NCBI GenBank assembly: GCA_965206645.1
Contig: CBDBKE010000003.1
Coordinates: forward strand, 128,001-192,000
DNA: 64,000 bases
DNA from: Terriglobia bacterium
Lineage (GTDB): Bacteria; Acidobacteriota; Terriglobia; JAJPHL01; JAPKYU01
Direction: 5' to 3'
Shown here piece after piece: positions 1 through 64,000 of this stretch. The notes below the pieces were generated by a model that saw only the letters and a list, made by a program, of their open reading frames with translations, did no database searches and was not told the DNA's origin. The position numbers and the translations under genes are program-made. Within the stretch, counting starts at the first letter, position 1. Each line of letters opens with the position of its first letter.

Positions 1-1
1 G

Positions 2-184
2 GCGCGGATGTACCAGAAGGACATGCGAATCGTTACGGAGACCGCGCTTTTCTATGACGTCCCCGTACCTGTCTCCGCCATCGTGCAACAGCTGGTCAAT
101 GCGCTGATGGCCGCCGGCCGGGAAAAGGAAGACTATTCGACGCTGGGGACGATGGCGATGGCAATGGCCGGCGTGGATTCGTAA
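2..184 (+). CDS. 3' end of NAD(P)-dependent 3-hydroxyisobutyrate/6-phosphogluconate dehydrogenase-family protein (partial)
   Basis: Frame 2 reads ARMYQKDMRIVTETALFYDVPVPVSAIVQQLVNALMAAGREKEDYSTLG...AGVDS*, resembling the KD...P....Q.....G....D C-terminal helical domain. Confidence 0.7.
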   Translation, partial: ARMYQKDMRIVTETALFYDVPVPVSAIVQQLVNALMAAGREKEDYSTLGTMAMAMAGVDS

Positions 185-329
185 GCCGGCGTGGATTCGG
201 TAAGCCGGCGTGGATTCGTAAGCCGGCGTGGATTCGTAAGCCGGCGTGGATTCGTAAGCCGGCGTGGATTCGTAAGCCGGCGTGGATTCGTAAGCCGGCG
301 TGGATTCGTAAGCCGGCGTGGATTCGTAA
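167..329. repeat. Tandem repeat, 9 x 18 bp GCCGGCGTGGATTCGTAA
   Basis: Nine consecutive copies (second has an extra G), no spacers; the first copy is the last 6 codons of the upstream gene. Confidence 0.95.
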
Positions 330-492
330 GATGGAGTCGTAAGAGCGAAGCTAAGCCAGTCCGCCATCCGCACCTGGCGGGAGGACTGGGACACCGCGGT
401 TCCCTTGCAACAGGCAAGAGGTCTACATTCAGCAGGCGGATTTCGTCCGAGACCCAGGGAAAATCCACGGTGGGGGAGAAAGGGGGACTCTA

Positions 493-1788
493 TTGAAGAA
501 CAAGCCCAACGCGGCGCTCTTGTATAGCGCAAGCTGCATAGCGCTGATTGTCACTGCCATGGCGTTCGGCGTTCGCGGCGCCATCATGAGCGAGTTGGGC
601 CAGGAATTTCACCTGAGCGGCACGCAGTTGGGATGGATCGCGGGCGCCGCCTTCTGGGGCACCATGTTGTCGCTGTTCTTATCCGGCCCCCTGTGTGACG
701 TGCTGGGGATGGGCCGGCTGATGACGGGGGCCTGGCTCGGCCACGCCTTGGGCACGGTGCTGACCATCTTCTCGATCGGATTCTGGTCTCTGGTTTTCTC
801 TACGCTTCTGATCGGTATCGCCAACGGCCTGGTGGAAGGAGCGACCAATCCTCTGGTGGCAACCCTCTATCCGGAGGAGAAGACCAAGAAGCTGAATCAG
901 TACCACGCATGGTGGCCCGGCGGAATCGTTATTGGCGGCCTGGTCGCCTACCTGCTACAGCGCCTGGGCGCCGGCTGGCAAATCCAGACAGCCATCCTGC
1001 TGGTACCCACTGTGATCTACGGGCTCATGTTTTTCCGCCAGCCATTCCCCGCGACCGAGCGCGTAGCCTTAGGGATCTCGACCCGCAAAATGTTTGCCGA
1101 GTGCGTTCGGCCGCTGTTCCTGTTCATGATCTTGTGCATGGTTCTGGCCGCCGCTACGGAAACTGGCACCAACCAGTGGATCGCGCTGTTGCTGGAAAAC
1201 TCCGGCGTTCCCGGCATCTTGGTCCTGGTGTGGGTGAGCGGCATCATGATGGTGGGCCGGCTGGTCGTCGGCCCGATGGTGCGGCTGCTAACCACCCCCG
1301 GGCTGCTTCTGTTTGCAACGGTGTTCGCGGCTATCGGGCTTTATGCGATGAGTTACGCGCGCGGCCTGACGTCGTTGGCCGCGGCGGCCATTTTCGCTGT
1401 GGGAGTCTGCTATTTCTGGCCGACGCTGCTGGGCTTTGTCTCGGAACGTTTGCCCGTCTCGGGCGCTTTGGGCCTTGCGTTCATCGGCGGTGCTGGCATG
1501 GCCTCTGCCGGCGCGGCCCTCCCCTTGGTCGGCCGCATCTATGACCGACAACTCGCCGACTCCCTGCCGCTCGGGACCACGGTAGAAATGCTACGAGACG
1601 CGGTTGCGGGCACGGCCGAGGCGGCCCACTGGACGACGGTGCAGCTTGCGGCGGGCTCGGCCACATTGCGACATCTGGTGGCCCTGCCTGCCGTACTGGC
1701 CCTCGCTTTTGCGTTGTTAGTGCTGCAGCAACGGGGCAAAGGAGCCGTCAATCTAGGAGAGGGTGAAGCGCTGACCGAGGAGTCCTGA
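493..1788 (+). CDS. MFS transporter
   Basis: 431 aa, about 12 hydrophobic segments, motif A-like GPLCDVLGMGR. Confidence 0.85.
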   Translation: MKNKPNAALLYSASCIALIVTAMAFGVRGAIMSELGQEFHLSGTQLGWIAGAAFWGTMLSLFLSGPLCDVLGMGRLMTGAWLGHALGTVLTIFSIGFWSLVFSTLLIGIANGLVEGATNPLVATLYPEEKTKKLNQYHAWWPGGIVIGGLVAYLLQRLGAGWQIQTAILLVPTVIYGLMFFRQPFPATERVALGISTRKMFAECVRPLFLFMILCMVLAAATETGTNQWIALLLENSGVPGILVLVWVSGIMMVGRLVVGPMVRLLTTPGLLLFATVFAAIGLYAMSYARGLTSLAAAAIFAVGVCYFWPTLLGFVSERLPVSGALGLAFIGGAGMASAGAALPLVGRIYDRQLADSLPLGTTVEMLRDAVAGTAEAAHWTTVQLAAGSATLRHLVALPAVLALAFALLVLQQRGKGAVNLGEGEALTEES

Positions 1789-1833
1789 TAGACGTTCGGG
1801 CCGGCTGCTGCCACACACCGAGAACCTCCCGTA

Positions 1834-2196
1834 TCAAAAACTCACAACTCGGTCGTGTTCCGCAACCAACTGGGCGTAACGTTTAGGATCCATCCAAGAG
1901 GCACTGATCCCCTGGAAATCTTCTTCGGAGACCCCACGGGCCTTCCCGCAAAGGCCTCAAACAAATACGGGAATTTTGTTGCCCACAGCAAAGGCAAACA
2001 GCTCTTTCAGAGGCGGCAGCCCGACTGGCACGATGCTATCGCGCACGGCGGATTTCATGACAATCACGCCATCGCCCACCAAAGCAATGGCAACTTCATG
2101 CCCGGCCTCCTTGGCCCCCTTGGCGACAACGAAGACCAATCCCGCTTTGGTCGGATCTTCGACGCCATGGGTACCCGTGACCAGAGTCTTAGGCAT
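1834..2196 (-). CDS. DsrE-family selenoprotein (UGA at 1957-1959 read as Sec, UGLC motif)
   Basis: GGAGG RBS; MPKTLVTGTHGVEDPTKA...IPVFV-TGA-GLCGKARGVSEED...HDRVVSF* continues in frame as a complete DsrE fold; hairpin directly after the UGA. Confidence 0.85.
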
Positions 2197-2327
2197 TGCA
2201 AACCTCCCATGGAGAACTGTGATCAAAACCCAGCTGGCAACCTAGCACCGAACCAATCCAACGGCAACCGCAATCGCATCGGAGCCCCGGCCTGGGGCAG
2301 ACTTGGCGAATCATGCCCTACCCCAAC

Positions 2328-4037
2328 CTAGTAGAGGGCGAGGGCCCGGCCGGGCGAGCCGTGGGCGTCGCGAACCTTAATCGCGGCAAATAGCAGATAC
2401 GCTTTCCCAGGAAGCTGTTCAAGATTGGTTAGGTACTCAATGCCAGCCATGCCCTTGCTGCCCAGTGCCCAGTAGGTCATCAGCGCGCGACGGGGCTCCA
2501 CGCCTCCGAGCGTGGGCGCATCAATGCCAACGGCCCGGATCCCCTTGCCGGCCAAATAGACGATGACTTCCGGCCCAGGCGCCGGCCAGCCCTCGCTACG
2601 GCCGTTGACGGGATCGTCAAGGCAGCCGGTGGCCTTCGGGTCCTTTTCCGACGGTACGCAACGCTGGCTGTGACCGGTCTGAAAGACCACGATCTCGCCC
2701 GGTTTCAGCGCCCCATTTTTTTTCTCATACTCTGCCACGTGTGCGGACCGGATTTCGGGAGACGCAGGCCACTTGCTGCGGTCCGAGGAGCCGGCCAGCC
2801 CTCGCACATCAATGACCCGAAGCCACCCGCTGGTCTGCGAGACAGGCACCTTTTCCACGGTCACCTCACTGGTGCCGCGAGGACCAAACTGTTTTTCGTA
2901 TTCGGCCAGCCAACGTTGCACCTCGGGCGAGTAGCTGCTGTTGGAGAAGCCGGGGGGCGGTAAAGCGTAGACCGGCGGCACAAGATGAGTGCCGGTGTGG
3001 GCGTCCATGATGTGCACCATGTGGGAGGCCTCTGTTTTCGGATCATAGGCATGCCGCACCGTCAGGAGGCGCTGGCGATGATTGCCAAATCCGGTTCCGG
3101 GCCACCACAGGGGAAGGTTGTCGGCAAACATCACCGAAAGATCCACGACCCTCTTCTTGCGGGCTGACTCAATCAACTGCCCCGCCAGGGGCGAGCCGAT
3201 GACCGCCAAGGCGCGCGACTCGGTGGCCATGGCGCCCACGTATTTCGGAGAGAGCACGCCGTACAAGGCCCCTGTCGGCGGCAGTTGTCCGAACCCAGTT
3301 CCCCCTTCGGTCCAGATCATTCCATACTTCAGCCCGGCCGTATGCGTTGGGTCGGCATAGTCGGGAATCGGACCCATGCTCGGGCTGTCGGTGGCCGCCG
3401 CCATCACGCCCCGCTTAGCCACGTATTCCATAGCCTCGGGAGTGGGGTCAGGCCAGGCGGGCGTACGCCCTTCCAGCGGATCGGCGATAAACCGCCTGCC
3501 CTCGGGCAGGGGAAGGTAGTAGGCATCGCTATATCCGCTGGCGAAGATCACCACGTCGCCTGGTCCCAGCGGACGGTGTTTTTTCTCCCATGCCTGGATG
3601 TCGCTGGTTTGGATCAGGGGGCTGTGCCCCTTGGCGGCGCGGTCTCTCAGGTGGGCAAGGTTGATCACACAGGCCTCTCCGACAAACTGCCACGGTGGGA
3701 CGCTTTCCGCGAACAGGAGGCCAGCCGGCCCGGCGTTCGGGAGGCCGGAACCAGGCATGGGAATCGAGTGCGGCGGCGTGTCGAGTTGCGTGCCGACATT
3801 CCCCTCGAGGAGCAAAACGTCACTGTTGTAGGGGCTTTTGGGGCCAATACGAAGGTAATGGGACATCTGGAAAAGCGGCCAATCGTTCTTAGGCCAGGTG
3901 CCCGGGAAGTCTGCCGCCACCAGAAGCGTAAGATCGACGAGGCCGGCTTTTGCTGGCGGTAGTGGCGTGGTGCGCGCGGTCGTAACAAGAAGCACCGCCA
4001 GGGCGATTACCGAGACAATAAAGGGACGTAGGGTCAT
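2328..4037 (-). CDS. Secreted cyclase/kynurenine-formamidase-family protein with two tandem domains
   Basis: Signal peptide; GTQLDTPPH and HTGTHLVPP motifs; repeated GWPxP...GxDxP and GSPxRALA segments. Confidence 0.75.
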   Translation of the reverse strand: MTLRPFIVSVIALAVLLVTTARTTPLPPAKAGLVDLTLLVAADFPGTWPKNDWPLFQMSHYLRIGPKSPYNSDVLLLEGNVGTQLDTPPHSIPMPGSGLPNAGPAGLLFAESVPPWQFVGEACVINLAHLRDRAAKGHSPLIQTSDIQAWEKKHRPLGPGDVVIFASGYSDAYYLPLPEGRRFIADPLEGRTPAWPDPTPEAMEYVAKRGVMAAATDSPSMGPIPDYADPTHTAGLKYGMIWTEGGTGFGQLPPTGALYGVLSPKYVGAMATESRALAVIGSPLAGQLIESARKKRVVDLSVMFADNLPLWWPGTGFGNHRQRLLTVRHAYDPKTEASHMVHIMDAHTGTHLVPPVYALPPPGFSNSSYSPEVQRWLAEYEKQFGPRGTSEVTVEKVPVSQTSGWLRVIDVRGLAGSSDRSKWPASPEIRSAHVAEYEKKNGALKPGEIVVFQTGHSQRCVPSEKDPKATGCLDDPVNGRSEGWPAPGPEVIVYLAGKGIRAVGIDAPTLGGVEPRRALMTYWALGSKGMAGIEYLTNLEQLPGKAYLLFAAIKVRDAHGSPGRALALY

Positions 4038-4187
4038 TCTTGCAGGCTCTCCTTCTAATGGATTCGTGTCCGGAACTCCGGTGCCATCCTGCGGTAGCAA
4101 GCAGCGGCGGTCTCGCCCGATGGCCATCACCTCGGCGTCTTCATCGTCGCATAAGAACCGCAAGAACTCGCGTGGTGCCTCAATGCT

Positions 4188-4574
4188 TCAGCGAGGATCG
4201 ATTGAGCTAACCTCGATGGTTCCGCCCTTCAGCGTTCCGGCAACCTTTACCTCAATCTCTTTTTCATCCTGCTTAGTGCCCTTCAACAGTTCCAGTGCTT
4301 CCTTGTTCCCGGACTCGTCAAACTTCAGAAACTTACCGTTCCGCTGCACCAGTCCGAACCCCGTCTTGGCGCAACCGACCATGCAACTGACTGGATGTGC
4401 GCTCACATCCTGGCCTTTGCACGCCACATCGCTGAGCCATCCCTCCCAGGTCTCCGCAACGGCCGGTGAGGCGATCAGGCACCCCATTGCCAGAATGGCA
4501 GCGCACCTTCTGACGATCTGTAATATCATGCAACGCATAAACCCTCTTAGTGCCAGACTAGATTCCCAGACCAC
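4188..4574 (-). CDS. Hypothetical secreted small protein (start uncertain)
   Basis: Signal peptide, then WEGWLSDVAC...C...C...G...DESGN...V.V.G. Confidence 0.6.
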   Translation of the reverse strand: MVWESSLALRGFMRCMILQIVRRCAAILAMGCLIASPAVAETWEGWLSDVACKGQDVSAHPVSCMVGCAKTGFGLVQRNGKFLKFDESGNKEALELLKGTKQDEKEIEVKVAGTLKGGTIEVSSIDPR

Positions 4575-4843
4575 CTAGACTGTAAATAGAAAGCACGGAC
4601 CGGTCAAGCTCGAACCTGCTGATCGCCCTTGCCTGTCGGTCTGCGGCAAGCCCAGTTCCAGGATGCCAGCTCCAGGGTGATTGAAACGCCGCCTTACGAG
4701 GTTCTGGGCGGCCAACTCGACTCCGTGGGGGGCGAAGAGGTGTTGCCCGCCCAGGCGAATTGGTCTAGTCTAAGCGACGGCGATACTGTTAGCTCTTGTC
4801 CCCTAACCCGGCATTGCTCGCAGCGGAGAAAGGAGCATGGCTC

Positions 4844-5729
4844 ATGGTGCAGCGCACGTTACTTCCGGTTGGCATTTTCTGTTTGGTGACCTTCTGTTTG
4901 GTGACTGGCGCTTGCTCTCCCAGCGGTCCTGCTCGCGGCTCAAAAGGAGTGGCTGCACCAGGCGGCCCGGGACACCTTCGTGGCCGGCGACCTGGAGAAG
5001 ACGGTCGAGCACCTGGAGAAACTGGAACGAGTCGAGGGCAGCCCCTACGTGCCAAGTGCGCGCGTTTGGCGAACCATCCTGACGGCCGGACTCGCCCACG
5101 GCCACCTGGAAATAGCGGAAGCCTACTCTGCTGGTTCGAAGCGCGCCGGTGCCAACAAGACCGCCTTTCTGCGGCAAAAAGCGGAGCACTTGAAGGAAGC
5201 CGGCAGGCACGCCTTCTACATGCTGGAATCCTCCGAGGCGTTCCTCAAGGATTCTTCCGGGCAGCCGGTGGTGGTGGAGTTTCCCTTCCCCAGAGGCAGT
5301 GCCGGCCCAGTGCCTGAACTGAATCGCGTCTATGACGGGTTGGACCTGGGAGTGGAGCAACGCAGGCCAGTCGAGGTCAAAACGCTGGATCGTGGAGTGG
5401 TGCGAGCGGTCAGCACTGTGTTGACCTCGGCCGATGATGCTGCCGGAGCCCAGAATGCGCTGCAATCGGGCCGCGTCGAAGTGCCTCGGGCGCGTTTCCT
5501 GCTGGCCATGGCCACCATGATGGAAAAGCTATCTCCCATCTTTGATCGCACAGGGCTGGGCGAGCCGAGCGTTCTGGAGGTGGTGCGGAAGCGTGCCATC
5601 AAGGCCACCGAGCAGGTGCTGGCGCTTGAGCCTGGTGAGGAAACCACAGCGGCGGCCAAGGAGCTACAGGCCGATCTGGAAAAGGCCCTCAAGGCGATGC
5701 CCCGTAGGATGGTTGCCACGCCCCGTTAG
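4844..5729 (+). CDS. Hypothetical lipoprotein, frameshifted at about 4942-4945
   Basis: MVQRTLLPVGIFCLVTFCLVTGAC lipobox-like start joins the 4980-5729 ORF if one A is removed from the AAAA run. Confidence 0.55.
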
Positions 5730-5745
5730 CCAAGCCCAGTAACGG

Positions 5746-6075
5746 CTAGGCGGGTCCCGCCAAACGGCGAATCATTTCCAGGATCTGCTCTCGCTCCTCA
5801 GGCGAGAGTACCGGCAGGTGGCGCCGCATCTCCTCCAGGAAGTCCTGCTCGCTGGGTTCTGCGTTGCCGGAAGGGCCGTCGGCCCCCAAGAACATGTCCA
5901 CCAGTTGCGTTTCCAGGGCCCGCGCAATCCGGGAGAGGGTTTCGATGCTGGGAACCGTGTGCCCGTTTTCTACGCGCGAGATGTAACAGCGCATCAGCCC
6001 CGTCCGCTTCTCCAGGTCTCCCTGGGAGAGGCTGCGCTTCTGGCGAAGGTTGCGGATTGCGATGCCGATATTCAT
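5746..6075 (-). CDS. XRE-family HTH transcriptional regulator
   Basis: LSQGDLEKRTGLMRCYISRVENGHTVPSIETL. Confidence 0.9.
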   Translation of the reverse strand: MNIGIAIRNLRQKRSLSQGDLEKRTGLMRCYISRVENGHTVPSIETLSRIARALETQLVDMFLGADGPSGNAEPSEQDFLEEMRRHLPVLSPEEREQILEMIRRLAGPA

Positions 6076-6231
6076 CGCGCAATCTGTGCTTGGCAGAATA
6101 TAGCGCAGCCCCGTCCCGCAGCCAAGCGAGAAATTTTCTTCTTGGCCCTTCAGATCTGTTCCCGTAGGCCTCGCCAATACGCCTCGTCAATACCGAGGTT
6201 AGGTCTTGGCAGCGGATGGGGTGGTAGGATT

Positions 6232-6305
6232 CAGGACCAAAGCTGCAGGACCAAAGCTGCAGGACCAAAGCTGCAGGACCAAAGCTACAGGCGGCAAAGC
6301 TGCAG
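6232..6305. repeat. Tandem repeat, 14 bp CAGGACCAAAGCTG (3 exact, 1 near-exact, 1 degenerate)
   Basis: Seen directly in the divergent intergenic region. Confidence 0.9.
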
Positions 6306-6356
6306 CGGCGCACCAGGCGATCCGCGCAGATCCACCCGGGCTGCGGTAGAATCACG

Positions 6357-7145
6357 GTGACGAATGGAGGGAACTGTTTGTCGGGCGCCGACCGATGGGA
6401 GGGAACCGACCGCCAACTGCTGCTAGGTCCCGCTGGCGTCGGAAAAAGCCACCGGCTTCGCGAAAGATTTGTCGAAGCGATGCAGGCCGAGGGCGCGGCC
6501 GAAACGCTGCTGCTGGTGCCCACCGCCAGCTACCGCGATCACACTCGCAATTTGGTGCTGCGCGAAGGAGGCCTTCGAGGCTTTTCGGACGCAGCGGTCT
6601 GCACCTTTCGCGACCTGCTGGAGCGTCTGTTTTCAGAGAGCCACTGTGGTACACGGGGAGATTCACTGCTGGCGAGGCAAAGCGACAGCGGACCACCCGC
6701 AGAGTTGAGCGCCGCGCGACGGGAGCTGCTGCTCCGCCGCCTGCTTCGGGAGCTGCCGCTGCCTTACTTGAATGCGGTGCGGGACTTCCCTGGCTTTCGT
6801 ACAGCGCTGGGAGATGCGCTGGAAGAGGCGCGTCGCGCCGGAGTGGAGCCAGACACACTGGAAGCCGTATTGCGCAATGGGGCACCCTCGGCACGCCATC
6901 ATGCCTTTCAGCAACTTTTTCGGGCCCACCTTGCCGCCCTGCGCCAGGCGGGCGCCAATGAAGCCCAACACCTCTCCCAGGTTTTCGAAACCCTCGCCAG
7001 CGGGGGCCTGCGCCTCAGACTCCTCCTGTTAGATGGATTTGCCGACTTCACCGCAGAGCAGCGGGCCCTGTTGATGGCCTTGTTGCCCCATGCGCCCGTG
7101 GCTGTCGTAACGCTGACGCTGGACCCGCAGAAACGCGATTTCTTT
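6357..7145 (+). pseudogene. AddB/RexB-like helicase-nuclease subunit, N-terminal part only
   Basis: LLLGPAGVGKS Walker A, LLLVPT, VCTFRDL, LLDGFADFT; cut at 7146 by an IS6-type inverted repeat. Confidence 0.7.
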
Positions 7146-7276
7146 GGTACTGTCAAGTTAAGCAGTTTGGCGGCATTCTCGCCGCCCGCCGCCACCGCTA
7201 AGTCATTGATTCTCAGTCTCTGATCCAGCAGAATCCTTCCGCAAAACGGGCAGATTCTGTTCAACTTGACAGTACC
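7146..7276. mobile_element. 131-bp IS6-family miniature element (MITE)
   Basis: Perfect 14-bp TIRs GGTACTGTCAAGTT / AACTTGACAGTACC, the same as the right end of the IS6 at 8524-9327; no transposase, no target duplication. Confidence 0.9.
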
Positions 7277-8152
7277 ATGCCTAGTGTTGATGAGTTGGCG
7301 AATCTGTGATTCTAAATGCGGTAGCCTTTTTCCCATCCTTCGCCGTCGGCGAAGGAGTTTCCAAATGTCGATGTCGAACCAATCAGAGAATGCAGCGTGA
7401 ATGCTATTGATCCCCTGGAAACTGTACCGATCTGCGACAATGTCCTCGATCGTCTTGGTTCTTGACTGGACCGATAGAAGGTCTGACATCGTGACCTTTG
7501 TGGTCTGGTGTTGTAATTGTTTCTGCGCTGCCGGGTCGTAGTGTAAGAGTATCTTGAAACAACGACTGAAAAAGTGTTCTAGAGCAGCAACGGCGAATGG
7601 CACCAGGGCGTTGTATAGAACACGTGCAGGATCTGCATGTGACAAGGGTTCGAGCTTGGTGCCGACAAGACGTTCTAAGCTCTTCTGTGGCTCTGGAAGT
7701 GCACATCGGACAGCACGAACGCTGTCGGTTACAAATGCATAGGCAAGATAGATTCCACGCGTTGGAGCGTCGCGCACGTCAGGAGTGACTTTTGTGTACC
7801 TATTTCGACCAAAGCAGTCATTGTAAAAGCTTCCGCCAAAACGTGCTCGTGCAAGGCGAATGAGACTATTTTGCTGTTCCCTGTCTGCTGGACTTGCGGA
7901 GCGACGAGTCCGTGTGTGTAGAGCCCATGTGCAGTTCCCTAGCGTGGCTTTCGCATCTTCTGATGGAGGACAAATTGTAGCCTCAACCCCATCGAAAGAT
8001 TGATAATCGACCTCGTTAAACCAATGAAAGTGCAACGAACCCTTCGGCCAATCCCAAAGATGCCCGGATGGCTTGAACCCAAGTTCACTTACGAGCTTTT
8101 TGAGCTCATCTCGTGACGAGCGTGTCGGGTGAAAAATGACTTCAATGCTCAT
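7277..8152 (-). pseudogene. Hypothetical protein with probable C-terminal HEPN domain, 3'-truncated
   Basis: Lower GC; AALEHFF...YSFQGINSIHAAF...LINTRH, then reads directly into the MITE TIR (GTVKL). Confidence 0.55.
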
Positions 8153-8523
8153 AGTGAACTGCCCCGCGTGTCACGGAGAACTCGTTACTCGACTCTGGCC
8201 ACCATGGCGAGAGTCTCGTGCGTTTGATGGTACTGCTGTTCACACTCCGCTGGCACCGTCGTCTACGGCCGCAGCACAACCAGCGTCGGCCAAGAATCGA
8301 GTTGATTGCCTGTGTTGTCAGGCTGCCGCCAATGATGACGAGCTGCGGATCTGATGTTGGTCACGAACTCACTGCAAGCTCGAAAAGGTCGAAACTTGCC
8401 TCCGGATTGTCCTGCGAGCTACTGCCTTTGGCCGGTTCCGTTCGGCCCGTCTTCGGCGGGGCTTCCTCTATCTCTGCGGTATCGCCGTGACCCTTGCCGT
8501 TTGGTGTCATGTGTTCCCGTTGT

Positions 8524-9327
8524 GGTCCTGTCAAGTTCAGTGGGAGCGTGGCAGACTTGGCCGATGAAACGCGACACGCTGAGCTACCATGGATATCGAT
8601 TCCCACCCGACATTATCAGCCACGCCGTCTGGCTGTATCACCGCTTCGGTGTGAGCTTTCGCGATGTCGAAGATCTCCTGGCCCAACGCGGCATTACGGT
8701 GTCCTACGAAGCGATCCGGCTGTGGTGCCTCACGATCGGTTCAGTATACGCTCGCCGGCTCAAGCGTCGACAGGGCCGGCTGGGCGACATCTGGCACCTG
8801 GACGAGGTCTTCGTCACCATCCAGGGACAGCGGCGCTATCTCTGGCGTGCCGTCGATCAAGATGGTGACGTCATCGATATCCTCGTCCAGTTGCATCGCG
8901 ACTGTCGGGCGGCTACACGCTTTTCCCGCAAGCTGTTGAAGGGCCAGGAGCGTACGCCTGGGCGGTTGGTCACCGACAAGCTGAGCAGCTACAGGGCTGC
9001 GCACCGAGCGGTCATGCCGTCCGTCGCCCATCGCACGGACCGATACGAGAACAATCGCGCCGAAGTCTCCCACCAGCCCACACGGCAACGCGAGCGACAA
9101 ATGCGCCGGTTCAAATCTCCCGGGCAGGCACAACGATTCTTGTCCGTGCATGGACTCGTCCGCAACCTCTTCCGCGTTGGCCGTCACCTGGTGCGAGCGG
9201 TGCATCATCGGGAGCTACGAGGACGCTCTTTTCTCATTTGGGATGCAGTCACGATCGCCGCCTGACTCGAACTGAGATCACGATCCCGAGTACCGGCTCG
9301 CTCGACGAACGCTAACTTGACAGTACC
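8524..9327 (+). mobile_element. IS6-family insertion sequence
   Basis: TIRs GGTCCTGTCAAGTT / AACTTGACAGTACC, 804 bp. Confidence 0.92.
8564..9265 (+). CDS. IS6-family transposase
   Basis: YRFPPDIISHAVWLYHRF, WHLDE, LWRAVD, VTDKL, NNRAEVSH. Confidence 0.95.
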   Translation: MKRDTLSYHGYRFPPDIISHAVWLYHRFGVSFRDVEDLLAQRGITVSYEAIRLWCLTIGSVYARRLKRRQGRLGDIWHLDEVFVTIQGQRRYLWRAVDQDGDVIDILVQLHRDCRAATRFSRKLLKGQERTPGRLVTDKLSSYRAAHRAVMPSVAHRTDRYENNRAEVSHQPTRQRERQMRRFKSPGQAQRFLSVHGLVRNLFRVGRHLVRAVHHRELRGRSFLIWDAVTIAA

Positions 9328-9450
9328 CGGCAGAGGCCGCACCTCGTTGTCATGCTGTCGCCACTGCTCGATGCCCACCTTCGAGTCTATGCGGTTCCGA
9401 AACCACTGGAGACTCAGACACTCGTCGCGGAACTTCCCGTTGAACGATTC
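9328..9450 (-). pseudogene. IS3-family transposase C-terminal fragment
   Basis: ESFNGKFRDECL...IEQWRQHDNEVRP, cut by the IS6 end. Confidence 0.75.
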
Positions 9451-9554
9451 GTCGGTGGGAATGTCTCCGGCGCACCGATAAATCGAAGCGCTCGATCGGC
9501 GAGACACGTCAGAAAGCCATAGAGCAGGGACAAGACAGGTACGGTGGCTGCGAC

Positions 9555-10940
9555 TTACACGTACTCTTGATCGACCACATATCCGGTCCGACCGTAGCAG
9601 TCGTTGCCGTAGCCGTCCTTGTGCGGATTCAGACGAGTGCTCCTCCGCATCCTCTTGAACTTCCGGCTACAATAGCTGCACTCAACGGTGTAGCGCCAGC
9701 CATGTCGCAAGGCCGCAATCCGAACACGGCGAGTTGCGGAACTGCCGCCGAACGGTCGAGAGAAATAGCTTGAGGGGCCGTATTCCCCGGCCTTAGATAA
9801 CTCCACCGGAAATCGAGGCTCGACCGTGTCGTCCGTAGCCTCAACGGACTGAATCTTTCCGTTCAGAAAGGTCTTCAGGCCCGGGCCAGATGAGCGACCG
9901 CCAGTTCGGTCCCAGACGTACAGATATTCCTCTGCGTGTCCATCTTTGCGCCGCTTGTACCGGAGCGAATACGGCTCGACAAGGCGCGAGTGGCCATCAT
10001 AGGTGACTCTCAATAGCCTCATTTCCGATCCGGCTTGAAGAATCGGATTGCGGAACTGTGACGGGAAGAACGCAAGTGAGCCGCGTCCAATGAACGTCTG
10101 GTCGGCGAACAGCTCATCGATGACGTTCCGAAAGTTCGTAAGTGTCTCATCGAAGTCGAGTACACCTTGGACCGGTGCGACGATGTATTTGGTCCATGCC
10201 GTCCGCAGGAGATCGAGCGGAAGCTCCAAGAGCAGTTGCCGTGCCACGCCAGGATGGCGTTCGAAAATGGTTTTGCGGAAGAATATCGACAGCACTTCGC
10301 TGCGATTTACCTCGATGTCTCGGTTCACGAAGATCGAGTACACGAGGTCGTACACGTCCGCCGTGTGCCGTCGTTGGAGCAAGCACTTCAGCTTGCTTGC
10401 GAGCATCTCCTCAAGCTTCATACACCTCACGCCGACGACACAGGTACTCGAGTCCGAATACGGGTGAATTAGCTGGCGTTCTTGAACCGGCAGGTAGACA
10501 CGATCGAATTCAGTGACGTCGATCGCCAGACTGATCGTTATGTGGTCGGCATTGCCGTAGAAGTCCTTGAAGTAGAGGCGCACATCGAACACGCGCCGTT
10601 TGTCATCGATTTCGTTTTGAAGCTGGACTCTATTGCGTTCGAGGTCGAAGACCACACCGCTCTGCGCTTGGACGAACTGACAGATCGCGTTGAACTCCCC
10701 ACGCAGGCTCGCCTCGTCCACGGCGGACTCAGTCGAAAAATCCAGGTCGTGCGGGAAGCGGGTATTCGGGAAGTATGCCTTACGAAAGCAGTTCCCGCCC
10801 TTAAGGACGAGGACTTCCTTGAGGGGCGACTCTGTGTAGAGGCCGACTAACACCCATCCGAAGACGTAGTCGCGTTGGACATTCGCCTGATGAATCCCGA
10901 ATTCAAGCGACTTCGCCTGGAGTTCATCTTTCGTGATCAT
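9555..10940 (-). CDS. AbiEii-family nucleotidyltransferase fused to WYL-like domain and C-terminal Zn finger
   Basis: QRDY...LKGGNCFRKAY...RFPHDLDF, EMLASKL, DVYDL; then LRVTYDGHSRLVEPYSL (WYL-like); CSYC...H...C tail. Confidence 0.85.
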   Translation of the reverse strand: MITKDELQAKSLEFGIHQANVQRDYVFGWVLVGLYTESPLKEVLVLKGGNCFRKAYFPNTRFPHDLDFSTESAVDEASLRGEFNAICQFVQAQSGVVFDLERNRVQLQNEIDDKRRVFDVRLYFKDFYGNADHITISLAIDVTEFDRVYLPVQERQLIHPYSDSSTCVVGVRCMKLEEMLASKLKCLLQRRHTADVYDLVYSIFVNRDIEVNRSEVLSIFFRKTIFERHPGVARQLLLELPLDLLRTAWTKYIVAPVQGVLDFDETLTNFRNVIDELFADQTFIGRGSLAFFPSQFRNPILQAGSEMRLLRVTYDGHSRLVEPYSLRYKRRKDGHAEEYLYVWDRTGGRSSGPGLKTFLNGKIQSVEATDDTVEPRFPVELSKAGEYGPSSYFSRPFGGSSATRRVRIAALRHGWRYTVECSYCSRKFKRMRRSTRLNPHKDGYGNDCYGRTGYVVDQEYV

Positions 10941-11472
10941 CTGGGAATTCTCATCGGGATGCCAAGGATCTCTTCAAATGGTGATTACTCGCCACAGTTC
11001 ATCGCGACTTGCCCGCCTTCGCCAATTCGTTCAATCGATCTCACACGAGAGCCAATCGGCCTTGGCCCGCCAGATCGGGGGCGAGGTGGCCAGGAAGGGC
11101 GTCGAGGAATACCCGAGTGCTGAGGAGGCCTGGGCTTGTGCCGCAATGTAGTCTCGGACATCAGCATCGGCGTGCAGGACTTCGGCCCCAAGTTCGGCTT
11201 CTTCCAAAAGTTGGTGACAGGGCAGGGCTGTGTCCCTCGACGACTGATCACCAGTCTGGTGTTCACTTCGCCGCCCCTCATGTTTTTACCGAGGCCTACA
11301 CCCCCAGGCGTGTCTACTTATGCGCTGTCTACTTGACGGGGAAGCTTGCCCTGGCACTACCTGCGACGGGCGCCAAGGAAGCATCGCCTTTGCCGCTCCG
11401 GACCCTGCAGGGGAGTGCATGGAGCTCCAAAGTGAGCCATCGGGCAAGTGGAGCCCGGCAGGCGTTAGAGTG

Positions 11473-12084
11473 ATGGTCACCCGAAAGGCCGAACCGCTAG
11501 CAGCCCGTGGTGAAAGTCCGGCGTCGCACCGAGACGAGCGAGGCGCCGCGCGGACAAGGCGCGACGACCGAGAATACCGCCTGTATTTGACGGAGGAGCA
11601 ACGTAGGCCACGAGGATGGATCGCTCGTCGAATGCAGACGGACTTTCACCACGGGCTGCTAGAGAATCCTTGGCAGATCTCTAAAGATGAGTGGGGGCTA
11701 AATAGTGAAAGTGATGTAGCTCGGATTTCTTCATACATCGCGAAACGTCTTGAATTATCTACTGAGGATGGATTTTCTAAAATCTGGAGAACTCAGGACA
11801 AGAATCCCATCGGCATTCTTGGTTGTTACAAAGTCGACGAGAAAATGTATGAAGCGTTCTTTTTTGCAAGTGAACACATGGGTGAACACGGCCTCAAGGT
11901 AACCGTCGAGATGCGCAAGATCTTGATAGAGCAGGCTTCCCACCACAAAGGGTGTAAGTGTGTTTTGTACTCCGCTTCAGACCACCCAAGACAGATAGCG
12001 TGGTTCAGATTCTTAGGTTTTGAATACATTCCTGAAAACAATGAAGGGAAAGCGCGCTGTTTTGAGTATGCATCTCCGAATTAG
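11473..12084 (+). CDS. GNAT-like protein (resembles phage DUF2833 type) carrying an in-frame MITE; start uncertain
   Basis: Low-GC part: PIGILGC...FFFAS...HPRQIAWFRFLGF. Confidence 0.5.
   Translation: MVTRKAEPLAARGESPASHRDERGAARTRRDDREYRLYLTEEQRRPRGWIARRMQTDFHHGLLENPWQISKDEWGLNSESDVARISSYIAKRLELSTEDGFSKIWRTQDKNPIGILGCYKVDEKMYEAFFFASEHMGEHGLKVTVEMRKILIEQASHHKGCKCVLYSASDHPRQIAWFRFLGFEYIPENNEGKARCFEYASPN
11497..11662. mobile_element. MITE with 20-bp perfect TIRs flanked by CTAG
   Basis: CTAG-CAGCCCGTGGTGAAAGTCCG ... CGGACTTTCACCACGGGCTG-CTAG. Confidence 0.88.
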
Positions 12085-12330
12085 CCGTTGAGGAACCGGG
12101 CCACCGCGTCGTTCGAATAGTCCTGAGAAAAGTAGCGGGAATCGAGCAAGAACGTGCGCACGGGCTCTGCGGTTTGGGCGAAGACGTCGACCGGCTCCAG
12201 TGCCATGACCGCGCCGACGATCACGCAGACCGCGGAACGGCCGAGACGGGTGCCTGGCGGAGGTGACGTGTGTCTCCTGAACAATGATGGAAACCAAGGC
12301 ATCGAGGGATCGTTACGCTCTCTTCTCGTC

Positions 12331-12344
12331 AACTTGACAGTGCG
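12331..12344. mobile_element. Isolated IS6-type right end
   Basis: AACTTGACAGTGCG. Confidence 0.6.
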
Positions 12345-12346
12345 AA

Positions 12347-13942
12347 CTAGGGCGATGTGGCCTGCTCCTCGTAGGTGCCTTTGAAATCAACGACGCGACC
12401 CTGATCGAATCGCCACACCCGGGTCCCGACTTCTTCCAGTAGGTCCTGGTCGTGGGTGACGAGGAACACCGTCCCTTCATAACGCTGGAGCGCCACGTTC
12501 AGTGCGTTGATGGATTCCAGATCGAGGTGATTGGTCGGCTCGTCGAGCACGAGCACATTGGGCTTCTGCAGCATGATCCGGCAGAACAGGAGCCTCGCCA
12601 TCTCGCCTCCCGATAGCGCCTCGGTCGGCTTGTGGCCTTCCTCGCCGCTGAAGAGCATCTGGCCGAGGAGCCCGTGGATCTCCTGGCGCGATACGTCGGG
12701 ATCGAAGCGGTGCAACCACTCGGCCGCCGTGAGCCCCTTTTCGATCTCGCCGGCATGATCCTGGGGATAATAGCCAATCGACACCGCGTGTCCCCAGCGC
12801 AGCGTCCCGTCATCGAGATCGCCGGGAGACGCCGGCATGTTGGGCGCGTCAGCGAGGAGCGCTTTCAGGAGCGTCGTCTTGCCGACGCCATTGCGCCCGA
12901 CCAGCACGATCCGGTCGCCCCGGTTCACGACAGCGCCGAACCCGGAGAATATCGACGTCGGTCCGTACGCCTTGGCGAGACCTTCGCAGTCGAGGGCGAC
13001 CTTGCCGGATGGCTGGCGCGTCAAGAATCTGATATATGGGCGCTGAATATTCGAGCGCGCCAGCTCGGTGGTCTGGAGCCGTTCGACCTCCTTGCGTCGT
13101 GACGTGACCTGGCTCGCACGTGTGCCCGCGCCGAAGCGGGCAATGAAGTCGTTGAGCTGGGCGATCTTCTTCTCGCGCTGTGCGTTCCCCGCTTCGATGG
13201 TCGTCCGAATCTGAGTCTTGGCCAGCACCATGTCGTCGTAGCCGCCGGTATACGTGATGATCGTCTCGTAGTCGATGTCGGCGATGTGCGTGCAGATGCC
13301 GTTCAGAAAGTGCCTGTCGTGCGAGATGACAATAAGTGCGCCTTCGTAGCGGCTGAGAAACTGCTGCAGCCAGTGGATCGAATCGAGGTCCAGGTGGTTC
13401 GTCGGTTCGTCGAGCAGCAGCGCTTCGGGCTGGCCGTAGAGGGCCTGTGCCACGAGCACCCGCACCTTCTGCCCGCCCTGCAGTTCGGCCATCGTCCGGT
13501 CGTGCAGCAGGTTGGGGATGTCGAGCCCCTGCAGCAGCACTGCGGCATCGGCCTCCGAGGAGTACCCGTCCTCTTCGCCGACGATGCCTTCGAGCTCGCC
13601 GAGGCGCATGCCGTCCTCGTTCGACATGTCTGGGCGAGCATAGAGCGCGTCTCGCTCGGCCAGGGCGGCCCAGAGCCGGGCATTGCCCATGATGACCCTG
13701 TCGATCACGCGATACTGATCGAATGCGTAGTGATCCTGGCGCAGCACGCCGAGCTTGCGAGGACTGGCGACCGTCCCGCGCTGTGGATCGAGGTCGCCCG
13801 TCAGCAGCTTCATGAAGGTGGATTTACCGGAGCCGTTCGGGCCAGTCAGCCCATAGCGCCGCCCCGAGGAAAACGTCGTCGTGACGTCCTCAAAGAGGAC
13901 CTTCGAGCCGTAACGCATGGACACACCACTGACAGAAATCAT
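12347..13942 (-). CDS. ABC-F family ATPase (YbiT-like)
   Basis: Two ABC domains (GPNGSGKS, GRNGVGKT, LDEPTNHLD twice), no TM segments. Confidence 0.93.
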   Translation of the reverse strand: MISVSGVSMRYGSKVLFEDVTTTFSSGRRYGLTGPNGSGKSTFMKLLTGDLDPQRGTVASPRKLGVLRQDHYAFDQYRVIDRVIMGNARLWAALAERDALYARPDMSNEDGMRLGELEGIVGEEDGYSSEADAAVLLQGLDIPNLLHDRTMAELQGGQKVRVLVAQALYGQPEALLLDEPTNHLDLDSIHWLQQFLSRYEGALIVISHDRHFLNGICTHIADIDYETIITYTGGYDDMVLAKTQIRTTIEAGNAQREKKIAQLNDFIARFGAGTRASQVTSRRKEVERLQTTELARSNIQRPYIRFLTRQPSGKVALDCEGLAKAYGPTSIFSGFGAVVNRGDRIVLVGRNGVGKTTLLKALLADAPNMPASPGDLDDGTLRWGHAVSIGYYPQDHAGEIEKGLTAAEWLHRFDPDVSRQEIHGLLGQMLFSGEEGHKPTEALSGGEMARLLFCRIMLQKPNVLVLDEPTNHLDLESINALNVALQRYEGTVFLVTHDQDLLEEVGTRVWRFDQGRVVDFKGTYEEQATSP

Positions 13943-14026
13943 GAGCGCAGACCCTCGAACGGAAAATCCGGATGCGAGTGAATCTCTTATTCTAACAGGT
14001 GCCGGCGTCTAGTTCCTGGAGCGCGT

Positions 14027-15859
14027 TTAGACTGCGTGCTCGCGAATCGCCGACAGGAAGAATTCGCCAAGATCGTCGGCCTTGCGTGCGCCAACCCCCT
14101 TGACCGAGCGCAACGCGTCGATCGAGGTGGGTCGAAGCTTGGCCATCTCGCGCAGCGTTGCGTCGTGGAAAATCACGTACGGCGGCACACCGCGCTCGCG
14201 AGCCGTCGCCAGCCTGACCGCGCGGAGGCGATCGAAGAGCCCGCGGTCGACGTCCCGCCACGATTCGGTCTCCATGCGCAACCGCGCGCGTGGGGCGTCC
14301 TTTCGTGGCGGCCGCTGGCGGGCCAATGTCAGACCAGGGCAGCTTGCCTCGTCCTTCAGCAGCTCCAGGCCTGTCGCCGTTAGTGCGAGTACGCCGTACA
14401 CGTCGTCGGTTGTCCGCAGCAGGCCAAAGGCTCTGAGTTGCTGGATATACCCGCGCACTTCGGCGACCGAGACGTGGGGCAACAAGCCGAAGGTGCTCAG
14501 CGTCTCGTGTCCTCTGGCGACGACCTGCTCGCTGGCGTGCCCGCGCAGGACGCTGGCCACGTGCGTGGCGCCGAAGCGCTGTCCGACCCGGACGACGCAC
14601 GACAGAATCTGGCGAGCGAGGATCGCCGGGGTGGCGGCGGGCTCCAGCTCATCGAGGCAATAGTCGCACGCTCCACAGCTGCTCTTCGCATACCGATCGC
14701 CGAAGTATTCGGCGAGATGCTGATGACGACAGCTGACGCTCGCCGCGTACCGCTCCATCTGCCGCAGAAGCGTGCTGCTGGCGTCGGTCAGCTCACCGTT
14801 GCCTTCCAGCATGACGCGCCATTTCATGAAGTCGGCGGCGGAGTAGATCAGCAGGCATTCCGCCTCGAGACCGTCGCGTCCCGCCCGTCCGGACTCCTGC
14901 TGATAGTGCTCGATGGATCGCGGCGCTCCGGCATGCACGACGAACCGCACGTTCGAGCGGTCGATGCCCATACCGAACGCGACCGTGGCGACGATCGTAT
15001 CGACCCGTTCACTCAGGAACGCGTTCTGATTCCGGCTGCGGTCGGTTTCGCTAAGCCCCGCGTGATAGGGCAGGGCGGGGATGCCGTCGGCCGTCAGCCA
15101 GGCCGCCAGCGCGTCGACTTCTCGCCGTGAGGTGCAGTAGATGATGCCGGCCTCCTGCCGGTGACGCGCCAGGACGTCGAGAAGCTGCCGTTTCAACACG
15201 GCTCTTGGCAGCACGCGGTAGAGGAGATTCGGGCGGTCGAAGGAGCCGACGAGCTCGAGGGGGTCGTTCAGGCCAAGCTGTGTGGTGATGTCGCGCCTGA
15301 CGCGGGCGGTGGCGGTGGCCGTGTACGCCTGCAGGCTGATGCCGGGCAGCCGCTGGCGCAGTTGAGCGAGTTGACGGTACTCCGGTCTGAAATCGTGCCC
15401 CCACTGGCTGATGCAATGCGCCTCGTCCACGGCGACGAAGCTGACACCGCACGATGCGAGAAGCGTGAGAAACCCCTCGCTCCCTTCGCCGACCAGGCGC
15501 TCTGGCGAGACGTACAGCAGGCGGTAGCGTCCTTCTCGGAGCCCCGCGACGATCGCCCCTTTCTCGGCCGATGTCAGCGAGCTGTTGTACAGCCCCGCAG
15601 GCACGCCGTTGCCCACCAGCGTGTCCACTTGATCCTTCATCAGCGAGATGAGCGGGGAGACCACCACCGCGAGGCCAGGACGTACGACGGCGGGCGCCTG
15701 AAAGCAGAGTGACTTGCCGCCGCCAGTCGGCAGCACGACCAGCGAGTCGCGGCCCGCAAGCACGGCTTCCATCGCTTCGCGTTGGAGCGGCCGGAACGCC
15801 GTGTACCCCCAGTAGCGGGCGAGCGCGTTTTCGAGCGGGGAGAGAGTCACCACTATCAT
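14027..15859 (-). CDS. recQ: ATP-dependent DNA helicase RecQ
   Basis: PTGGGKSLC, DEAHCISQWGHDFRPEY, QESGRAGRDG, RQC cysteines, HRDC (PPYVIFHDATL). Confidence 0.95.
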   Translation of the reverse strand: MIVVTLSPLENALARYWGYTAFRPLQREAMEAVLAGRDSLVVLPTGGGKSLCFQAPAVVRPGLAVVVSPLISLMKDQVDTLVGNGVPAGLYNSSLTSAEKGAIVAGLREGRYRLLYVSPERLVGEGSEGFLTLLASCGVSFVAVDEAHCISQWGHDFRPEYRQLAQLRQRLPGISLQAYTATATARVRRDITTQLGLNDPLELVGSFDRPNLLYRVLPRAVLKRQLLDVLARHRQEAGIIYCTSRREVDALAAWLTADGIPALPYHAGLSETDRSRNQNAFLSERVDTIVATVAFGMGIDRSNVRFVVHAGAPRSIEHYQQESGRAGRDGLEAECLLIYSAADFMKWRVMLEGNGELTDASSTLLRQMERYAASVSCRHQHLAEYFGDRYAKSSCGACDYCLDELEPAATPAILARQILSCVVRVGQRFGATHVASVLRGHASEQVVARGHETLSTFGLLPHVSVAEVRGYIQQLRAFGLLRTTDDVYGVLALTATGLELLKDEASCPGLTLARQRPPRKDAPRARLRMETESWRDVDRGLFDRLRAVRLATARERGVPPYVIFHDATLREMAKLRPTSIDALRSVKGVGARKADDLGEFFLSAIREHAV

Positions 15860-15886
15860 GATCCCACGGCCCGCGGTCCGCACAGA

Positions 15887-15898
15887 GGCACTGTCAAG
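15887..15898. mobile_element. Isolated IS6-type left end
   Basis: GGCACTGTCAAG. Confidence 0.5.
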
Positions 15899-15953
15899 GG
15901 CGGTGGTGGGTCAGTGGAGTCCCAGTTGGGTGCGTCTCGGTCCTAACAGCCCG

Positions 15954-16413
15954 TATATGGACTCCTCCCGGTGATCAAGCGAGTGGGTCGTGACGGTCGG
16001 TCCTTCGCGTCGGTTGCGGTCGTATATCCGGCCTGTCCGTGGAGGGCCTTTGCCTCCTGGCCAACATGGATAGTCGCGCACCGCGGGCCAATCGTGGTGC
16101 CGGCGTCGAGCGCCAGGGCTGCTATCGGCCTGATGCGGTGTCGGTCAGACCGAAGGGCCATGTCAGGGTCACTCGCTCAGTATCTCGCGTGGAGGTGTCG
16201 CTCGGGTTACGCCGCGTCCGGCAGTGCGTAGGGCACATCCTTGTGCCAAACCGCCCAAACGAGTCGGCCGAGTTTGTTCGCCACGGCAATCGTGGCTTTG
16301 TTGTAGCCGCGCCGCGCGTGCACCGTCATCGCCCAGTGGTGCAGACGCGTGAGGGGCTGCTGGGCCGCCCGGCGCCGGTGGGCCGACGCGAGCACCGCGC
16401 GCGCGCCGTGGGT
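15954..16413 (-). mobile_element. IS110/IS1111-group remnant: transposase C-terminus (16207-16413) plus about 250-nt downstream non-coding end
   Basis: HGARAVL...RRGYNKATIAVANKLGRLVWAV; downstream GGCCGGATATACG and terminal GGAGTCCATATA typical of IS1111 right ends. Confidence 0.8.
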
Positions 16414-16451
16414 TGACCAGACCGATTTTTTGTACCAACCGTAGTGAGAGT

Positions 16452-17330
16452 TCACATCGCAGCCTGGGGCTGTGAAACTGGTTTCAGTGGCAGGGGATGG
16501 CTATAAGCCCCCGGCGCCGGGGGCCTATAGCCGAGCGCCGAGTGCGGCCGCACCGTGTTGTATTGCACCCTCCACTGTTCAATCAGCACCTGTGCCTCCT
16601 TCAACGAGTAGAAGATCTCTCCATTCAGGCATTCGTCCCGCAGCTTCCCATTGAAACTCTCGCAGTACCCGTTCTCCCAGGGACTGCCCGGTTCGATGTA
16701 CAGTGTCCCGGTCCCTAGATTTGCCAACCACTGGCGCAGTTGTTTGGCGATGAACTCGGGACCATTGTCGGATCGAATCTGTTCCGGTATCCCTCGCCAC
16801 AACATCACGTCCGACAACGCCTCAATGATTTGTTGGCTGCCCATTCTCCGCTCCACCCGGATCGCCAGGCATTCCCGCGTGTACTCATCCAGCAAGGTCA
16901 GCAGCCGCAGCGTTCTCCCCTCGTGCGTTCTGGCACTCATGAAGTCGTAGCTCCACACGTGGTTCGGTCGCTCCGGCCTCAGTCGCACACAGGAACCGTC
17001 GTTCAGCCACAGCCGTCCTCGCGGCCTTTGTTTTTGCGGCACTTTTAGCCCTTCCCGCCGCCAAATCCGCTGCACCCGGTCCTTGCCCACTTCCCAGCCC
17101 GCACTCCGCAGCAACGCTGTGATCCTCCGGTAGCCATATCGCCCGTACTTCGCTCCCAGGGCAATGATCGCTCGGGTCAGAGCATCCTCGTCCACCCGAT
17201 GAATCGGCTCGTATCGTTGTGTCCCTCGCCATTGCCCCAGCAGCCGGCAGGCATGCCGTTCCGACAACCCGTGTTGCTCCCACGCACGCTCCACCGCACA
17301 ACGCCGCCGCTCAGGGCTCAGAAGTTTCCC
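16452..17330 (-). CDS. IS3 transposase OrfB (DDE), reached by -1 frameshift
   Basis: YGYRRI, VWSYDF, RSDNGPEF, ESFNGKLRDECL. Confidence 0.92.
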   Translation of the reverse strand, partial: GKLLSPERRRCAVERAWEQHGLSERHACRLLGQWRGTQRYEPIHRVDEDALTRAIIALGAKYGRYGYRRITALLRSAGWEVGKDRVQRIWRREGLKVPQKQRPRGRLWLNDGSCVRLRPERPNHVWSYDFMSARTHEGRTLRLLTLLDEYTRECLAIRVERRMGSQQIIEALSDVMLWRGIPEQIRSDNGPEFIAKQLRQWLANLGTGTLYIEPGSPWENGYCESFNGKLRDECLNGEIFYSLKEAQVLIEQWRVQYNTVRPHSALGYRPPAPGAYSHPLPLKPVSQPQAAM

Positions 17331-17596
17331 TGTGCCACATCCCGCAGTACCTGCTTCTCCAGAGAAAGCTCCGCTACCAACCGCTTCAGCCGCGTGTTTT
17401 CCTTCTCCAACTCCTTTAGCCGTTTTGCCTGCACCACCTTCAGCCCGCCGTATTCCTTCCGCCACCGGTAGTAGGTTTGGGTGTGGATTCCAGCTTCTTT
17501 GCAGGCTTGGGGCGCAGTCTTCCCGTTCCCCATCTGCACTTCTATCTGCCGTAGCACCGCTACAATCTGCTCCGGCTTGTAACTCCTTGTCGGCAT
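17318..17596 (-). CDS. IS3 transposase OrfA
   Basis: QTYYRWRKEYGG...RLKELEKENTRLKRLVAEL. Confidence 0.92.
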   Translation of the reverse strand: MPTRSYKPEQIVAVLRQIEVQMGNGKTAPQACKEAGIHTQTYYRWRKEYGGLKVVQAKRLKELEKENTRLKRLVAELSLEKQVLRDVAQGNF

Positions 17597-17750
17597 GACC
17601 TCACTTCCTCCTCAAGTGGATTCTCTCTCTTTCCACTTGGTACAAAAAGTGCCGGTCAGGTCAAATTGAAGCACTGTCAGACAGATGGGGACTTGTCTGA
17701 CGCAAAACACAAATTGCGGCGACTGTGTCCGTATTCCAAGGCAGCGAGGG

Positions 17751-17921
17751 TCAGTCCAATGCTTCGAGAGTGATGGTGATGCGATTGGGGGGAGGCGTGG
17801 GGACCGCCAACTTCTGGACGTATAGGGTGCCGATCTTCGGCGGCTGCCCCGTCGTTTCCTCGGCGTAGCGGAACGTTCCTTTGGTCTCTTTCTCCAGCTT
17901 GAATTGAGCGGAAAGCTGCAT
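17751..17921 (-). CDS. Small hypothetical protein
   Basis: GGAGG RBS; FKLEKETKGTFRYAE...IGTLYVQK. Confidence 0.6.
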   Translation of the reverse strand: MQLSAQFKLEKETKGTFRYAEETTGQPPKIGTLYVQKLAVPTPPPNRITITLEALD

Positions 17922-18047
17922 TTTCCCTCCCACTATTATTTACGTGCCTACTCAGCCCGTCTCCTCGGCATCTGTATCGCGCCGTCCAAGATTATCCCTG
18001 CGTTCCTCCCTGTTTGCGAACGTCCTAAACAGGGAAGCAATTTCCGG

Positions 18048-18353
18048 TCAGGCCGGAACGTAACACTGGACACTGACTTCGTTTGCTCGCGCGCGCATCT
18101 GCGAAGCGTCGTGCCAGGCCTGCATCCGCAGCAGCATGTCCATGCTCACATCAAAGGCCTTCTCGATGCGCAGCGCCATCTCCGGGGACAACGCGGCATT
18201 ACGGTTCAGCAGGTCCGAAAGCGTCGCCCGGCGGACACCGAGAATCTCCGCCGCCTTCGTCACGTTCAAACCCAGTTCCTCAATAACCTCCGTTCGGATG
18301 AAGTCGCCCGGATGGGAAGGGGTCATGTTCACCTTGATGTCGTTGGTAGCCAT
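18048..18353 (-). CDS. higA: HigA antitoxin
   Basis: HPGDFIR...LSPEMALRIEKAF...LLRMQAWHD. Confidence 0.9.
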   Translation of the reverse strand: MATNDIKVNMTPSHPGDFIRTEVIEELGLNVTKAAEILGVRRATLSDLLNRNAALSPEMALRIEKAFDVSMDMLLRMQAWHDASQMRARANEVSVQCYVPA

Positions 18354-18642
18354 CAGTGGTAATCCTCCAGGTTCAAGCGGTCGATGTAACCATCCTCTTC
18401 TTCAACGTGATCCGCCAATTACCGGAAACTGAAACGCTCCATTCTTTCCGCCGGTAACCTGAGAGCCGGTGGACGCGCCAGCCGGGTGATGCATCGCCAA
18501 TAAACCCGTCGATGTGCTCGGCCAGAATCAGTACCGTCAATATCTTACGCACCCGGTCGACCAGGCTCCGCCGCAGGAACCGGGGGTTGTCGTTCTCGAT
18601 CAGCCGGCGCAATCCTCGGTGGCGGACAGAGCGAACGATCAC
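18353..18642 (-). pseudogene. higB: HigB toxin, 1-nt frameshift near 18414
   Basis: GWRVHRLSG...SVSVSGNWRIT; the alternative frame gives EEEDGYIDRLNLEDYH* overlapping the higA ATG (TGATG). Confidence 0.85.
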
Positions 18643-18648
18643 GATAAT

Positions 18649-18677
18649 AATGTACGGTAATACCGTTCACCGCGCAA
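18649..18677 (-). promoter_or_regulatory. higBA promoter with operator palindrome
   Basis: TTGCGC-17-TACATT containing ACGGTA-A-TACCGT (18654-18666). Confidence 0.65.
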
Positions 18678-18805
18678 GTCATTTATCGGCCGCCGCCAGG
18701 AAAGCTTGGGAGACTTCGCTCACGATGCAGTTCATGTTCATTCTTCTTGTCGAAAGGATCGGATCGCGGCGGGGATTGCCCCGCCGCTCTCTGATGCGCG
18801 TCGCA

Positions 18806-19054
18806 CTAGGATTCTGCCTGAGGCTCTTCTGCCTGCTGAAGCTCGAAGATACGCGAGTGGGCCTGATCGGCCACTTTGGCAAGCAGCAACAGGTCGTTGC
18901 GACTGAAGCTCTGCGTGTTCTTCCATTCATCGCCGTCCTTGTAGAGACGGGAGAAGGTGACATTGTGCCGCGTGCGGCCTTCGGTTTCGTTCGGCCAAAT
19001 CGCAGCCTTGACGCGACCGATGCGGACTTCAGAGATGGGTTTGGGGTTAGCCAT
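18806..19054 (-). CDS. Conserved small hypothetical protein, possibly ssDNA-binding
   Basis: GGAGG RBS; IGRVKAAIWPN...VTFSRLYKDGDEWKNTQSFSRNDLLLL. Confidence 0.7.
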   Translation of the reverse strand: MANPKPISEVRIGRVKAAIWPNETEGRTRHNVTFSRLYKDGDEWKNTQSFSRNDLLLLAKVADQAHSRIFELQQAEEPQAES

Positions 19055-19731
19055 GATGTGTTTCCTCCTGAAAGTTTAAGGGTTTGTGAGCGTTTCCGCT
19101 CACCCGCAAATGGCGGAAACGGCCAAACCCTGACACGGGAGGAACAGCGCCGACGAAGCCAGTGACGGGCAGGGCCGACAAGGGCAAGAGCGAGTGACAG
19201 ACGCCTGCCAGGCGAGGGGACCGTTCTGGCGCGAGCCTTGCGTCGGAACAAACCGGAATCGGTGAAGGCCAGCGGCTGATGGTGCAACCTCACACCCGTT
19301 CTCCGGTCGTAGGCGGCAAGCCTGCTTGGGGAATCGCAGCCGGGACGGGGCACCTGGAACCGGACGCGCCATGCTCCGGCGAGTGGAACGCAGCGCGAAG
19401 GACGGGAACGGCTCCTTGGCAAAGTGAACGGTGTTGGCCCACAAGCTTCATTTCAGCAGGAGGCCTCGCAAGGGTAACACGCGCATCAGCGAGGGTCATG
19501 TTACCCGCCGCTCGCGATCTTACTTGCAAGCTCCAATATACGGACTTCGATCAAGTGCCCATAGCTCAGCCAACATCTGGCGGCATCCATTCTGGCCCGA
19601 AAGCGGTATATCCCGGGAGTCGGGGGGGGGGCCCCCAGCAAGCATGTCGTCGCGAAGCGACATCATTAGTAGTCCTTCCGCCTGCTGCTCGAACTCGACC
19701 GGTGGATCATAGTTCCGATCGATAATAGCTC

Positions 19732-19760
19732 TTGACACTATTAGTGGATCACACTATAGC
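19732..19760 (+). promoter_or_regulatory. Second higBA promoter with palindrome
   Basis: TTGACA-17-TATAGC containing TAGTG-GATCA-CACTA. Confidence 0.65.
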
Positions 19761-19766
19761 TGAGAG

Positions 19767-20108
19767 GTGATCCAGAGTTACAAGAACCTCGATACCGAAG
19801 CGGTTGCAAACCGCGAACGGTGCAGGACATTCCCCGCGGACATCCAGCGCCGTGCCCAGGCCAAACTGATGATCTTGAACAACGCCAAGAACTTGAACGA
19901 TCTACGGGTGCCTCCAGGGAACCGTCCGGAGGCGCTCTCAGGCGACCGGAAAGGCCAGCACAGCATCCGCATCAACGATCAGTGGCGGATCTGCTTTTTC
20001 TGGAAGCCAGGGAATGCCTATCAGGTCGAGATGGTGGATTACCATTGGGAGCGCAAGGACCTGAGAGCAAGAAGGAGTCAAAGACATGAGCAGATCAGTG
20101 GCGCGTAG
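19767..20108 (+). CDS. higB: HigB toxin with apparent stop loss after DYH
   Basis: DLRVPPGNRPEALSGDRKGQHSIRINDQWRICF...VDYH followed by TGG instead of a stop. Confidence 0.85.
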   Translation: MIQSYKNLDTEAVANRERCRTFPADIQRRAQAKLMILNNAKNLNDLRVPPGNRPEALSGDRKGQHSIRINDQWRICFFWKPGNAYQVEMVDYHWERKDLRARRSQRHEQISGA

Positions 20109-20412
20109 CCGCAAAAAACTACCCCCCATTCACCCCGGTGAGATTCTTAATGAGGAGTTTCTCGGCCCTCTGAAGATCACCCAGTACCGGCTGGCTCAGG
20201 TAATCGGTGTGGATGCTCGCCGGATCCATGCGATCATCCACGGTCAGCGGTCGATCACGGCGGAGACAGCCCTACTGTTCTCGCGCTTCTTTGGCAACTC
20301 TGCAGAGTTCTGGATGGGCCTCCAGAGCCAGTACGACCTGGAGAGGGAACAGGATCGCCTGGCCGACAGGCTCGATCAGGTGCCGGCGCACAGCGTCCAA
20401 GTCACAGCCTGA
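20086..20412 (+). CDS. higA: HigA antitoxin
   Basis: PIHPGEILNEEFL...ITAETALLFSRFFGNSAEFWMGLQSQYDL. Confidence 0.93.
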   Translation: MSRSVARSRKKLPPIHPGEILNEEFLGPLKITQYRLAQVIGVDARRIHAIIHGQRSITAETALLFSRFFGNSAEFWMGLQSQYDLEREQDRLADRLDQVPAHSVQVTA

Positions 20413-20632
20413 TCCGTCCTCACCCAAGGCCGAGTTCCTGAATGTCCTCTCCATGGGAAAAGGTATTGGTGGTTGCCGGCCCGGTGCCCCCAACTCCCTA
20501 GCAGAGGGTCCACTACGAAGTGCTACCGTTCGACTGAATAACGGCGGAGGATGGATCGTTTCATCGCATGATACGGTCGGGTCGCAGCCATGCCGGACAG
20601 GGGGTCTGCTCTGACTTGGGCCAGGATCGCAC

Positions 20633-20706
20633 ATCCATCCCTTCTGAGGATGGAAACGGACGTATCGGCCGAGCCTTGGCGGAAAAAGCGCTTGCCCAAT
20701 CACTCG
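20633..20706 (+). pseudogene. Fic-domain fragment
   Basis: IHPF(+1 nt)EDGNGRIGRALAEKAL, the HPFxDGNGRxxR motif. Confidence 0.75.
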
Positions 20707-21099
20707 TGGGTTGTGGGGGAAAGGAGAAATTGACGCCTCCGGATAAATGATTTGCAAAGGCGAAGAAGAAAATAGGGAGCGGCCACTACAGCTTCGTTGT
20801 GGACCCCGAAGCAGAGGGTGGTGGGTTAGGGAAAGTAGTTCCCCCGGCTCGACAAAGCGCGGCCTAACGAGGAGCCGGGCTATTGCAGATCAAAAACCAT
20901 TACTGCAACAACGTGCTGCACAGCCCGTAGAGCATGACCGTGGCAGCAACGACTGTCAAGAAACTGTCAGGAAACTCGCCCATCAAGAGGGCTAGGCGTA
21001 GGCGTTGCGAGCGAAAGCAGACGCCCTGAAGTTGTGTAAGAGCAACGAGAGGAAGGAGTTGGTGGAAAACCGTGGAAGACGCCAGCCTGATCGACAATC

Positions 21100-21993
21100 A
21101 GATGATCTTCGCTGACCGCCACCTCCGCCGTGTAACCCAGCGTGAATCCCTTGCGGTCGCGCAAGAACCGGCTGTCGGGATCGGTTTCCAAACGCCGCTT
21201 CAGCCCGCTTTTGCGCAACCGCTCCAGGCATCGCGGGATTTCTTCCAGCCGCTTCTCCAGCGCTGCCATCTGCTTGCCGCTCAGTTGCCGGCCAGCCGCT
21301 TCCTCGCAGGACTGCGCGTCACATTGTTTCTGCCAGCGACGAATCTGCCGCCGAATTTTGGCTCGCTCTGCCCGCAACTTGGCCACCGTCTCCACCCGGT
21401 CCCGCGAGGCGTTGGCCGCCACCCGCGTCGAGTCCATGGCCACGTGTCCCAGCCGCCCCATTCCCAGCGACCGCGCCAACTCCACCACCTGTGTGAACAG
21501 ATCGTTCAGGGCACGGGCGTGCCGCGTCCGAAACTGGTTCAGCGTCCAAAAGTCCGGCCCCGCTCCGGCCGCCAGATAACGGAACGCCAGGTCCTCCCGC
21601 ACCCGCTGTTCCAGACGGCGGGCCGAGGTCACGCCCAGCGCGTAGGCATACAGCCACACCTTCAGCAACAGCGCCGGATGATAGGCCGGGCGGCCTTCTT
21701 CCACCTAGCCCTGCTCAAACGCACTCAGTTCCAGCCGCTCCACAACTCGGTGCACAAAAAAACAGATGTGATCTTCTCCAGCACCTCCCGCACGCTGGGC
21801 GGCAGCAGATACGCTTGCTCCGGGTTGTAGGTCAAGAATTTCATCGCGCCTCCTTAAGGCGCATTATGACCAGCACCTCCCGCACGCTGGGCGGCAGCAG
21901 ATACGCTTGCTCCGGGTTGTAGGTCAAGAATTTCATCGCGCCTCCTTAAGGCGCATTATACGTGACTCGTAAAAGCGGTTTTCACACAGACTC
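21100..21993 (-). mobile_element. IS1182-family remnant (left end plus inactivated transposase)
   Basis: GAGTCTGTGTGAAAACC end; YLLPPSVRE, GRPAYHPALLLKVWLYAY, DSTRVAANAS; TAG at 21705-21707; 3'-truncated. Confidence 0.85.
21778..21959. repeat. 90-bp direct duplication (21778-21867 and 21870-21959)
   Basis: Duplicates the RBS and first codons of the IS1182 transposase. Confidence 0.92.
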
Positions 21994-22087
21994 TATAACC
22001 CTGTCTTAGTCTTAAAACCAGTTTCACAGCCCCAGGCTGTGATGTAAACTCTCTCACACCGACTGGTACAAAAAATCGGTCCGGTCA
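21994..22087 (+). mobile_element. IS3 right-end remnant
   Basis: LKPVSQPQAVM* and TGGTACAAAAAATCGGTCCGGTCA, similar to the IS3 at 16414. Confidence 0.85.
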
Positions 22088-22125
22088 ACCTGGCAACTTG
22101 AAATCGGAGTAAGGAGCCATCGCTT

Positions 22126-22839
22126 ATGAACAACGGAAAAAGCCTGGAGCTGCGCTTCCGCGAGCAACTTGGTTTAGCCAAACGGCCGGTGGCCGTAAGT
22201 TTCCTACCAGAGGAGCCGACGCAGCTTCTCCGCTTCAGCGGGAGTGAGCCCTCGGGGTGCAGCTTCTGGCGCCTGGCTGCCGAGGGGCGCACCTTTTACA
22301 CGGTCCCGGCGGACCATTACAACTGTGCGGTGGGCAGCTACACCCATAACTTGGCGCTTCCGCCGGAGCGCGCCCGGGAACTGGACGAAACGCTAGGCCT
22401 GATGACATCGGTGGGCTACCTGAGCCTGGACGAGGTTCCAGGGATTCCGCGTTTACCCCGGACGCCGGCGGCGGTCCTCTATTCGCCGCTGGCCGACGCG
22501 CCTGTGGCACCCCAGGTGGTCCTGTTCGCCTGCCGGCCGGCGGCCGCCATGTTGCTCAGCGAAGCGGCGGCGCGCGCCGGTGCGAACTCTTCGCTGCCGG
22601 CGCTGGGACGGCCCACCTGCATGGCCCTGCCTGCCGCGCTTTCCGCAGGCGGCGCGGTCACCAGCCTCGGCTGCATCGGGAATCGGGTGTACACCGGGTT
22701 GAGCGAAGATGAGTTGTACGTGGTGATTCCCGGTCCCGCCCTGGGTGGCATTGCCGACGCCCTGGAAACCATCGTCTCCGCCAACCGGCATCTTGCTACC
22801 TATGCCGAGGATCGCCGCCGCGCACTGGCCTCGGAGTAA
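22126..22839 (+). CDS. DUF169-family protein
   Basis: LGL...PVAV, GCSFWRLAAEGRTFY, CAVG, GRPTC, SLGCIGNR, ELYVVIPG. Confidence 0.8.
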   Translation: MNNGKSLELRFREQLGLAKRPVAVSFLPEEPTQLLRFSGSEPSGCSFWRLAAEGRTFYTVPADHYNCAVGSYTHNLALPPERARELDETLGLMTSVGYLSLDEVPGIPRLPRTPAAVLYSPLADAPVAPQVVLFACRPAAAMLLSEAAARAGANSSLPALGRPTCMALPAALSAGGAVTSLGCIGNRVYTGLSEDELYVVIPGPALGGIADALETIVSANRHLATYAEDRRRALASE

Positions 22840-22974
22840 CTGGCTAGCGGGGGCCTACCGAGGTCACGCCCGAAGGTCCCCACGTAGCGGTGGCGGTGTG
22901 GCCTCAACCGCCACTGATGCCAGGAACAATATGAATCTGTGATAAGCCCATCCGGCGCTATCACGTGACGGACG

Positions 22975-23062
22975 CGGCTGTGCACGACAGCCAGGTGGTG
23001 GAAGACATTCTCGATCCCGACAACACAGCCGCGGACGCATGGGCGGACAGCGTCTACCAGTC
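22975..23062 (+). pseudogene. IS5-family transposase fragment
   Basis: HDSQVVEDILDPDNTAADAWADSVY. Confidence 0.6.
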
Positions 23063-23067
23063 GGCGG

Positions 23068-23195
23068 GGCTTTGTCAAGTTAAGGCAGAATCAGGCACAA
23101 TTGGCGGATGAAATCACAATATCGAGGGGCATCGCTTTCCAGCTGAAATCATCAGTCACGCCGTCTGGCTGTACCATCGGTTCACGATGAGCTTA
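23068..23195 (+). mobile_element. IS6 left-end remnant
   Basis: GGCTTTGTCAAGTT, then HRFPAEIISHAVWLYHRF. Confidence 0.8.
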
Positions 23196-23545
23196 TGACG
23201 TGACCGGGTTTTTTTGTACCAGGTGAAATGAGAGAGAATTCACCTGAGAAGGAGCCGCGATCATGTCGACGAAGAGGTCTAAGCCGGAGCAGGTTGTAAA
23301 CCTCCTCCGGCAGATCGAAGTGGAGACTGCCAACGGGAAGACCACGCCGCAAGCCTGCCGGGATGCTCAGATCACGGTGCAGACCTACTATCGCTGGCGG
23401 AAGGAGTTTGGCGGGCTGAAGCTAGACCAAGCGAAGCGGCTGAAGCGGTTGCTGGCGGAGCTTTCCGTGGAGAAGCAGGTTTTGCGGGATGTGTGGCGCA
23501 GGGAAACTTCTGAGCCCTGAGCGGCGGCGTTGTGCGGTGGAGCGG
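23196..23545 (+). mobile_element. IS3 left-end remnant with orfA (23263-23520)
   Basis: TGACGTGACCGGGTTTTTTTGTACCA; QTYYRWRKEFGG; GGGAAACTTCTGAGCCCTGAG; orfB lost. Confidence 0.85.
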
Positions 23546-23635
23546 GCCGGGCTCCGCCCTTGACACCGTTTCCACTAGCCCTGATAATCTCCCCATGTAT
23601 CCGCAATTCCGTTTCCTAGGCAAGGAGGAGCAATA

Positions 23636-23953
23636 ATGGGGCTAGTGGGCAAGTTCTCTTTTATCGTCGGACTGGTGATTGCTGTGGCTGGAGGCTTAGG
23701 CTTTGAACAGGCTTGGTTTGGCTGGGTACTTGCAGTACTCGGCCTGATCGTCGGATTCTTGAATATCAGCAACAAGGAGGGTCAGACCTTCCTCTTAGCG
23801 GCGATAGCGCTGATCGTAGCGGCCAACGCCGTCGGAGCGATCCCCTACGTCGGGGAGGGGACGACCCGGATCATCGCAAATCTCGTGCTCTTCCTGGGGG
23901 GCGCGGTCTTGGTCGTAGCGGTTAAGAGTCTGTTCGCGGTAGCGAGAGACTGA
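23636..23953 (+). CDS. Small multi-pass membrane protein
   Basis: AGGAGGAG RBS; four hydrophobic segments, LGLIVGFLNISNKE. Confidence 0.75.
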   Translation: MGLVGKFSFIVGLVIAVAGGLGFEQAWFGWVLAVLGLIVGFLNISNKEGQTFLLAAIALIVAANAVGAIPYVGEGTTRIIANLVLFLGGAVLVVAVKSLFAVARD

Positions 23954-24251
23954 AGTCGCTCTGACGCGGGCGTCATCGAGTCCGGAAAGCTTTCTCGCGA
24001 AAGCGGCGTTCTCACCGAGTCGCTTCCAGCGCCGCCTGAGCCGCGGTGTCCTGGTCATTTGTGGAGGCGTGTGCGGAACCGATTAGCGCTGCACAAAGGT
24101 ATCGCCAAGCGAATCAATACTGCGACACCGTTTCGCAACGACGAAGTCCTTGAAAACCCGTCTGGGCCGGATCGTTGCGTAACCGCTCGTTTTGTGCAGT
24201 ATCTCCGGCCTTCTCCCCAAACGACCGGTAGTGTCTCAGTAGGTACCAGAC

Positions 24252-24729
24252 TCATTCGTCGAACTTGATCTGGTCGGAGTTCTGAAATTCGGCGAGGCCG
24301 CGAACCCGGCGGAAAAGTGACAGCAGGATCTTCATTTGAACAACCGGATTGTCGGTGAGCCGACGGAGATCATCCATACCCTTGAAACCCATCGCAGTGC
24401 CCAGACGTTTAGCGGCGTCTTCCGCAAACTTGAGTTCTTCGAGATTCAGTTCAAGATCGGCCCGCCGGCGAAGCAACTTTCGCTCTCGAGCATGCGTGGA
24501 GATCTGATGGTACGTCTGGTCCGCTTGCCTGATGCTAGTGCAGACATGTCGAACGAGCGCGCTGATCGCCAATGCACTTGAGAGGAAAACCCCAAAATCG
24601 ATGTAGCCTGGAGACTCGTATTTGATAGCGACGATGCGAGGTCGATATTCCTCCGGGACCGAGACTCGAAGGGATTCGTAGAAACCGACGGCACTCCACC
24701 CACCGGCCCACGGAAACACTTCGAACGCG
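24252..24729 (-). pseudogene. Hypothetical protein, 5'-truncated by IS
   Basis: Open frame (FPW.GG.S.VGFY...YESPGYI) running up to the IS end at 24730. Confidence 0.5.
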
Positions 24730-26098
24730 TGTCCCTGGCGAATTGCTAGTTTACGGCCTAATTCCTGGGTTTAGCGGTTCTTGCTAAGATGCTGAGATGC
24801 GCAATCTCGTTATCCTTTTAGTCCATGTCATGGCTACTCTTACCCGGTTCTTGGGTCCGGGTGGCATTCGCTCTGTGATCGCCGAGTCCGTTCTCGCCAA
24901 GCAACAACTCCTGATCCTCAATCGTTCGCGACAGCGGTCACCCAATCTACGCACTTCAGATCGCCTAGTCGCCGGCCTGTGTGCTCTCCTCATCTGCCCC
25001 GCCCGCCTGATCCGCTCAGCAATCGTGCTGAAACCTTCGACTCTCTTGAACTTCCACCAGGTTATGAGGAATCGAAAATATCGCCTGCTCTTCTCCTCCA
25101 AGTACAGAGGTAAGCCCGGACCAAAGGGGCCCAACAAAGAACTCATTGAAGCCGTCGTCCAGATGAAGCAACGCAATCCCGCCTGGGGCTGTCCGCGAAT
25201 TGCTAAACAGATTGCCTTGGCTTTCGACATCCCCATCGACAAAGACGTTGTTCGAAGGATTCTCGCCAGCCACTATCGGCCGAAAAAGGACTCCGGTGGT
25301 CCATCCTGGCTGACCCTCATTGGCCACATGAAGGACAGCCTCTGGAGTATAGATCTGTTCCGGTGCGAATCGGCCACGTTGCGGACCCACTGGGTCTTGG
25401 TCGTCATGGATCAATACACCCGCCGGATCATTGGGTTCGGCGTCCACGCCGGAACTGTCAATGGCGTCGCACTTTGCCGCATGTTCAACCGCGCCATTCG
25501 ATGGCAACCCTGTATGCCCAACTACCTCAGCTCCGACCATGATCCCCTGTATCGGTTTGGGCAGTGGCAAGCCAATCTGCGGATCCTGGAAGTGACCGAA
25601 ATCAAAACCGTCCCCTATGTTCCCCTGTCCCATTCCTTTGTGGAACGGCTGATCGGCACGATTCGACGCGAGTATTTAGATCGCACGTTGTTCTGGACGA
25701 CGGCGGACCTGGAGAACAAGCTGCTCGATTTCAGGACATATTTCAATGCGTATCGCTCGCACACTGGACTGGAAGGGAGAACGCCTGATCCAGTCACGCC
25801 TATACCACGACCAGTCGCCAGGCTCCATTCCTATGGATGGCAACGCCACTGCAGAGGCCTCTATCACACCCCAATGGCTGCCTGATTCTCCAAAGACTGG
25901 TGCTCCCTGTGGTAACCGGCGGACATCGGCAGGCGGGCACTTCCTACGAAACCATTCGCTCTTTGAGTTTGTCAACGCGGAGCGGTTGTCTGATCTGATT
26001 GTTTCGCTGCTACCGAGGGTACTCCGCCAGTGTGCACTCGCCTAATTGGGGCAGCGGTCACGGGTAGAATCGCTCAACATATCAATTCGCAATGGACA
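24730..26098 (+). mobile_element. IS481-like element with integrase-core transposase
   Basis: Imperfect TIRs TGTCCCTGGCGAATTG / CAATTCGCAATGGACA (TGT...ACA ends). Confidence 0.75.
24797..25885 (+). CDS. Integrase core (rve) domain transposase
   Basis: NPAWGCPRI, WSIDLF, LSSDHD, VERLIGTIRREYLD. Confidence 0.9.
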   Translation: MRNLVILLVHVMATLTRFLGPGGIRSVIAESVLAKQQLLILNRSRQRSPNLRTSDRLVAGLCALLICPARLIRSAIVLKPSTLLNFHQVMRNRKYRLLFSSKYRGKPGPKGPNKELIEAVVQMKQRNPAWGCPRIAKQIALAFDIPIDKDVVRRILASHYRPKKDSGGPSWLTLIGHMKDSLWSIDLFRCESATLRTHWVLVVMDQYTRRIIGFGVHAGTVNGVALCRMFNRAIRWQPCMPNYLSSDHDPLYRFGQWQANLRILEVTEIKTVPYVPLSHSFVERLIGTIRREYLDRTLFWTTADLENKLLDFRTYFNAYRSHTGLEGRTPDPVTPIPRPVARLHSYGWQRHCRGLYHTPMAA

Positions 26099-26174
26099 GG
26101 CCTGCCACCCGCTACAAAACCCGCTACATCAAAAGGTCTGGTGTCGAAGAAACATAGCTAACTTATTGAAATAA

Positions 26175-26249
26175 TGGAGCCGACGGGGGGACTTGAACCC
26201 CCAACCCCCTGATTACGAATCAGGTGCTCTACCATTGAGCTACATCGGC
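26175..26249 (-). tRNA. tRNA-Thr(CGT)
   Basis: GCCGATGTAGCTCAATGGTAGAGCA-CCTGA-TTCGTAA-TCAGG...GTTCAAGT...GTCGGCTCCA cloverleaf with encoded CCA. Confidence 0.97.
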
Positions 26250-26321
26250 ACTGAAGTCATCATAGCAGCGCGCCGCAACGGCTGTCCACGGCGGGCGCTG
26301 AGGATCGTCAGCTGGACCGGA

Positions 26322-27236
26322 TCAGTGAGGCGAGTCCCAGCGGAGGCCGACCGCATAAGCCATCGCATAGTGGAGCGTGTCATGGAATGCGGGCGACAGG
26401 TCGGTCAGTACGCGGCCGTACCACCGACGGGGTCGGCCGGGAGAGCGAAAGCAGGAGCCAGGCTGCAGCATCACTAACCGGCCCTTGAAGGGCATCGAGT
26501 CGGCGGCACGCGCGGAGCCTAGCCGCGGATACTTGACCAGCGTGTTCCACCAGCCGTCGGTCGGATCGCTCTCGTCCGGGACGAAGTGGCTGAGGCTGAC
26601 GAAGGCGTTTTCGAACGGGAGCGGTTCCAGCCAGTCGCAGGTTTCGGCCGGCCCCAGTACTTCGAAAGCGCCTCGACCGATCGCGCGGCGCTTCCCGAAC
26701 CCGGAGCGCCCCAGAGAGCGCAACAGCGTGCCCAGCCGCTCTAGCCACTCCTCGTCAGCGCGGACGTAAAGTGACACGAAGCGCTCCTCCTGCGGGACCT
26801 CAGGAAGCCAAGTGTACTCTTCGGTTGCAAACGGGACGGGACCAGCGCCGTCACGCGGAATCGACGCGTGCGTGGGGCGCAGGGTGAGCCACCAGTGCTG
26901 CCGCGGCAGCTCTGGTGGATAGCGTTGACCCTCCCGGACGGCCACGAACTGCTCGCGAGTGAGCCAGCGCGCCGACTGCCATTCGTTCGCTTCAGCAGCC
27001 GCGCCGGCGTTACCGTCGGGAACCGCACATAGCGGGCGCGGCAGCAGGTCGGCGGGAGCGGCGTCGGAGAGCAAGAAGGGCGGGGGCCCCTGGCGGAACC
27101 GTCCGAGCAAGCGGCTGAGGGCGCCTTCTCCGGCGCTGTGGGCCAATTCCCAACACAGCGCGCCGAACAGTGTATCAGCCTGCCAGGGTGTAGCCCAAGG
27201 AGCCAGTGGCCGAAGGCAGAAGCGCGCCGATTTCAT
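26322..27236 (-). CDS. csm4: Type III-A CRISPR RAMP Csm4 (Cas5 group)
   Basis: QADTLFGALCW, FLLSDAAP, SGFGKRRAIGRGAF, LSHFVP, MLQPGSCF, HYAMAY. Confidence 0.88.
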   Translation of the reverse strand: MKSARFCLRPLAPWATPWQADTLFGALCWELAHSAGEGALSRLLGRFRQGPPPFLLSDAAPADLLPRPLCAVPDGNAGAAAEANEWQSARWLTREQFVAVREGQRYPPELPRQHWWLTLRPTHASIPRDGAGPVPFATEEYTWLPEVPQEERFVSLYVRADEEWLERLGTLLRSLGRSGFGKRRAIGRGAFEVLGPAETCDWLEPLPFENAFVSLSHFVPDESDPTDGWWNTLVKYPRLGSARAADSMPFKGRLVMLQPGSCFRSPGRPRRWYGRVLTDLSPAFHDTLHYAMAYAVGLRWDSPH

Positions 27237-27243
27237 AAGAATA

Positions 27244-27265
27244 GGGCAGGCACTTCCGCCTGCCC
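27244..27265 (-). terminator. GC hairpin between ankyrin gene and csm4
   Basis: GGGCAGGC-6 nt-GCCTGCCC followed on the minus strand by TATTCTT, then the csm4 ATG. Confidence 0.45.
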
Positions 27266-27315
27266 AAAGATGCACTGGGGCTGTCGAGCTTTGCTAGTTG
27301 GCGGCAAGGGCGGCT

Positions 27316-28434
27316 TCATCCGGGAAGTTCGGGTGGCTGAGGCGAGACAGGAGGGTCGGCGGCGGTAGCGGAGCGGTCTTCCTTTGTCGAACGGATAACA
27401 CCCGACTCATCCGTAAAGAAACTACGAGTGCCCGTCTTCCTGTATTCGATCGGACTCGCAGAGACTTGGTAGGCGTCCAGAGTGCCATCGCCGTCATTGT
27501 CACTGGCCACGTGCTCGAAAACGTAGCAGTCCTTTCGTCCGCCAGCTAGGTCGGCAAACAGCAAGTCTGCCCCATCGGGCCCCGGTTCGGTCAGCGCAGC
27601 CGGGACACCACGCGAATATGTGGACATGTAGGTTATGCAGGTAATGTTAGTGACTCGCAGGTTGCCGACAGCCATAACTTCGTTGGATGGTATCCCCAGC
27701 TCGGGGAACTCTTCCACCAGCTCTTGGAATACCAAACCAGCTATCGGCCGGAGCCGCGCGGCAACGACAGGAAGCGACTCCGAAATAAGCCGTGGTTGCA
27801 CTTTGACAAAGCTTTGGCCGACAGGGGATTCGTAAAACTCGGCAAGGGTTTTGATTTCCTCGGCGGTGAGGTGCTTGTCATATATGGAAATCAGAACGTC
27901 ATGAATCACGGCGAACAACTGTGGGGTGAGCTTTTGGTAAAAGGCGCTCATTATTTCCTCGGCTCGTCCGGGCGAAATATACTTCTGTAGACGCTGCTTT
28001 AGTGACTCGCCTGTGTACTTAGATAACTCCTGCATCATGCCCGCAAACTGTTGTTCGCCGCCGGGCGCATTTATCAGACGACGGATGTCGGCTTCTTTGG
28101 AAGGGCTGACTTCCCGTTGTGATGAGGCATCAACACTTTTCCGGGCGTCAGGCTCCGCCGCCACGGTGGCCTGTGCGCGCGCATATTCCTGGGCTCCAGC
28201 CTTCTTTAGCAGTTCAACGGCGCCGGTGAGGTCTTTACTCACCGCGAGGCTTAAGGCTGTCCGTCCCTTCTTGTCTTTTGCATTGACGTCGGCACCGTTA
28301 GCCAACGAAGCCTTGACGGCAGCGGTGTCACCCTTCTTTGCCGCCTCAATCAAGTCTTGATTGATATCTCCGGCATTGGCCAAGAGCGGAATCAGCAGGG
28401 CAATCAGCGAAAGTGCAATCCGTGTAGGTGTCAT
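27316..28434 (-). CDS. Secreted mosaic protein: ankyrin repeats + DUF2059 + pilin-like globular domain
   Basis: Signal peptide; GADVNAKDKKGRTAL; IYDKHLTAEEIKTLAEFYESPVGQ; NEVMAVGNLR...TGTRSFFTDESGVIR. Confidence 0.75.
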   Translation of the reverse strand: MTPTRIALSLIALLIPLLANAGDINQDLIEAAKKGDTAAVKASLANGADVNAKDKKGRTALSLAVSKDLTGAVELLKKAGAQEYARAQATVAAEPDARKSVDASSQREVSPSKEADIRRLINAPGGEQQFAGMMQELSKYTGESLKQRLQKYISPGRAEEIMSAFYQKLTPQLFAVIHDVLISIYDKHLTAEEIKTLAEFYESPVGQSFVKVQPRLISESLPVVAARLRPIAGLVFQELVEEFPELGIPSNEVMAVGNLRVTNITCITYMSTYSRGVPAALTEPGPDGADLLFADLAGGRKDCYVFEHVASDNDGDGTLDAYQVSASPIEYRKTGTRSFFTDESGVIRSTKEDRSATAADPPVSPQPPELPG

Positions 28435-28461
28435 ACTTGCGCCCCTTTGCCGACTGTACAT

Positions 28462-28555
28462 GAGAGTCTGGCCAATCATTGGAAGGGCCCCTTTTTACCG
28501 CCCATGCTACGCCCCGGCCGCAGGCGAGTCAACGCGACGACCCGGCCGGTCGCGC
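28462..28555 (-). promoter_or_regulatory. Repeated promoter/leader element, copy 1
   Basis: TTGACT(28532-28527)-17-TAGCAT(28509-28504); colinear similarity to 39950-40045. Confidence 0.75.
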
Positions 28556-28583
28556 CGGTGGTCTTTTGCCTGCCGCACTTAGT

Positions 28584-29252
28584 TCATACCGTCACGCTCT
28601 CCAGCGTCATGGGGTCCACGCTGATGTTTTCAAAGCGCACCTGCCCGGAGCCCCGGCTGGCGCCGGCGCCCAGCGCTCCAATCTCTTGAATCAGCCCCAA
28701 CCCTTTGCGGACAAACTCCAGCATCTTGACCGGCTCATCGCCGTCGTAGACGTGAATCAGGATTTCCATCTGGAACTCCGCGTCCCAAACGCGCTCCTGC
28801 CAGCGGGGATGATCGGCGGTCCCTCGGTCGCGATCCACCAGGTTCTCCGCCTTCTCCTCGACGAGCGAGCGGCCGGCAGCCTCCAGCTCGTGCAGCTTGC
28901 GGCCGGACTCGGCCGTCAGCGGTGCGTCGCGCACCAGGATGCGCGTGGGAGAGGTTTCGGCCTGAGGCCGCCTGTGGGCACCGAAGAGAAGGCACACCAG
29001 GCACTCCTTCTGGCCGCAATTGCAGGGGTCGCCGTTCCGACCCTTGCCTTCCACCTTCTCCAGCATGGCGCGCAGTCGGCCTTTGAGGGTGGAGCCGGGA
29101 ATGTAGGGCTCACCGTTAATGGGATTGCGGATGATGGTGAAGTCAGCCAAACCGCTCTCTTCCAGCCAGCCGGTGTGGCCTCCAATGCGCAACCCTCCAT
29201 TGGGGACGCGGATCAGCCCGCGCAGGCGCAGGCAGCCAACCAGTTTCTTCAT
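28584..29252 (-). CDS. csm3: Type III-A CRISPR RAMP Csm3 (Cas7)
   Basis: GLRIGG...AD..IIRNP..GEPYIPGSTLKGRLR, C.C...C..C.LFG, TRILVRDA, KAEN.VDR, PR.QERV, LGAGASRGSGQV. Confidence 0.92.
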   Translation of the reverse strand: MKKLVGCLRLRGLIRVPNGGLRIGGHTGWLEESGLADFTIIRNPINGEPYIPGSTLKGRLRAMLEKVEGKGRNGDPCNCGQKECLVCLLFGAHRRPQAETSPTRILVRDAPLTAESGRKLHELEAAGRSLVEEKAENLVDRDRGTADHPRWQERVWDAEFQMEILIHVYDGDEPVKMLEFVRKGLGLIQEIGALGAGASRGSGQVRFENISVDPMTLESVTV

Positions 29253-30040
29253 CGGCGCTCCTTTCTCTGATGCAGCAAGCCCCCGGCGTAGGCCACTACG
29301 GCCTGGAAGTGCTGGGCGAAGGCGAGCAGGGTCTTTTCGTCGGTGACTCGGTCCACGTTGGCCGCCAGGAACTGGCGGAACAACTCAGGGATCTTGCGGC
29401 GCGCCGCGCGTTCAGCGGCGAACGGCTTCAACTTCTGAATCTCGTTCAACACCAGCTCGATCGGCTGGCCGCCGAACCTGCAAGAGGCAACCGCGCGTTT
29501 GACGTGGTTGTGGAAGACGCGCAGCTGGTGCGCCGTAGAGTCCGTCGGAGGCCAGGCGACCCCCTGGGCAATCTGCTCGGCCCAGTGGGTGATCAATTCC
29601 GAACGCAGCGAGCCTGCCGGCGTGAAGTACCCGCCTTCCAGGTAACCGGCCGGCAGGCCGTGAACCATCACCGGAGCAATCCCGCGACCGGGCCCACGTT
29701 CGCGGCCCCGGGCCCCGGGCGGCCGGTCGCGGCGGGGCGGCCGCGCTCGCTCGGGCACTGCGCGGTGCTCGGCCGTCTCCAGAGCAGCTGCTGCGGTCTC
29801 GGCCGGTTTCTCGCCGACCGGTTTTGCGGAGCTTGGCTTCTCGGCGACTTCCCCTGCTTTGGTCGCCGCTTCGGCGGTGCGCTCGGTGCGCACCTCGGCA
29901 ATGCATTCGGCGCAGAGCTTGTGTTGTGGCCGCGCCGGGCGGAACATCTTGCCGCAGCGAGCGCAGGCTTTTTCCGCCGGCGGCTCTGGCGGTTCGGACT
30001 TCACGCCCGCCTTACGAAGGGCATCTTCCATACTCCCCAT
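29249..30040 (-). CDS. csm2: Csm2 (Cas11) with N-terminal Zn ribbon and low-complexity linker
   Basis: CARC-x14-CAEC; then HQLRVFHNHVK...KLKP..A...R...F..F...HFQAVVAY; position between cas10 and csm3. Confidence 0.8.
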   Translation of the reverse strand: MGSMEDALRKAGVKSEPPEPPAEKACARCGKMFRPARPQHKLCAECIAEVRTERTAEAATKAGEVAEKPSSAKPVGEKPAETAAAALETAEHRAVPERARPPRRDRPPGARGRERGPGRGIAPVMVHGLPAGYLEGGYFTPAGSLRSELITHWAEQIAQGVAWPPTDSTAHQLRVFHNHVKRAVASCRFGGQPIELVLNEIQKLKPFAAERAARRKIPELFRQFLAANVDRVTDEKTLLAFAQHFQAVVAYAGGLLHQRKERR

Positions 30041-30055
30041 AATCGTAATCCAAGA

Positions 30056-31651
30056 TCAAGTGGCGGCGTCCAAGGATGCGTACTCCACTAGAAATTCTAT
30101 CCACGTCCGGTCGGAATTTTCATCATCCTTTAGCAGGCGTCCAGCCCAGGCCCGCGCTGGACGGTGCTTCAGGCGGGGGTCCCGGACCGCCGCGGCCAGC
30201 AGCGGGCGCCCGCGAGCTTCCCCTCTTCGGCTGGAGACGCAGCCTTCGGCCAGGCGGCGCAGCCAGGCCCGGGTGACGGCCCGCCGCTGAAGCCAATCGG
30301 CCAGCGCTTTTGCGGTTTTGAGCAACGAGGCCACCCGCCCCCACTCAATCGAGGTTCCGAAGGCGTACAGACGGTTCCCGCCCGCGTCCTTGGCTTGCCG
30401 CATGGCTTCGGTGGCCAGCTCGACGCCGGCGCGCAGGGTCGCGTGGGGCGGCAACAAGCTCAAGCCGGCCGAGAACGTTAATCCGTCGCCCACGAGTGCC
30501 TGGAAATCCTGCTCGAGACGCAGCGCAAGCTCGAGCGTGTCCTTCCAGGGTCCGATCAGCAGCAGGTCATCGCCGCCGCCAAAGACCGGGAAGACCAGTG
30601 GGAAGTCGCTTTGCAGCAGGTGGTGGAGATGTTCGCCAAAGAAGCCATCCAGCAGTCGACTGAGCGCCACACTCCGCTCCGGATCCCCTACCAGGGCGGC
30701 GAACGCCAGGGCAGCACGGTCCGCGTCAGCGCAAAGATAACCCAGCACCTTCTTGCTGCCCCCGGCCGGAGGAGCCAATTCCTCAAGCCTGGCCGGATGC
30801 CCGTTTCGTGCGGGCAGGCGGCGCAACAGCGGCCAGGATTCACTATCGAGGCGCAATTGAGCTGCAAACGCATCTGCCGGGGGCGAAAACTTCAGACCCA
30901 AGCCTGGGCCGGGCAGGTCGGCTTCCGGCTCCGGGCAAAACCAGGAGCTTTCGATGTCAGGCAGGCGAGCGGCGAGCTCCTGGTCGGCGGCGCAGTCCTT
31001 ACATAAAGTTTCCTCATCCCGAACCTGCACAGAAGTCACGGTGGCGCAGCCGGAACACAGCCCGGTGTCTGCGCCGGCAGGGTCAACAAAGGCCCGCCCG
31101 TTCCAACGCAAACCGATGCGCAGGGCCCCTTCCAGCGGTTGCCGGCGGCGTTGCCTAAGGCGCTCTGCCAATTGGTCCCAAGGCAACCGGTCGCCTTCGC
31201 AGATCGCGCCAGCCAAATAAAGTTCGAGTTCGCCTGCGGGGACCCACTGTTGGAACAACCAAATGTCAAATTCGCGCTGGAGCGATTGAAGGGTCTCTTC
31301 CCATCCTGCCTTGGCGGGCCCCACCAACAAGAATCTGCTCGCGGCACGAAGTAGGCAAACCAGACCCAAGCGCTCGGTCAAGCGCCGCGCCAAAAGCTCG
31401 CCGAGCACTGCCGTGCGGAACGAGCGCGCGCGAAGCCGTTGGGCGGCGGCTCCCGTCGCCGGAATCGGCCGGATGACATACCGCTGAACGCCGCTCAACA
31501 TTCCCTCGACCACCAGGTTGCCGGCGCGGACCTCCGCAATCGGGGCCACCTCCGCGGGCAGCGAGCTTTCTCCGCGCCAAATGGCAGCGAACTTAGGCAA
31601 GCCTCGCTGGACTTCCCCTTCTGCCGTCGCCTGCTCGAGTTCCGGTTCCAT
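30056..31651 (-). CDS. cas10: Short Cas10/Csm1 lacking an HD domain
   Basis: SGVQRYV, LRARSF, CxxC...CxxC, ADAD, LSRLLDGFF, VFGGGDDLLLIGPW, TFSAG, AKDAG; 531 aa. Confidence 0.9.
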   Translation of the reverse strand: MEPELEQATAEGEVQRGLPKFAAIWRGESSLPAEVAPIAEVRAGNLVVEGMLSGVQRYVIRPIPATGAAAQRLRARSFRTAVLGELLARRLTERLGLVCLLRAASRFLLVGPAKAGWEETLQSLQREFDIWLFQQWVPAGELELYLAGAICEGDRLPWDQLAERLRQRRRQPLEGALRIGLRWNGRAFVDPAGADTGLCSGCATVTSVQVRDEETLCKDCAADQELAARLPDIESSWFCPEPEADLPGPGLGLKFSPPADAFAAQLRLDSESWPLLRRLPARNGHPARLEELAPPAGGSKKVLGYLCADADRAALAFAALVGDPERSVALSRLLDGFFGEHLHHLLQSDFPLVFPVFGGGDDLLLIGPWKDTLELALRLEQDFQALVGDGLTFSAGLSLLPPHATLRAGVELATEAMRQAKDAGGNRLYAFGTSIEWGRVASLLKTAKALADWLQRRAVTRAWLRRLAEGCVSSRRGEARGRPLLAAAVRDPRLKHRPARAWAGRLLKDDENSDRTWIEFLVEYASLDAAT

Positions 31652-31980
31652 CTTCCAGGGGGACGATGCGTGTCACGACAGTTGAACACGACAGGTGAAA
31701 AAGCACTAAGAGCGGCAGTCTATCCGAGAGACCGGGCTTTGCAAGCCAATTATAATCGTGCCCGAGGAGCCATCTCATGGATGCATCTCGTCTAACAGGG
31801 TCGGGTGCCTGTAAGCCTTCACTGCTTGACTCCTGCACAAGAACAGACGCACAATCCCCGCCAGATGGCCTGCTAGAAGCTGGATTCTCGCCTTTCGCAA
31901 TTTTGCCTGTGAGATCCCGCGATGCTAGTCCCTGAATCCTAAAAGCTAGGGAAGCGAGAATGCGGCGTAAACCTGTCGTG

Positions 31981-33396
31981 ATGCGTAAGGCTAAGATCGT
32001 CGCCACTATTGGGCCGGCTTCGCGCGAACCCCGGATGCTGCGCGCGCTGCTGGAAGCAGGAATGGACGCAGCACGGCTGAACCTCGCCTTTGGGGACCAG
32101 AGCGAACACGCCCGTGTCATAGGCGACCTGCGCCGCCTGTCCGTTCTACGCCAGTGCCCCGTAGCCATCATTGCGGACCTGCCGGGTGCAAAGATCCGCA
32201 CGGGACGCCTTGAAAGCGGGAAGCCGGTTGTCCTCCGGACCGGACAACAATTGATGCTCACCGGTCAGGACCTTGTAGGGAACCGGGAGCGGATCGGCAT
32301 CACCTATGCGCGCTTGGCGCGGGACGTCCGCCCCGGCGCCCGCATCTTGCTGGACGACGGCTCGATTGAGCTAAGAGTTCGAGAAATCCGGCGATGGGAT
32401 GTCGTTTGCCGTGTGGTCAACGGAGGCGCGCTCGCTGAGCGCAAAGGCGTGAACCTACCCCACGCGACATTGCACTTTCCTTCGCTGACGGCGAAGGACA
32501 AAGAGCTGGTGCGGTTCGCTCTCCAGCATGGCGTCGACTACATCGGGCAGTCGTTTGTGCGCTCAGCCCAGAATGTGCGCGATCTGAAACACTACATTCG
32601 CAGGATTTGCAGGGATGGGTACGACACGCCGGTGGTGGCCAAGATTGAAAAGCCCGAAGCACTGGATGATCTGGAGGCAATCCTGGATGTGGCCGACGGG
32701 GTGATGGTCGCCCGCGGCGACCTTGGCGTGGAGATGAGCCTGGAGGAGGTGCCCAATGTCCAGAGGGATATCATCACGCGCGCCAACGAGCGCCGCATCC
32801 CCGTAATCACCGCGACACAGATGTTGCAGTCTATGATTGAGAACCCCCGGCCCACCCGCGCCGAGGTTGCCGATGTGGCTGCTGCCATTGTCCAAGGCAG
32901 TGGTGCCGTCATGCTTTCAGGCGAGACCAGTGTCGGACACCACCCCCGTGAAGCGGTGGAGATGATGAGTAAGATTATTCGGGCAACCGAAGCCGCGGTG
33001 CCGGTCCAGCGCAACCGCCAGCGCGCCCGGAACCTGACCGAAACTATGGCGGAGACGGTCGCCGGCGCCGCCGAGCAGTATCGCATGACGGCTATCGCCG
33101 TCTTCACCGAGGGCGGCTACAGTGCCCGGCTGATTTCGAAAGCTCGTCCTGCCGCGCCGATCGTTGCCTTTTCGCCCTGCCCAGAGGTCTGCCCGCGCCT
33201 GGCGCTTCTCTGGGGGGTGCTGCCACGGCGTATTGAGCGGTTACAGGAAGTGGATCACCTCATCCAGGAAGGACTGCGGCGCTTGCTTCAGGAGAAGCTA
33301 GTCAAGAAAGGCGACACCGTCGCCTTCATTGCTGGCGTCCCACTCCACAAGGCAGGCAACACCAACTTGCTCAAGTTTTACACGGTCGGCAAGTAG
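31981..33396 (+). CDS. pyk: Pyruvate kinase
   Basis: KIVATIGPAS, AKIEKPEA, MVARGDLGVE, ATQMLQSM, MLSGET. Confidence 0.95.
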   Translation: MRKAKIVATIGPASREPRMLRALLEAGMDAARLNLAFGDQSEHARVIGDLRRLSVLRQCPVAIIADLPGAKIRTGRLESGKPVVLRTGQQLMLTGQDLVGNRERIGITYARLARDVRPGARILLDDGSIELRVREIRRWDVVCRVVNGGALAERKGVNLPHATLHFPSLTAKDKELVRFALQHGVDYIGQSFVRSAQNVRDLKHYIRRICRDGYDTPVVAKIEKPEALDDLEAILDVADGVMVARGDLGVEMSLEEVPNVQRDIITRANERRIPVITATQMLQSMIENPRPTRAEVADVAAAIVQGSGAVMLSGETSVGHHPREAVEMMSKIIRATEAAVPVQRNRQRARNLTETMAETVAGAAEQYRMTAIAVFTEGGYSARLISKARPAAPIVAFSPCPEVCPRLALLWGVLPRRIERLQEVDHLIQEGLRRLLQEKLVKKGDTVAFIAGVPLHKAGNTNLLKFYTVGK

Positions 33397-33476
33397 GCGC
33401 AGGTAGGCAAGGATCAATGCTGTTCAGGGAAAGCAGGGCGCAGGTCATTAGGGAGCACGAACCGGACGGATTGCAA

Positions 33477-34700
33477 TCAGCCACTGAGAGAAACTGCCTG
33501 GAGGGCGCGTACTTCGCCGCTGCGAAATTCGTATTTCTCGAGCCGCGCGGTGTTGACCCCCTGCTCCACCAGGCTGGGCACATCCAGCGCGGCTTCGGCG
33601 CGGTCCAGTTCCTCGGGGCGGGCGTGCAGGGCCGGAGCGCGCGGCAGGAACAGCGGGCAGCAGTCCTGGAAGGGCTCAGAAGAGATGGCGTAGCTGCCCA
33701 GGCGCTCGGCCACTTGCAAGATTTCCAGCTTGTCCTCACCCACCAGCGGGCGGTAGACGGGCAGCGTGGCTGCCCGGTCAACAGCATGCAGGTTGTGCAG
33801 AGTTTGCGAGGCCACCTGAGCGACGCTGTCGCCGGTGATCAGGCCCAGGGCGTGCTCGCGGCGGGCCACCCGCTCGGCAATCCGCAGCATCATGCGGCGG
33901 TAGAGCAGGATGCGATAGGGCTCCGGCGCGGCGGTCACGATCTGCCGCTGGATGGGCTCGAAGGGCACCAGGTAGAGGCGCGCCGTGAACTGGTAGGGGG
34001 CTAGAAGCCGCACCAGCTCCTGCACGACAGGGGCGGAGGATTCACCCGGCCGCGACGGGAGCGCGTGGAAGTGGGTAAACACCACGTGCACGCCCCGCTT
34101 CATCATTTTGTAGGCGGCCACCGCGGAATCGTAGCCACCCGAAAGCAGGCACACCAAGCGGCCGGCGGTGTTGGCCGGCATGCCTCCTGGGCCGGGCAGC
34201 TTCTCGCCGTAGACCAGTGCGGAGGTAGCAGTGATCTCCACAAAGCAGGTGAGCCCCGGCCTGCGGAGGTTGACGCGAGCGCCGGGATGGCCGGCGGCCC
34301 GCAGGCGATCCAGCAGGTACTGCCCCACCAGACCCTCCATCTCCGAGGTGCCCAGGGGGAAGGACTTGTCGGCGCGCTTGACGCGCACGGCAAAGCTTTC
34401 AAAACCACGCCCGCCAACCTCTTCCCAGGCCGCGACGCAGATGGGTTCCGGGTCGGCCTCCACGCGCCGGGCCACCGCGAAATAGACCAGGCCAAACACA
34501 CGCCCGAGCCGCGCGACGGCAATTTCCACCGGTGCATCTTCCAGAAGGTCAACCAGGATGCGGCTGTGGGCGATGCGCGCGTGATGCGGAAGCGGCTCCA
34601 GACTCTGCCGGACGGCGATCAACAGCTTGCCCAGGAAGAAGTTGCGGTTCCCTCCCTTCAGCCACAGCTCGTGAAAGTGCAGGACCAGAGTGCGCGTCAT
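33477..34700 (-). CDS. thiI: tRNA 4-thiouridine synthase ThiI
   Basis: ELWLKGGNR, THUMP domain, LSGGYDS, GDSVAQVASQT, DCC. Confidence 0.93.
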   Translation of the reverse strand: MTRTLVLHFHELWLKGGNRNFFLGKLLIAVRQSLEPLPHHARIAHSRILVDLLEDAPVEIAVARLGRVFGLVYFAVARRVEADPEPICVAAWEEVGGRGFESFAVRVKRADKSFPLGTSEMEGLVGQYLLDRLRAAGHPGARVNLRRPGLTCFVEITATSALVYGEKLPGPGGMPANTAGRLVCLLSGGYDSAVAAYKMMKRGVHVVFTHFHALPSRPGESSAPVVQELVRLLAPYQFTARLYLVPFEPIQRQIVTAAPEPYRILLYRRMMLRIAERVARREHALGLITGDSVAQVASQTLHNLHAVDRAATLPVYRPLVGEDKLEILQVAERLGSYAISSEPFQDCCPLFLPRAPALHARPEELDRAEAALDVPSLVEQGVNTARLEKYEFRSGEVRALQAVSLSG

Positions 34701-34768
34701 CCGATTGGTCTAATTGTAGCGCACAGGGCGAAAGGAGAGTGTTGGACGATGCTATGGAGGCCGGAATC

Positions 34769-36319
34769 TTACAGGGGAATGTTGCCGTGCTTCTTCCGCG
34801 GCATGGTGTCGCGCTTGTTCTCGAGCATCCTCAGGCCCGTGATCAGCTTGGGGCGGGTGAAGCGTGGCTCGATGACGGCATCAATGTAACCGCGCTCAGC
34901 GGCAATGTAAGGATTGGCAAAGCGCTCGCGGAAATCCCGGGTTTTCTCGCCCCGCATGGCGTCTGCGTCCTGAGCTGCCTGGAGGTCGCGGCGGTAGACG
35001 ATGTTCACCGCGCCTTCCGGACCCATGACGGCGATTTCCGCCGTCGGGTAGGCGTAGTTGATGTCGGTGCGAATGTGCTTAGAGCCCATCACGCAGTAAG
35101 CCCCGCCGTAGGCTTTGCGTGTAATAACAGTCAGCTTGGGCACCGTAGCCTCGGCGAACGCGTAGAGCAGCTTGGCCCCGTGCCGGATGATTCCGCCGAA
35201 CTCCTGCTGGGTGCCCGGCAGGAATCCGGGGACGTCCACAAAGGTGAGAAGGGGAATGTTGAAGGCGTCGCAGAAGCGCACGAACCGCGCAGCCTTGACC
35301 GAGGAGCTGATGTCCAGCGTGCCGGCCAGCATCGCCGGCTGGTTCGCCACGATGCCCACCGGGCGTCCGTCCAGCCGCGCGAAGCCCACGACGATATTTT
35401 GCGCGAAGTGCTCCTGCACCTCGAAGAAGTAGCCTTCGTCCACGACCCGGTGGATGATTTCCTTGATGTCGTAAGGCACGTTGGACTCGTCCGGCACAAT
35501 GCCATCCAGCGCAGGATCGGCTCGGTCCGCCGGGTCGGTGGTGGCGCGCCGCGGCGGGTCCTCCAGGTTGTTAGAAGGCAGGAAGCTGAGCAGCTCGCGG
35601 ATCATCGAGAGGCACTCGGGATCGTCGCGCGCAATGAAATGGGCGACGCCGCTGACGGCATTGTGGGTCATGGAGCCGCCGAGCTCCTCCTTGGTTACCT
35701 GCTCGTGAGTGACGGTGCGGATCACGTCAGGCCCGGTGACGAACATGTAGCTGGTGTTCTTCACCATGACCGTGAAGTCGGTGATGGCGGGCGAATAGAC
35801 GGCGCCGCCCGCGCACGGGCCCAGAATGGCGGAAATCTGGGGGATCACGCCGCTGGACAGGGTGTTGCGCAAGAAGATATCGGCGTAGCCGGCCAGCGAC
35901 GCCACACCTTCCTGGATGCGGGCGCCGCCGGAATCGTTCAGGCCCACCACCGGCGCCCCGTTCTTCACAGCCAGGTCCATCAGCTTGCAAATCTTGGCCG
36001 CATTGGTTTCCGACAACGAGCCGCCGAATACGGTGAAGTCCTGGGCAAAGACGTACACCAGTCGCCCCTCAACGCGGCCGTAACCGGAGACGACCCCGTC
36101 GCCCAGCAGCTTTTGCGATTCCATGCCGAAGTCGGTGCAGCGGTGGGTAACCTGCTTGTCCAATTCTTCAAAGCTCCCCTCGTCCAGCAGCAGTTCGACC
36201 CGCTCGCGGGCCGACAGCTTGCCCTCGCGGTGCTGCCGCTCGATGCGTTCGGGGCCGCCGCTGGCTTCCGCCGCCGCGTGGCGCCGGCGTAATTGTTCCA
36301 GACGCTGTTCTCGGGACAT
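34769..36319 (-). CDS. pccB: Acyl-CoA (propionyl/methylmalonyl-CoA) carboxyltransferase subunit
   Basis: [47 protein letters not shown]. Confidence 0.92.
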
Positions 36320-36519
36320 GCCGTCATTCTAGTCCAAAGTTCCATGCCGAGGGTCCAAAGTCCTTGTCCGAAGGCATTTCACTGCCTGAAGGCATTTCAA
36401 TGTTGGTTATGGGGCTTCAGACGGGAACGTGACCCCAAAGATTGTTAGGAGCCGCCGGCGTGGGTGCTATACTCGACGACGAGTTAGGCAACAAGTTACA
36501 GCAAACGCGAAGGCAACAA

Positions 36520-36846
36520 ATGGTCAAGCACTTGCAAACGGCATCGCTGATTTGTTGGGCAATTTCCGGCTGGGCCATTGCGGCTGAGCTGGACTTATTG
36601 CCCCGCCTAGGCGAGTTGGCCTGGTCTCGCTGGCAGGTCAGCTTGCTGGCTGGGCTTGCGTTCTGGAGCACCGGGGACCGTCTGGCGGATTGCCGCTGCC
36701 GCTGCTGCGGAGCTTCCGAGGTGCTTCTTCGCGGGCTGTTGACGCGGTCCCACGAGCTGCTGTGTCACCGTTGCCTGCGCTGGAATCCTTCGCTGGGCTC
36801 CCAGGCTCCGTCCCCTTCCCAAGCCTCGTTGTCCTCCGAATCTTAG
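36520..36846 (+). CDS. Small hypothetical membrane protein with Cys cluster
   Basis: Two hydrophobic segments, then CRCC...CHRC. Confidence 0.45.
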   Translation: MVKHLQTASLICWAISGWAIAAELDLLPRLGELAWSRWQVSLLAGLAFWSTGDRLADCRCRCCGASEVLLRGLLTRSHELLCHRCLRWNPSLGSQAPSPSQASLSSES

Positions 36847-36965
36847 CACCGCATCTTAGGAGAGGATAAAAACCCACAGAGACTGGCGGACCTGTGCGGG
36901 CAGACCATGCTCAGTGGGGAAGCGAGGGAGGGATTGAAAGCGCGGGTCGGAGCGCAGACGCGCGA

Positions 36966-39864
36966 TCAGTCTTGTTCGGTGGGGACGCGGCGCTTCAGCT
37001 CTTCAAACCAGTTGAGCACGACGTTGATTTGCCTCGGTCGCTCCTCCTGCTCGCCTTCCTTGACCATCAGGAACCGCTGGCCGTCGGACGTGATGTCGTA
37101 ATCTGCACGCAACATGCCCTCCTGGTGCCAGTACTGTCCCTCAAACAGTAGGGTGGGGGTGCCCGCACGAAAGGTTGGCTGCGTTGTAATCTCAACGGCC
37201 ATCATCTTGTTGCCCTCGCGGTAGAACAGTTCCCTCCCGTTCTTTGCCCAGACCGGCTCATTGCCGCCTTCGGTGGAGATCTGCCTCTTGCCGCCGGGGC
37301 CGGGAAACGGCCGGACATAGACTTCGTACCGGCTGGACTCATTGGACGTATAGGCGAGCCAGTGACCGTCCGGGGAGAACACCGCCGCGCCTTCATCAAA
37401 TTGGGTTTGGAGGAACGGGCGCGGCTTGCGCTCCCCCTGCAACGGAAGAACCCAGATGTCCATGGCCGTGGTGGAATGAAGTTCATCAAAAGCCAGCACT
37501 TGCCCGTCCGGCGACCAGGATGAAGGGTATTGGGTGAGTTCGCTTTCCGTTAGCTGCTCTACCGGGCCGCTGCCGTCGGCAGGTTTCCAAAACAGATTCT
37601 CAGCTCCGCCAGCCCTGCTCGAACCAAATGCCACCCGCTTTCCATCTGGCAGCCAGCGGGGCAAATTCCCCTGTTCAAACGTCAGCCGGGTCAATGTCCC
37701 CCGGGGGATGTGGTAAATCCAGATGTCAGAGTTTCCTTCGGGCCCAATCTGGACGGCCAGCCGCTGGCCGTCGGGTGAGAGGCGGGGGGCGTCATAGCGG
37801 CGTGGAGGTAAAGCCAGGGGCTCGACCGCTCCCCGGCGATCTACCCGGACCAGCGTGCGCTCGCTTCCCCCAACACCAGCCGGGATATAGACGAGCGATC
37901 CGCTCTCAGACACGCTGAACGGTGTCTCTCCATAGCCATACATCGCGATACCCTCGAGGACGACGGCGGGCGGTCCTGTTAACTGGCGCTGGTCGAGATC
38001 AAAGGGCGCCGCCAACAGCTTGCCTGCCCATCCATAGACGAGGTGTCCGGTTGGCACATACCGAGCATGCCCGCCGCGCCCGATCAGGGTCCGCCGCTCG
38101 CCAGCTTCCAGGGAAAGCAAACCGACTGAGGAACCGCTTGTTTGCCCAACAGTAAATAGCACTGACTTGCCTCCCGGGAGGACCTGCGGCCAGGCATGAT
38201 AGCGTTCCACACCTTCGACCACACTGGCGAGCACCTCAGGTGTACCCCCGGCGGCCGAAATTCGGAACAGACCGTAGTTGCCTGCGAAAATGAGACCGTC
38301 CCCGTTCGGAGTCCAGCTTAGACCGAGATACCCGGCTGTTATTGTAGTTGCACAGGGTCTGGAGAGCGCCCCCGGAAACCGACACTTTCTTTAGCAGTCC
38401 GTCAAGTCCGCCGAAGGCGAGCCACTTCCCATCGGGAGAAAAACTACCATGGTACGCTCCCGCAGTGCCCGGAATCGGCTTGCTCTCCAGTTCGTTTAAT
38501 CGACGCACGTAGAGCTGCTGCCGGCTGCTTCCCGTGCGGGCGTTATAGGCGATCTGTGTGCCATCGGGTGAAATCCCCAGGTCCGGACTCAATTCCCAAA
38601 AAGTTTGACCCTGCGGGAGGTTAATGACCACTCGGCTGACGGGCCGCTGCGCGGGTGGACTGGCTCGCCAAGGACTCCAGAGAGCGACCCCCAGCATGAC
38701 GGCCAGCAAGCCGGCCAGCATCCACGGAATTGCTCGCCGCCATGGCGCGGGCTGTGCTTCACCGATCGCCAGTTCGGCCGCCGCCAATGCCTGCGGGGGT
38801 TCGCTGAGCGCCTCCTTGATCTCGATCCGCGCGTCCGCCATGTCATGGTGACGCCGCTTGGAGTCCTTGCGCAGGCATCTACGCAGTAGAGCTTGAATGC
38901 TCGCAGGTGTGGTCTGAGGGAGCGCCTGCCAGTCTGGCTCGCGTTCCAGGATGGCGGCAATGGTGTCCGACGCCGCGGCGCCGGCGAAGGCCCTTTGGCC
39001 AGTGAGCAGCTCATAAAGCACGCAGCCGAATGCCCAGATGTCGGCCCGCTTGTCCACAGCTCGCCCCCGGGCCTGATCCGGGCTCATGTAGCCGACAGTG
39101 CCCAGAATCACTACCGTCTCCGTGCCGGCAGCGCTCACCGTTCCGGCCTTGGAAAGATCGGCGCCCGCCGGCTGCGCCTTAGCCAGACCAAAGTCCAACA
39201 CCTTCACCTGGCCCTCCGGCGTCACCTTGACGTTGGCCGGCTTCAAGTCCCGGTGGATCACCCCCCGCTCATGGGCGGCCTCCAGCGCCTCGGCAATCTG
39301 GGCACAGACCCGCAGCGCCTCCGCAACCTCCAGCGGCCCGGCCTTCAGCCGCTCGGCCAGGGTCTCCCCCGGCACCAGCTCCAGCACTAAGAAGCGCACC
39401 CCGTCGGACTCCTCCAGCGTGTGGATGGCCCCAATGTGGGGGTGGTTCAGCGAGGCCAGCATCCGCGCCTCCCGCTCCAGGCGCGCCAGCCGCTCCGAGT
39501 CCTGCGAAAACACCTCCGGCAGGACCTTGAGGGCCACGTCGCGACCCAACTTGTGGTCATGTGCCCGGTACACTTCTCCCATCCCGCCGGCACCCAGCAG
39601 GGAAAGGATCTGGTAGGAACTGATTTGCTGGCCCAGTAGCGACCGACCTGAATCTTCTGCCATGACTTTGACGGCCACCTCCAGCGCCGGCGCTTCCAGG
39701 AAGCTCCCCGTCGCCGCCTCCTATGCCAGCGGCGACTCGACCTCCCGCCGCAGCGCCTCGTCGCCGGCGCAGACTTCTTTCAGGAACGCGGCGCGCTGGC
39801 CCTCTTCCCGCTCCAGCGCAGCGTGATAGATCTCTTCGACCTTTTGCCAACGTTCCGGCTTCAT
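36966..39864 (-). pseudogene. Ser/Thr protein kinase with TolB/PD40 repeats (in-frame TAG at 39721-39723, frameshift near 38330)
   Basis: MKPERWQKVEEIY, LGAGGMGEVY, HRDLKPAN, DFG, TM segment, multiple SPDG repeats, VVLNWFEELKR. Confidence 0.9.
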
Positions 39865-39949
39865 CCCGTTTCTACACCGTAGCCCACCAATGACGGTGAA
39901 CATGATGGCGGCCAGCTTTCCCTGTGGAGCTTCAGCCGTGGTAGTACCC

Positions 39950-40045
39950 GAGAGTCTGCTCACTCATGGAGCAAGAGCCCCCTCTGGGGGGCCATGCTAC
40001 GCCTCACCCACAGGCAAGTCAACGTGGCGCCCCGGCCGGTCGCGC
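39950..40045 (-). promoter_or_regulatory. Repeated promoter/leader element, copy 2
   Basis: TTGACT(40022-40017)-17-TAGCAT(39999-39994); matches 28462-28555. Confidence 0.75.
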
Positions 40046-40152
40046 GACGTCGCCAAACAGGGCAACGAGGGATCAGAAGAGAAGGTCGGTTACAAAACTC
40101 GGCTACAAACTAAGGGTCGACGACCCTTGAACACAAGTCTGCAACGGCTCAT

Positions 40153-41580
40153 TCAGATGTCGTAGTAGAGGGCGAATTCATAGGGGTGCGGGCGCAGCCG
40201 GACAGCCTGGGCTTCGTTCCTCATCTTGTAGTCCACCCAGGTCTGGATCAATTCCTCGGTGAAGACGTCGCCCTTCAGCAGGAACTGGTGGTCGTTCTCC
40301 AGCGCCTTCAACGCCTCCTCCAATGAGCCGGGTAGCGCGGGGACATCGCGCAGCTCCTCGGGGGAAAGGTCGTAAATATCTTTGTCCAGGGGTTCGCCCG
40401 GATGGATCTTGTTCTCGATCCCGTCCAGGCCGGCCATGAGCATGGCCACAAAGGCCAGGTAGGGATTCGCGGAGGGGTCCGGCGGACGGAACTCAATTCG
40501 TTTGCTCTTCGGGTTGACCGAGTACATCGGGATGCGGACGGCCGCGCTGCGGTTCCGTCGGGAGTAGGCCAGATTCACCGGCGCTTCGAATCCGGGCACT
40601 CCCAACCGCTTGTAGGAATTGGTGGTGGGGGCGGCAAAGGCCACCACGGCCGGCGCGTGCTTCAGCACCCCGCCGATGTACCATAGCGCCATCTGACTGA
40701 GCCCGGCGTAGCAATCTCCGGCAAACAACGGCTTGCCGTCTTTCCACAGGCTCTGGTGGGTGTGCATGCCGCTTCCGTTGTCCTGAAACAGCGGCTTGGG
40801 CATAAACGTGGCGGTCTTCCCATACTGGTTTGCCACCTGCCGCACGATGTACTTGTAGAGCATCATGAAGTCAGCCGCCCGCACCAGGGTATTGAATTTC
40901 TGGTCAATCTCCGCCTGGCCTCCGGTAGCCACCTCGTGGTGGTGGCATTCCACTTCCAGACCGCATTTCTCCATGGTGAGGGCCATCTCGCTGCGCAGGT
41001 CCTGGTAGTGGTCGGTGGGCGCCACCGGGAAATATCCTTCCTTGTAGCGCGGGCGGTAGCCGAGGTTGTCGGCTTCGCGGCCGGAATTCCAGCGGCCTTC
41101 TTCGGCGTCAATGAAATAGAAGCCGCAGTTCTCACGCTGGTCGAAGCGAATACTGTCAAAGACAAAGAACTGGGCCTCGGCGCCGAAGTAAACTGCGTCG
41201 GCGATCCCGGTGTAGCGCAGGTAGGCTTCGGCTTTATTGGCGATGTAGCGTGGGTCGCGCTCGTAATGCTGCTTGGTGATCGGGTCAATAATGTCTCCGA
41301 TCATCACCAGCGTCGGCACGTCGGTAAACGAGTCCAGCATGTGCCAGCTTGGATCCGGGATCAGCAGCATGTCGCTTTCATGGATGGCGGCCCAGCCGCG
41401 GATGCTCGAGCCGTCAATCCCGAAGCCGTCTTCAAAACTGCGCTCACTCAGTTGCCGGATGGGGAACGAGACGTGGTGCCACAGGCCCGGCAGGTCAGTA
41501 AAGCGGATGTCCACAAACTTGACCTCGTTTTTGCGGGCGAATTGCAAGATCTCGCTGGGGTCTTTCCGCTCGACAGTCAT
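40153..41580 (-). CDS. glnA: Glutamine synthetase type I
   Basis: [19 protein letters not shown]...[23 protein letters not shown]. Confidence 0.97.
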
Positions 41581-42071
41581 GGGAACCTCCAAGGTGTCTT
41601 ACGTCCGCGGCCTGCCAGCCAGCCTGGCTGGTCGCCTGGCCTGGGACCGAGTCGTCGCCCCCTGCACCGCACGGGCGAGTGAAGCCACAGTAGTCCACCC
41701 GCCACGGTAGTTCACCTAATAGTTCAGGTCAAGCGGCGTGGAAATTGAACGATTCGATGACGGGTATCAAGAAAACCTATTGGACAAGGGGCAAAAGCAA
41801 ACCAGGCATCTCCTCTAATGAAATAGCTCTGTGAGGCGGCGGAAGGAAATGTGAAGATTCCTCGTCCGGAACCTAGTGTTACAGGTCGCCCTGGCTCCTT
41901 CCTGTGCCGCTGGGCTGTGCCGCCGGGGCCAGCGCTGGCCGATCAGCAAATTTCGTTGACGCTCCCAAGCGTTTCTGCTACGGTCAGTCGCGAAAAAAAC
42001 TCCCGCTGCCAGTGGTGTGTGTGAACCGGCAGGAGGCCGAGCTTTGCACAAGGAGGAATCCTAGGGGATAG

Positions 42072-42623
42072 ATGTTCGTCGCCAAAAAGATCTTCCTCAC
42101 CAAGGGGGTCGGCAAACACCGGGAACGGCTGACCAGCTTTGAATTGGCCCTCCGCAATGCCGGCATTGCCGCCTGTAATCTTGTCCGCGTTTCCAGCATT
42201 TTCCCGCCACGATGCAAGCTGATCTCCCGCCCCAGCGGGCTGAAGTTACTGCGTCCCGGACAGGTGGTGTTTGCCGTGGTTGCGGAGAATGCTACCCGCG
42301 AAGCCCACCGGTTAGTCGCCGCCACCATTGGCCTGGCCCTGCCCGCAGACCGCAATGCCTACGGCTACCTGGCCGAACACCACTCCTTTGGGGAAACCGA
42401 GGAGGTGGCGGGCGAGTACGCCGAGGAGCTGGCGGCAGAAATGCTGGCCACCACACTGAACGTCGAGTTTGACCCGGACCGCAGTTGGGACGAGAAGAAA
42501 GAGATTTACCGCATTTCCAATAAGATCGTGCGGACCATGAACAACACCCAGTCGGCTGTGGGCGATAAGCACGGCCGCTGGTCCACGGTGATCTCCTGCG
42601 CGATTCTGCTAGGGGATGACTGA
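42072..42623 (+). CDS. pdaD: Pyruvoyl-dependent arginine decarboxylase
   Basis: [25 protein letters not shown] with SS cleavage site, YGYLAEH. Confidence 0.9.
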
Positions 42624-43731
42624 TTCTGTTCCCAAGGACCATAGAAAGGGCTCGAGCATGCACCACTCAACCGCTCTGACGGGCGCCCAGGCCCGTCCCA
42701 GCAAGAAGGAGATTTTGTCCCATCCTACCCGGCCGGTGACGGTTGATGAAGACAAGACGGTGGCCGGGCTCCTGGAGAAGATGCGGGGCTCTTCCTTCCA
42801 GGGGAGAAACCTGGCCGACGCGTTTCAGATCTGGAAGAGCATGCTTCAGGACGAATGCACCATCATGATGGGCATGAGTGGCGCCATGATCCCGGCCGGG
42901 ATGCGCCGTCTGGTGGTCTGGTTGATCCAGAACCGGGCCATTGACTGCCTGGTCTCGACCGGCGCCCAGTTTTTCCACGACATTCACGAGTCTCTGGGAC
43001 GGTTGCACTACCAGTCCTCTCCGGTGGTAGACGACGTGCTGCTGGCCGAAAACCTGGTGGACCGCATGTACGACACGCTGGCCGATGAGGCCGAGTTCCG
43101 TGAGGAAGATGAGTGGGTGGGCCAGTTCGCTTCACGGCTGGATCAGTCTCGCGCCTATACGACGCGGGAGTTTCTCTATCTGCTGGGAGAAGAGGTCGCC
43201 AAGCACGCCAAAGAGGAAGGGATGGTGACTGCCGCTTACAGAGCGGGCATCCCATTGTACTGTCCGGCGATCGCCGATTCCTCGATCGGCATTGGGATCG
43301 CCCAGAATCGCTACTTCGGCCGTAACTCCTTTATGTTTGACGTGATCCAGGACGTGGTGGAAACCTCACTGATTACCGCGCGCTCGCCCAACACCGGGGT
43401 GGTCTACTTCGGCGGCGGCACCCCCAAGAACTTCATCCAGCAGGCGGAGGTCACCGCCATCATGATCAAGAGCGATGTGAGCGGGCACAAGTACGCCCTG
43501 CAGGTGGTGACGGACGCGCCTCACTGGGGGGGGTTGTCCGGCTGCACCTTCGAGGAGGCTCAGAGTTGGGGCAAGATTGCCAAGGATGCGCGGATGGTCA
43601 GTTGTCATTGCGATGCCACCATCGGCATGCCTATGTTGGTTACGGCCCTGTCCCAGCACCCGGAGCTGTTCGAGAATCGCAGGCGGCCCTCGTTTCAGAT
43701 GGGGCGAGACTTCGACGTGCGCTTCGAGTAG
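42616..43731 (+). CDS. Deoxyhypusine synthase-like protein (polyamine/homospermidine synthesis)
   Basis: [46 protein letters not shown]. Confidence 0.9.
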
Positions 43732-43843
43732 GCACAGCCGCGCACGCCCGTGGGCAATAAGGTCGCGCACCGGGTGGAAAGCCGGGTGGAAAGTTAGATG
43801 AGATCGTGCCGGCAACTATGGTTGTGCACGCGGTTTTTCGGGC

Positions 43844-44029
43844 CTAGGTAGACACCGCCACCGGCTTGGATTCGGGCGCATCCTGCGCCAGAAAACGCTC
43901 CTGCTCCAGACACACCGAGCAAAACTCGCCCTCGCCATGCTCGGGGCACATGTCGGCGCTGCACTCCACGCAGGTTTCCGGAGCTTCGCTGATCTTTCCT
44001 TGCTGGAAGCACAGGTCGCAGATGGTCAC
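43844..44029 (-). CDS. Small Cys-rich Zn-finger protein
   Basis: CDLC, CVEC...C..H, CSVC; GTGA overlap with upstream gene. Confidence 0.65.
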   Translation of the reverse strand: MTICDLCFQQGKISEAPETCVECSADMCPEHGEGEFCSVCLEQERFLAQDAPESKPVAVST

Positions 44030-44331
44030 GGGCGAATTCCTTTCCGCGGCGGCTGGCAGCCGCCGGCAATGGAGGGAATCAACAGGACTTCATCCCCCTC
44101 GGCGAAGGTGTAGTTGGTGCCGCCGAGGAAGCGGATGTCCTCGTCATTCACGTAGACGTTGAGGAACGGGCGTGGCTGGCCCTGCTCGTCGCACAGGTTC
44201 TTCGTAAGCCCGGGGAACCGGCCTTCCAGCTCCTGGAACAATTGCGGCAGGTTCGCCGCCGTACAATTCACCTCCTCGACGCCCTGGGTGTGGCGGCGAA
44301 AGGGAGAACCCAGTCGAACTGTCACTGCCAT
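44026..44331 (-). CDS. MoaD/ThiS-family sulfur carrier with C-terminal extension
   Basis: FLNVYVNDEDIRF...IPSIAGG-CQPPRKGIRP. Confidence 0.88.
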   Translation of the reverse strand: MAVTVRLGSPFRRHTQGVEEVNCTAANLPQLFQELEGRFPGLTKNLCDEQGQPRPFLNVYVNDEDIRFLGGTNYTFAEGDEVLLIPSIAGGCQPPRKGIRP

Positions 44332-44405
44332 CTTTACTCCTCGGCCCGCGAAGGGGCCTGAACTCGAAGTCTCCCGCTTTCCAGCGTGACGGATCAGGTT
44401 GCCGC

Positions 44406-45680
44406 TCAGTTCGCCACGGCGGCCTGGCCAACCGGTACAGCAGCTTCTGAAGCGCTACCGAGTACCACGCGGTCAAACTCGGCCAGCTTGGGGGCAATGG
44501 TAAATTCCCGCCCGCCCACGCCCGAGACCGCTTCGGTAGTCTTCAATCCGTTCCCGGTGATGCAGAGCACCGTGGTCTCGTCGGGCGCAATGCGACCTTC
44601 CCGGAGCAGCTTCTGGAAGCAGGCCAGAGTCACGCCACCGGCCGTTTCGGCGAAGATGCCTTCGGTGGAAGCGAGCAGGTGGATTCCTTCGACGATTTCC
44701 TCATCGGAAACGTGCGCGCCCCAACCTCCAGATTCGCGCATCGTCCGGGCGGCGAAGAAGCCGTCGGCCGGGTTGCCGATGGCCAGCGAGCGGGCGATGG
44801 TGTTCGGTTTCTCCGGCAAGATCTGCTCCCGGTGCTCCTCCACAGCTCGCGAGATCGGGGCACAGCCGCTGGCCTGCGCTCCAAAAATTTTCACCCGGCC
44901 CGGCTCGACCAAGCCCAACTGCCCCAGTTCACCAAAGGCCTTGTGAACTCGCCCAATCAGAGAGCCTCCAGCCATGGGAATGACGACAGCCTGGGGCAGT
45001 CGCCAGCCCAGCTGCTCGGCGATCTCGTAGCCCACGGACTTGGAACCCTCGGCGTAAAACGGGCGCAGGTTCACGTTGACGAACGCCCAGCGCCTATGCT
45101 GCGAGACCTGCGTGCACAGCCGGTTGACAGCATCGTAGTTGCCGTTGACGCGCACGAGCGTGGCCCCGTAGATCCGGGTGTTCACCAGCTTGGCTTCTTC
45201 CAGCTCGGCCGGCACAAACACCACCGCTTTCAGGCCGGCAAAAGCCGCCTGCGCGGCCACGGCGTTGGCCAGGTTCCCGGTGGAGGAGCACGCAATGGTA
45301 TCAAAGCCGAATTCGATGGCCTTGTTCAGCGCCACCGCGACCACCCGGTCTTTGAAGGAGAGCGTGGGGAAGTTCACCGCGTCGTTCTTGAGGTAGAGCG
45401 CGCGGTGCCCCAACGCTTGGCCCAGATGCTTGGCCGGCAGCAGCGGGGTGAAGCCCACCGGTAGGGGCGCGGCGGGCGGGCCGCTCAGGGGTAGCAACTC
45501 TTGGTAGCGCCACAGATTGAGGGGTCGTGACTCGAAGGCACGCGGCGGAAGCTGCTTCCGCAGTGCCGCGTAATCGTAGGTCGGCTCCAGAGGAGCGAAG
45601 CACTCTTCACAAATCGAGGCCGGCTCCGCGGCGACTAAACGCCCGCATCCGCGGCAGGTGAGCCCCAGCAAGTAGTTCAT
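44406..45680 (-). CDS. thrC: Threonine synthase-family PLP enzyme
   Basis: PTLSFKDR, CSSTGNLANA, NLRPFYAEGSK, TGNGLK. Confidence 0.88.
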   Translation of the reverse strand: MNYLLGLTCRGCGRLVAAEPASICEECFAPLEPTYDYAALRKQLPPRAFESRPLNLWRYQELLPLSGPPAAPLPVGFTPLLPAKHLGQALGHRALYLKNDAVNFPTLSFKDRVVAVALNKAIEFGFDTIACSSTGNLANAVAAQAAFAGLKAVVFVPAELEEAKLVNTRIYGATLVRVNGNYDAVNRLCTQVSQHRRWAFVNVNLRPFYAEGSKSVGYEIAEQLGWRLPQAVVIPMAGGSLIGRVHKAFGELGQLGLVEPGRVKIFGAQASGCAPISRAVEEHREQILPEKPNTIARSLAIGNPADGFFAARTMRESGGWGAHVSDEEIVEGIHLLASTEGIFAETAGGVTLACFQKLLREGRIAPDETTVLCITGNGLKTTEAVSGVGGREFTIAPKLAEFDRVVLGSASEAAVPVGQAAVAN

Positions 45681-45742
45681 CGTTCCTTCCTTACTGTCCC
45701 TGATCCGTACTTGCTAGGAGGTCGCCTTACTCGGCGGGCAAC

Positions 45743-45770
45743 AAAAAACCCCTTCCGGGGCTGGAAGAGG
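45743..45770 (-). terminator. Riboswitch-linked intrinsic terminator
   Basis: CCTCTTCC-AGCCCC-GGAAGGGG-TTTTTT on the minus strand. Confidence 0.8.
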
Positions 45771-45792
45771 TCATTTCTCTACCTCGCCCCCT

Positions 45793-45915
45793 AACATCTT
45801 CCCCCGTGCCTTCACGGAGCAGGAGTTGGCACCTCGACCCCCCGCTCTTGAAAACCCAGCGGGGGCGGTTGCCGTGGCGTCTACGGGCCTGTTCCCTCAG
45901 CCACTCTGGATGATT
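45793..45915 (-). ncRNA. SAM-I (S-box) riboswitch
   Basis: ATCCAGAG...GAGGGA..GGCCC....GGCAACC...GGTGCCAACTCC...GAAGATG. Confidence 0.93.
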
Positions 45916-46080
45916 CAGGGACTGAATCAACTATTCAATTGTCGAGCAGAATTGTAACCAGCGGGTGGGGAAGATGTCAACATGAATTTTACTCCTCTTT
46001 CCAATGACCGGCCAACCATCCGGATTGCAGCCTCCAACAGGGCGTTATCCGCTTATAATTATCGGGCACGACGGCTGGTA

Positions 46081-46854
46081 ATGGAACGGGCTGCATCGCC
46101 TCTGGCATCGCCCCTGGCATCTCCTCTGCCATCTCCTCTGATTGTTGCGCTGGATTTTCCCTCCGCCGAGCCGGCCGTCCAGCTCGTCGAGTGCTTGCGG
46201 GCTGTTCCGGTGGAGTTGTTCAAGGTAGGCAGCGAGCTGTTTACCGCCGCCGGTCCTCAATTTGTGTCCGAGACCTTGCGGCAGAAAAACCGGGCCGTAT
46301 TTCTCGACCTGAAATTCCACGACATTCCCAACACGGTAGCGGGCGCTGCGCGTGCCGCTGCCCGCCTGGGCGTATCGCTGCTAACGGTGCACGCAGCGGG
46401 CGGCCTGGCCATGATGCGTGCCGCCGCCGGCGCGGTCCGCGAGGTTTCGCCAGAAACCCGCTTGCTGGCAGTGACGATGCTGACCAGTCTGGCCCAGGAG
46501 GACCTCGTGCGCGGAGGCGTGGCTGGTGCGCCCCAGGACCATGTGTTGCGCCTGACGGAGATGGCCGTCCAGGCGGGGCTGGACGGCGTGGTGGCTTCTC
46601 CTGAGGAAGTCGCCGCGTTACGTCGGCACTTTCCCCGACCGTTTCTCTTGGTCACGCCCGGGATTCGCCCAAGTTGGGCGAGGAGAACGTCGGCGCAGGC
46701 AGAAGATCAACAGCGGGTGGCGACCCCCGCCGGCGCACTGGCTGCTGGCGCCGATTTAATCGTGGTCGGCCGCCCGATCACCGCCGCCCCCGATCCAGAG
46801 GAAGCAGCGAACAGAGTCCTGGAGGAACTGCAAGCGGGTACCAGACCCTTCTGA
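46081..46854 (+). CDS. pyrF: Orotidine-5'-phosphate decarboxylase
   Basis: IVALD, FLDLKFHDIPNTV, TPGIR, VVGRPI. Confidence 0.96.
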   Translation: MERAASPLASPLASPLPSPLIVALDFPSAEPAVQLVECLRAVPVELFKVGSELFTAAGPQFVSETLRQKNRAVFLDLKFHDIPNTVAGAARAAARLGVSLLTVHAAGGLAMMRAAAGAVREVSPETRLLAVTMLTSLAQEDLVRGGVAGAPQDHVLRLTEMAVQAGLDGVVASPEEVAALRRHFPRPFLLVTPGIRPSWARRTSAQAEDQQRVATPAGALAAGADLIVVGRPITAAPDPEEAANRVLEELQAGTRPF

Positions 46855-46960
46855 TCTTTAGCCTTTCCTGGCGGTCTCTTGTCTCTTCCTTTGAGGTATA
46901 CTGGCGACCAGCAGTAGGAGCTGTAGCGGGTAACCACTCGGCCTAAAGGGGAGGGCGGAG

Positions 46961-48223
46961 ATGATTTGTCCTCACTGCGGATTTACCAACAAACCCATAG
47001 CCACTCGCTGCGAATGCTGCCTGGGAGACTTGGCTGACGCGTCGGTAGATCCCCTAATGGACACGCAGTCCGCTGCTGAAGCCGCCACGGAACCGGAGCC
47101 AGGTTCGCCGCTCCCACCTTCTGAGGTCCCACCACCCGCCAGTCCCAGCGACATGGAGGAGCAGCCGGCCCCTGCCACCCTTGCTGAACCGAGCCGAGTG
47201 CCAGCTCCTTCGCCGCATGTCCCAAGGGCTGCAACCGCCGTCATTATTGGGCTGGTTGTGCTGGGCGCGCTGGGTGGTTTGTGGTTGATGAGGTCACGGC
47301 TGGGATCGTCGCAACTGTTGAGCGAACGTTTGGGAATCTCGAGCAAGCCAGAGGCAGCGCAGCCCAGCGAACCCGCTGCGCCGGCATCGCCGACGGAAGT
47401 CGCGCCCACCGACCCCGCCACCGACGCGCCATTAGAGACGTCGGCCGAGCCGGGGGCCGAGCAGCCACCGTCCCTCCCTCTTTCCACCGAGACCGTCCCG
47501 GCGGTCTCCCCGGAGGATAAGGCTGCAGAGGCACGCTATCAGAGAGCCGTGAATTCCCTGAGTAGGGGACAGCCTACCCATTCGCGCCGGATGCTCCAGG
47601 AGATCATTCGGAAGTATCCCAACAACCGTTTTGCCGAGGCCGCCCGCGATCTGCTGCAGCGGACACCCAAGCCGCGGCCTGCGCCGGCGCGCAGCCCAAC
47701 CGTGGTGGCCCGAGCGACTCGTCCCTCTGCACGCACGCGACGCCAAGCACCCGGGCCTGTCGCTGACCCAAGCGAGAGCGCCAACGAGGGTAAGCGTTCC
47801 GTCATTACTACAGATGACCTGCTCGAAGGCCGAGGTGGGGCGCGGACTACCCGGCGCCGGAAGCAGACTTCAATTCCTCCTTCTCTACGAGCCGCCCAGG
47901 CACGCCCAGTCCAAGGCGCTAGCGCCGCTGCCCGGAACGACGTGCGACTAATCTCCGCCACGCGCCAGCCAGGGAAGGTGGTGCTGTTGGTCCAGTATCA
48001 TCTAGTCAGCCGCCACCAGCGCCCGGTCCTTGTTGGGGCGTGGGCACTTGGCGGGGGTTCGGCCCGGAACTTTGGCTACAGCGCTTCGCCCATCGCCCCG
48101 GGGCGGGGCACCACCACGGTGACCCCGTCCGGCGTCTCTCCCAATTTATCCCGCCTGCGCATCGCTTTCATTGAACAAGGTGGGCAGCGCTTCTTCACCA
48201 AGGACCTGACTGTTCCCAAATGA
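46961..48223 (+). CDS. Hypothetical membrane-anchored protein (Zn ribbon, TM, Pro-rich, TPR-like)
   Basis: CPHC...CECC, one TM segment, IIRKYPNNRFAEAA. Confidence 0.65.
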   Translation: MICPHCGFTNKPIATRCECCLGDLADASVDPLMDTQSAAEAATEPEPGSPLPPSEVPPPASPSDMEEQPAPATLAEPSRVPAPSPHVPRAATAVIIGLVVLGALGGLWLMRSRLGSSQLLSERLGISSKPEAAQPSEPAAPASPTEVAPTDPATDAPLETSAEPGAEQPPSLPLSTETVPAVSPEDKAAEARYQRAVNSLSRGQPTHSRRMLQEIIRKYPNNRFAEAARDLLQRTPKPRPAPARSPTVVARATRPSARTRRQAPGPVADPSESANEGKRSVITTDDLLEGRGGARTTRRRKQTSIPPSLRAAQARPVQGASAAARNDVRLISATRQPGKVVLLVQYHLVSRHQRPVLVGAWALGGGSARNFGYSASPIAPGRGTTTVTPSGVSPNLSRLRIAFIEQGGQRFFTKDLTVPK

Positions 48224-48427
48224 GTTGGTTGACATTGGTCCGCAGTCTAGAGTTCTGGACAGCAGTTCTGTCTAAGTTCCCTAAGATGATCGTTGCGACC
48301 TTGTCCTCCGGAAGATGGGCATTTCTCCGCGAGTGGCCGGTTGGGGAACGACCCTTGCTGAAGAGCCTTGAGGAATTCGGCGGACCGAGGTGAAAGAATC
48401 CGGAATCGTTAAGCCAGAAGGAGAATC

Positions 48428-49249
48428 ATGCTACGGGCGTTAAGTGGCGCAACCACCATGCAGGCCGACCTGCCGACCGATATTCAGGTGGCTCGACAGG
48501 CCGGATTTTCCCTGCTGGAGCTGAGCGCCCCCAAGCTGCGAAAATTTCTGCAATCGGGCACCGCGGTCCAGGTTGTGGAAATGCTGGAAGCCGCCCAGGT
48601 GCGCCCGCTGAGCATTGTCTCGGTGGAGGGCATCACCTACGCGGGCGACCAGTGGGAACGTGTGGAGCACGAATACCGCCAGTTGGCTCGGCTGGCTGGT
48701 GAGATCGGCTGCGAAGTGCTGGTCGCCAGTCCCGGGGCACGCCCTGCCGGCGTCACCGATGGGGAAGTGAAGGAGGAATCGGTCAGCGTCCTGGAAGCGC
48801 TGGCTGACATCGCTTCGGCCGACGGGGTCAAGCTCGGCTTCGAGTTTCTCTCTCGCCGCTCCTGTTCGGTCCGCACCCTGGAGCAGGCCTCGGAAATCAT
48901 CTCTGAACTCGACCGTCCAGACGTAGGCCTGGTGCTGGACACATTCCATTTCCATGCCGGCGGTTCCAACTGGGCTTCCCTGCGCCGAATGCAAGCAGCC
49001 AAGCTGTTCATCTTCCAGGTGAGCGACTGTGAAAACCTGCCGCGAGCCAAGCTGCAGGACCAGCACCGGCTACTTCCCGGCGCCGGCGGTCTTCCCCTCG
49101 GCAAGATCTGGCAGGAACTGAATGCGATTGGCTATGACCGCTTGGCCTCGGTCGAGGTGCCCCGCCCAGAATACTGGAAGCGTGACCCGCAAGAATTGGC
49201 CACCGAGGCTCGCCAGACGCTGGAAACAACGCTGGGTCTGAAAAAGTGA
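48428..49249 (+). CDS. Sugar phosphate isomerase/epimerase (IolI-like TIM barrel)
   Basis: GFEFL, LVLDTFHFH, DQHRLLPGAG, SVEV. Confidence 0.85.
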   Translation: MLRALSGATTMQADLPTDIQVARQAGFSLLELSAPKLRKFLQSGTAVQVVEMLEAAQVRPLSIVSVEGITYAGDQWERVEHEYRQLARLAGEIGCEVLVASPGARPAGVTDGEVKEESVSVLEALADIASADGVKLGFEFLSRRSCSVRTLEQASEIISELDRPDVGLVLDTFHFHAGGSNWASLRRMQAAKLFIFQVSDCENLPRAKLQDQHRLLPGAGGLPLGKIWQELNAIGYDRLASVEVPRPEYWKRDPQELATEARQTLETTLGLKK

Positions 49250-49313
49250 ACGGCCGATATCCTCGTATGTAGCCTTTGGCCGGTTCACCACTAACCAGAT
49301 CTGGAGAAATCTA

Positions 49314-49925
49314 ATGAAGACGAGCTCTTGGGCGACGGTGGGTAGCCCGGCTCCCGACCTTGTCTACTCCAACCAGCAAGGCGAGACCATGCACCTGGCT
49401 GAGCTGTGGGCCAAGGGACCGGCGATGCTTGTCTGGCTTCGCCACTTCGGCTGACAGTTCTTTGTCGAGATACTGGCGCAGTTGCGCGAGAAGTTGGCTG
49501 AATTCGAAAGCCGTAGAGTACAGGTGACCTGTGTGGTCCAGGGCACTGCAGAAGAAGCCGCTCGATTCTGTGGAAGACACGGGCTGGCTGAGATCTGCAT
49601 CGCCGACCCCTCCAAAGAGAGCTATCGGGCCATGAACCTGGGACGGGCCTCCTGGCGGAACATCCTCTTCGCCTCTCCGGACTATCGCCGGCGCAGGGCC
49701 GAGGCCGGCCAAGCCGGCTGCCGCAACAGCCTCACCGGGGCGTTGCAGAAGCACAGTGCCGTGCTGCAATTGCCCGGCGCTGCGCTCGTCGCCCGGGGCG
49801 GCAACATCCTGTGGCTGCATCGTAGCTCTCATCCCGGCGATCTGCCCTCCGCCGAAGCGCTTCTCAAGGTAGTGGATCAATACTTGGAACGGCCTGTCTT
49901 GGAACGGCCTGAAGCTTCGTCCTGA
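49314..49925 (+). CDS. AhpC/TSA (peroxiredoxin-like) selenoprotein, UGA at 49452-49454
   Basis: GGAG RBS; VGSPAPD...[23 protein letters not shown]...ADP...Y...QLPG in one frame; hairpin after UGA. Confidence 0.82.
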
Positions 49926-50014
49926 GGCTGGGTCCTCTTTGCTGCCTGCACCCTGCCGCCTTTGCTCCAAACCCAAGGAGCAACACCAAATCTGCCACGT
50001 GTCATAATGGAGGG

Positions 50015-51511
50015 ATGTTGGTGCGCGTGCGCTTTGCACCCAGCCCGACCGGGCAACTGCACGTGGGCAACGCGCGTACGGCGCTGTTCAATTGGTTGTT
50101 TGCTCGGCAACAGGGCGGTGCGTTTATTGTGCGCATTGAAGACACTGACGTCGAGCGCTCCGAGCCGGGCTCCGAGGCACAGTTAATCGGCGAGCTGCGC
50201 TGGCTGGGCTTGGATTGGGACGAAGGCCCCGACGTCGGTGGCCCGCACGGCCCCTACCGGCAGTCCGAGCGCCTTCCCCTCTACCGGAAATACGGCGAGC
50301 AGTTGATTGATACCGGCTCGGCCTACTACTGTTTCTGCAGCCCGGAGCAACTGGAGGCGGACCGGCGGGCGGCGCTGGCTGCGGGCCGCCAGCCGATGTA
50401 TGCCGGACGCTGCCGCGACATCGCCCCGGTCGAGGCCCAGGCGCGGCGCAGCCGGGGCGAGCCCGCCTCCATCCGGCTGAAGATTCCCCCGCGTCCCATC
50501 CGCTTCCACGACCTGGTTCACGGGGAGGTGGAATTTTCCCACGAGGTGATTGGCGACCCCATCCTGCTGCGCTCCGACGCCACCCCGGCTTACAACTACG
50601 CCGTCGTGGTGGATGACGCGCTGATGGCGATCACCCATGTGATCCGGGGCGACGACCACCTGTCCAACACGCCACGCCAGGTGGCCGTTTACCAGGCGCT
50701 GGGCTGGGAGCCGCCCCAGTTTGCGCACCTTTCCACCATTCTGGGCAGCGATCACACCCGGCTGAGCAAGCGCCACGGCGCCACTTCGGTCAGCCACTTT
50801 CACCAGCTCGGCATCCTGCCGGAGGCGCTGATGAACTACCTGTCGTTACTGGGCTGGTCGCCTGGCGAAAGCAACCGAGAAATCTTCTCGCCGTCGGAGC
50901 TGGTGGAAGCCTTCCGACTGGACCAGGTGACGAAGGGCCCGGCAATGTTCAATTCGGAGAAACTCTACTGGCTGAATCGTCATTACTTGAAGCAGGCTGA
51001 CCCGGAGCGAGTGCTACGGCTGGCCATCGGCGTCTTCCAGCAGGCTGGGCTGGTCGGCGAGGCGCCAGACCAGCCGACGCGGGGCTGGCTGGGCAATGTA
51101 CTGGAAACGGTTCTGCCCTCGGTAGACCACCTGAGCCAGTTACCCGAGCGCACCGAGTTAATCTTTGCCTATGAGGCGCGCACCGCACTGCACTTGCCGC
51201 CTAACCAGGAAGTGCTGGCCGCCCCGGGAGCCGCCGAAGTGCTGACTAGTTTCCTGCGCCACGCGCTGAGTGACGGCGAGCTGACCATGCAGCGCTTTCG
51301 CCAGATCATGGACGCGGTCAAGCGGGAGACGCAGCAGAAAGGCAAACGCCTGTTCCACCCGGTGCGGGTGGCGATCACCGGCCATCCTTCGGGGCCCGAG
51401 CTGGACAAGCTAATTCCGCTGCTGGAAGCGGGCAGCCGCCTGCCTCTGCCCCGCCATGTGAAGAGTGCGAGGGAGCGCCTGGAGGAGTTCGCGCGCGAGT
51501 ATCGCCGGTAG
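50015..51511 (+). CDS. gltX: Glutamate--tRNA ligase
   Basis: [35 protein letters not shown]. Confidence 0.96.
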
Positions 51512-51548
51512 CGGCACCCTAAAGGGTGCCACCTGGCCGGGCACGCCT

Positions 51549-52295
51549 ATGAGCACCATCGCCGGGATCCACGCCGTTCGTGAAGCGTTGCGCGCCGGGC
51601 ACCCGCTCGAGCGCGTGCACGTGCGGGAGCAACACAAGACCTCGGCGCGCCTGCGCGAGATTCTGGATCTGTGCCGGCACGCTGGCGTGCCGGTGCGCCG
51701 GGAAACGCGGGCGCAATTGGATCGGTTGGCGCCCGGAGCCGTGCACCAGGGAGTGCTGGCGGTGGCCGGGGCGCACCCCTACGCGGAACTCGAGGCAGTC
51801 CTGGAACGGCTGGAGCACGCTGGGGCTAACCATCGCGGCCTGCTGGTGGTGCTGGATGGCATAGAAGACCCGCACAACCTGGGCGCAATCATCCGCAGCG
51901 CCCACGCCGCCGGCGCCGATGCCGTGGTGATTCCCGAGCGACGCGCTGCGGGCCTGACTCCGGCGGCGGCCAAGGCTGCCGCCGGCGCCCTGGAGTATCT
52001 TCCGGTGGCGCGGGTTACCAACGTGGGACGCGCGTTAGAGGATTTGAAGCGTCGCGGCTTCTGGATCGTCGGCCTGGACGAGCGCAGTCAGAAGAGCCTG
52101 CTCGAGATGGACCTGACTGTCCCAACTGTGCTTGTGCTGGGCGCCGAGGAAAGTGGCCTACACCAGCAGACGCGCCAGAAGTGCGATTTCCTCGCCTCGA
52201 TTCCCGTCGTCGGCCGCCTGGCTACTCTGAACGTCTCGGTGGCCGCGGGGGTCGCTTTGTTCGAAGCCTTGCGCCAGCGCCGCCCTCCGGCCTAG
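51549..52295 (+). CDS. rlmB: 23S rRNA Gm2251 methyltransferase
   Basis: HQGV, LDGIEDPHNLGAIIRS, GAEESG, LNVSVA. Confidence 0.93.
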   Translation: MSTIAGIHAVREALRAGHPLERVHVREQHKTSARLREILDLCRHAGVPVRRETRAQLDRLAPGAVHQGVLAVAGAHPYAELEAVLERLEHAGANHRGLLVVLDGIEDPHNLGAIIRSAHAAGADAVVIPERRAAGLTPAAAKAAAGALEYLPVARVTNVGRALEDLKRRGFWIVGLDERSQKSLLEMDLTVPTVLVLGAEESGLHQQTRQKCDFLASIPVVGRLATLNVSVAAGVALFEALRQRRPPA

Positions 52296-52447
52296 CGCCA
52301 TGCCTGCACTCCTCCGGCAACAGATGGTCCTAGCCCTGCCATGTCATCCCGAGCGCAGCGAGGGTGATGCTTTTCAACGACAGCAAACGCTATCGCTGGA
52401 AGGGGCACGGAAGTCGACACCGGTTACTCAACACTGGCTACTTGCAG

Positions 52448-53494
<1,047 letters not shown>

Positions 53495-53522
53495 GTGAAA
53501 ACCGCCGAATTCACCATTTCCT

Positions 53523-54317
53523 TCAGCCGAACTGTCGAAAACCCTGCGTGGCAAAATATAGCAGTATGAACAAGGTTGTGTTGTACGCCAGGTGAACAAA
53601 GTAGGGTGGAGCCAGCGAGCCGGTCCGGGCCCGAATCCAGGCAAGTAGCAGGCCGATTCCGAAGATGGCCGCCACTTGCAGTGCCCCGCCGCGGAGTTGG
53701 GGGACGTGGATGGCCGCAAACAGCAGCGAGGTGCTCCAGATTGCCACGCGCAGCCCCCCGGCCTGTTCGAACGCGGCGAACAGGAAGCCGCGGAAAATCA
53801 CCTCCTCCACCAGCGGCGCCACCAGGATGCCGAAGGCAGCCAGCAGGTAGGCCGCCTCCTGGTTGTGGAACAGTCGCTCGATCGGGAGCCTGGTCTCGTT
53901 GGGAAGCGACACGATCTGCACCAGTACAGCCAGAGCTGCCCCGGCAAAAACGAAGTTGGCTGCGCCGGTGCCGGGAGCACGCGGCCAGCGCAGTCCGGCC
54001 CAGAACGGGAATCGGTGTTTGAACCGGACCACCGAATAGATGTAGAACATCAGCAGCAGATAAAGGAAGCTCTGCAGCAGTAACACTGCCAGCACATTGG
54101 CCCTTGGTGCAGGCTCCTCCGGAGCGGGCATCATGCCCAAGGCGGCCAGGAACAGCAGGAACAGCACGACGGGCAGGGCCTCTAGCAAGCTCCAGGCGGG
54201 CTGTGCTCTTGCAGGCGCCGGCTCGGCCACACCGGCTGCCGTAGCGGGGGGACCACCGGGCGGCGTCCGGGCCGGAGCAGGTTGCGGTTCCAAGTTCGAA
54301 TTGCTGCTATCAGGCAT
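53523..54317 (-). CDS. CPBP/CAAX-family intramembrane metalloprotease
   Basis: [21 protein letters not shown]. Confidence 0.88.
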
Positions 54318-54384
54318 TGCCTCTCGTCTGGCCTAACCAAGCCGGCGAGGCGACCAAGATCTTGTGTCGCCCCGCACCACCACC

Positions 54385-57189
<2,805 letters not shown>

Positions 57190-57450
57190 GCCCCTCAGCC
57201 AGACCTTGCAGCAGGCATGTCGCCACAGGTAGGAATTTCGGCGACTGCCTAACCCAACAATGTTACTTCATGGCGGAAAGAAGGGTCAATTCTCGGACCG
57301 CAGGTAGTGTGTCAGTTTCCTACAAGGGCGTTTTATGGCCAAGTGGCGTATTTTTCAAAAATATATGAATCGTTCGATCTATAGGCAACATCTCATGCGG
57401 TGAATCCGATGATGATTCGGATGAGGAATGATAAAAGAGAAGGAGGAACC

Positions 57451-58332
57451 ATGTCTGAAACTATCCTTATCACCGGCGCATCGACTGGCTTTGGCCGCGA
57501 CACTGCCGAAACTCTAGCGCGCGCTGGCCACAAAGTGTTTGCCTCGATGCGCGATCCGGAAGCCAAGAACCGTGCCCCCGCGGACGCACTCCGAGGCCAG
57601 AACATCGAAGTCGTCGAGCTCGATGTCACTGATTCCCAATCGGTCGAACGAGCTGTCGCCGCGGTTGTCGCGAAGGCAGGTCGCATCGATGTCCTGGTTA
57701 ACAATGCCGGCGTCGCAGCGGCCGGCGTGTCGGAAGCGTTCACGCCCGAGCAGGCGACCGCGCTGTTCGACGTCAACGTCATCGGCCTACATCGGGTAAC
57801 CCGTGCGGTGCTGCCACACCTCCGTCGCCACAATGACGGCCTGATCATCAACATCGGCTCGGTCCTCGGGCGCGTGACCTTCCCCTTTTTTGGACTCTAT
57901 GGTGCGAGCAAGTTCGCGGTCGAGGCTTTGACCGACAGCTTCCGCTACGAGGTCTCACAGCTCGGAATCGACGTCGCTCTTGTGCAACCCAGCGCCTACC
58001 CCACGCAGATGTATGCCAGCGCGATTCAGCCGGCTGACAGCACCCGGGTGGCGGAGTACGGTGCTGTGGGGGAGATCCCTGGCGCCATGTTCCAGCATTT
58101 CACCACCATGTTGTCAGCGCCAGACGCACCGAACCCTCACGATATCGCCGAAGCAATCGCCAAGCTGATCGTTACCCCCAAGGGCGACCGACCAGCGCGC
58201 ACCGTAGTGGGCGCCAGCTATGGCGCGGATACCCTGAATGACGCGACAGAACCAGTTCAGGCGAGCGCAGTCAAGGCACTCGGCCTCGGCCATCTTGCGA
58301 CGGTACCGAGCGTGCTCCTGAAAAGCGCCTGA
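57451..58332 (+). CDS. Short-chain dehydrogenase/reductase
   Basis: TGASTGFG, NNAG, YGASK. Confidence 0.92.
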   Translation: MSETILITGASTGFGRDTAETLARAGHKVFASMRDPEAKNRAPADALRGQNIEVVELDVTDSQSVERAVAAVVAKAGRIDVLVNNAGVAAAGVSEAFTPEQATALFDVNVIGLHRVTRAVLPHLRRHNDGLIINIGSVLGRVTFPFFGLYGASKFAVEALTDSFRYEVSQLGIDVALVQPSAYPTQMYASAIQPADSTRVAEYGAVGEIPGAMFQHFTTMLSAPDAPNPHDIAEAIAKLIVTPKGDRPARTVVGASYGADTLNDATEPVQASAVKALGLGHLATVPSVLLKSA

Positions 58333-58406
58333 TCGCACGCGCCGGGCCAGCGACACATGCCGGCCCGGCGCATCTCGGGCTTTCAGCCTAAAGGAGCGCG
58401 CGCGCC

Positions 58407-58802
58407 ATGACCACTCCAGTTAAGCTTGTCCAGAAGTTCTATGCAGCACTCAGCACCGGCGACATACCGACCATTTTTGCAGTCCTTGACCCCGACCTGG
58501 AATGGACCGAGGCTGAGAGGTTCCCCTACTACGGCGGAACCTGGCACAGTCCTCAGGCCGTCATCGATAATTTACTGCTCCCGCTTGGTCGCGACTGGGA
58601 GGGCTTTTCAGCCAAAGTCGGCGATTTTATAGCTCGAGACAACCGCGTCGTGGCATTCGGAACCTACTCTGGAACGTACAAGCAGACAGGACATTCTATG
58701 TCCTCGCCCTTTGCGCATTTGTGGACAGCCCGTGATGGACGGCTGTTGCGCTTTGCCCAGTACACCGACACGGCCAAGGTTCTGGAAGCGCTCCGACCCT
58801 GA
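58407..58802 (+). CDS. SnoaL/NTF2-like protein
   Basis: FYAALSTGD...W...GTWH...HLWT..DG....QYTDT. Confidence 0.85.
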   Translation: MTTPVKLVQKFYAALSTGDIPTIFAVLDPDLEWTEAERFPYYGGTWHSPQAVIDNLLLPLGRDWEGFSAKVGDFIARDNRVVAFGTYSGTYKQTGHSMSSPFAHLWTARDGRLLRFAQYTDTAKVLEALRP

Positions 58803-58811
58803 GCAGCCCGC

Positions 58812-60041
58812 CTAGGCGGGCTTGCGAGCAAACTTGTCCGCCCAGCGGATGCGCCCCGTCAGTTGCATCACCACGAACAGGGTCAGGATCGAGCCGATGG
58901 TGATCGCCAGGCCCGTAAAGCCCTTGAAGAAGAAGGCGTAGGAGAACAGGATGAGGTAGATCAACTGTGCCGTTCCTGCTTCCACGGCCGCGAAACGCAT
59001 CCCCACTACCAGGCGCAGGTAGCTCACGACCAGAAGAATGGAGACCGCCGAGCAGATGACGAATGCCCCGTGGATCGAGATGTGGTCCACCAGGTAAGCC
59101 AGGAACAGGTGAAACGAGAAGAAGGCACACGCCAGAAAGAAGTAGTTCATCGGATGCAGGTCAATGGCCCGCAGGGTGGTGATGATGAACAGCAGGAAAA
59201 AGAAGAAGAAGAGCGCCACCGGCGTGAAAAAGCTGATACGCCCCGCCAGCGGCCCCGGCTGCAGCTTCTCCGGCATCGCCATGCCGATCTGAAGGCCCGA
59301 GACGAGGTTCTTGTACGCCCAGGTGAGCTCCCAGCCGTCGGCCGTTTCGCGCTTCTCCGAGGGTGAGAGCGTGTCCGGCGGGAAATCGATCTCCTTGAAG
59401 TTGGTGGCCATCTTCAGCTGGAAGTCACGCACCTGAGCCACCTCGCCGCCGAAGCTGTACCGCCAGGTGTCGAGACCCTGGGAACGGTAGCCCACCTTAA
59501 GCACCACCGTCTTCCCGGCGGGGACGCGGGTGGTAGCTCTGGCTGCGCCTTTCCGGTTCCTCACCGCTAGCGGAACACCGTCCCCCAGGAACGACAGGTC
59601 ATCGTAGATCGCCTGGGCGGCGGGAAAATCTAGCGAGAAAGTGACCTGCTCGTCCCGGCTACTGGTGTTCTGGAAGGTATAGGCGCCGGCGAAGACGACC
59701 TTGTAGGTGCTGTGCCAGAGCAATCCCTTGCGTCGATGTTCGAGATCCAATCGCACGTCCACCCGGCTGCTCAAAAGTGCCAGCGGGGTCACCACTTGCT
59801 CCTGTTCGGTGCGAAGGACCGTTTTGCCCCGCTCCACGCGCTCGACCTTCCTGGAGAGGACCCGTTCATAGGAGGCCGCCGGCGGGGCCTGTTGCTGCGG
59901 CGCGCCCCAATTGGAAACCACCCGGCCGCGCAGCTCGGAGCGAGAAGCGTGGGTCCGGGAGAAGATCGTGGCGCCCAGAATCGCCCAGGCGACCGCGGTA
60001 CAAGCGAAGATGAAAACGATGGCGGCGATGCGCCGGGTCAT
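58812..60041 (-). CDS. CreD-like inner membrane protein
   Basis: N-terminal TM, periplasmic domain, LHPMNY, six C-terminal TM segments ending VMQLTGRI.W. Confidence 0.75.
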   Translation of the reverse strand: MTRRIAAIVFIFACTAVAWAILGATIFSRTHASRSELRGRVVSNWGAPQQQAPPAASYERVLSRKVERVERGKTVLRTEQEQVVTPLALLSSRVDVRLDLEHRRKGLLWHSTYKVVFAGAYTFQNTSSRDEQVTFSLDFPAAQAIYDDLSFLGDGVPLAVRNRKGAARATTRVPAGKTVVLKVGYRSQGLDTWRYSFGGEVAQVRDFQLKMATNFKEIDFPPDTLSPSEKRETADGWELTWAYKNLVSGLQIGMAMPEKLQPGPLAGRISFFTPVALFFFFFLLFIITTLRAIDLHPMNYFFLACAFFSFHLFLAYLVDHISIHGAFVICSAVSILLVVSYLRLVVGMRFAAVEAGTAQLIYLILFSYAFFFKGFTGLAITIGSILTLFVVMQLTGRIRWADKFARKPA

Positions 60042-60065
60042 AGCTACCTCCATTGCTCTGTAATA

Positions 60066-60107
60066 TACTTTGTATTACAAAGTACTCTTTTATCTCGCTC
60101 CTGTCAA
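60066..60107 (-). promoter_or_regulatory. Promoter with overlapping operator palindrome
   Basis: TTGACA-17-TACTTT; TACTTTGTA-T-TACAAAGTA at 60066-60084. Confidence 0.75.
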
Positions 60108-60146
60108 GCCCTTTTGCCTGGCGTTCCTGCGCCGCGGAAAGAGAGG

Positions 60147-60875
60147 TCAGTTTTCGTTCGAGGCGGGGAAACGAACAACGGGCCAGCCGCGCTCGGCGGC
60201 CAACTCGGCCAGGGCGGGTTCAGGTTCGACGGCCACGGGTAACTCAGCCAGCTCCAGCATGGACCGGTCGGAAAGCATGTTGCCCGCGGCCAGGTCGGGG
60301 CAGCGGCCGAGCCGCTGGCGAATGGCTTCGGCTTTGCCCACGCCGAAGGGCACCGGGAGCAGAACCTCGGGGCTGAGCAACCCGTCGCGGACTATGGTTT
60401 CCACCGCCAGCAGGCGGTCTTCGGGGATGCCGACCGCGCGGGCTCCGGCGGATACAATCCAGCGGTGGCTGCCCGACACCAGCCACACCTCGACGCCGGC
60501 TTCCTGCAGGCGGCGGGCCCAGGCCTGGGTTTCCGGCACAATCAGGTGGCGAATGTGGCGCTCGAAGAAGTTGCGAGCGTCGGCCTCCACCAGCTCTTCG
60601 GGCAATCCCCGCAGGCAAGTGGCGCAGAGGATAGCCAGCGCCAGGTCATTCAACTCGCCGCGGCAGTGCGCATCCCAGCCATCGCGGGCTTCGCGCTCCG
60701 CCTTGGCCGGTAGGCGGCTGTTCTCGATCTGCCAAAGGAGAAACCGGTTGCCCGCGTCCTCGCGCCACAGCACGCCGTCTGCGTCCAGCGTAACCAGCCC
60801 GGCGCCGCGCGCGCACAATTCGGCGACGACGGCTTCCACGCGGGCCCGGTCGGAGGCAGTTCCGTTACCTGACAC
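60147..60875 (-). CDS. HAD-superfamily phosphatase
   Basis: LDADGVLW, LVSGS, GKAEAI, GN..SD..ML. Confidence 0.85.
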   Translation of the reverse strand: MSGNGTASDRARVEAVVAELCARGAGLVTLDADGVLWREDAGNRFLLWQIENSRLPAKAEREARDGWDAHCRGELNDLALAILCATCLRGLPEELVEADARNFFERHIRHLIVPETQAWARRLQEAGVEVWLVSGSHRWIVSAGARAVGIPEDRLLAVETIVRDGLLSPEVLLPVPFGVGKAEAIRQRLGRCPDLAAGNMLSDRSMLELAELPVAVEPEPALAELAAERGWPVVRFPASNEN

Positions 60876-60940
60876 TGCGCGTCATCTCTTGGACTAGCTC
60901 GAACTGGCCTCGGACTGGCCTCGGCTGGCTCGGTCTGGTT

Positions 60941-61219
60941 TCATGCTCCCTCATCCAAGGCAACGGCATCCACGACGCCAACCACGGCCATGTCCACCGG
61001 CGACTGCGGGCGCTCGACACTGGCCCCTGCTGACCAGCCCTCCTGCACGACAAGCACGCGGTCGCCCACGCCGGCATCCACCGCGTCCAACGCCAGCGCA
61101 GGATCACCGTGGGCGCTGCCGTCTAACTGGAGCGGCTGTACCACAAGAATCTTCTGTCCTTCGTGGGAGGGATGCTTCTGCGTGGCAACCACATTACCGA
61201 GGACCCGGGCGAGAATCAC
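60941..61219 (-). CDS. EutN/CcmL BMC pentamer protein
   Basis: ILARVLGNVVATQK, DAVDAGVGD, VDMAVVGVVD. Confidence 0.9.
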   Translation of the reverse strand: MILARVLGNVVATQKHPSHEGQKILVVQPLQLDGSAHGDPALALDAVDAGVGDRVLVVQEGWSAGASVERPQSPVDMAVVGVVDAVALDEGA

Positions 61220-61479
61220 GTGTGAACCTCGTCCACAATGCCTACCACGGCGGCCTCCACCGGCACCTCGGCAGGCAGCCAGGGGAAGGAAGCTTCGCGG
61301 CCGCGGCAGAAGTAGACCAGTTCGGCGGCGCCGGCGCCGACGGCGTCCAGGGCCACCAGCGGCTTGCCGCTCGCGCGGCCGTGCGGGTCCACCGGCTGGA
61401 CGACCAGCATCTTCTTGCCTTCCAGGGTATCGTTCTTCATGGTGGCCCAGACGCGGCCCACCACACGCGCCAGCGTCAT
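61216..61479 (-). CDS. EutN/CcmL BMC pentamer protein
   Basis: LARVVGRVWATMK, VALDAVGAG, AVVGIVD. Confidence 0.9.
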   Translation of the reverse strand: MTLARVVGRVWATMKNDTLEGKKMLVVQPVDPHGRASGKPLVALDAVGAGAAELVYFCRGREASFPWLPAEVPVEAAVVGIVDEVHT

Positions 61480-61769
61480 TGCTTTCTCCCGGTCGCTTCC
61501 TCTTCGTCCATCTCGACCGTATCCACGATGCCGACAATGGCCGAGTCCACAGGAGTGTTCTTGAGGCCGTTAGCCATGCGGGCCGAGCTGCCGGAGACGA
61601 TCAGCACCGTCTCGCGGAATCCGGCGCCGACCGTGTCCACGGCCACCACATAGCCGGCTTCGTCCTTGCCCTGAGGGGAAATGGGTTTGGCCACCAGCAG
61701 CTTCTTCCCCTCCAGGCGGGGGTCCTTGCGGGTGGCCACGACGGTGCCGACAATCCGGGCCAGGATCAT
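61476..61769 (-). CDS. EutN/CcmL BMC pentamer protein
   Basis: ILARIVGTVVATRK, AVDTVGAG, GSSAR, VDSAIVGIVD. Confidence 0.92.
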   Translation of the reverse strand: MILARIVGTVVATRKDPRLEGKKLLVAKPISPQGKDEAGYVVAVDTVGAGFRETVLIVSGSSARMANGLKNTPVDSAIVGIVDTVEMDEEEATGRKQ

Positions 61770-61775
61770 GCGCGC

Positions 61776-62075
61776 CTACCTGGCGGTGGCGGCCGGCTGC
61801 GACTTGCCGATGGGCAGCACGTCTTCCAGGCTGGGATGCGGGCGCGGGATCACGTGCACGCTGAGCAATTCGCCGACGCGCCGGGCGGAGGCTGCGCCGG
61901 CGTCGGTGGCCGACTTGACGGCCGCTACATCGCCGCGCACCAGCACCGTGACGTAGCCGGAACCGATCTTTTCGTAGCCAACTATCGTCACCTTGGCCGC
62001 CTTTACCATGGCGTCGGCGGCCTCGATCATCGCCACCAATCCGCGCGTCTCGATCATTCCAAGGGCATCACCCAT
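61776..62075 (-). CDS. BMC-H hexamer shell protein (EutM/PduA-like)
   Basis: ALGMIETRG...AADAMVKAA...RGDVAAVK...HVIPRPH. Confidence 0.95.
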
Positions 62076-62123
62076 AGATCCTCCTTGTTTCCGCTCCTCC
62101 TGGTTCGTGCGGCCTCACCTGGT

Positions 62124-62933
62124 CTAGCGGCTGGCCAAGGCCCGCGACTTGAGCAAGTCGTCCACCAGGGCCAGCAATTCCTCCCGCGTGACGTAGAACC
62201 GATGGCCGGATTGGTTTCCCTGAGGTAGCTCATCCGGCGGCGCGTCGGACACCACTGGGCAGCTGGGGCCGGCCGACGGGGCCGACTCCAGCCCGAAATA
62301 GCGCTGGCGGGCCTGCATCAGTTTCTCGACCTCAGCGCTGGTGAGCAGCACCTGCCGTCCTAACATCTCGGTAGCCAGCGATATCCGTGCAAAGTGCTCC
62401 ACGGTCTCCATCTTGAAGTAAGCGCCCAGCAGGTCCCCGCCGTAGGTGACCACGCCGTGATTGGCCATCAGGATGGCGTCGTAGCTGGGCACCAAGTCTT
62501 TCAACGCGTCAGTCAGCTCCGGCGTTCCCGGTGTGCCGTAGCGCGCCAGGGGCACGCATCCCAGCGACAGCACAATCTCGGAGATCAACGCCTTGTTCAA
62601 CGAAAGCCCGGCGGCCGCATAGCCTGTGGCGGTGGCGGGATGGGCGTGTACCACGGCCTGGACGTCAGGCCGCCGGCGGTAGATCAACAGGTGCATGGCC
62701 AGCTCGGAGGAAACGTTGCGCCGTCCCAACAACTTGTTTCCTTCCTGGTCCACCACGACCAAGTCGTCGGGGCGCATCATGCCCTTGCTGATCATGGTGG
62801 GTGTGGCCAGGATGTCACCGCTGGGCAGGCGCACGCTCACGTTGCCGTCGGTGGCCGCCACGAAGTTCTTCTGATGAAGCAGCCGCCCGATTTCGCAAAT
62901 GTCGTGGCGGTACTCGTTCTCGGTCTTGATCAC
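62124..62933 (-). CDS. Class II aldolase/adducin family protein with C-terminal encapsulation-like helix
   Basis: DGNVSVR, SSELAMH, VVHAHP, MANHG; tail REELLALVDDLL. Confidence 0.9.
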   Translation of the reverse strand: MIKTENEYRHDICEIGRLLHQKNFVAATDGNVSVRLPSGDILATPTMISKGMMRPDDLVVVDQEGNKLLGRRNVSSELAMHLLIYRRRPDVQAVVHAHPATATGYAAAGLSLNKALISEIVLSLGCVPLARYGTPGTPELTDALKDLVPSYDAILMANHGVVTYGGDLLGAYFKMETVEHFARISLATEMLGRQVLLTSAEVEKLMQARQRYFGLESAPSAGPSCPVVSDAPPDELPQGNQSGHRFYVTREELLALVDDLLKSRALASR

Positions 62934-63068
62934 GGCGCTCGGCGTTGGGTGGCTGGCTGTCTCGGCCGGCCTTGCCCACTCAAGGCTGACCCAGCCGGCG
63001 CGGGTCGTTTGGCCGAGTGCGCTATCGTACCGGAACCTACAAGCCCTTGTAAAGCTCACCGCCCGTCG

Positions 63069-64000
63069 GGTGCTGTCTGAAATCTGCGTTGAACTTTACG
63101 ACAGCAGCTCTCCCAAGTCCCACACGTGATCCGAGATCCCCGCTTCCATGGCCGGGGTGACTCGGATCGATGAGTGAATCCGACAGAAATTGTAGTATCC
63201 GAAATGCAGGGCGAGCGCTGCCCAATGGTTCTCCCACTTTTTGCTGAAAGCGTTCGTGAGCCGCGTTAGGCGTCGAATCTGCATCCGCATTGTGAGATTC
63301 TGGCGTTCGACGTGGGACGTGCTGATGCGCTCTCGATCCGGGTTGCCGATCATCTTTTTCCGCTTGCAGCCGGTACACTGGGCCGGGCTATAGCGCTTCT
63401 CATCGGTCGGAGCCTCGCTGTATTGCTTAACCAGCATGCCGTAGTCAACGCGGTCTTCAAGAGCATCCTCAATCGCCGTGATGTACGGCCGGAAGCCATC
63501 GGTAGAGATCTGGAACTGCCGGGGTGCAGTGGCAAGCCGCAAGCCTTCAATAAAGGCGTCCGTCGTTGCCTGATCCCGACGGCCCAGCGCAAAGTTGAGA
63601 ATCAGCTTCGTGTTCCGCTCGATCGCAACGAACGCGTAAGCGTCTCCGATCGTGGCGTCAGTGGCGACTTCCTCGGGCGTCTTGTGGGCTTCCTTCTTAC
63701 GGATGAAACCCCAGATTTCATCGCACTGAACATCCTTGACCGGCACATTCACGATCAGCCGTCCCATGACCTTCTCGCACTTCTCGCCAGCGAGCACCAA
63801 GACCTTCATGATGGTGTTTCGATCCAGCCCCGTGATGCGCTCAGTGCTCCGAATGCTGTTGCCTTCCAACAGTAGTTGCACAGCCAACAGAGCCTTGTCC
63901 TGAGGAACGTACATCGTGCCAAAAGTGCGCTTATGCGGTTCGGTGTAGGTCTTGCGGCACTTCGGGCAACGAAAACGGCGAAGTCCATTTCGATGTTTTC
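63069..64000 (-). mobile_element. IS1-family-like element (runs off the window); transposase ends at 63096
   Basis: RFRCPKC, GNSIRSTER, QCDEIWGF, ISTDG, STSHVERQNLTMR, TPAMEAG; probable end GGTGCTGTCTGAAA. Confidence 0.85.

Follow-up and report, generated by a model that had tools for sequence, protein, structure and literature searches.

A Csm5-less type III effector kept throughout an order of Terriglobia and a remote cas6–repeat unit as its candidate guide source

The csm module and its setting

The window analyzed here is a stretch of 64,000 nt from a Terriglobia bacterium (GCA_965206645.1, contig CBDBKE010000003.1, positions 128,001–192,000, forward strand), whose genome is labelled G000; other G numbers and L numbers denote the genomes and loci of relatives. 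Five genes lie on the minus strand in the order cas10, csm2, csm3, an ankyrin/DUF2059 insert and csm4, between a pyruvate kinase gene and a tRNA gene:

31960..33396 (+): pyk, pyruvate kinase, upstream boundary (TIGR01064, 504 bits)
31749..31778 (-): promoter-like site ATGAGA-18-TATAAT (consensus scan 10/12; a pattern match only)
30056..31651 (-): cas10/csm1, 531 aa (TIGR02578, 200 bits, cut-off 170; PF22335; PF18211)
29249..30040 (-): csm2, Cas11 small subunit, 263 aa (PF03750, 40 bits; TIGR01870, 33 bits)
28584..29252 (-): csm3, Cas7 backbone RNase, 222 aa (TIGR02582, 134 bits, cut-off 90)
27316..28479 (-): insert, ankyrin + DUF2059, 387 aa (Pfam Ank_2, DUF2059)
26322..27236 (-): csm4, Cas5-family RAMP, ~304 aa from its probable start (TIGR01903, 90 bits, cut-off 55; PADLOC PDLC01494, 194 bits)
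26175..26249 (-): tRNA-Thr(CGT), downstream boundary (ARAGORN; Rfam, 74.5 bits)

The original prediction was of a minimal, III-A-derived effector with all five frames open, and the family scans and open reading frames agree with it: TIGR02578, PF03750, TIGR02582 and TIGR01903 were each matched and csm5 is missing. As had also been predicted, no array, cas1, cas2, cas6, csm5 or CARF gene was found in the 64-kb window. The promoter-like site precedes the start codon of cas10 by ~100 nt. The longest frame of csm4 spans 26322–27275, but since its orthologues begin in the alignment at Met14 of that frame, the true start is probably the ATG at 27236. With the tRNA-Thr ending at 26249 and the csm4 stop at 26322, the gap between them is exactly 72 bp, the figure first given, and the description of the module as host-like in GC and set among core genes was borne out (0.60–0.66 versus 0.61 for the genome). 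A low-GC island starts at the tRNA-Thr, on the side away from the module.

Inclusion of the insert in the module did not hold up. The gene is missing from the same spot in five relatives (G001, G005, G007, G008 and G009), and G003 has a kinase gene at that position. Its GC3 is 0.60 versus 0.73–0.81 in the cas genes, it has a promoter-like site of its own (28532–28504), and its product combines a signal-peptide-like N-terminus, one ankyrin repeat pair and DUF2059. The insert is a strain-specific secreted cargo gene outside the conserved module.

Among the subunits, Cas10 is without an HD domain: it matches TIGR02578 over model positions 230–691 of 753, and its alignment to solved Csm1 chains starts no earlier than residue 219–253 of those chains. 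It comprises Palm1, a CxxC...CxxC zinc finger with four invariant cysteines (199, 202, 217 and 220), and Palm2, in which GGDD is intact (FGGGDDLLL in the translation). Csm2 has a zinc ribbon (CxxC...CxxC) and a disordered N-terminal extension; a helix and the ribbon come first, then ~90 aa of low-complexity linker and the Csm2 domain (150–252). The ribbon occurs order-wide and in the outgroups G123 and L038, and the long linker was seen only within the Terriglobia order under study. Asp37 of Csm3, invariant in 8/8 aligned orthologues, corresponds in solved Csm3 chains to the Asp of the stretch G-x-D-N/S-x-V-I-R-D.

Conservation and selection in the order

Cas10 is present in 10 of the 11 genomes of the order, and the Csm4 profile was matched in 8 of them, including all six of high quality, compared with 9/390 genomes elsewhere in the class. 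The chromosomal place of the module is constant within the family, and synteny on the thiI side is shared by genus g1 and G006. The predicted pyk boundary is correct for G000 (see above), but pyk is not a constant neighbor, not even within the genus: tblastn of the sequences flanking the module in G001 and G003 found no pyk, and thiI is preceded there by a HAD hydrolase or hypothetical gene. The distance from csm4 to the tRNA-Thr is 77 bp in G003 and 3.9 kb in G001.

The values of dN/dS were 0.20–0.35 for cas10, 0.17–0.31 for csm2, 0.10–0.26 for csm3 (0.10–0.17 within the family) and 0.13–0.27 for csm4. The neighboring thiI, used as a yardstick, gave ~0.10, and csm3 is equally constrained. The csm module is under purifying selection, and the comparison of synteny and dN/dS proposed with the original prediction thus did not reveal an eroding relic. 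The four-gene effector is a vertically inherited chromosomal fixture of one Terriglobia order.

A remote cas6–repeat unit

The module had been described as array-less, with a search of the whole genome for arrays, cas6 and CARF genes as a check. That search returned no cognate array or CARF gene, and there is no adjacent array, but it did reveal a lone cas6 followed by one cognate repeat and a conserved spacer at G000:C3:546604-547764, ~390 kb from the csm module. Of the earlier suggestion of a solo effector using a remote array, the remote guide source fits and the array does not, as the candidate source is one hard-wired unit:

G000:C3:546604-546751 (-): candidate guide unit, with TATAAT box, repeat hairpin, tag, spacer and long hairpin

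The cas6 gene matches PF10040 (54 bits, cut-off 25), and its product is 28% identical (E = 1.6e-20) to that of the cas6 directly after csm4 in the outgroup locus L038. The protein occurs in five of the six other genomes of family f1 and three of the four of family f2, and the dN/dS of the gene is 0.11–0.32. Its stop codon runs into the repeat GGTATAATAGTGCCCCCGAAGAAGAGGGGACTGAATT. The unit consists, in order, of a conserved TATAAT box, the repeat hairpin (CCCC-8 nt-GGGG), an 8-nt tag ACUGAAUU, a conserved spacer-like stretch of ~25 nt and a hairpin with a 19-bp stem; a promoter scan identified no -35 box. From the hairpin onwards the repeat is nearly letter-for-letter that of the array (...CCCCGACGAAGAGGGGACTGAAAC) which adjoins the csm operon of G123, the closest outgroup. 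No further copy of the repeat core was found genome-wide in G000 at up to 4 mismatches.

Conserved copies of the candidate guide unit occur in G001, G003, G004 and six metagenome contigs, and a covariance model made from those sequences also found it in G006 (91 bits). The model had no match in the four f2 genomes, which have another, different mini-array, or in 30 genomes from other families, and searches of G005 (94% complete) and G002 (62% complete) did not recover the unit either. It is convergent with rpoD in 10/10 loci, and at least three genera share the lone repeat and its spacer, which keep their place beside rpoD. Conservation of the non-coding unit far exceeds that of the surrounding intergenic DNA. 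In the 19-bp hairpin 99.1% of cells are paired, 26 of them as G-U cells that pair only on the cas6 strand, and the covariance model scored 143 bits in the forward versus 34 bits in the reverse direction; the covariation test of the hairpin was not significant, with one double change and 112/500 shuffles reaching the observed score. The long hairpin could be a terminator for rpoD or cas6. Exact matches to L081:8666-8816, which spans the repeat, the spacer and the end of cas6, and to parts of cas6 occur among contigs from RNA libraries, at a low depth of 2–5 and possibly DNA-derived.

The cas6 of G001 is interrupted by 2.7 kb of inserted sequence with a 464-aa ORF, and one base is gone from the repeat stem, yet the csm genes of this genome are intact, which implies that the two halves of the system may be independent or that the break is recent. 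No target was found for the spacer; its only perfect complement in G000 lies on the other strand of the unit, in the region downstream of rpoD. As judged from sequence, the remote cas6–repeat unit most likely supplies a single fixed crRNA.

Other CRISPR-Cas genes as possible sources of guides

Alternatively, the effector could be an ordinary immune type III complex that obtains its crRNAs in trans, from a I-D array through the same Cas6 or from the I-E array on contig C4, the lone repeat being a degraded leftover. Type III systems are reported to use type I crRNAs. A complete type I-D locus (cas6, cas10d, csc2, csc1, cas3, cas1, cas2, cas4 and a 14-repeat array) is indeed present in G008 (f2), its repeats are of the same family as the guide-unit repeat (...CCCCGATGTGAAGGGGACTGAAAC), and both G007 and G008 have Cas1. 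In addition, in the part of their study that we draw on, Shmakov et al. (10.1101/2023.03.03.530964) took type III mini-arrays for degraded repeats. However, whole-genome scans identified no array of the guide-unit repeat family in G000, and its only array, on C4, has I-E repeats with two spacers and lies beside an IS-truncated cas1e–cas2e remnant, with no Cas6e found in the order's genomes. Cas1 was found in none of the six other f1 genomes. The persistence of one repeat and spacer beside rpoD in several genera is also not how immune spacers behave. The lack of HD, CARF and, in many members, GGDD leaves the system without the outputs usual in type III immunity. Given these points, we regard supply in trans as unlikely. 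No other crRNA-binding effector was found in G000, where PF03787 matched only csm3 and tblastn with the I-D proteins of G008 matched only cas6 and a generic helicase region.

Cyclase motif and signalling effectors

The second option originally proposed was a domesticated complex for RNA sensing or signalling. The GGDD motif, with its flanking Palm2 residues intact, is kept in four of nine order genomes (G000, G001, G006 and G009) and lost in five, including G003, which belongs to the same genus as G000 and has a Cas10 74% identical to that of G000. A profile search for TIGR02710 CARF proteins had no match in the 11 order genomes, a search for Csm6 had none either, and tblastn with six outgroup CARF queries gave a best E of 0.33 in G000. 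Searches for SAVED and PF09651 were likewise without a match, but these two results are uninformative, as their controls matched in no genome. The signalling option is weakened by the loss of GGDD in 5/9 orthologues and by the failure to find a CARF gene in the order. Because GGDD has been lost in these five genomes while the csm genes are under purifying selection, the conserved function cannot need the cyclase.

The complex of G000 itself might still act as a cyclic-oligoadenylate sensor with a receptor outside the known CARF/SAVED families, perhaps encoded elsewhere. Such a role would fit the four intact motifs and the outgroups, in which GGDD is kept in 8/8 Cas10 proteins and the eight loci include five with a TIGR02710-type CARF gene, one (G123) with an array and a gene for a Csx3-like ring nuclease, one with cas6, cas1 and an array, and one with an RT-Cas1 gene. 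Set against it are the losses under continued selection, one of them within the genus, and the searches with TIGR02710, Csm6 and outgroup CARF proteins, all without a match, and we consider it rather improbable. Last, a functionless relic, with the csm operon and the cas6–repeat unit slowly decaying from an ancestral I-D and III pair, would account for the loss of HD, csm5, CARF, array and adaptation genes, the decay of GGDD, the apparent frameshifts in csm4 of G005 and csm3 of G008, the split cas6 of G001 and the foreign genes between csm3 and csm4 in two genomes, but it is very unlikely given dN/dS far below 1 for the four csm genes and cas6 at dS up to and above 1, frames intact in most genomes of two families, a csm3 as constrained as thiI, and a non-coding unit much better conserved than nearby intergenic DNA.

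Proposed function

The explanation that we prefer, with a probability of a little over one half, is a non-adaptive, single-guide, RNA-targeting Csm complex, that is, a split and reduced type III system that has probably been domesticated and whose effector half is the part encoded in the window. HD-less Cas10, zinc-ribbon Csm2, several copies of Csm3 and Csm4 would form a Csm-type ribonucleoprotein whose crRNA comes from the one hard-wired unit ~390 kb away and not from an array. Cas6 would cleave the repeat hairpin at its base, leaving a crRNA with the 8-nt tag to be loaded on Csm4 and Csm3; the complex would then bind complementary RNA, and Csm3 would cleave it. Cas10 would serve mainly as a scaffold, given its missing HD, the failure to find a CARF gene and the order-wide decay of GGDD, a motif that G000 still has. 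Conservation of the spacer between genera, together with the failure to find adaptation genes in the family, speaks against adaptive immunity; most likely the system performs one constant task for the host, for instance controlling RNA or permanently blocking a single target. An effector handed down like a housekeeping gene in one order of soil Acidobacteria, with a minimal composition and an apparently fixed guide, suggests the recruitment of an immune system for a host function.

Comparison with known systems

Compared with the solved III-A complexes of Streptococcus thermophilus, Staphylococcus epidermidis, Thermococcus onnurineus and Lactococcus lactis, the order's module has the Cas10 Palm domains and zinc finger, Csm2, Csm3 with its catalytic Asp and Csm4, in the same gene order, and a repeat with a small GC stem-loop followed by an 8-nt ACUGAA-type tag. 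It differs from them in being without HD, Csm5, Csm6 or another CARF protein, adjacent array, cas1 and cas2, in the placing of cas6 390 kb off and of one fixed repeat–spacer unit where an array would be, in a cyclase motif that is dispensable in the clade, and in vertical inheritance across a whole order.

The array-bearing acidobacterial relatives (G123 with locus L076, Bryobacterales L032–L036, G196, G262 and G115) have in common with it a four-gene effector without Csm5 and a mostly HD-less Cas10 of 450–610 aa; their Csm3 is 33–50% and their Csm4 33–41% identical. The zinc ribbon of Csm2 is also present in G123 and L038, G123 shares the repeat, and L038 has a homologous cas6 beside csm4. 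Unlike the order's module, these relatives keep GGDD (8/8) and a TIGR02710-type CARF or Csx3-like gene after csm4, have real arrays in 5/11 flanks (L032, L034, L038, G123 and G115) and, in some cases, cas1, cas2 or cas4, and their loci are scattered across the class.

[quoted passage not shown] According to these, the III-G locus is without an array and its crRNAs are thought to be recruited in trans, and III-G and III-H, with an apparently active HD and the Cas7 catalytic Asp lost, are predicted DNA cutters. The order's module is the reverse, having no HD and an invariant Asp in Cas7 (Csm3). Its separate Csm2 also sets it apart from III-H, which has Cas11 fused into Cas10, from III-G, which has Csx26, and from III-A2, which has no Cas11, as these types are characterized in the same sections (PMC12669027).

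The closest likeness of the guide unit is to the CRISPR repeat-like regulatory RNAs and mini-arrays of Shmakov et al. (10.1101/2023.03.03.530964), in which, in the portion of the study considered, a stand-alone repeat or a mini-array of one spacer lies by a cas gene and not within an array, the spacer is conserved and a non-immune role is expected. The cases described there belong to type I or type V loci, where partial matches of the spacer lead to repression of cas promoters. For type III, the same portion reports no conserved positions, enriched Cas10 clades or targets, and mini-arrays were judged degraded. In contrast, the unit described here is conserved across genera and tied to rpoD, and it would serve a type III effector that is otherwise guide-less.

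Organization and neighborhood of the csm module

ORF calling showed that positions 26322-31651 of the window are filled by five consecutive ORFs on the minus strand, which were assigned as listed below.

Features of the csm module (window 26322-31651) and its immediate neighbors
pyk: upstream of cas10
cas10/Csm1, minus strand: TIGR02578, 200 bits (cut-off 170); PF22335, 74 bits
csm2 (Cas11 small subunit), minus strand: PF03750, 40 bits (cut-off 24.8); TIGR01870, 33 bits (cut-off 30.6)
csm3 (Cas7), minus strand: TIGR02582, 134 bits
insert between csm3 and csm4, minus strand: ankyrin and DUF2059 protein, 387 aa
csm4 (Cas5), minus strand: TIGR01903, 90 bits (cut-off 55); PADLOC Csm4, 194 bits
tRNA-Thr(CGT): 72 bp past csm4

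The original prediction had described these five ORFs, their families, their bounds at pyk and the tRNA gene and a host-like GC content, all of which we confirmed; the sole adjustment concerns csm4, whose start is most likely the conserved Met at 27236. The Cas10 protein is short (531 aa versus about 750-800 aa), the Csm1 model (TIGR02578) matched it only from position 230 of 753, and its alignment to solved Csm1 chains begins only at chain residue 219-253; based on where these matches start, the HD nuclease domain is absent. Its zinc-finger cysteines are invariant in the orthologue alignment and, in the source genome (G000), its GGDD motif is intact. From its N-terminus, Csm2 (263 aa) has a helix, a zinc ribbon of the CxxC...CxxC type, ~90 residues of low-complexity linker and the Csm2 domain. 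In alignments with solved Csm3 proteins, Asp37 of Csm3 falls in their catalytic stretch, and it is invariant in all eight orthologues aligned; we take it to be the equivalent of D32/D33 of the studied enzymes, with which the alignment to the solved chains agrees.

The protein encoded between csm3 and csm4 has a signal peptide, its gene has a GC3 of 0.60 versus 0.73-0.81 for the cas genes, and it is missing in G001, G005, G007, G008 and G009. Since it is strain-specific, secreted and lower in GC3, it was ruled out as an accessory effector. At the same junction in G003, a genome of the same genus, there are an 83-aa ORF and a gene for an 832-aa Ser/Thr kinase-TPR protein that is 48% identical to the product of a kinase gene at window 38236-39678. 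The csm3-csm4 gap (window 27237-28583; L018:10871-13663 in G003) therefore holds different foreign genes in two genomes of one genus, and may be an insertion hotspot. The kinase of the window (36966-39678, minus strand), which carries WD40/PD40 repeats, is present as two ORFs of 480 and 422 aa in different frames with a break at ~38235; the counterpart in G001 is a single 879-aa ORF, and the split represents either a frameshift or an assembly error.

Related loci were retrieved with the Csm4 alignment, and their ORFs were chosen by our own GC3-based gene calls. The gene pyk, whose synteny with the module had been proposed as a check, proved not to be a conserved neighbor. Within the family of the source genome (f1) the place of the module is kept, with thiI and an acyl-CoA carboxyltransferase gene adjoining it; adjacency to tRNA-Thr or ThiI was ruled out as functional because it is lost outside the genus. 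In the second family of the order (f2), a LuxR-type response regulator is always next after csm4, and the module is tightly packed against its neighbors with gaps of 47-67 bp. On the other side of tRNA-Thr, the window at ~6000-26000 has a lower GC content (0.55-0.59) and contains an IS481/IS3-like transposase (24797-25885) and a second rve-like ORF (16452-17465). At 21778-21960 (G000:C3:149778-149960), ~90 nt are perfectly duplicated in tandem (period 92). The low-GC stretch looks like an island integrated at tRNA-Thr, as had been assumed.

A lone cas6 gene and a single repeat-spacer unit

Scanning the module and both flanks for repeats and Rfam families gave nothing beyond the tRNA, repeats at the level of chance and a sub-threshold CRISPR-DR20 match inside the kinase gene (window 38954-38990, minus strand; 28 bits versus a gathering score of 42), which is probably due to chance. 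Across the whole source genome (4.41 Mb in 4 contigs, 97.9% complete), k-mer scans detected one CRISPR array only, with three I-E-type repeats and two spacers (G000:C4:1993814-1993965). It lies outside the window in a type I-E remnant (G000:C4:1993121-1993965; L004:15122-15966) comprising an intact cas2e and the C-terminal 128 aa of cas1e, truncated by an IS3-family transposase. Given that no Cas6e or Cascade genes were found in G000 and that the repeat family is different, this array was ruled out as the guide source. The array scan also flagged runs with a period of 108 nt at G000:C3:292281-294706 and several sites on contig C4, with up to 23.6 copies; these were rejected on their 36-codon period and sequence, are presumably Sel1-type protein repeats, and illustrate how such repeats mimic arrays in simple CRISPR scans. 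Also set aside was a 16-nt microsatellite, (AGCCTGGTTGAGCTA)n, of ~6 copies (G000:C3:544438-544540; L081:6439-6541), located between dnaG, whose stop codon it directly follows, and rpoD farther downstream.

A cas6 gene surfaced solely via tblastn with an outgroup protein. The 324-aa protein encoded after csm4 in L038, a csm locus beyond the order, matched G000:C3:546811-547701 (E = 1.6e-20), and both sequences belong to PF10040 Cas6 (54 bits for that of G000). The PF01881 Cas6 profile had no match in 41 genomes, though its control was positive in only 4 of 14. The lone cas6 is positioned between rpoD and an AAA_33 kinase/acyl-CoA dehydrogenase cluster, a synteny common to G000, G001, G003 and G004; the protein is present in five of the six other f1 genomes and three of the four f2 genomes, and the dN/dS of the gene is 0.11-0.32. 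The cas6 stop codon leads straight into GGTATAATAGTGCCCCCGAAGAAGAGGGGACTGAATT; in this stretch, both the hairpin and the tag at the 3' end are almost identical to the repeat (GTTGAAGAGGCATCCCCGACGAAGAGGGGACTGAAAC) of an array that adjoins the csm operon of the outgroup genome G123. The repeat core has a single copy in G000, and is followed by a conserved stretch of ~25 nt and then by a hairpin with a 19-bp stem. The original prediction had noted neither an array nor cas6 and had proposed a remote array as one option. Neither is in the locus itself; elsewhere in G000 no multi-repeat array of this repeat family was found, but a PF10040 cas6 with one repeat-spacer is located 390 kb away.

The unit of repeat, spacer and hairpin is far more conserved than the intergenic DNA around it. 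It was also identified in G001, G003, G004 and six metagenome contigs; an exact pattern for it had no match in G002, G005, G006, G009, G010 or G007, and a covariance model built from the unit sequences recovered that of G006 as well (91 bits). The same model detected none in the four f2 genomes and none in 30 genomes of other families of the class. In the long hairpin 99.1% of cells are paired, and there are 26 G-U cells, which are mismatched on the opposite strand; a formal covariation test was not significant, with one double change and the observed score reached by 112 of 500 shuffles. A TATAAT box is invariant or nearly so, and a promoter scan found no -35 box at the unit. Two RNA libraries contained low-depth contigs exactly matching the repeat-spacer junction and parts of cas6, which we regard as weak support for the unit, these runs being stored contigs in which uncovered parts of the locus say nothing either way. 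In G001 an insertion of 2.7 kb (L099:7446-10169, contig C10) with a 464-aa ORF, possibly a transposase, interrupts the cas6 gene after residue 182-188; the adjacent repeat stem has lost one C, and the csm operon is intact.

Based on this arrangement, we propose that Cas6 would cut the unit to leave a crRNA with ACUGAAUU as its 5' end, that this crRNA would load into the Csm complex, and that Csm3 would then cut RNA complementary to the spacer. An alternative is that the module uses ordinary arrays in trans. All of the genomes are metagenome-assembled, and arrays in such genomes often fail to assemble; G000 alone was scanned in its entirety, the relatives being scanned in the fetched flanks. 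The f2 genome G008 carries a type I-D locus that is complete, including cas6 and an array whose 14 repeats belong to the repeat family of the unit. The whole-genome scans of G000, which found no multi-repeat array of the cas6-linked repeat family, make this alternative unlikely.

In both G007 and G008 there is a second cas6, standing alone, with a mini-array of the form repeat-spacer-repeat after it (L098:6740-7440, contig C16 of G007; L101:6880-7470, contig C3 of G008), at one copy per genome. The two genomes share its conserved spacer of ~37 nt, TCACYTGRACCTTCGTTTTTGAAGGTGTATTCGGACT, within which is a 6-bp hairpin. From the I-D locus of G008 and these f2 mini-arrays with their lone cas6 genes, it is likely that in the ancestor of the order the four-gene Csm module worked in trans alongside a type I-D system. 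The I-D effector and adaptation genes would later have been dropped in family f1, which retained cas6 and one repeat-spacer unit; no I-D effector gene was found in G000.

Decay of the signaling output

The closest relatives beyond the order (G123, G196, G262, G115 and loci L032-L038) have the same four genes without csm5. In seven of these outgroup loci a TIGR02710-type CARF gene follows csm4, and in G123 csm4 is followed by a 257-aa gene and a Csx3-like gene. CRISPR arrays are present in five of the 11 fetched outgroup flanks (L032, L034, L038, G123 and G115), and cas1, cas2 or cas4 genes in some. The lack of csm5 and of a CARF effector, originally noted for the window, was borne out by wider searches: in the whole of G000 the sole match of the csm5 model TIGR01899 covered 19 residues of csm3 and, at 18 bits, was under the cut-off, and PF03787, searched for further RAMP genes, matched csm3 alone. 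The array-bearing outgroups likewise lack csm5. TIGR02710 CARF proteins were found in none of the 11 genomes of the order, no Csm6 (TIGR02672) was found, and tblastn of the outgroup CARF proteins against G000 yielded no homologue (best E-value 0.33). Searches for SAVED and PF09651 had no match and were uninformative because their controls were silent too.

The GGDD motif is kept in all eight aligned outgroup Cas10 proteins. Inside the order it is kept in four of nine genomes (G000, G001, G006 and G009), and most metagenomic members are also without it. The loss of the CARF partner was therefore accompanied by repeated decay of the cyclase site, with Csm3 staying tightly constrained. Residual cOA signaling, for which the intact motif in those four genomes would speak, is rather improbable in view of this decay and of the CARF and Csm6 searches. 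As judged from its genes, the only known immune output that the module appears to retain is the cutting of RNA by Csm3.

Distribution and selection

The relatives fall in the Acidobacteriota, class Terriglobia. The Cas10 protein was identified in 10 of the 11 genomes of the order, the sole miss being a genome that is 72% complete, and the Csm4 profile in eight of the 11, including all six of high quality, these counts being drawn from related genomes that are not independent samples. Beyond the order, the Csm4 profile matched nine of 390 genomes in a 401-genome sample of the class, at 52-253 bits compared with 413-535 bits inside the order. Pairwise dN/dS values were 0.20-0.35 for cas10, 0.17-0.31 for csm2, 0.10-0.26 for csm3 and 0.13-0.27 for csm4; thiI, used as a comparison gene, was at ~0.10. 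The module is thus not the eroded locus under relaxed selection that had been raised as a refuting case, and a functionless relic, for which the apparent frameshifts of csm4 in G005 and csm3 in G008 might be cited, is very improbable. Normally, CRISPR-Cas loci are mobile, patchy in distribution and quick to change; the type III effector described here behaves across an entire bacterial order like a set of core genes, apparently with one fixed guide RNA and a lone Cas6 at its service, each located among housekeeping genes.

The spacer and rpoD

The best match of the spacer in trans in G000 was 23 of 36 positions, which is no better than shuffled spacers (23-25), so a trans target in this genome was rejected. 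Three spacer patterns searched in viral contigs each had zero exact matches. The only perfect complement of the spacer in G000 is the opposite strand of the unit, downstream of rpoD. The unit is convergent with rpoD in all 10 loci with a visible flank (G000, G001, G003, G006 and L104-L109), and the adjacency holds even where cas6 sits elsewhere. The unit would be transcribed convergently with rpoD and just downstream of it, so that its crRNA would be perfectly antisense to rpoD read-through transcripts. It may be that cis-antisense pairing with such transcripts gives the adjacency a function, or that the synteny is simply inherited.

Any host target is speculative. We put at roughly 15% the probability of a domestication in which the type III effector came to control the housekeeping sigma factor post-transcriptionally. 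If so, the Csm complex, having neither HD domain nor cOA output, would bind the 3' end of rpoD mRNA and cut it via Csm3, and this cutting would tune sigma-70 levels; a fixed target in the host, together with a conserved physiological role, would then be seen for the first time in a type III system.

Implications and comparison with known systems

If confirmed, the fixed-guide arrangement would show clearly that a class 1 CRISPR complex that targets RNA can be turned in nature to a non-adaptive host function, and would make the regulatory role of such exapted systems testable. It would also provide an RNA-targeting complex that is compact, with four proteins and a single guide, and free of collateral signaling. 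Our results also indicate that "array-less" loci deserve a genome-wide check for lone repeats and lone cas6 genes. In the literature searched, no type III module that spans an order and combines a lone cas6 with a fixed guide was described; the clade may be listed in supplementary tables.

According to Shmakov et al. 2023 (10.1101/2023.03.03.530964), mini-arrays near type III loci are not conserved, are without targets and are probably degraded. Regulatory cr-like RNAs consist of a stand-alone repeat by a cas gene with a spacer partly matching a cas promoter. In the unit described here a stand-alone repeat is present beside cas6, and the spacer has no match in trans in G000 above the level of shuffles. 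As characterized by Makarova et al. 2025 (PMC12669027), the HD domain of types III-G and III-H is active, their cyclase is inactive and their Cas7 Asp is not conserved, whereas our module is without HD and its Cas7 Asp is invariant; the same study gives III-A2 as having no identifiable Cas11, and the module has Csm2. The closest likeness is to type III-A, with which it shares a Cas10 with Palm (cyclase) domains, Csm2, a Csm3 with the catalytic Asp, and Csm4. It differs from type III-A in having no HD domain on Cas10, no Csm5 and no cOA-activated CARF effector that we could find. Its cas6 and its putative crRNA source are outside the locus, the latter consisting of one repeat and one spacer.
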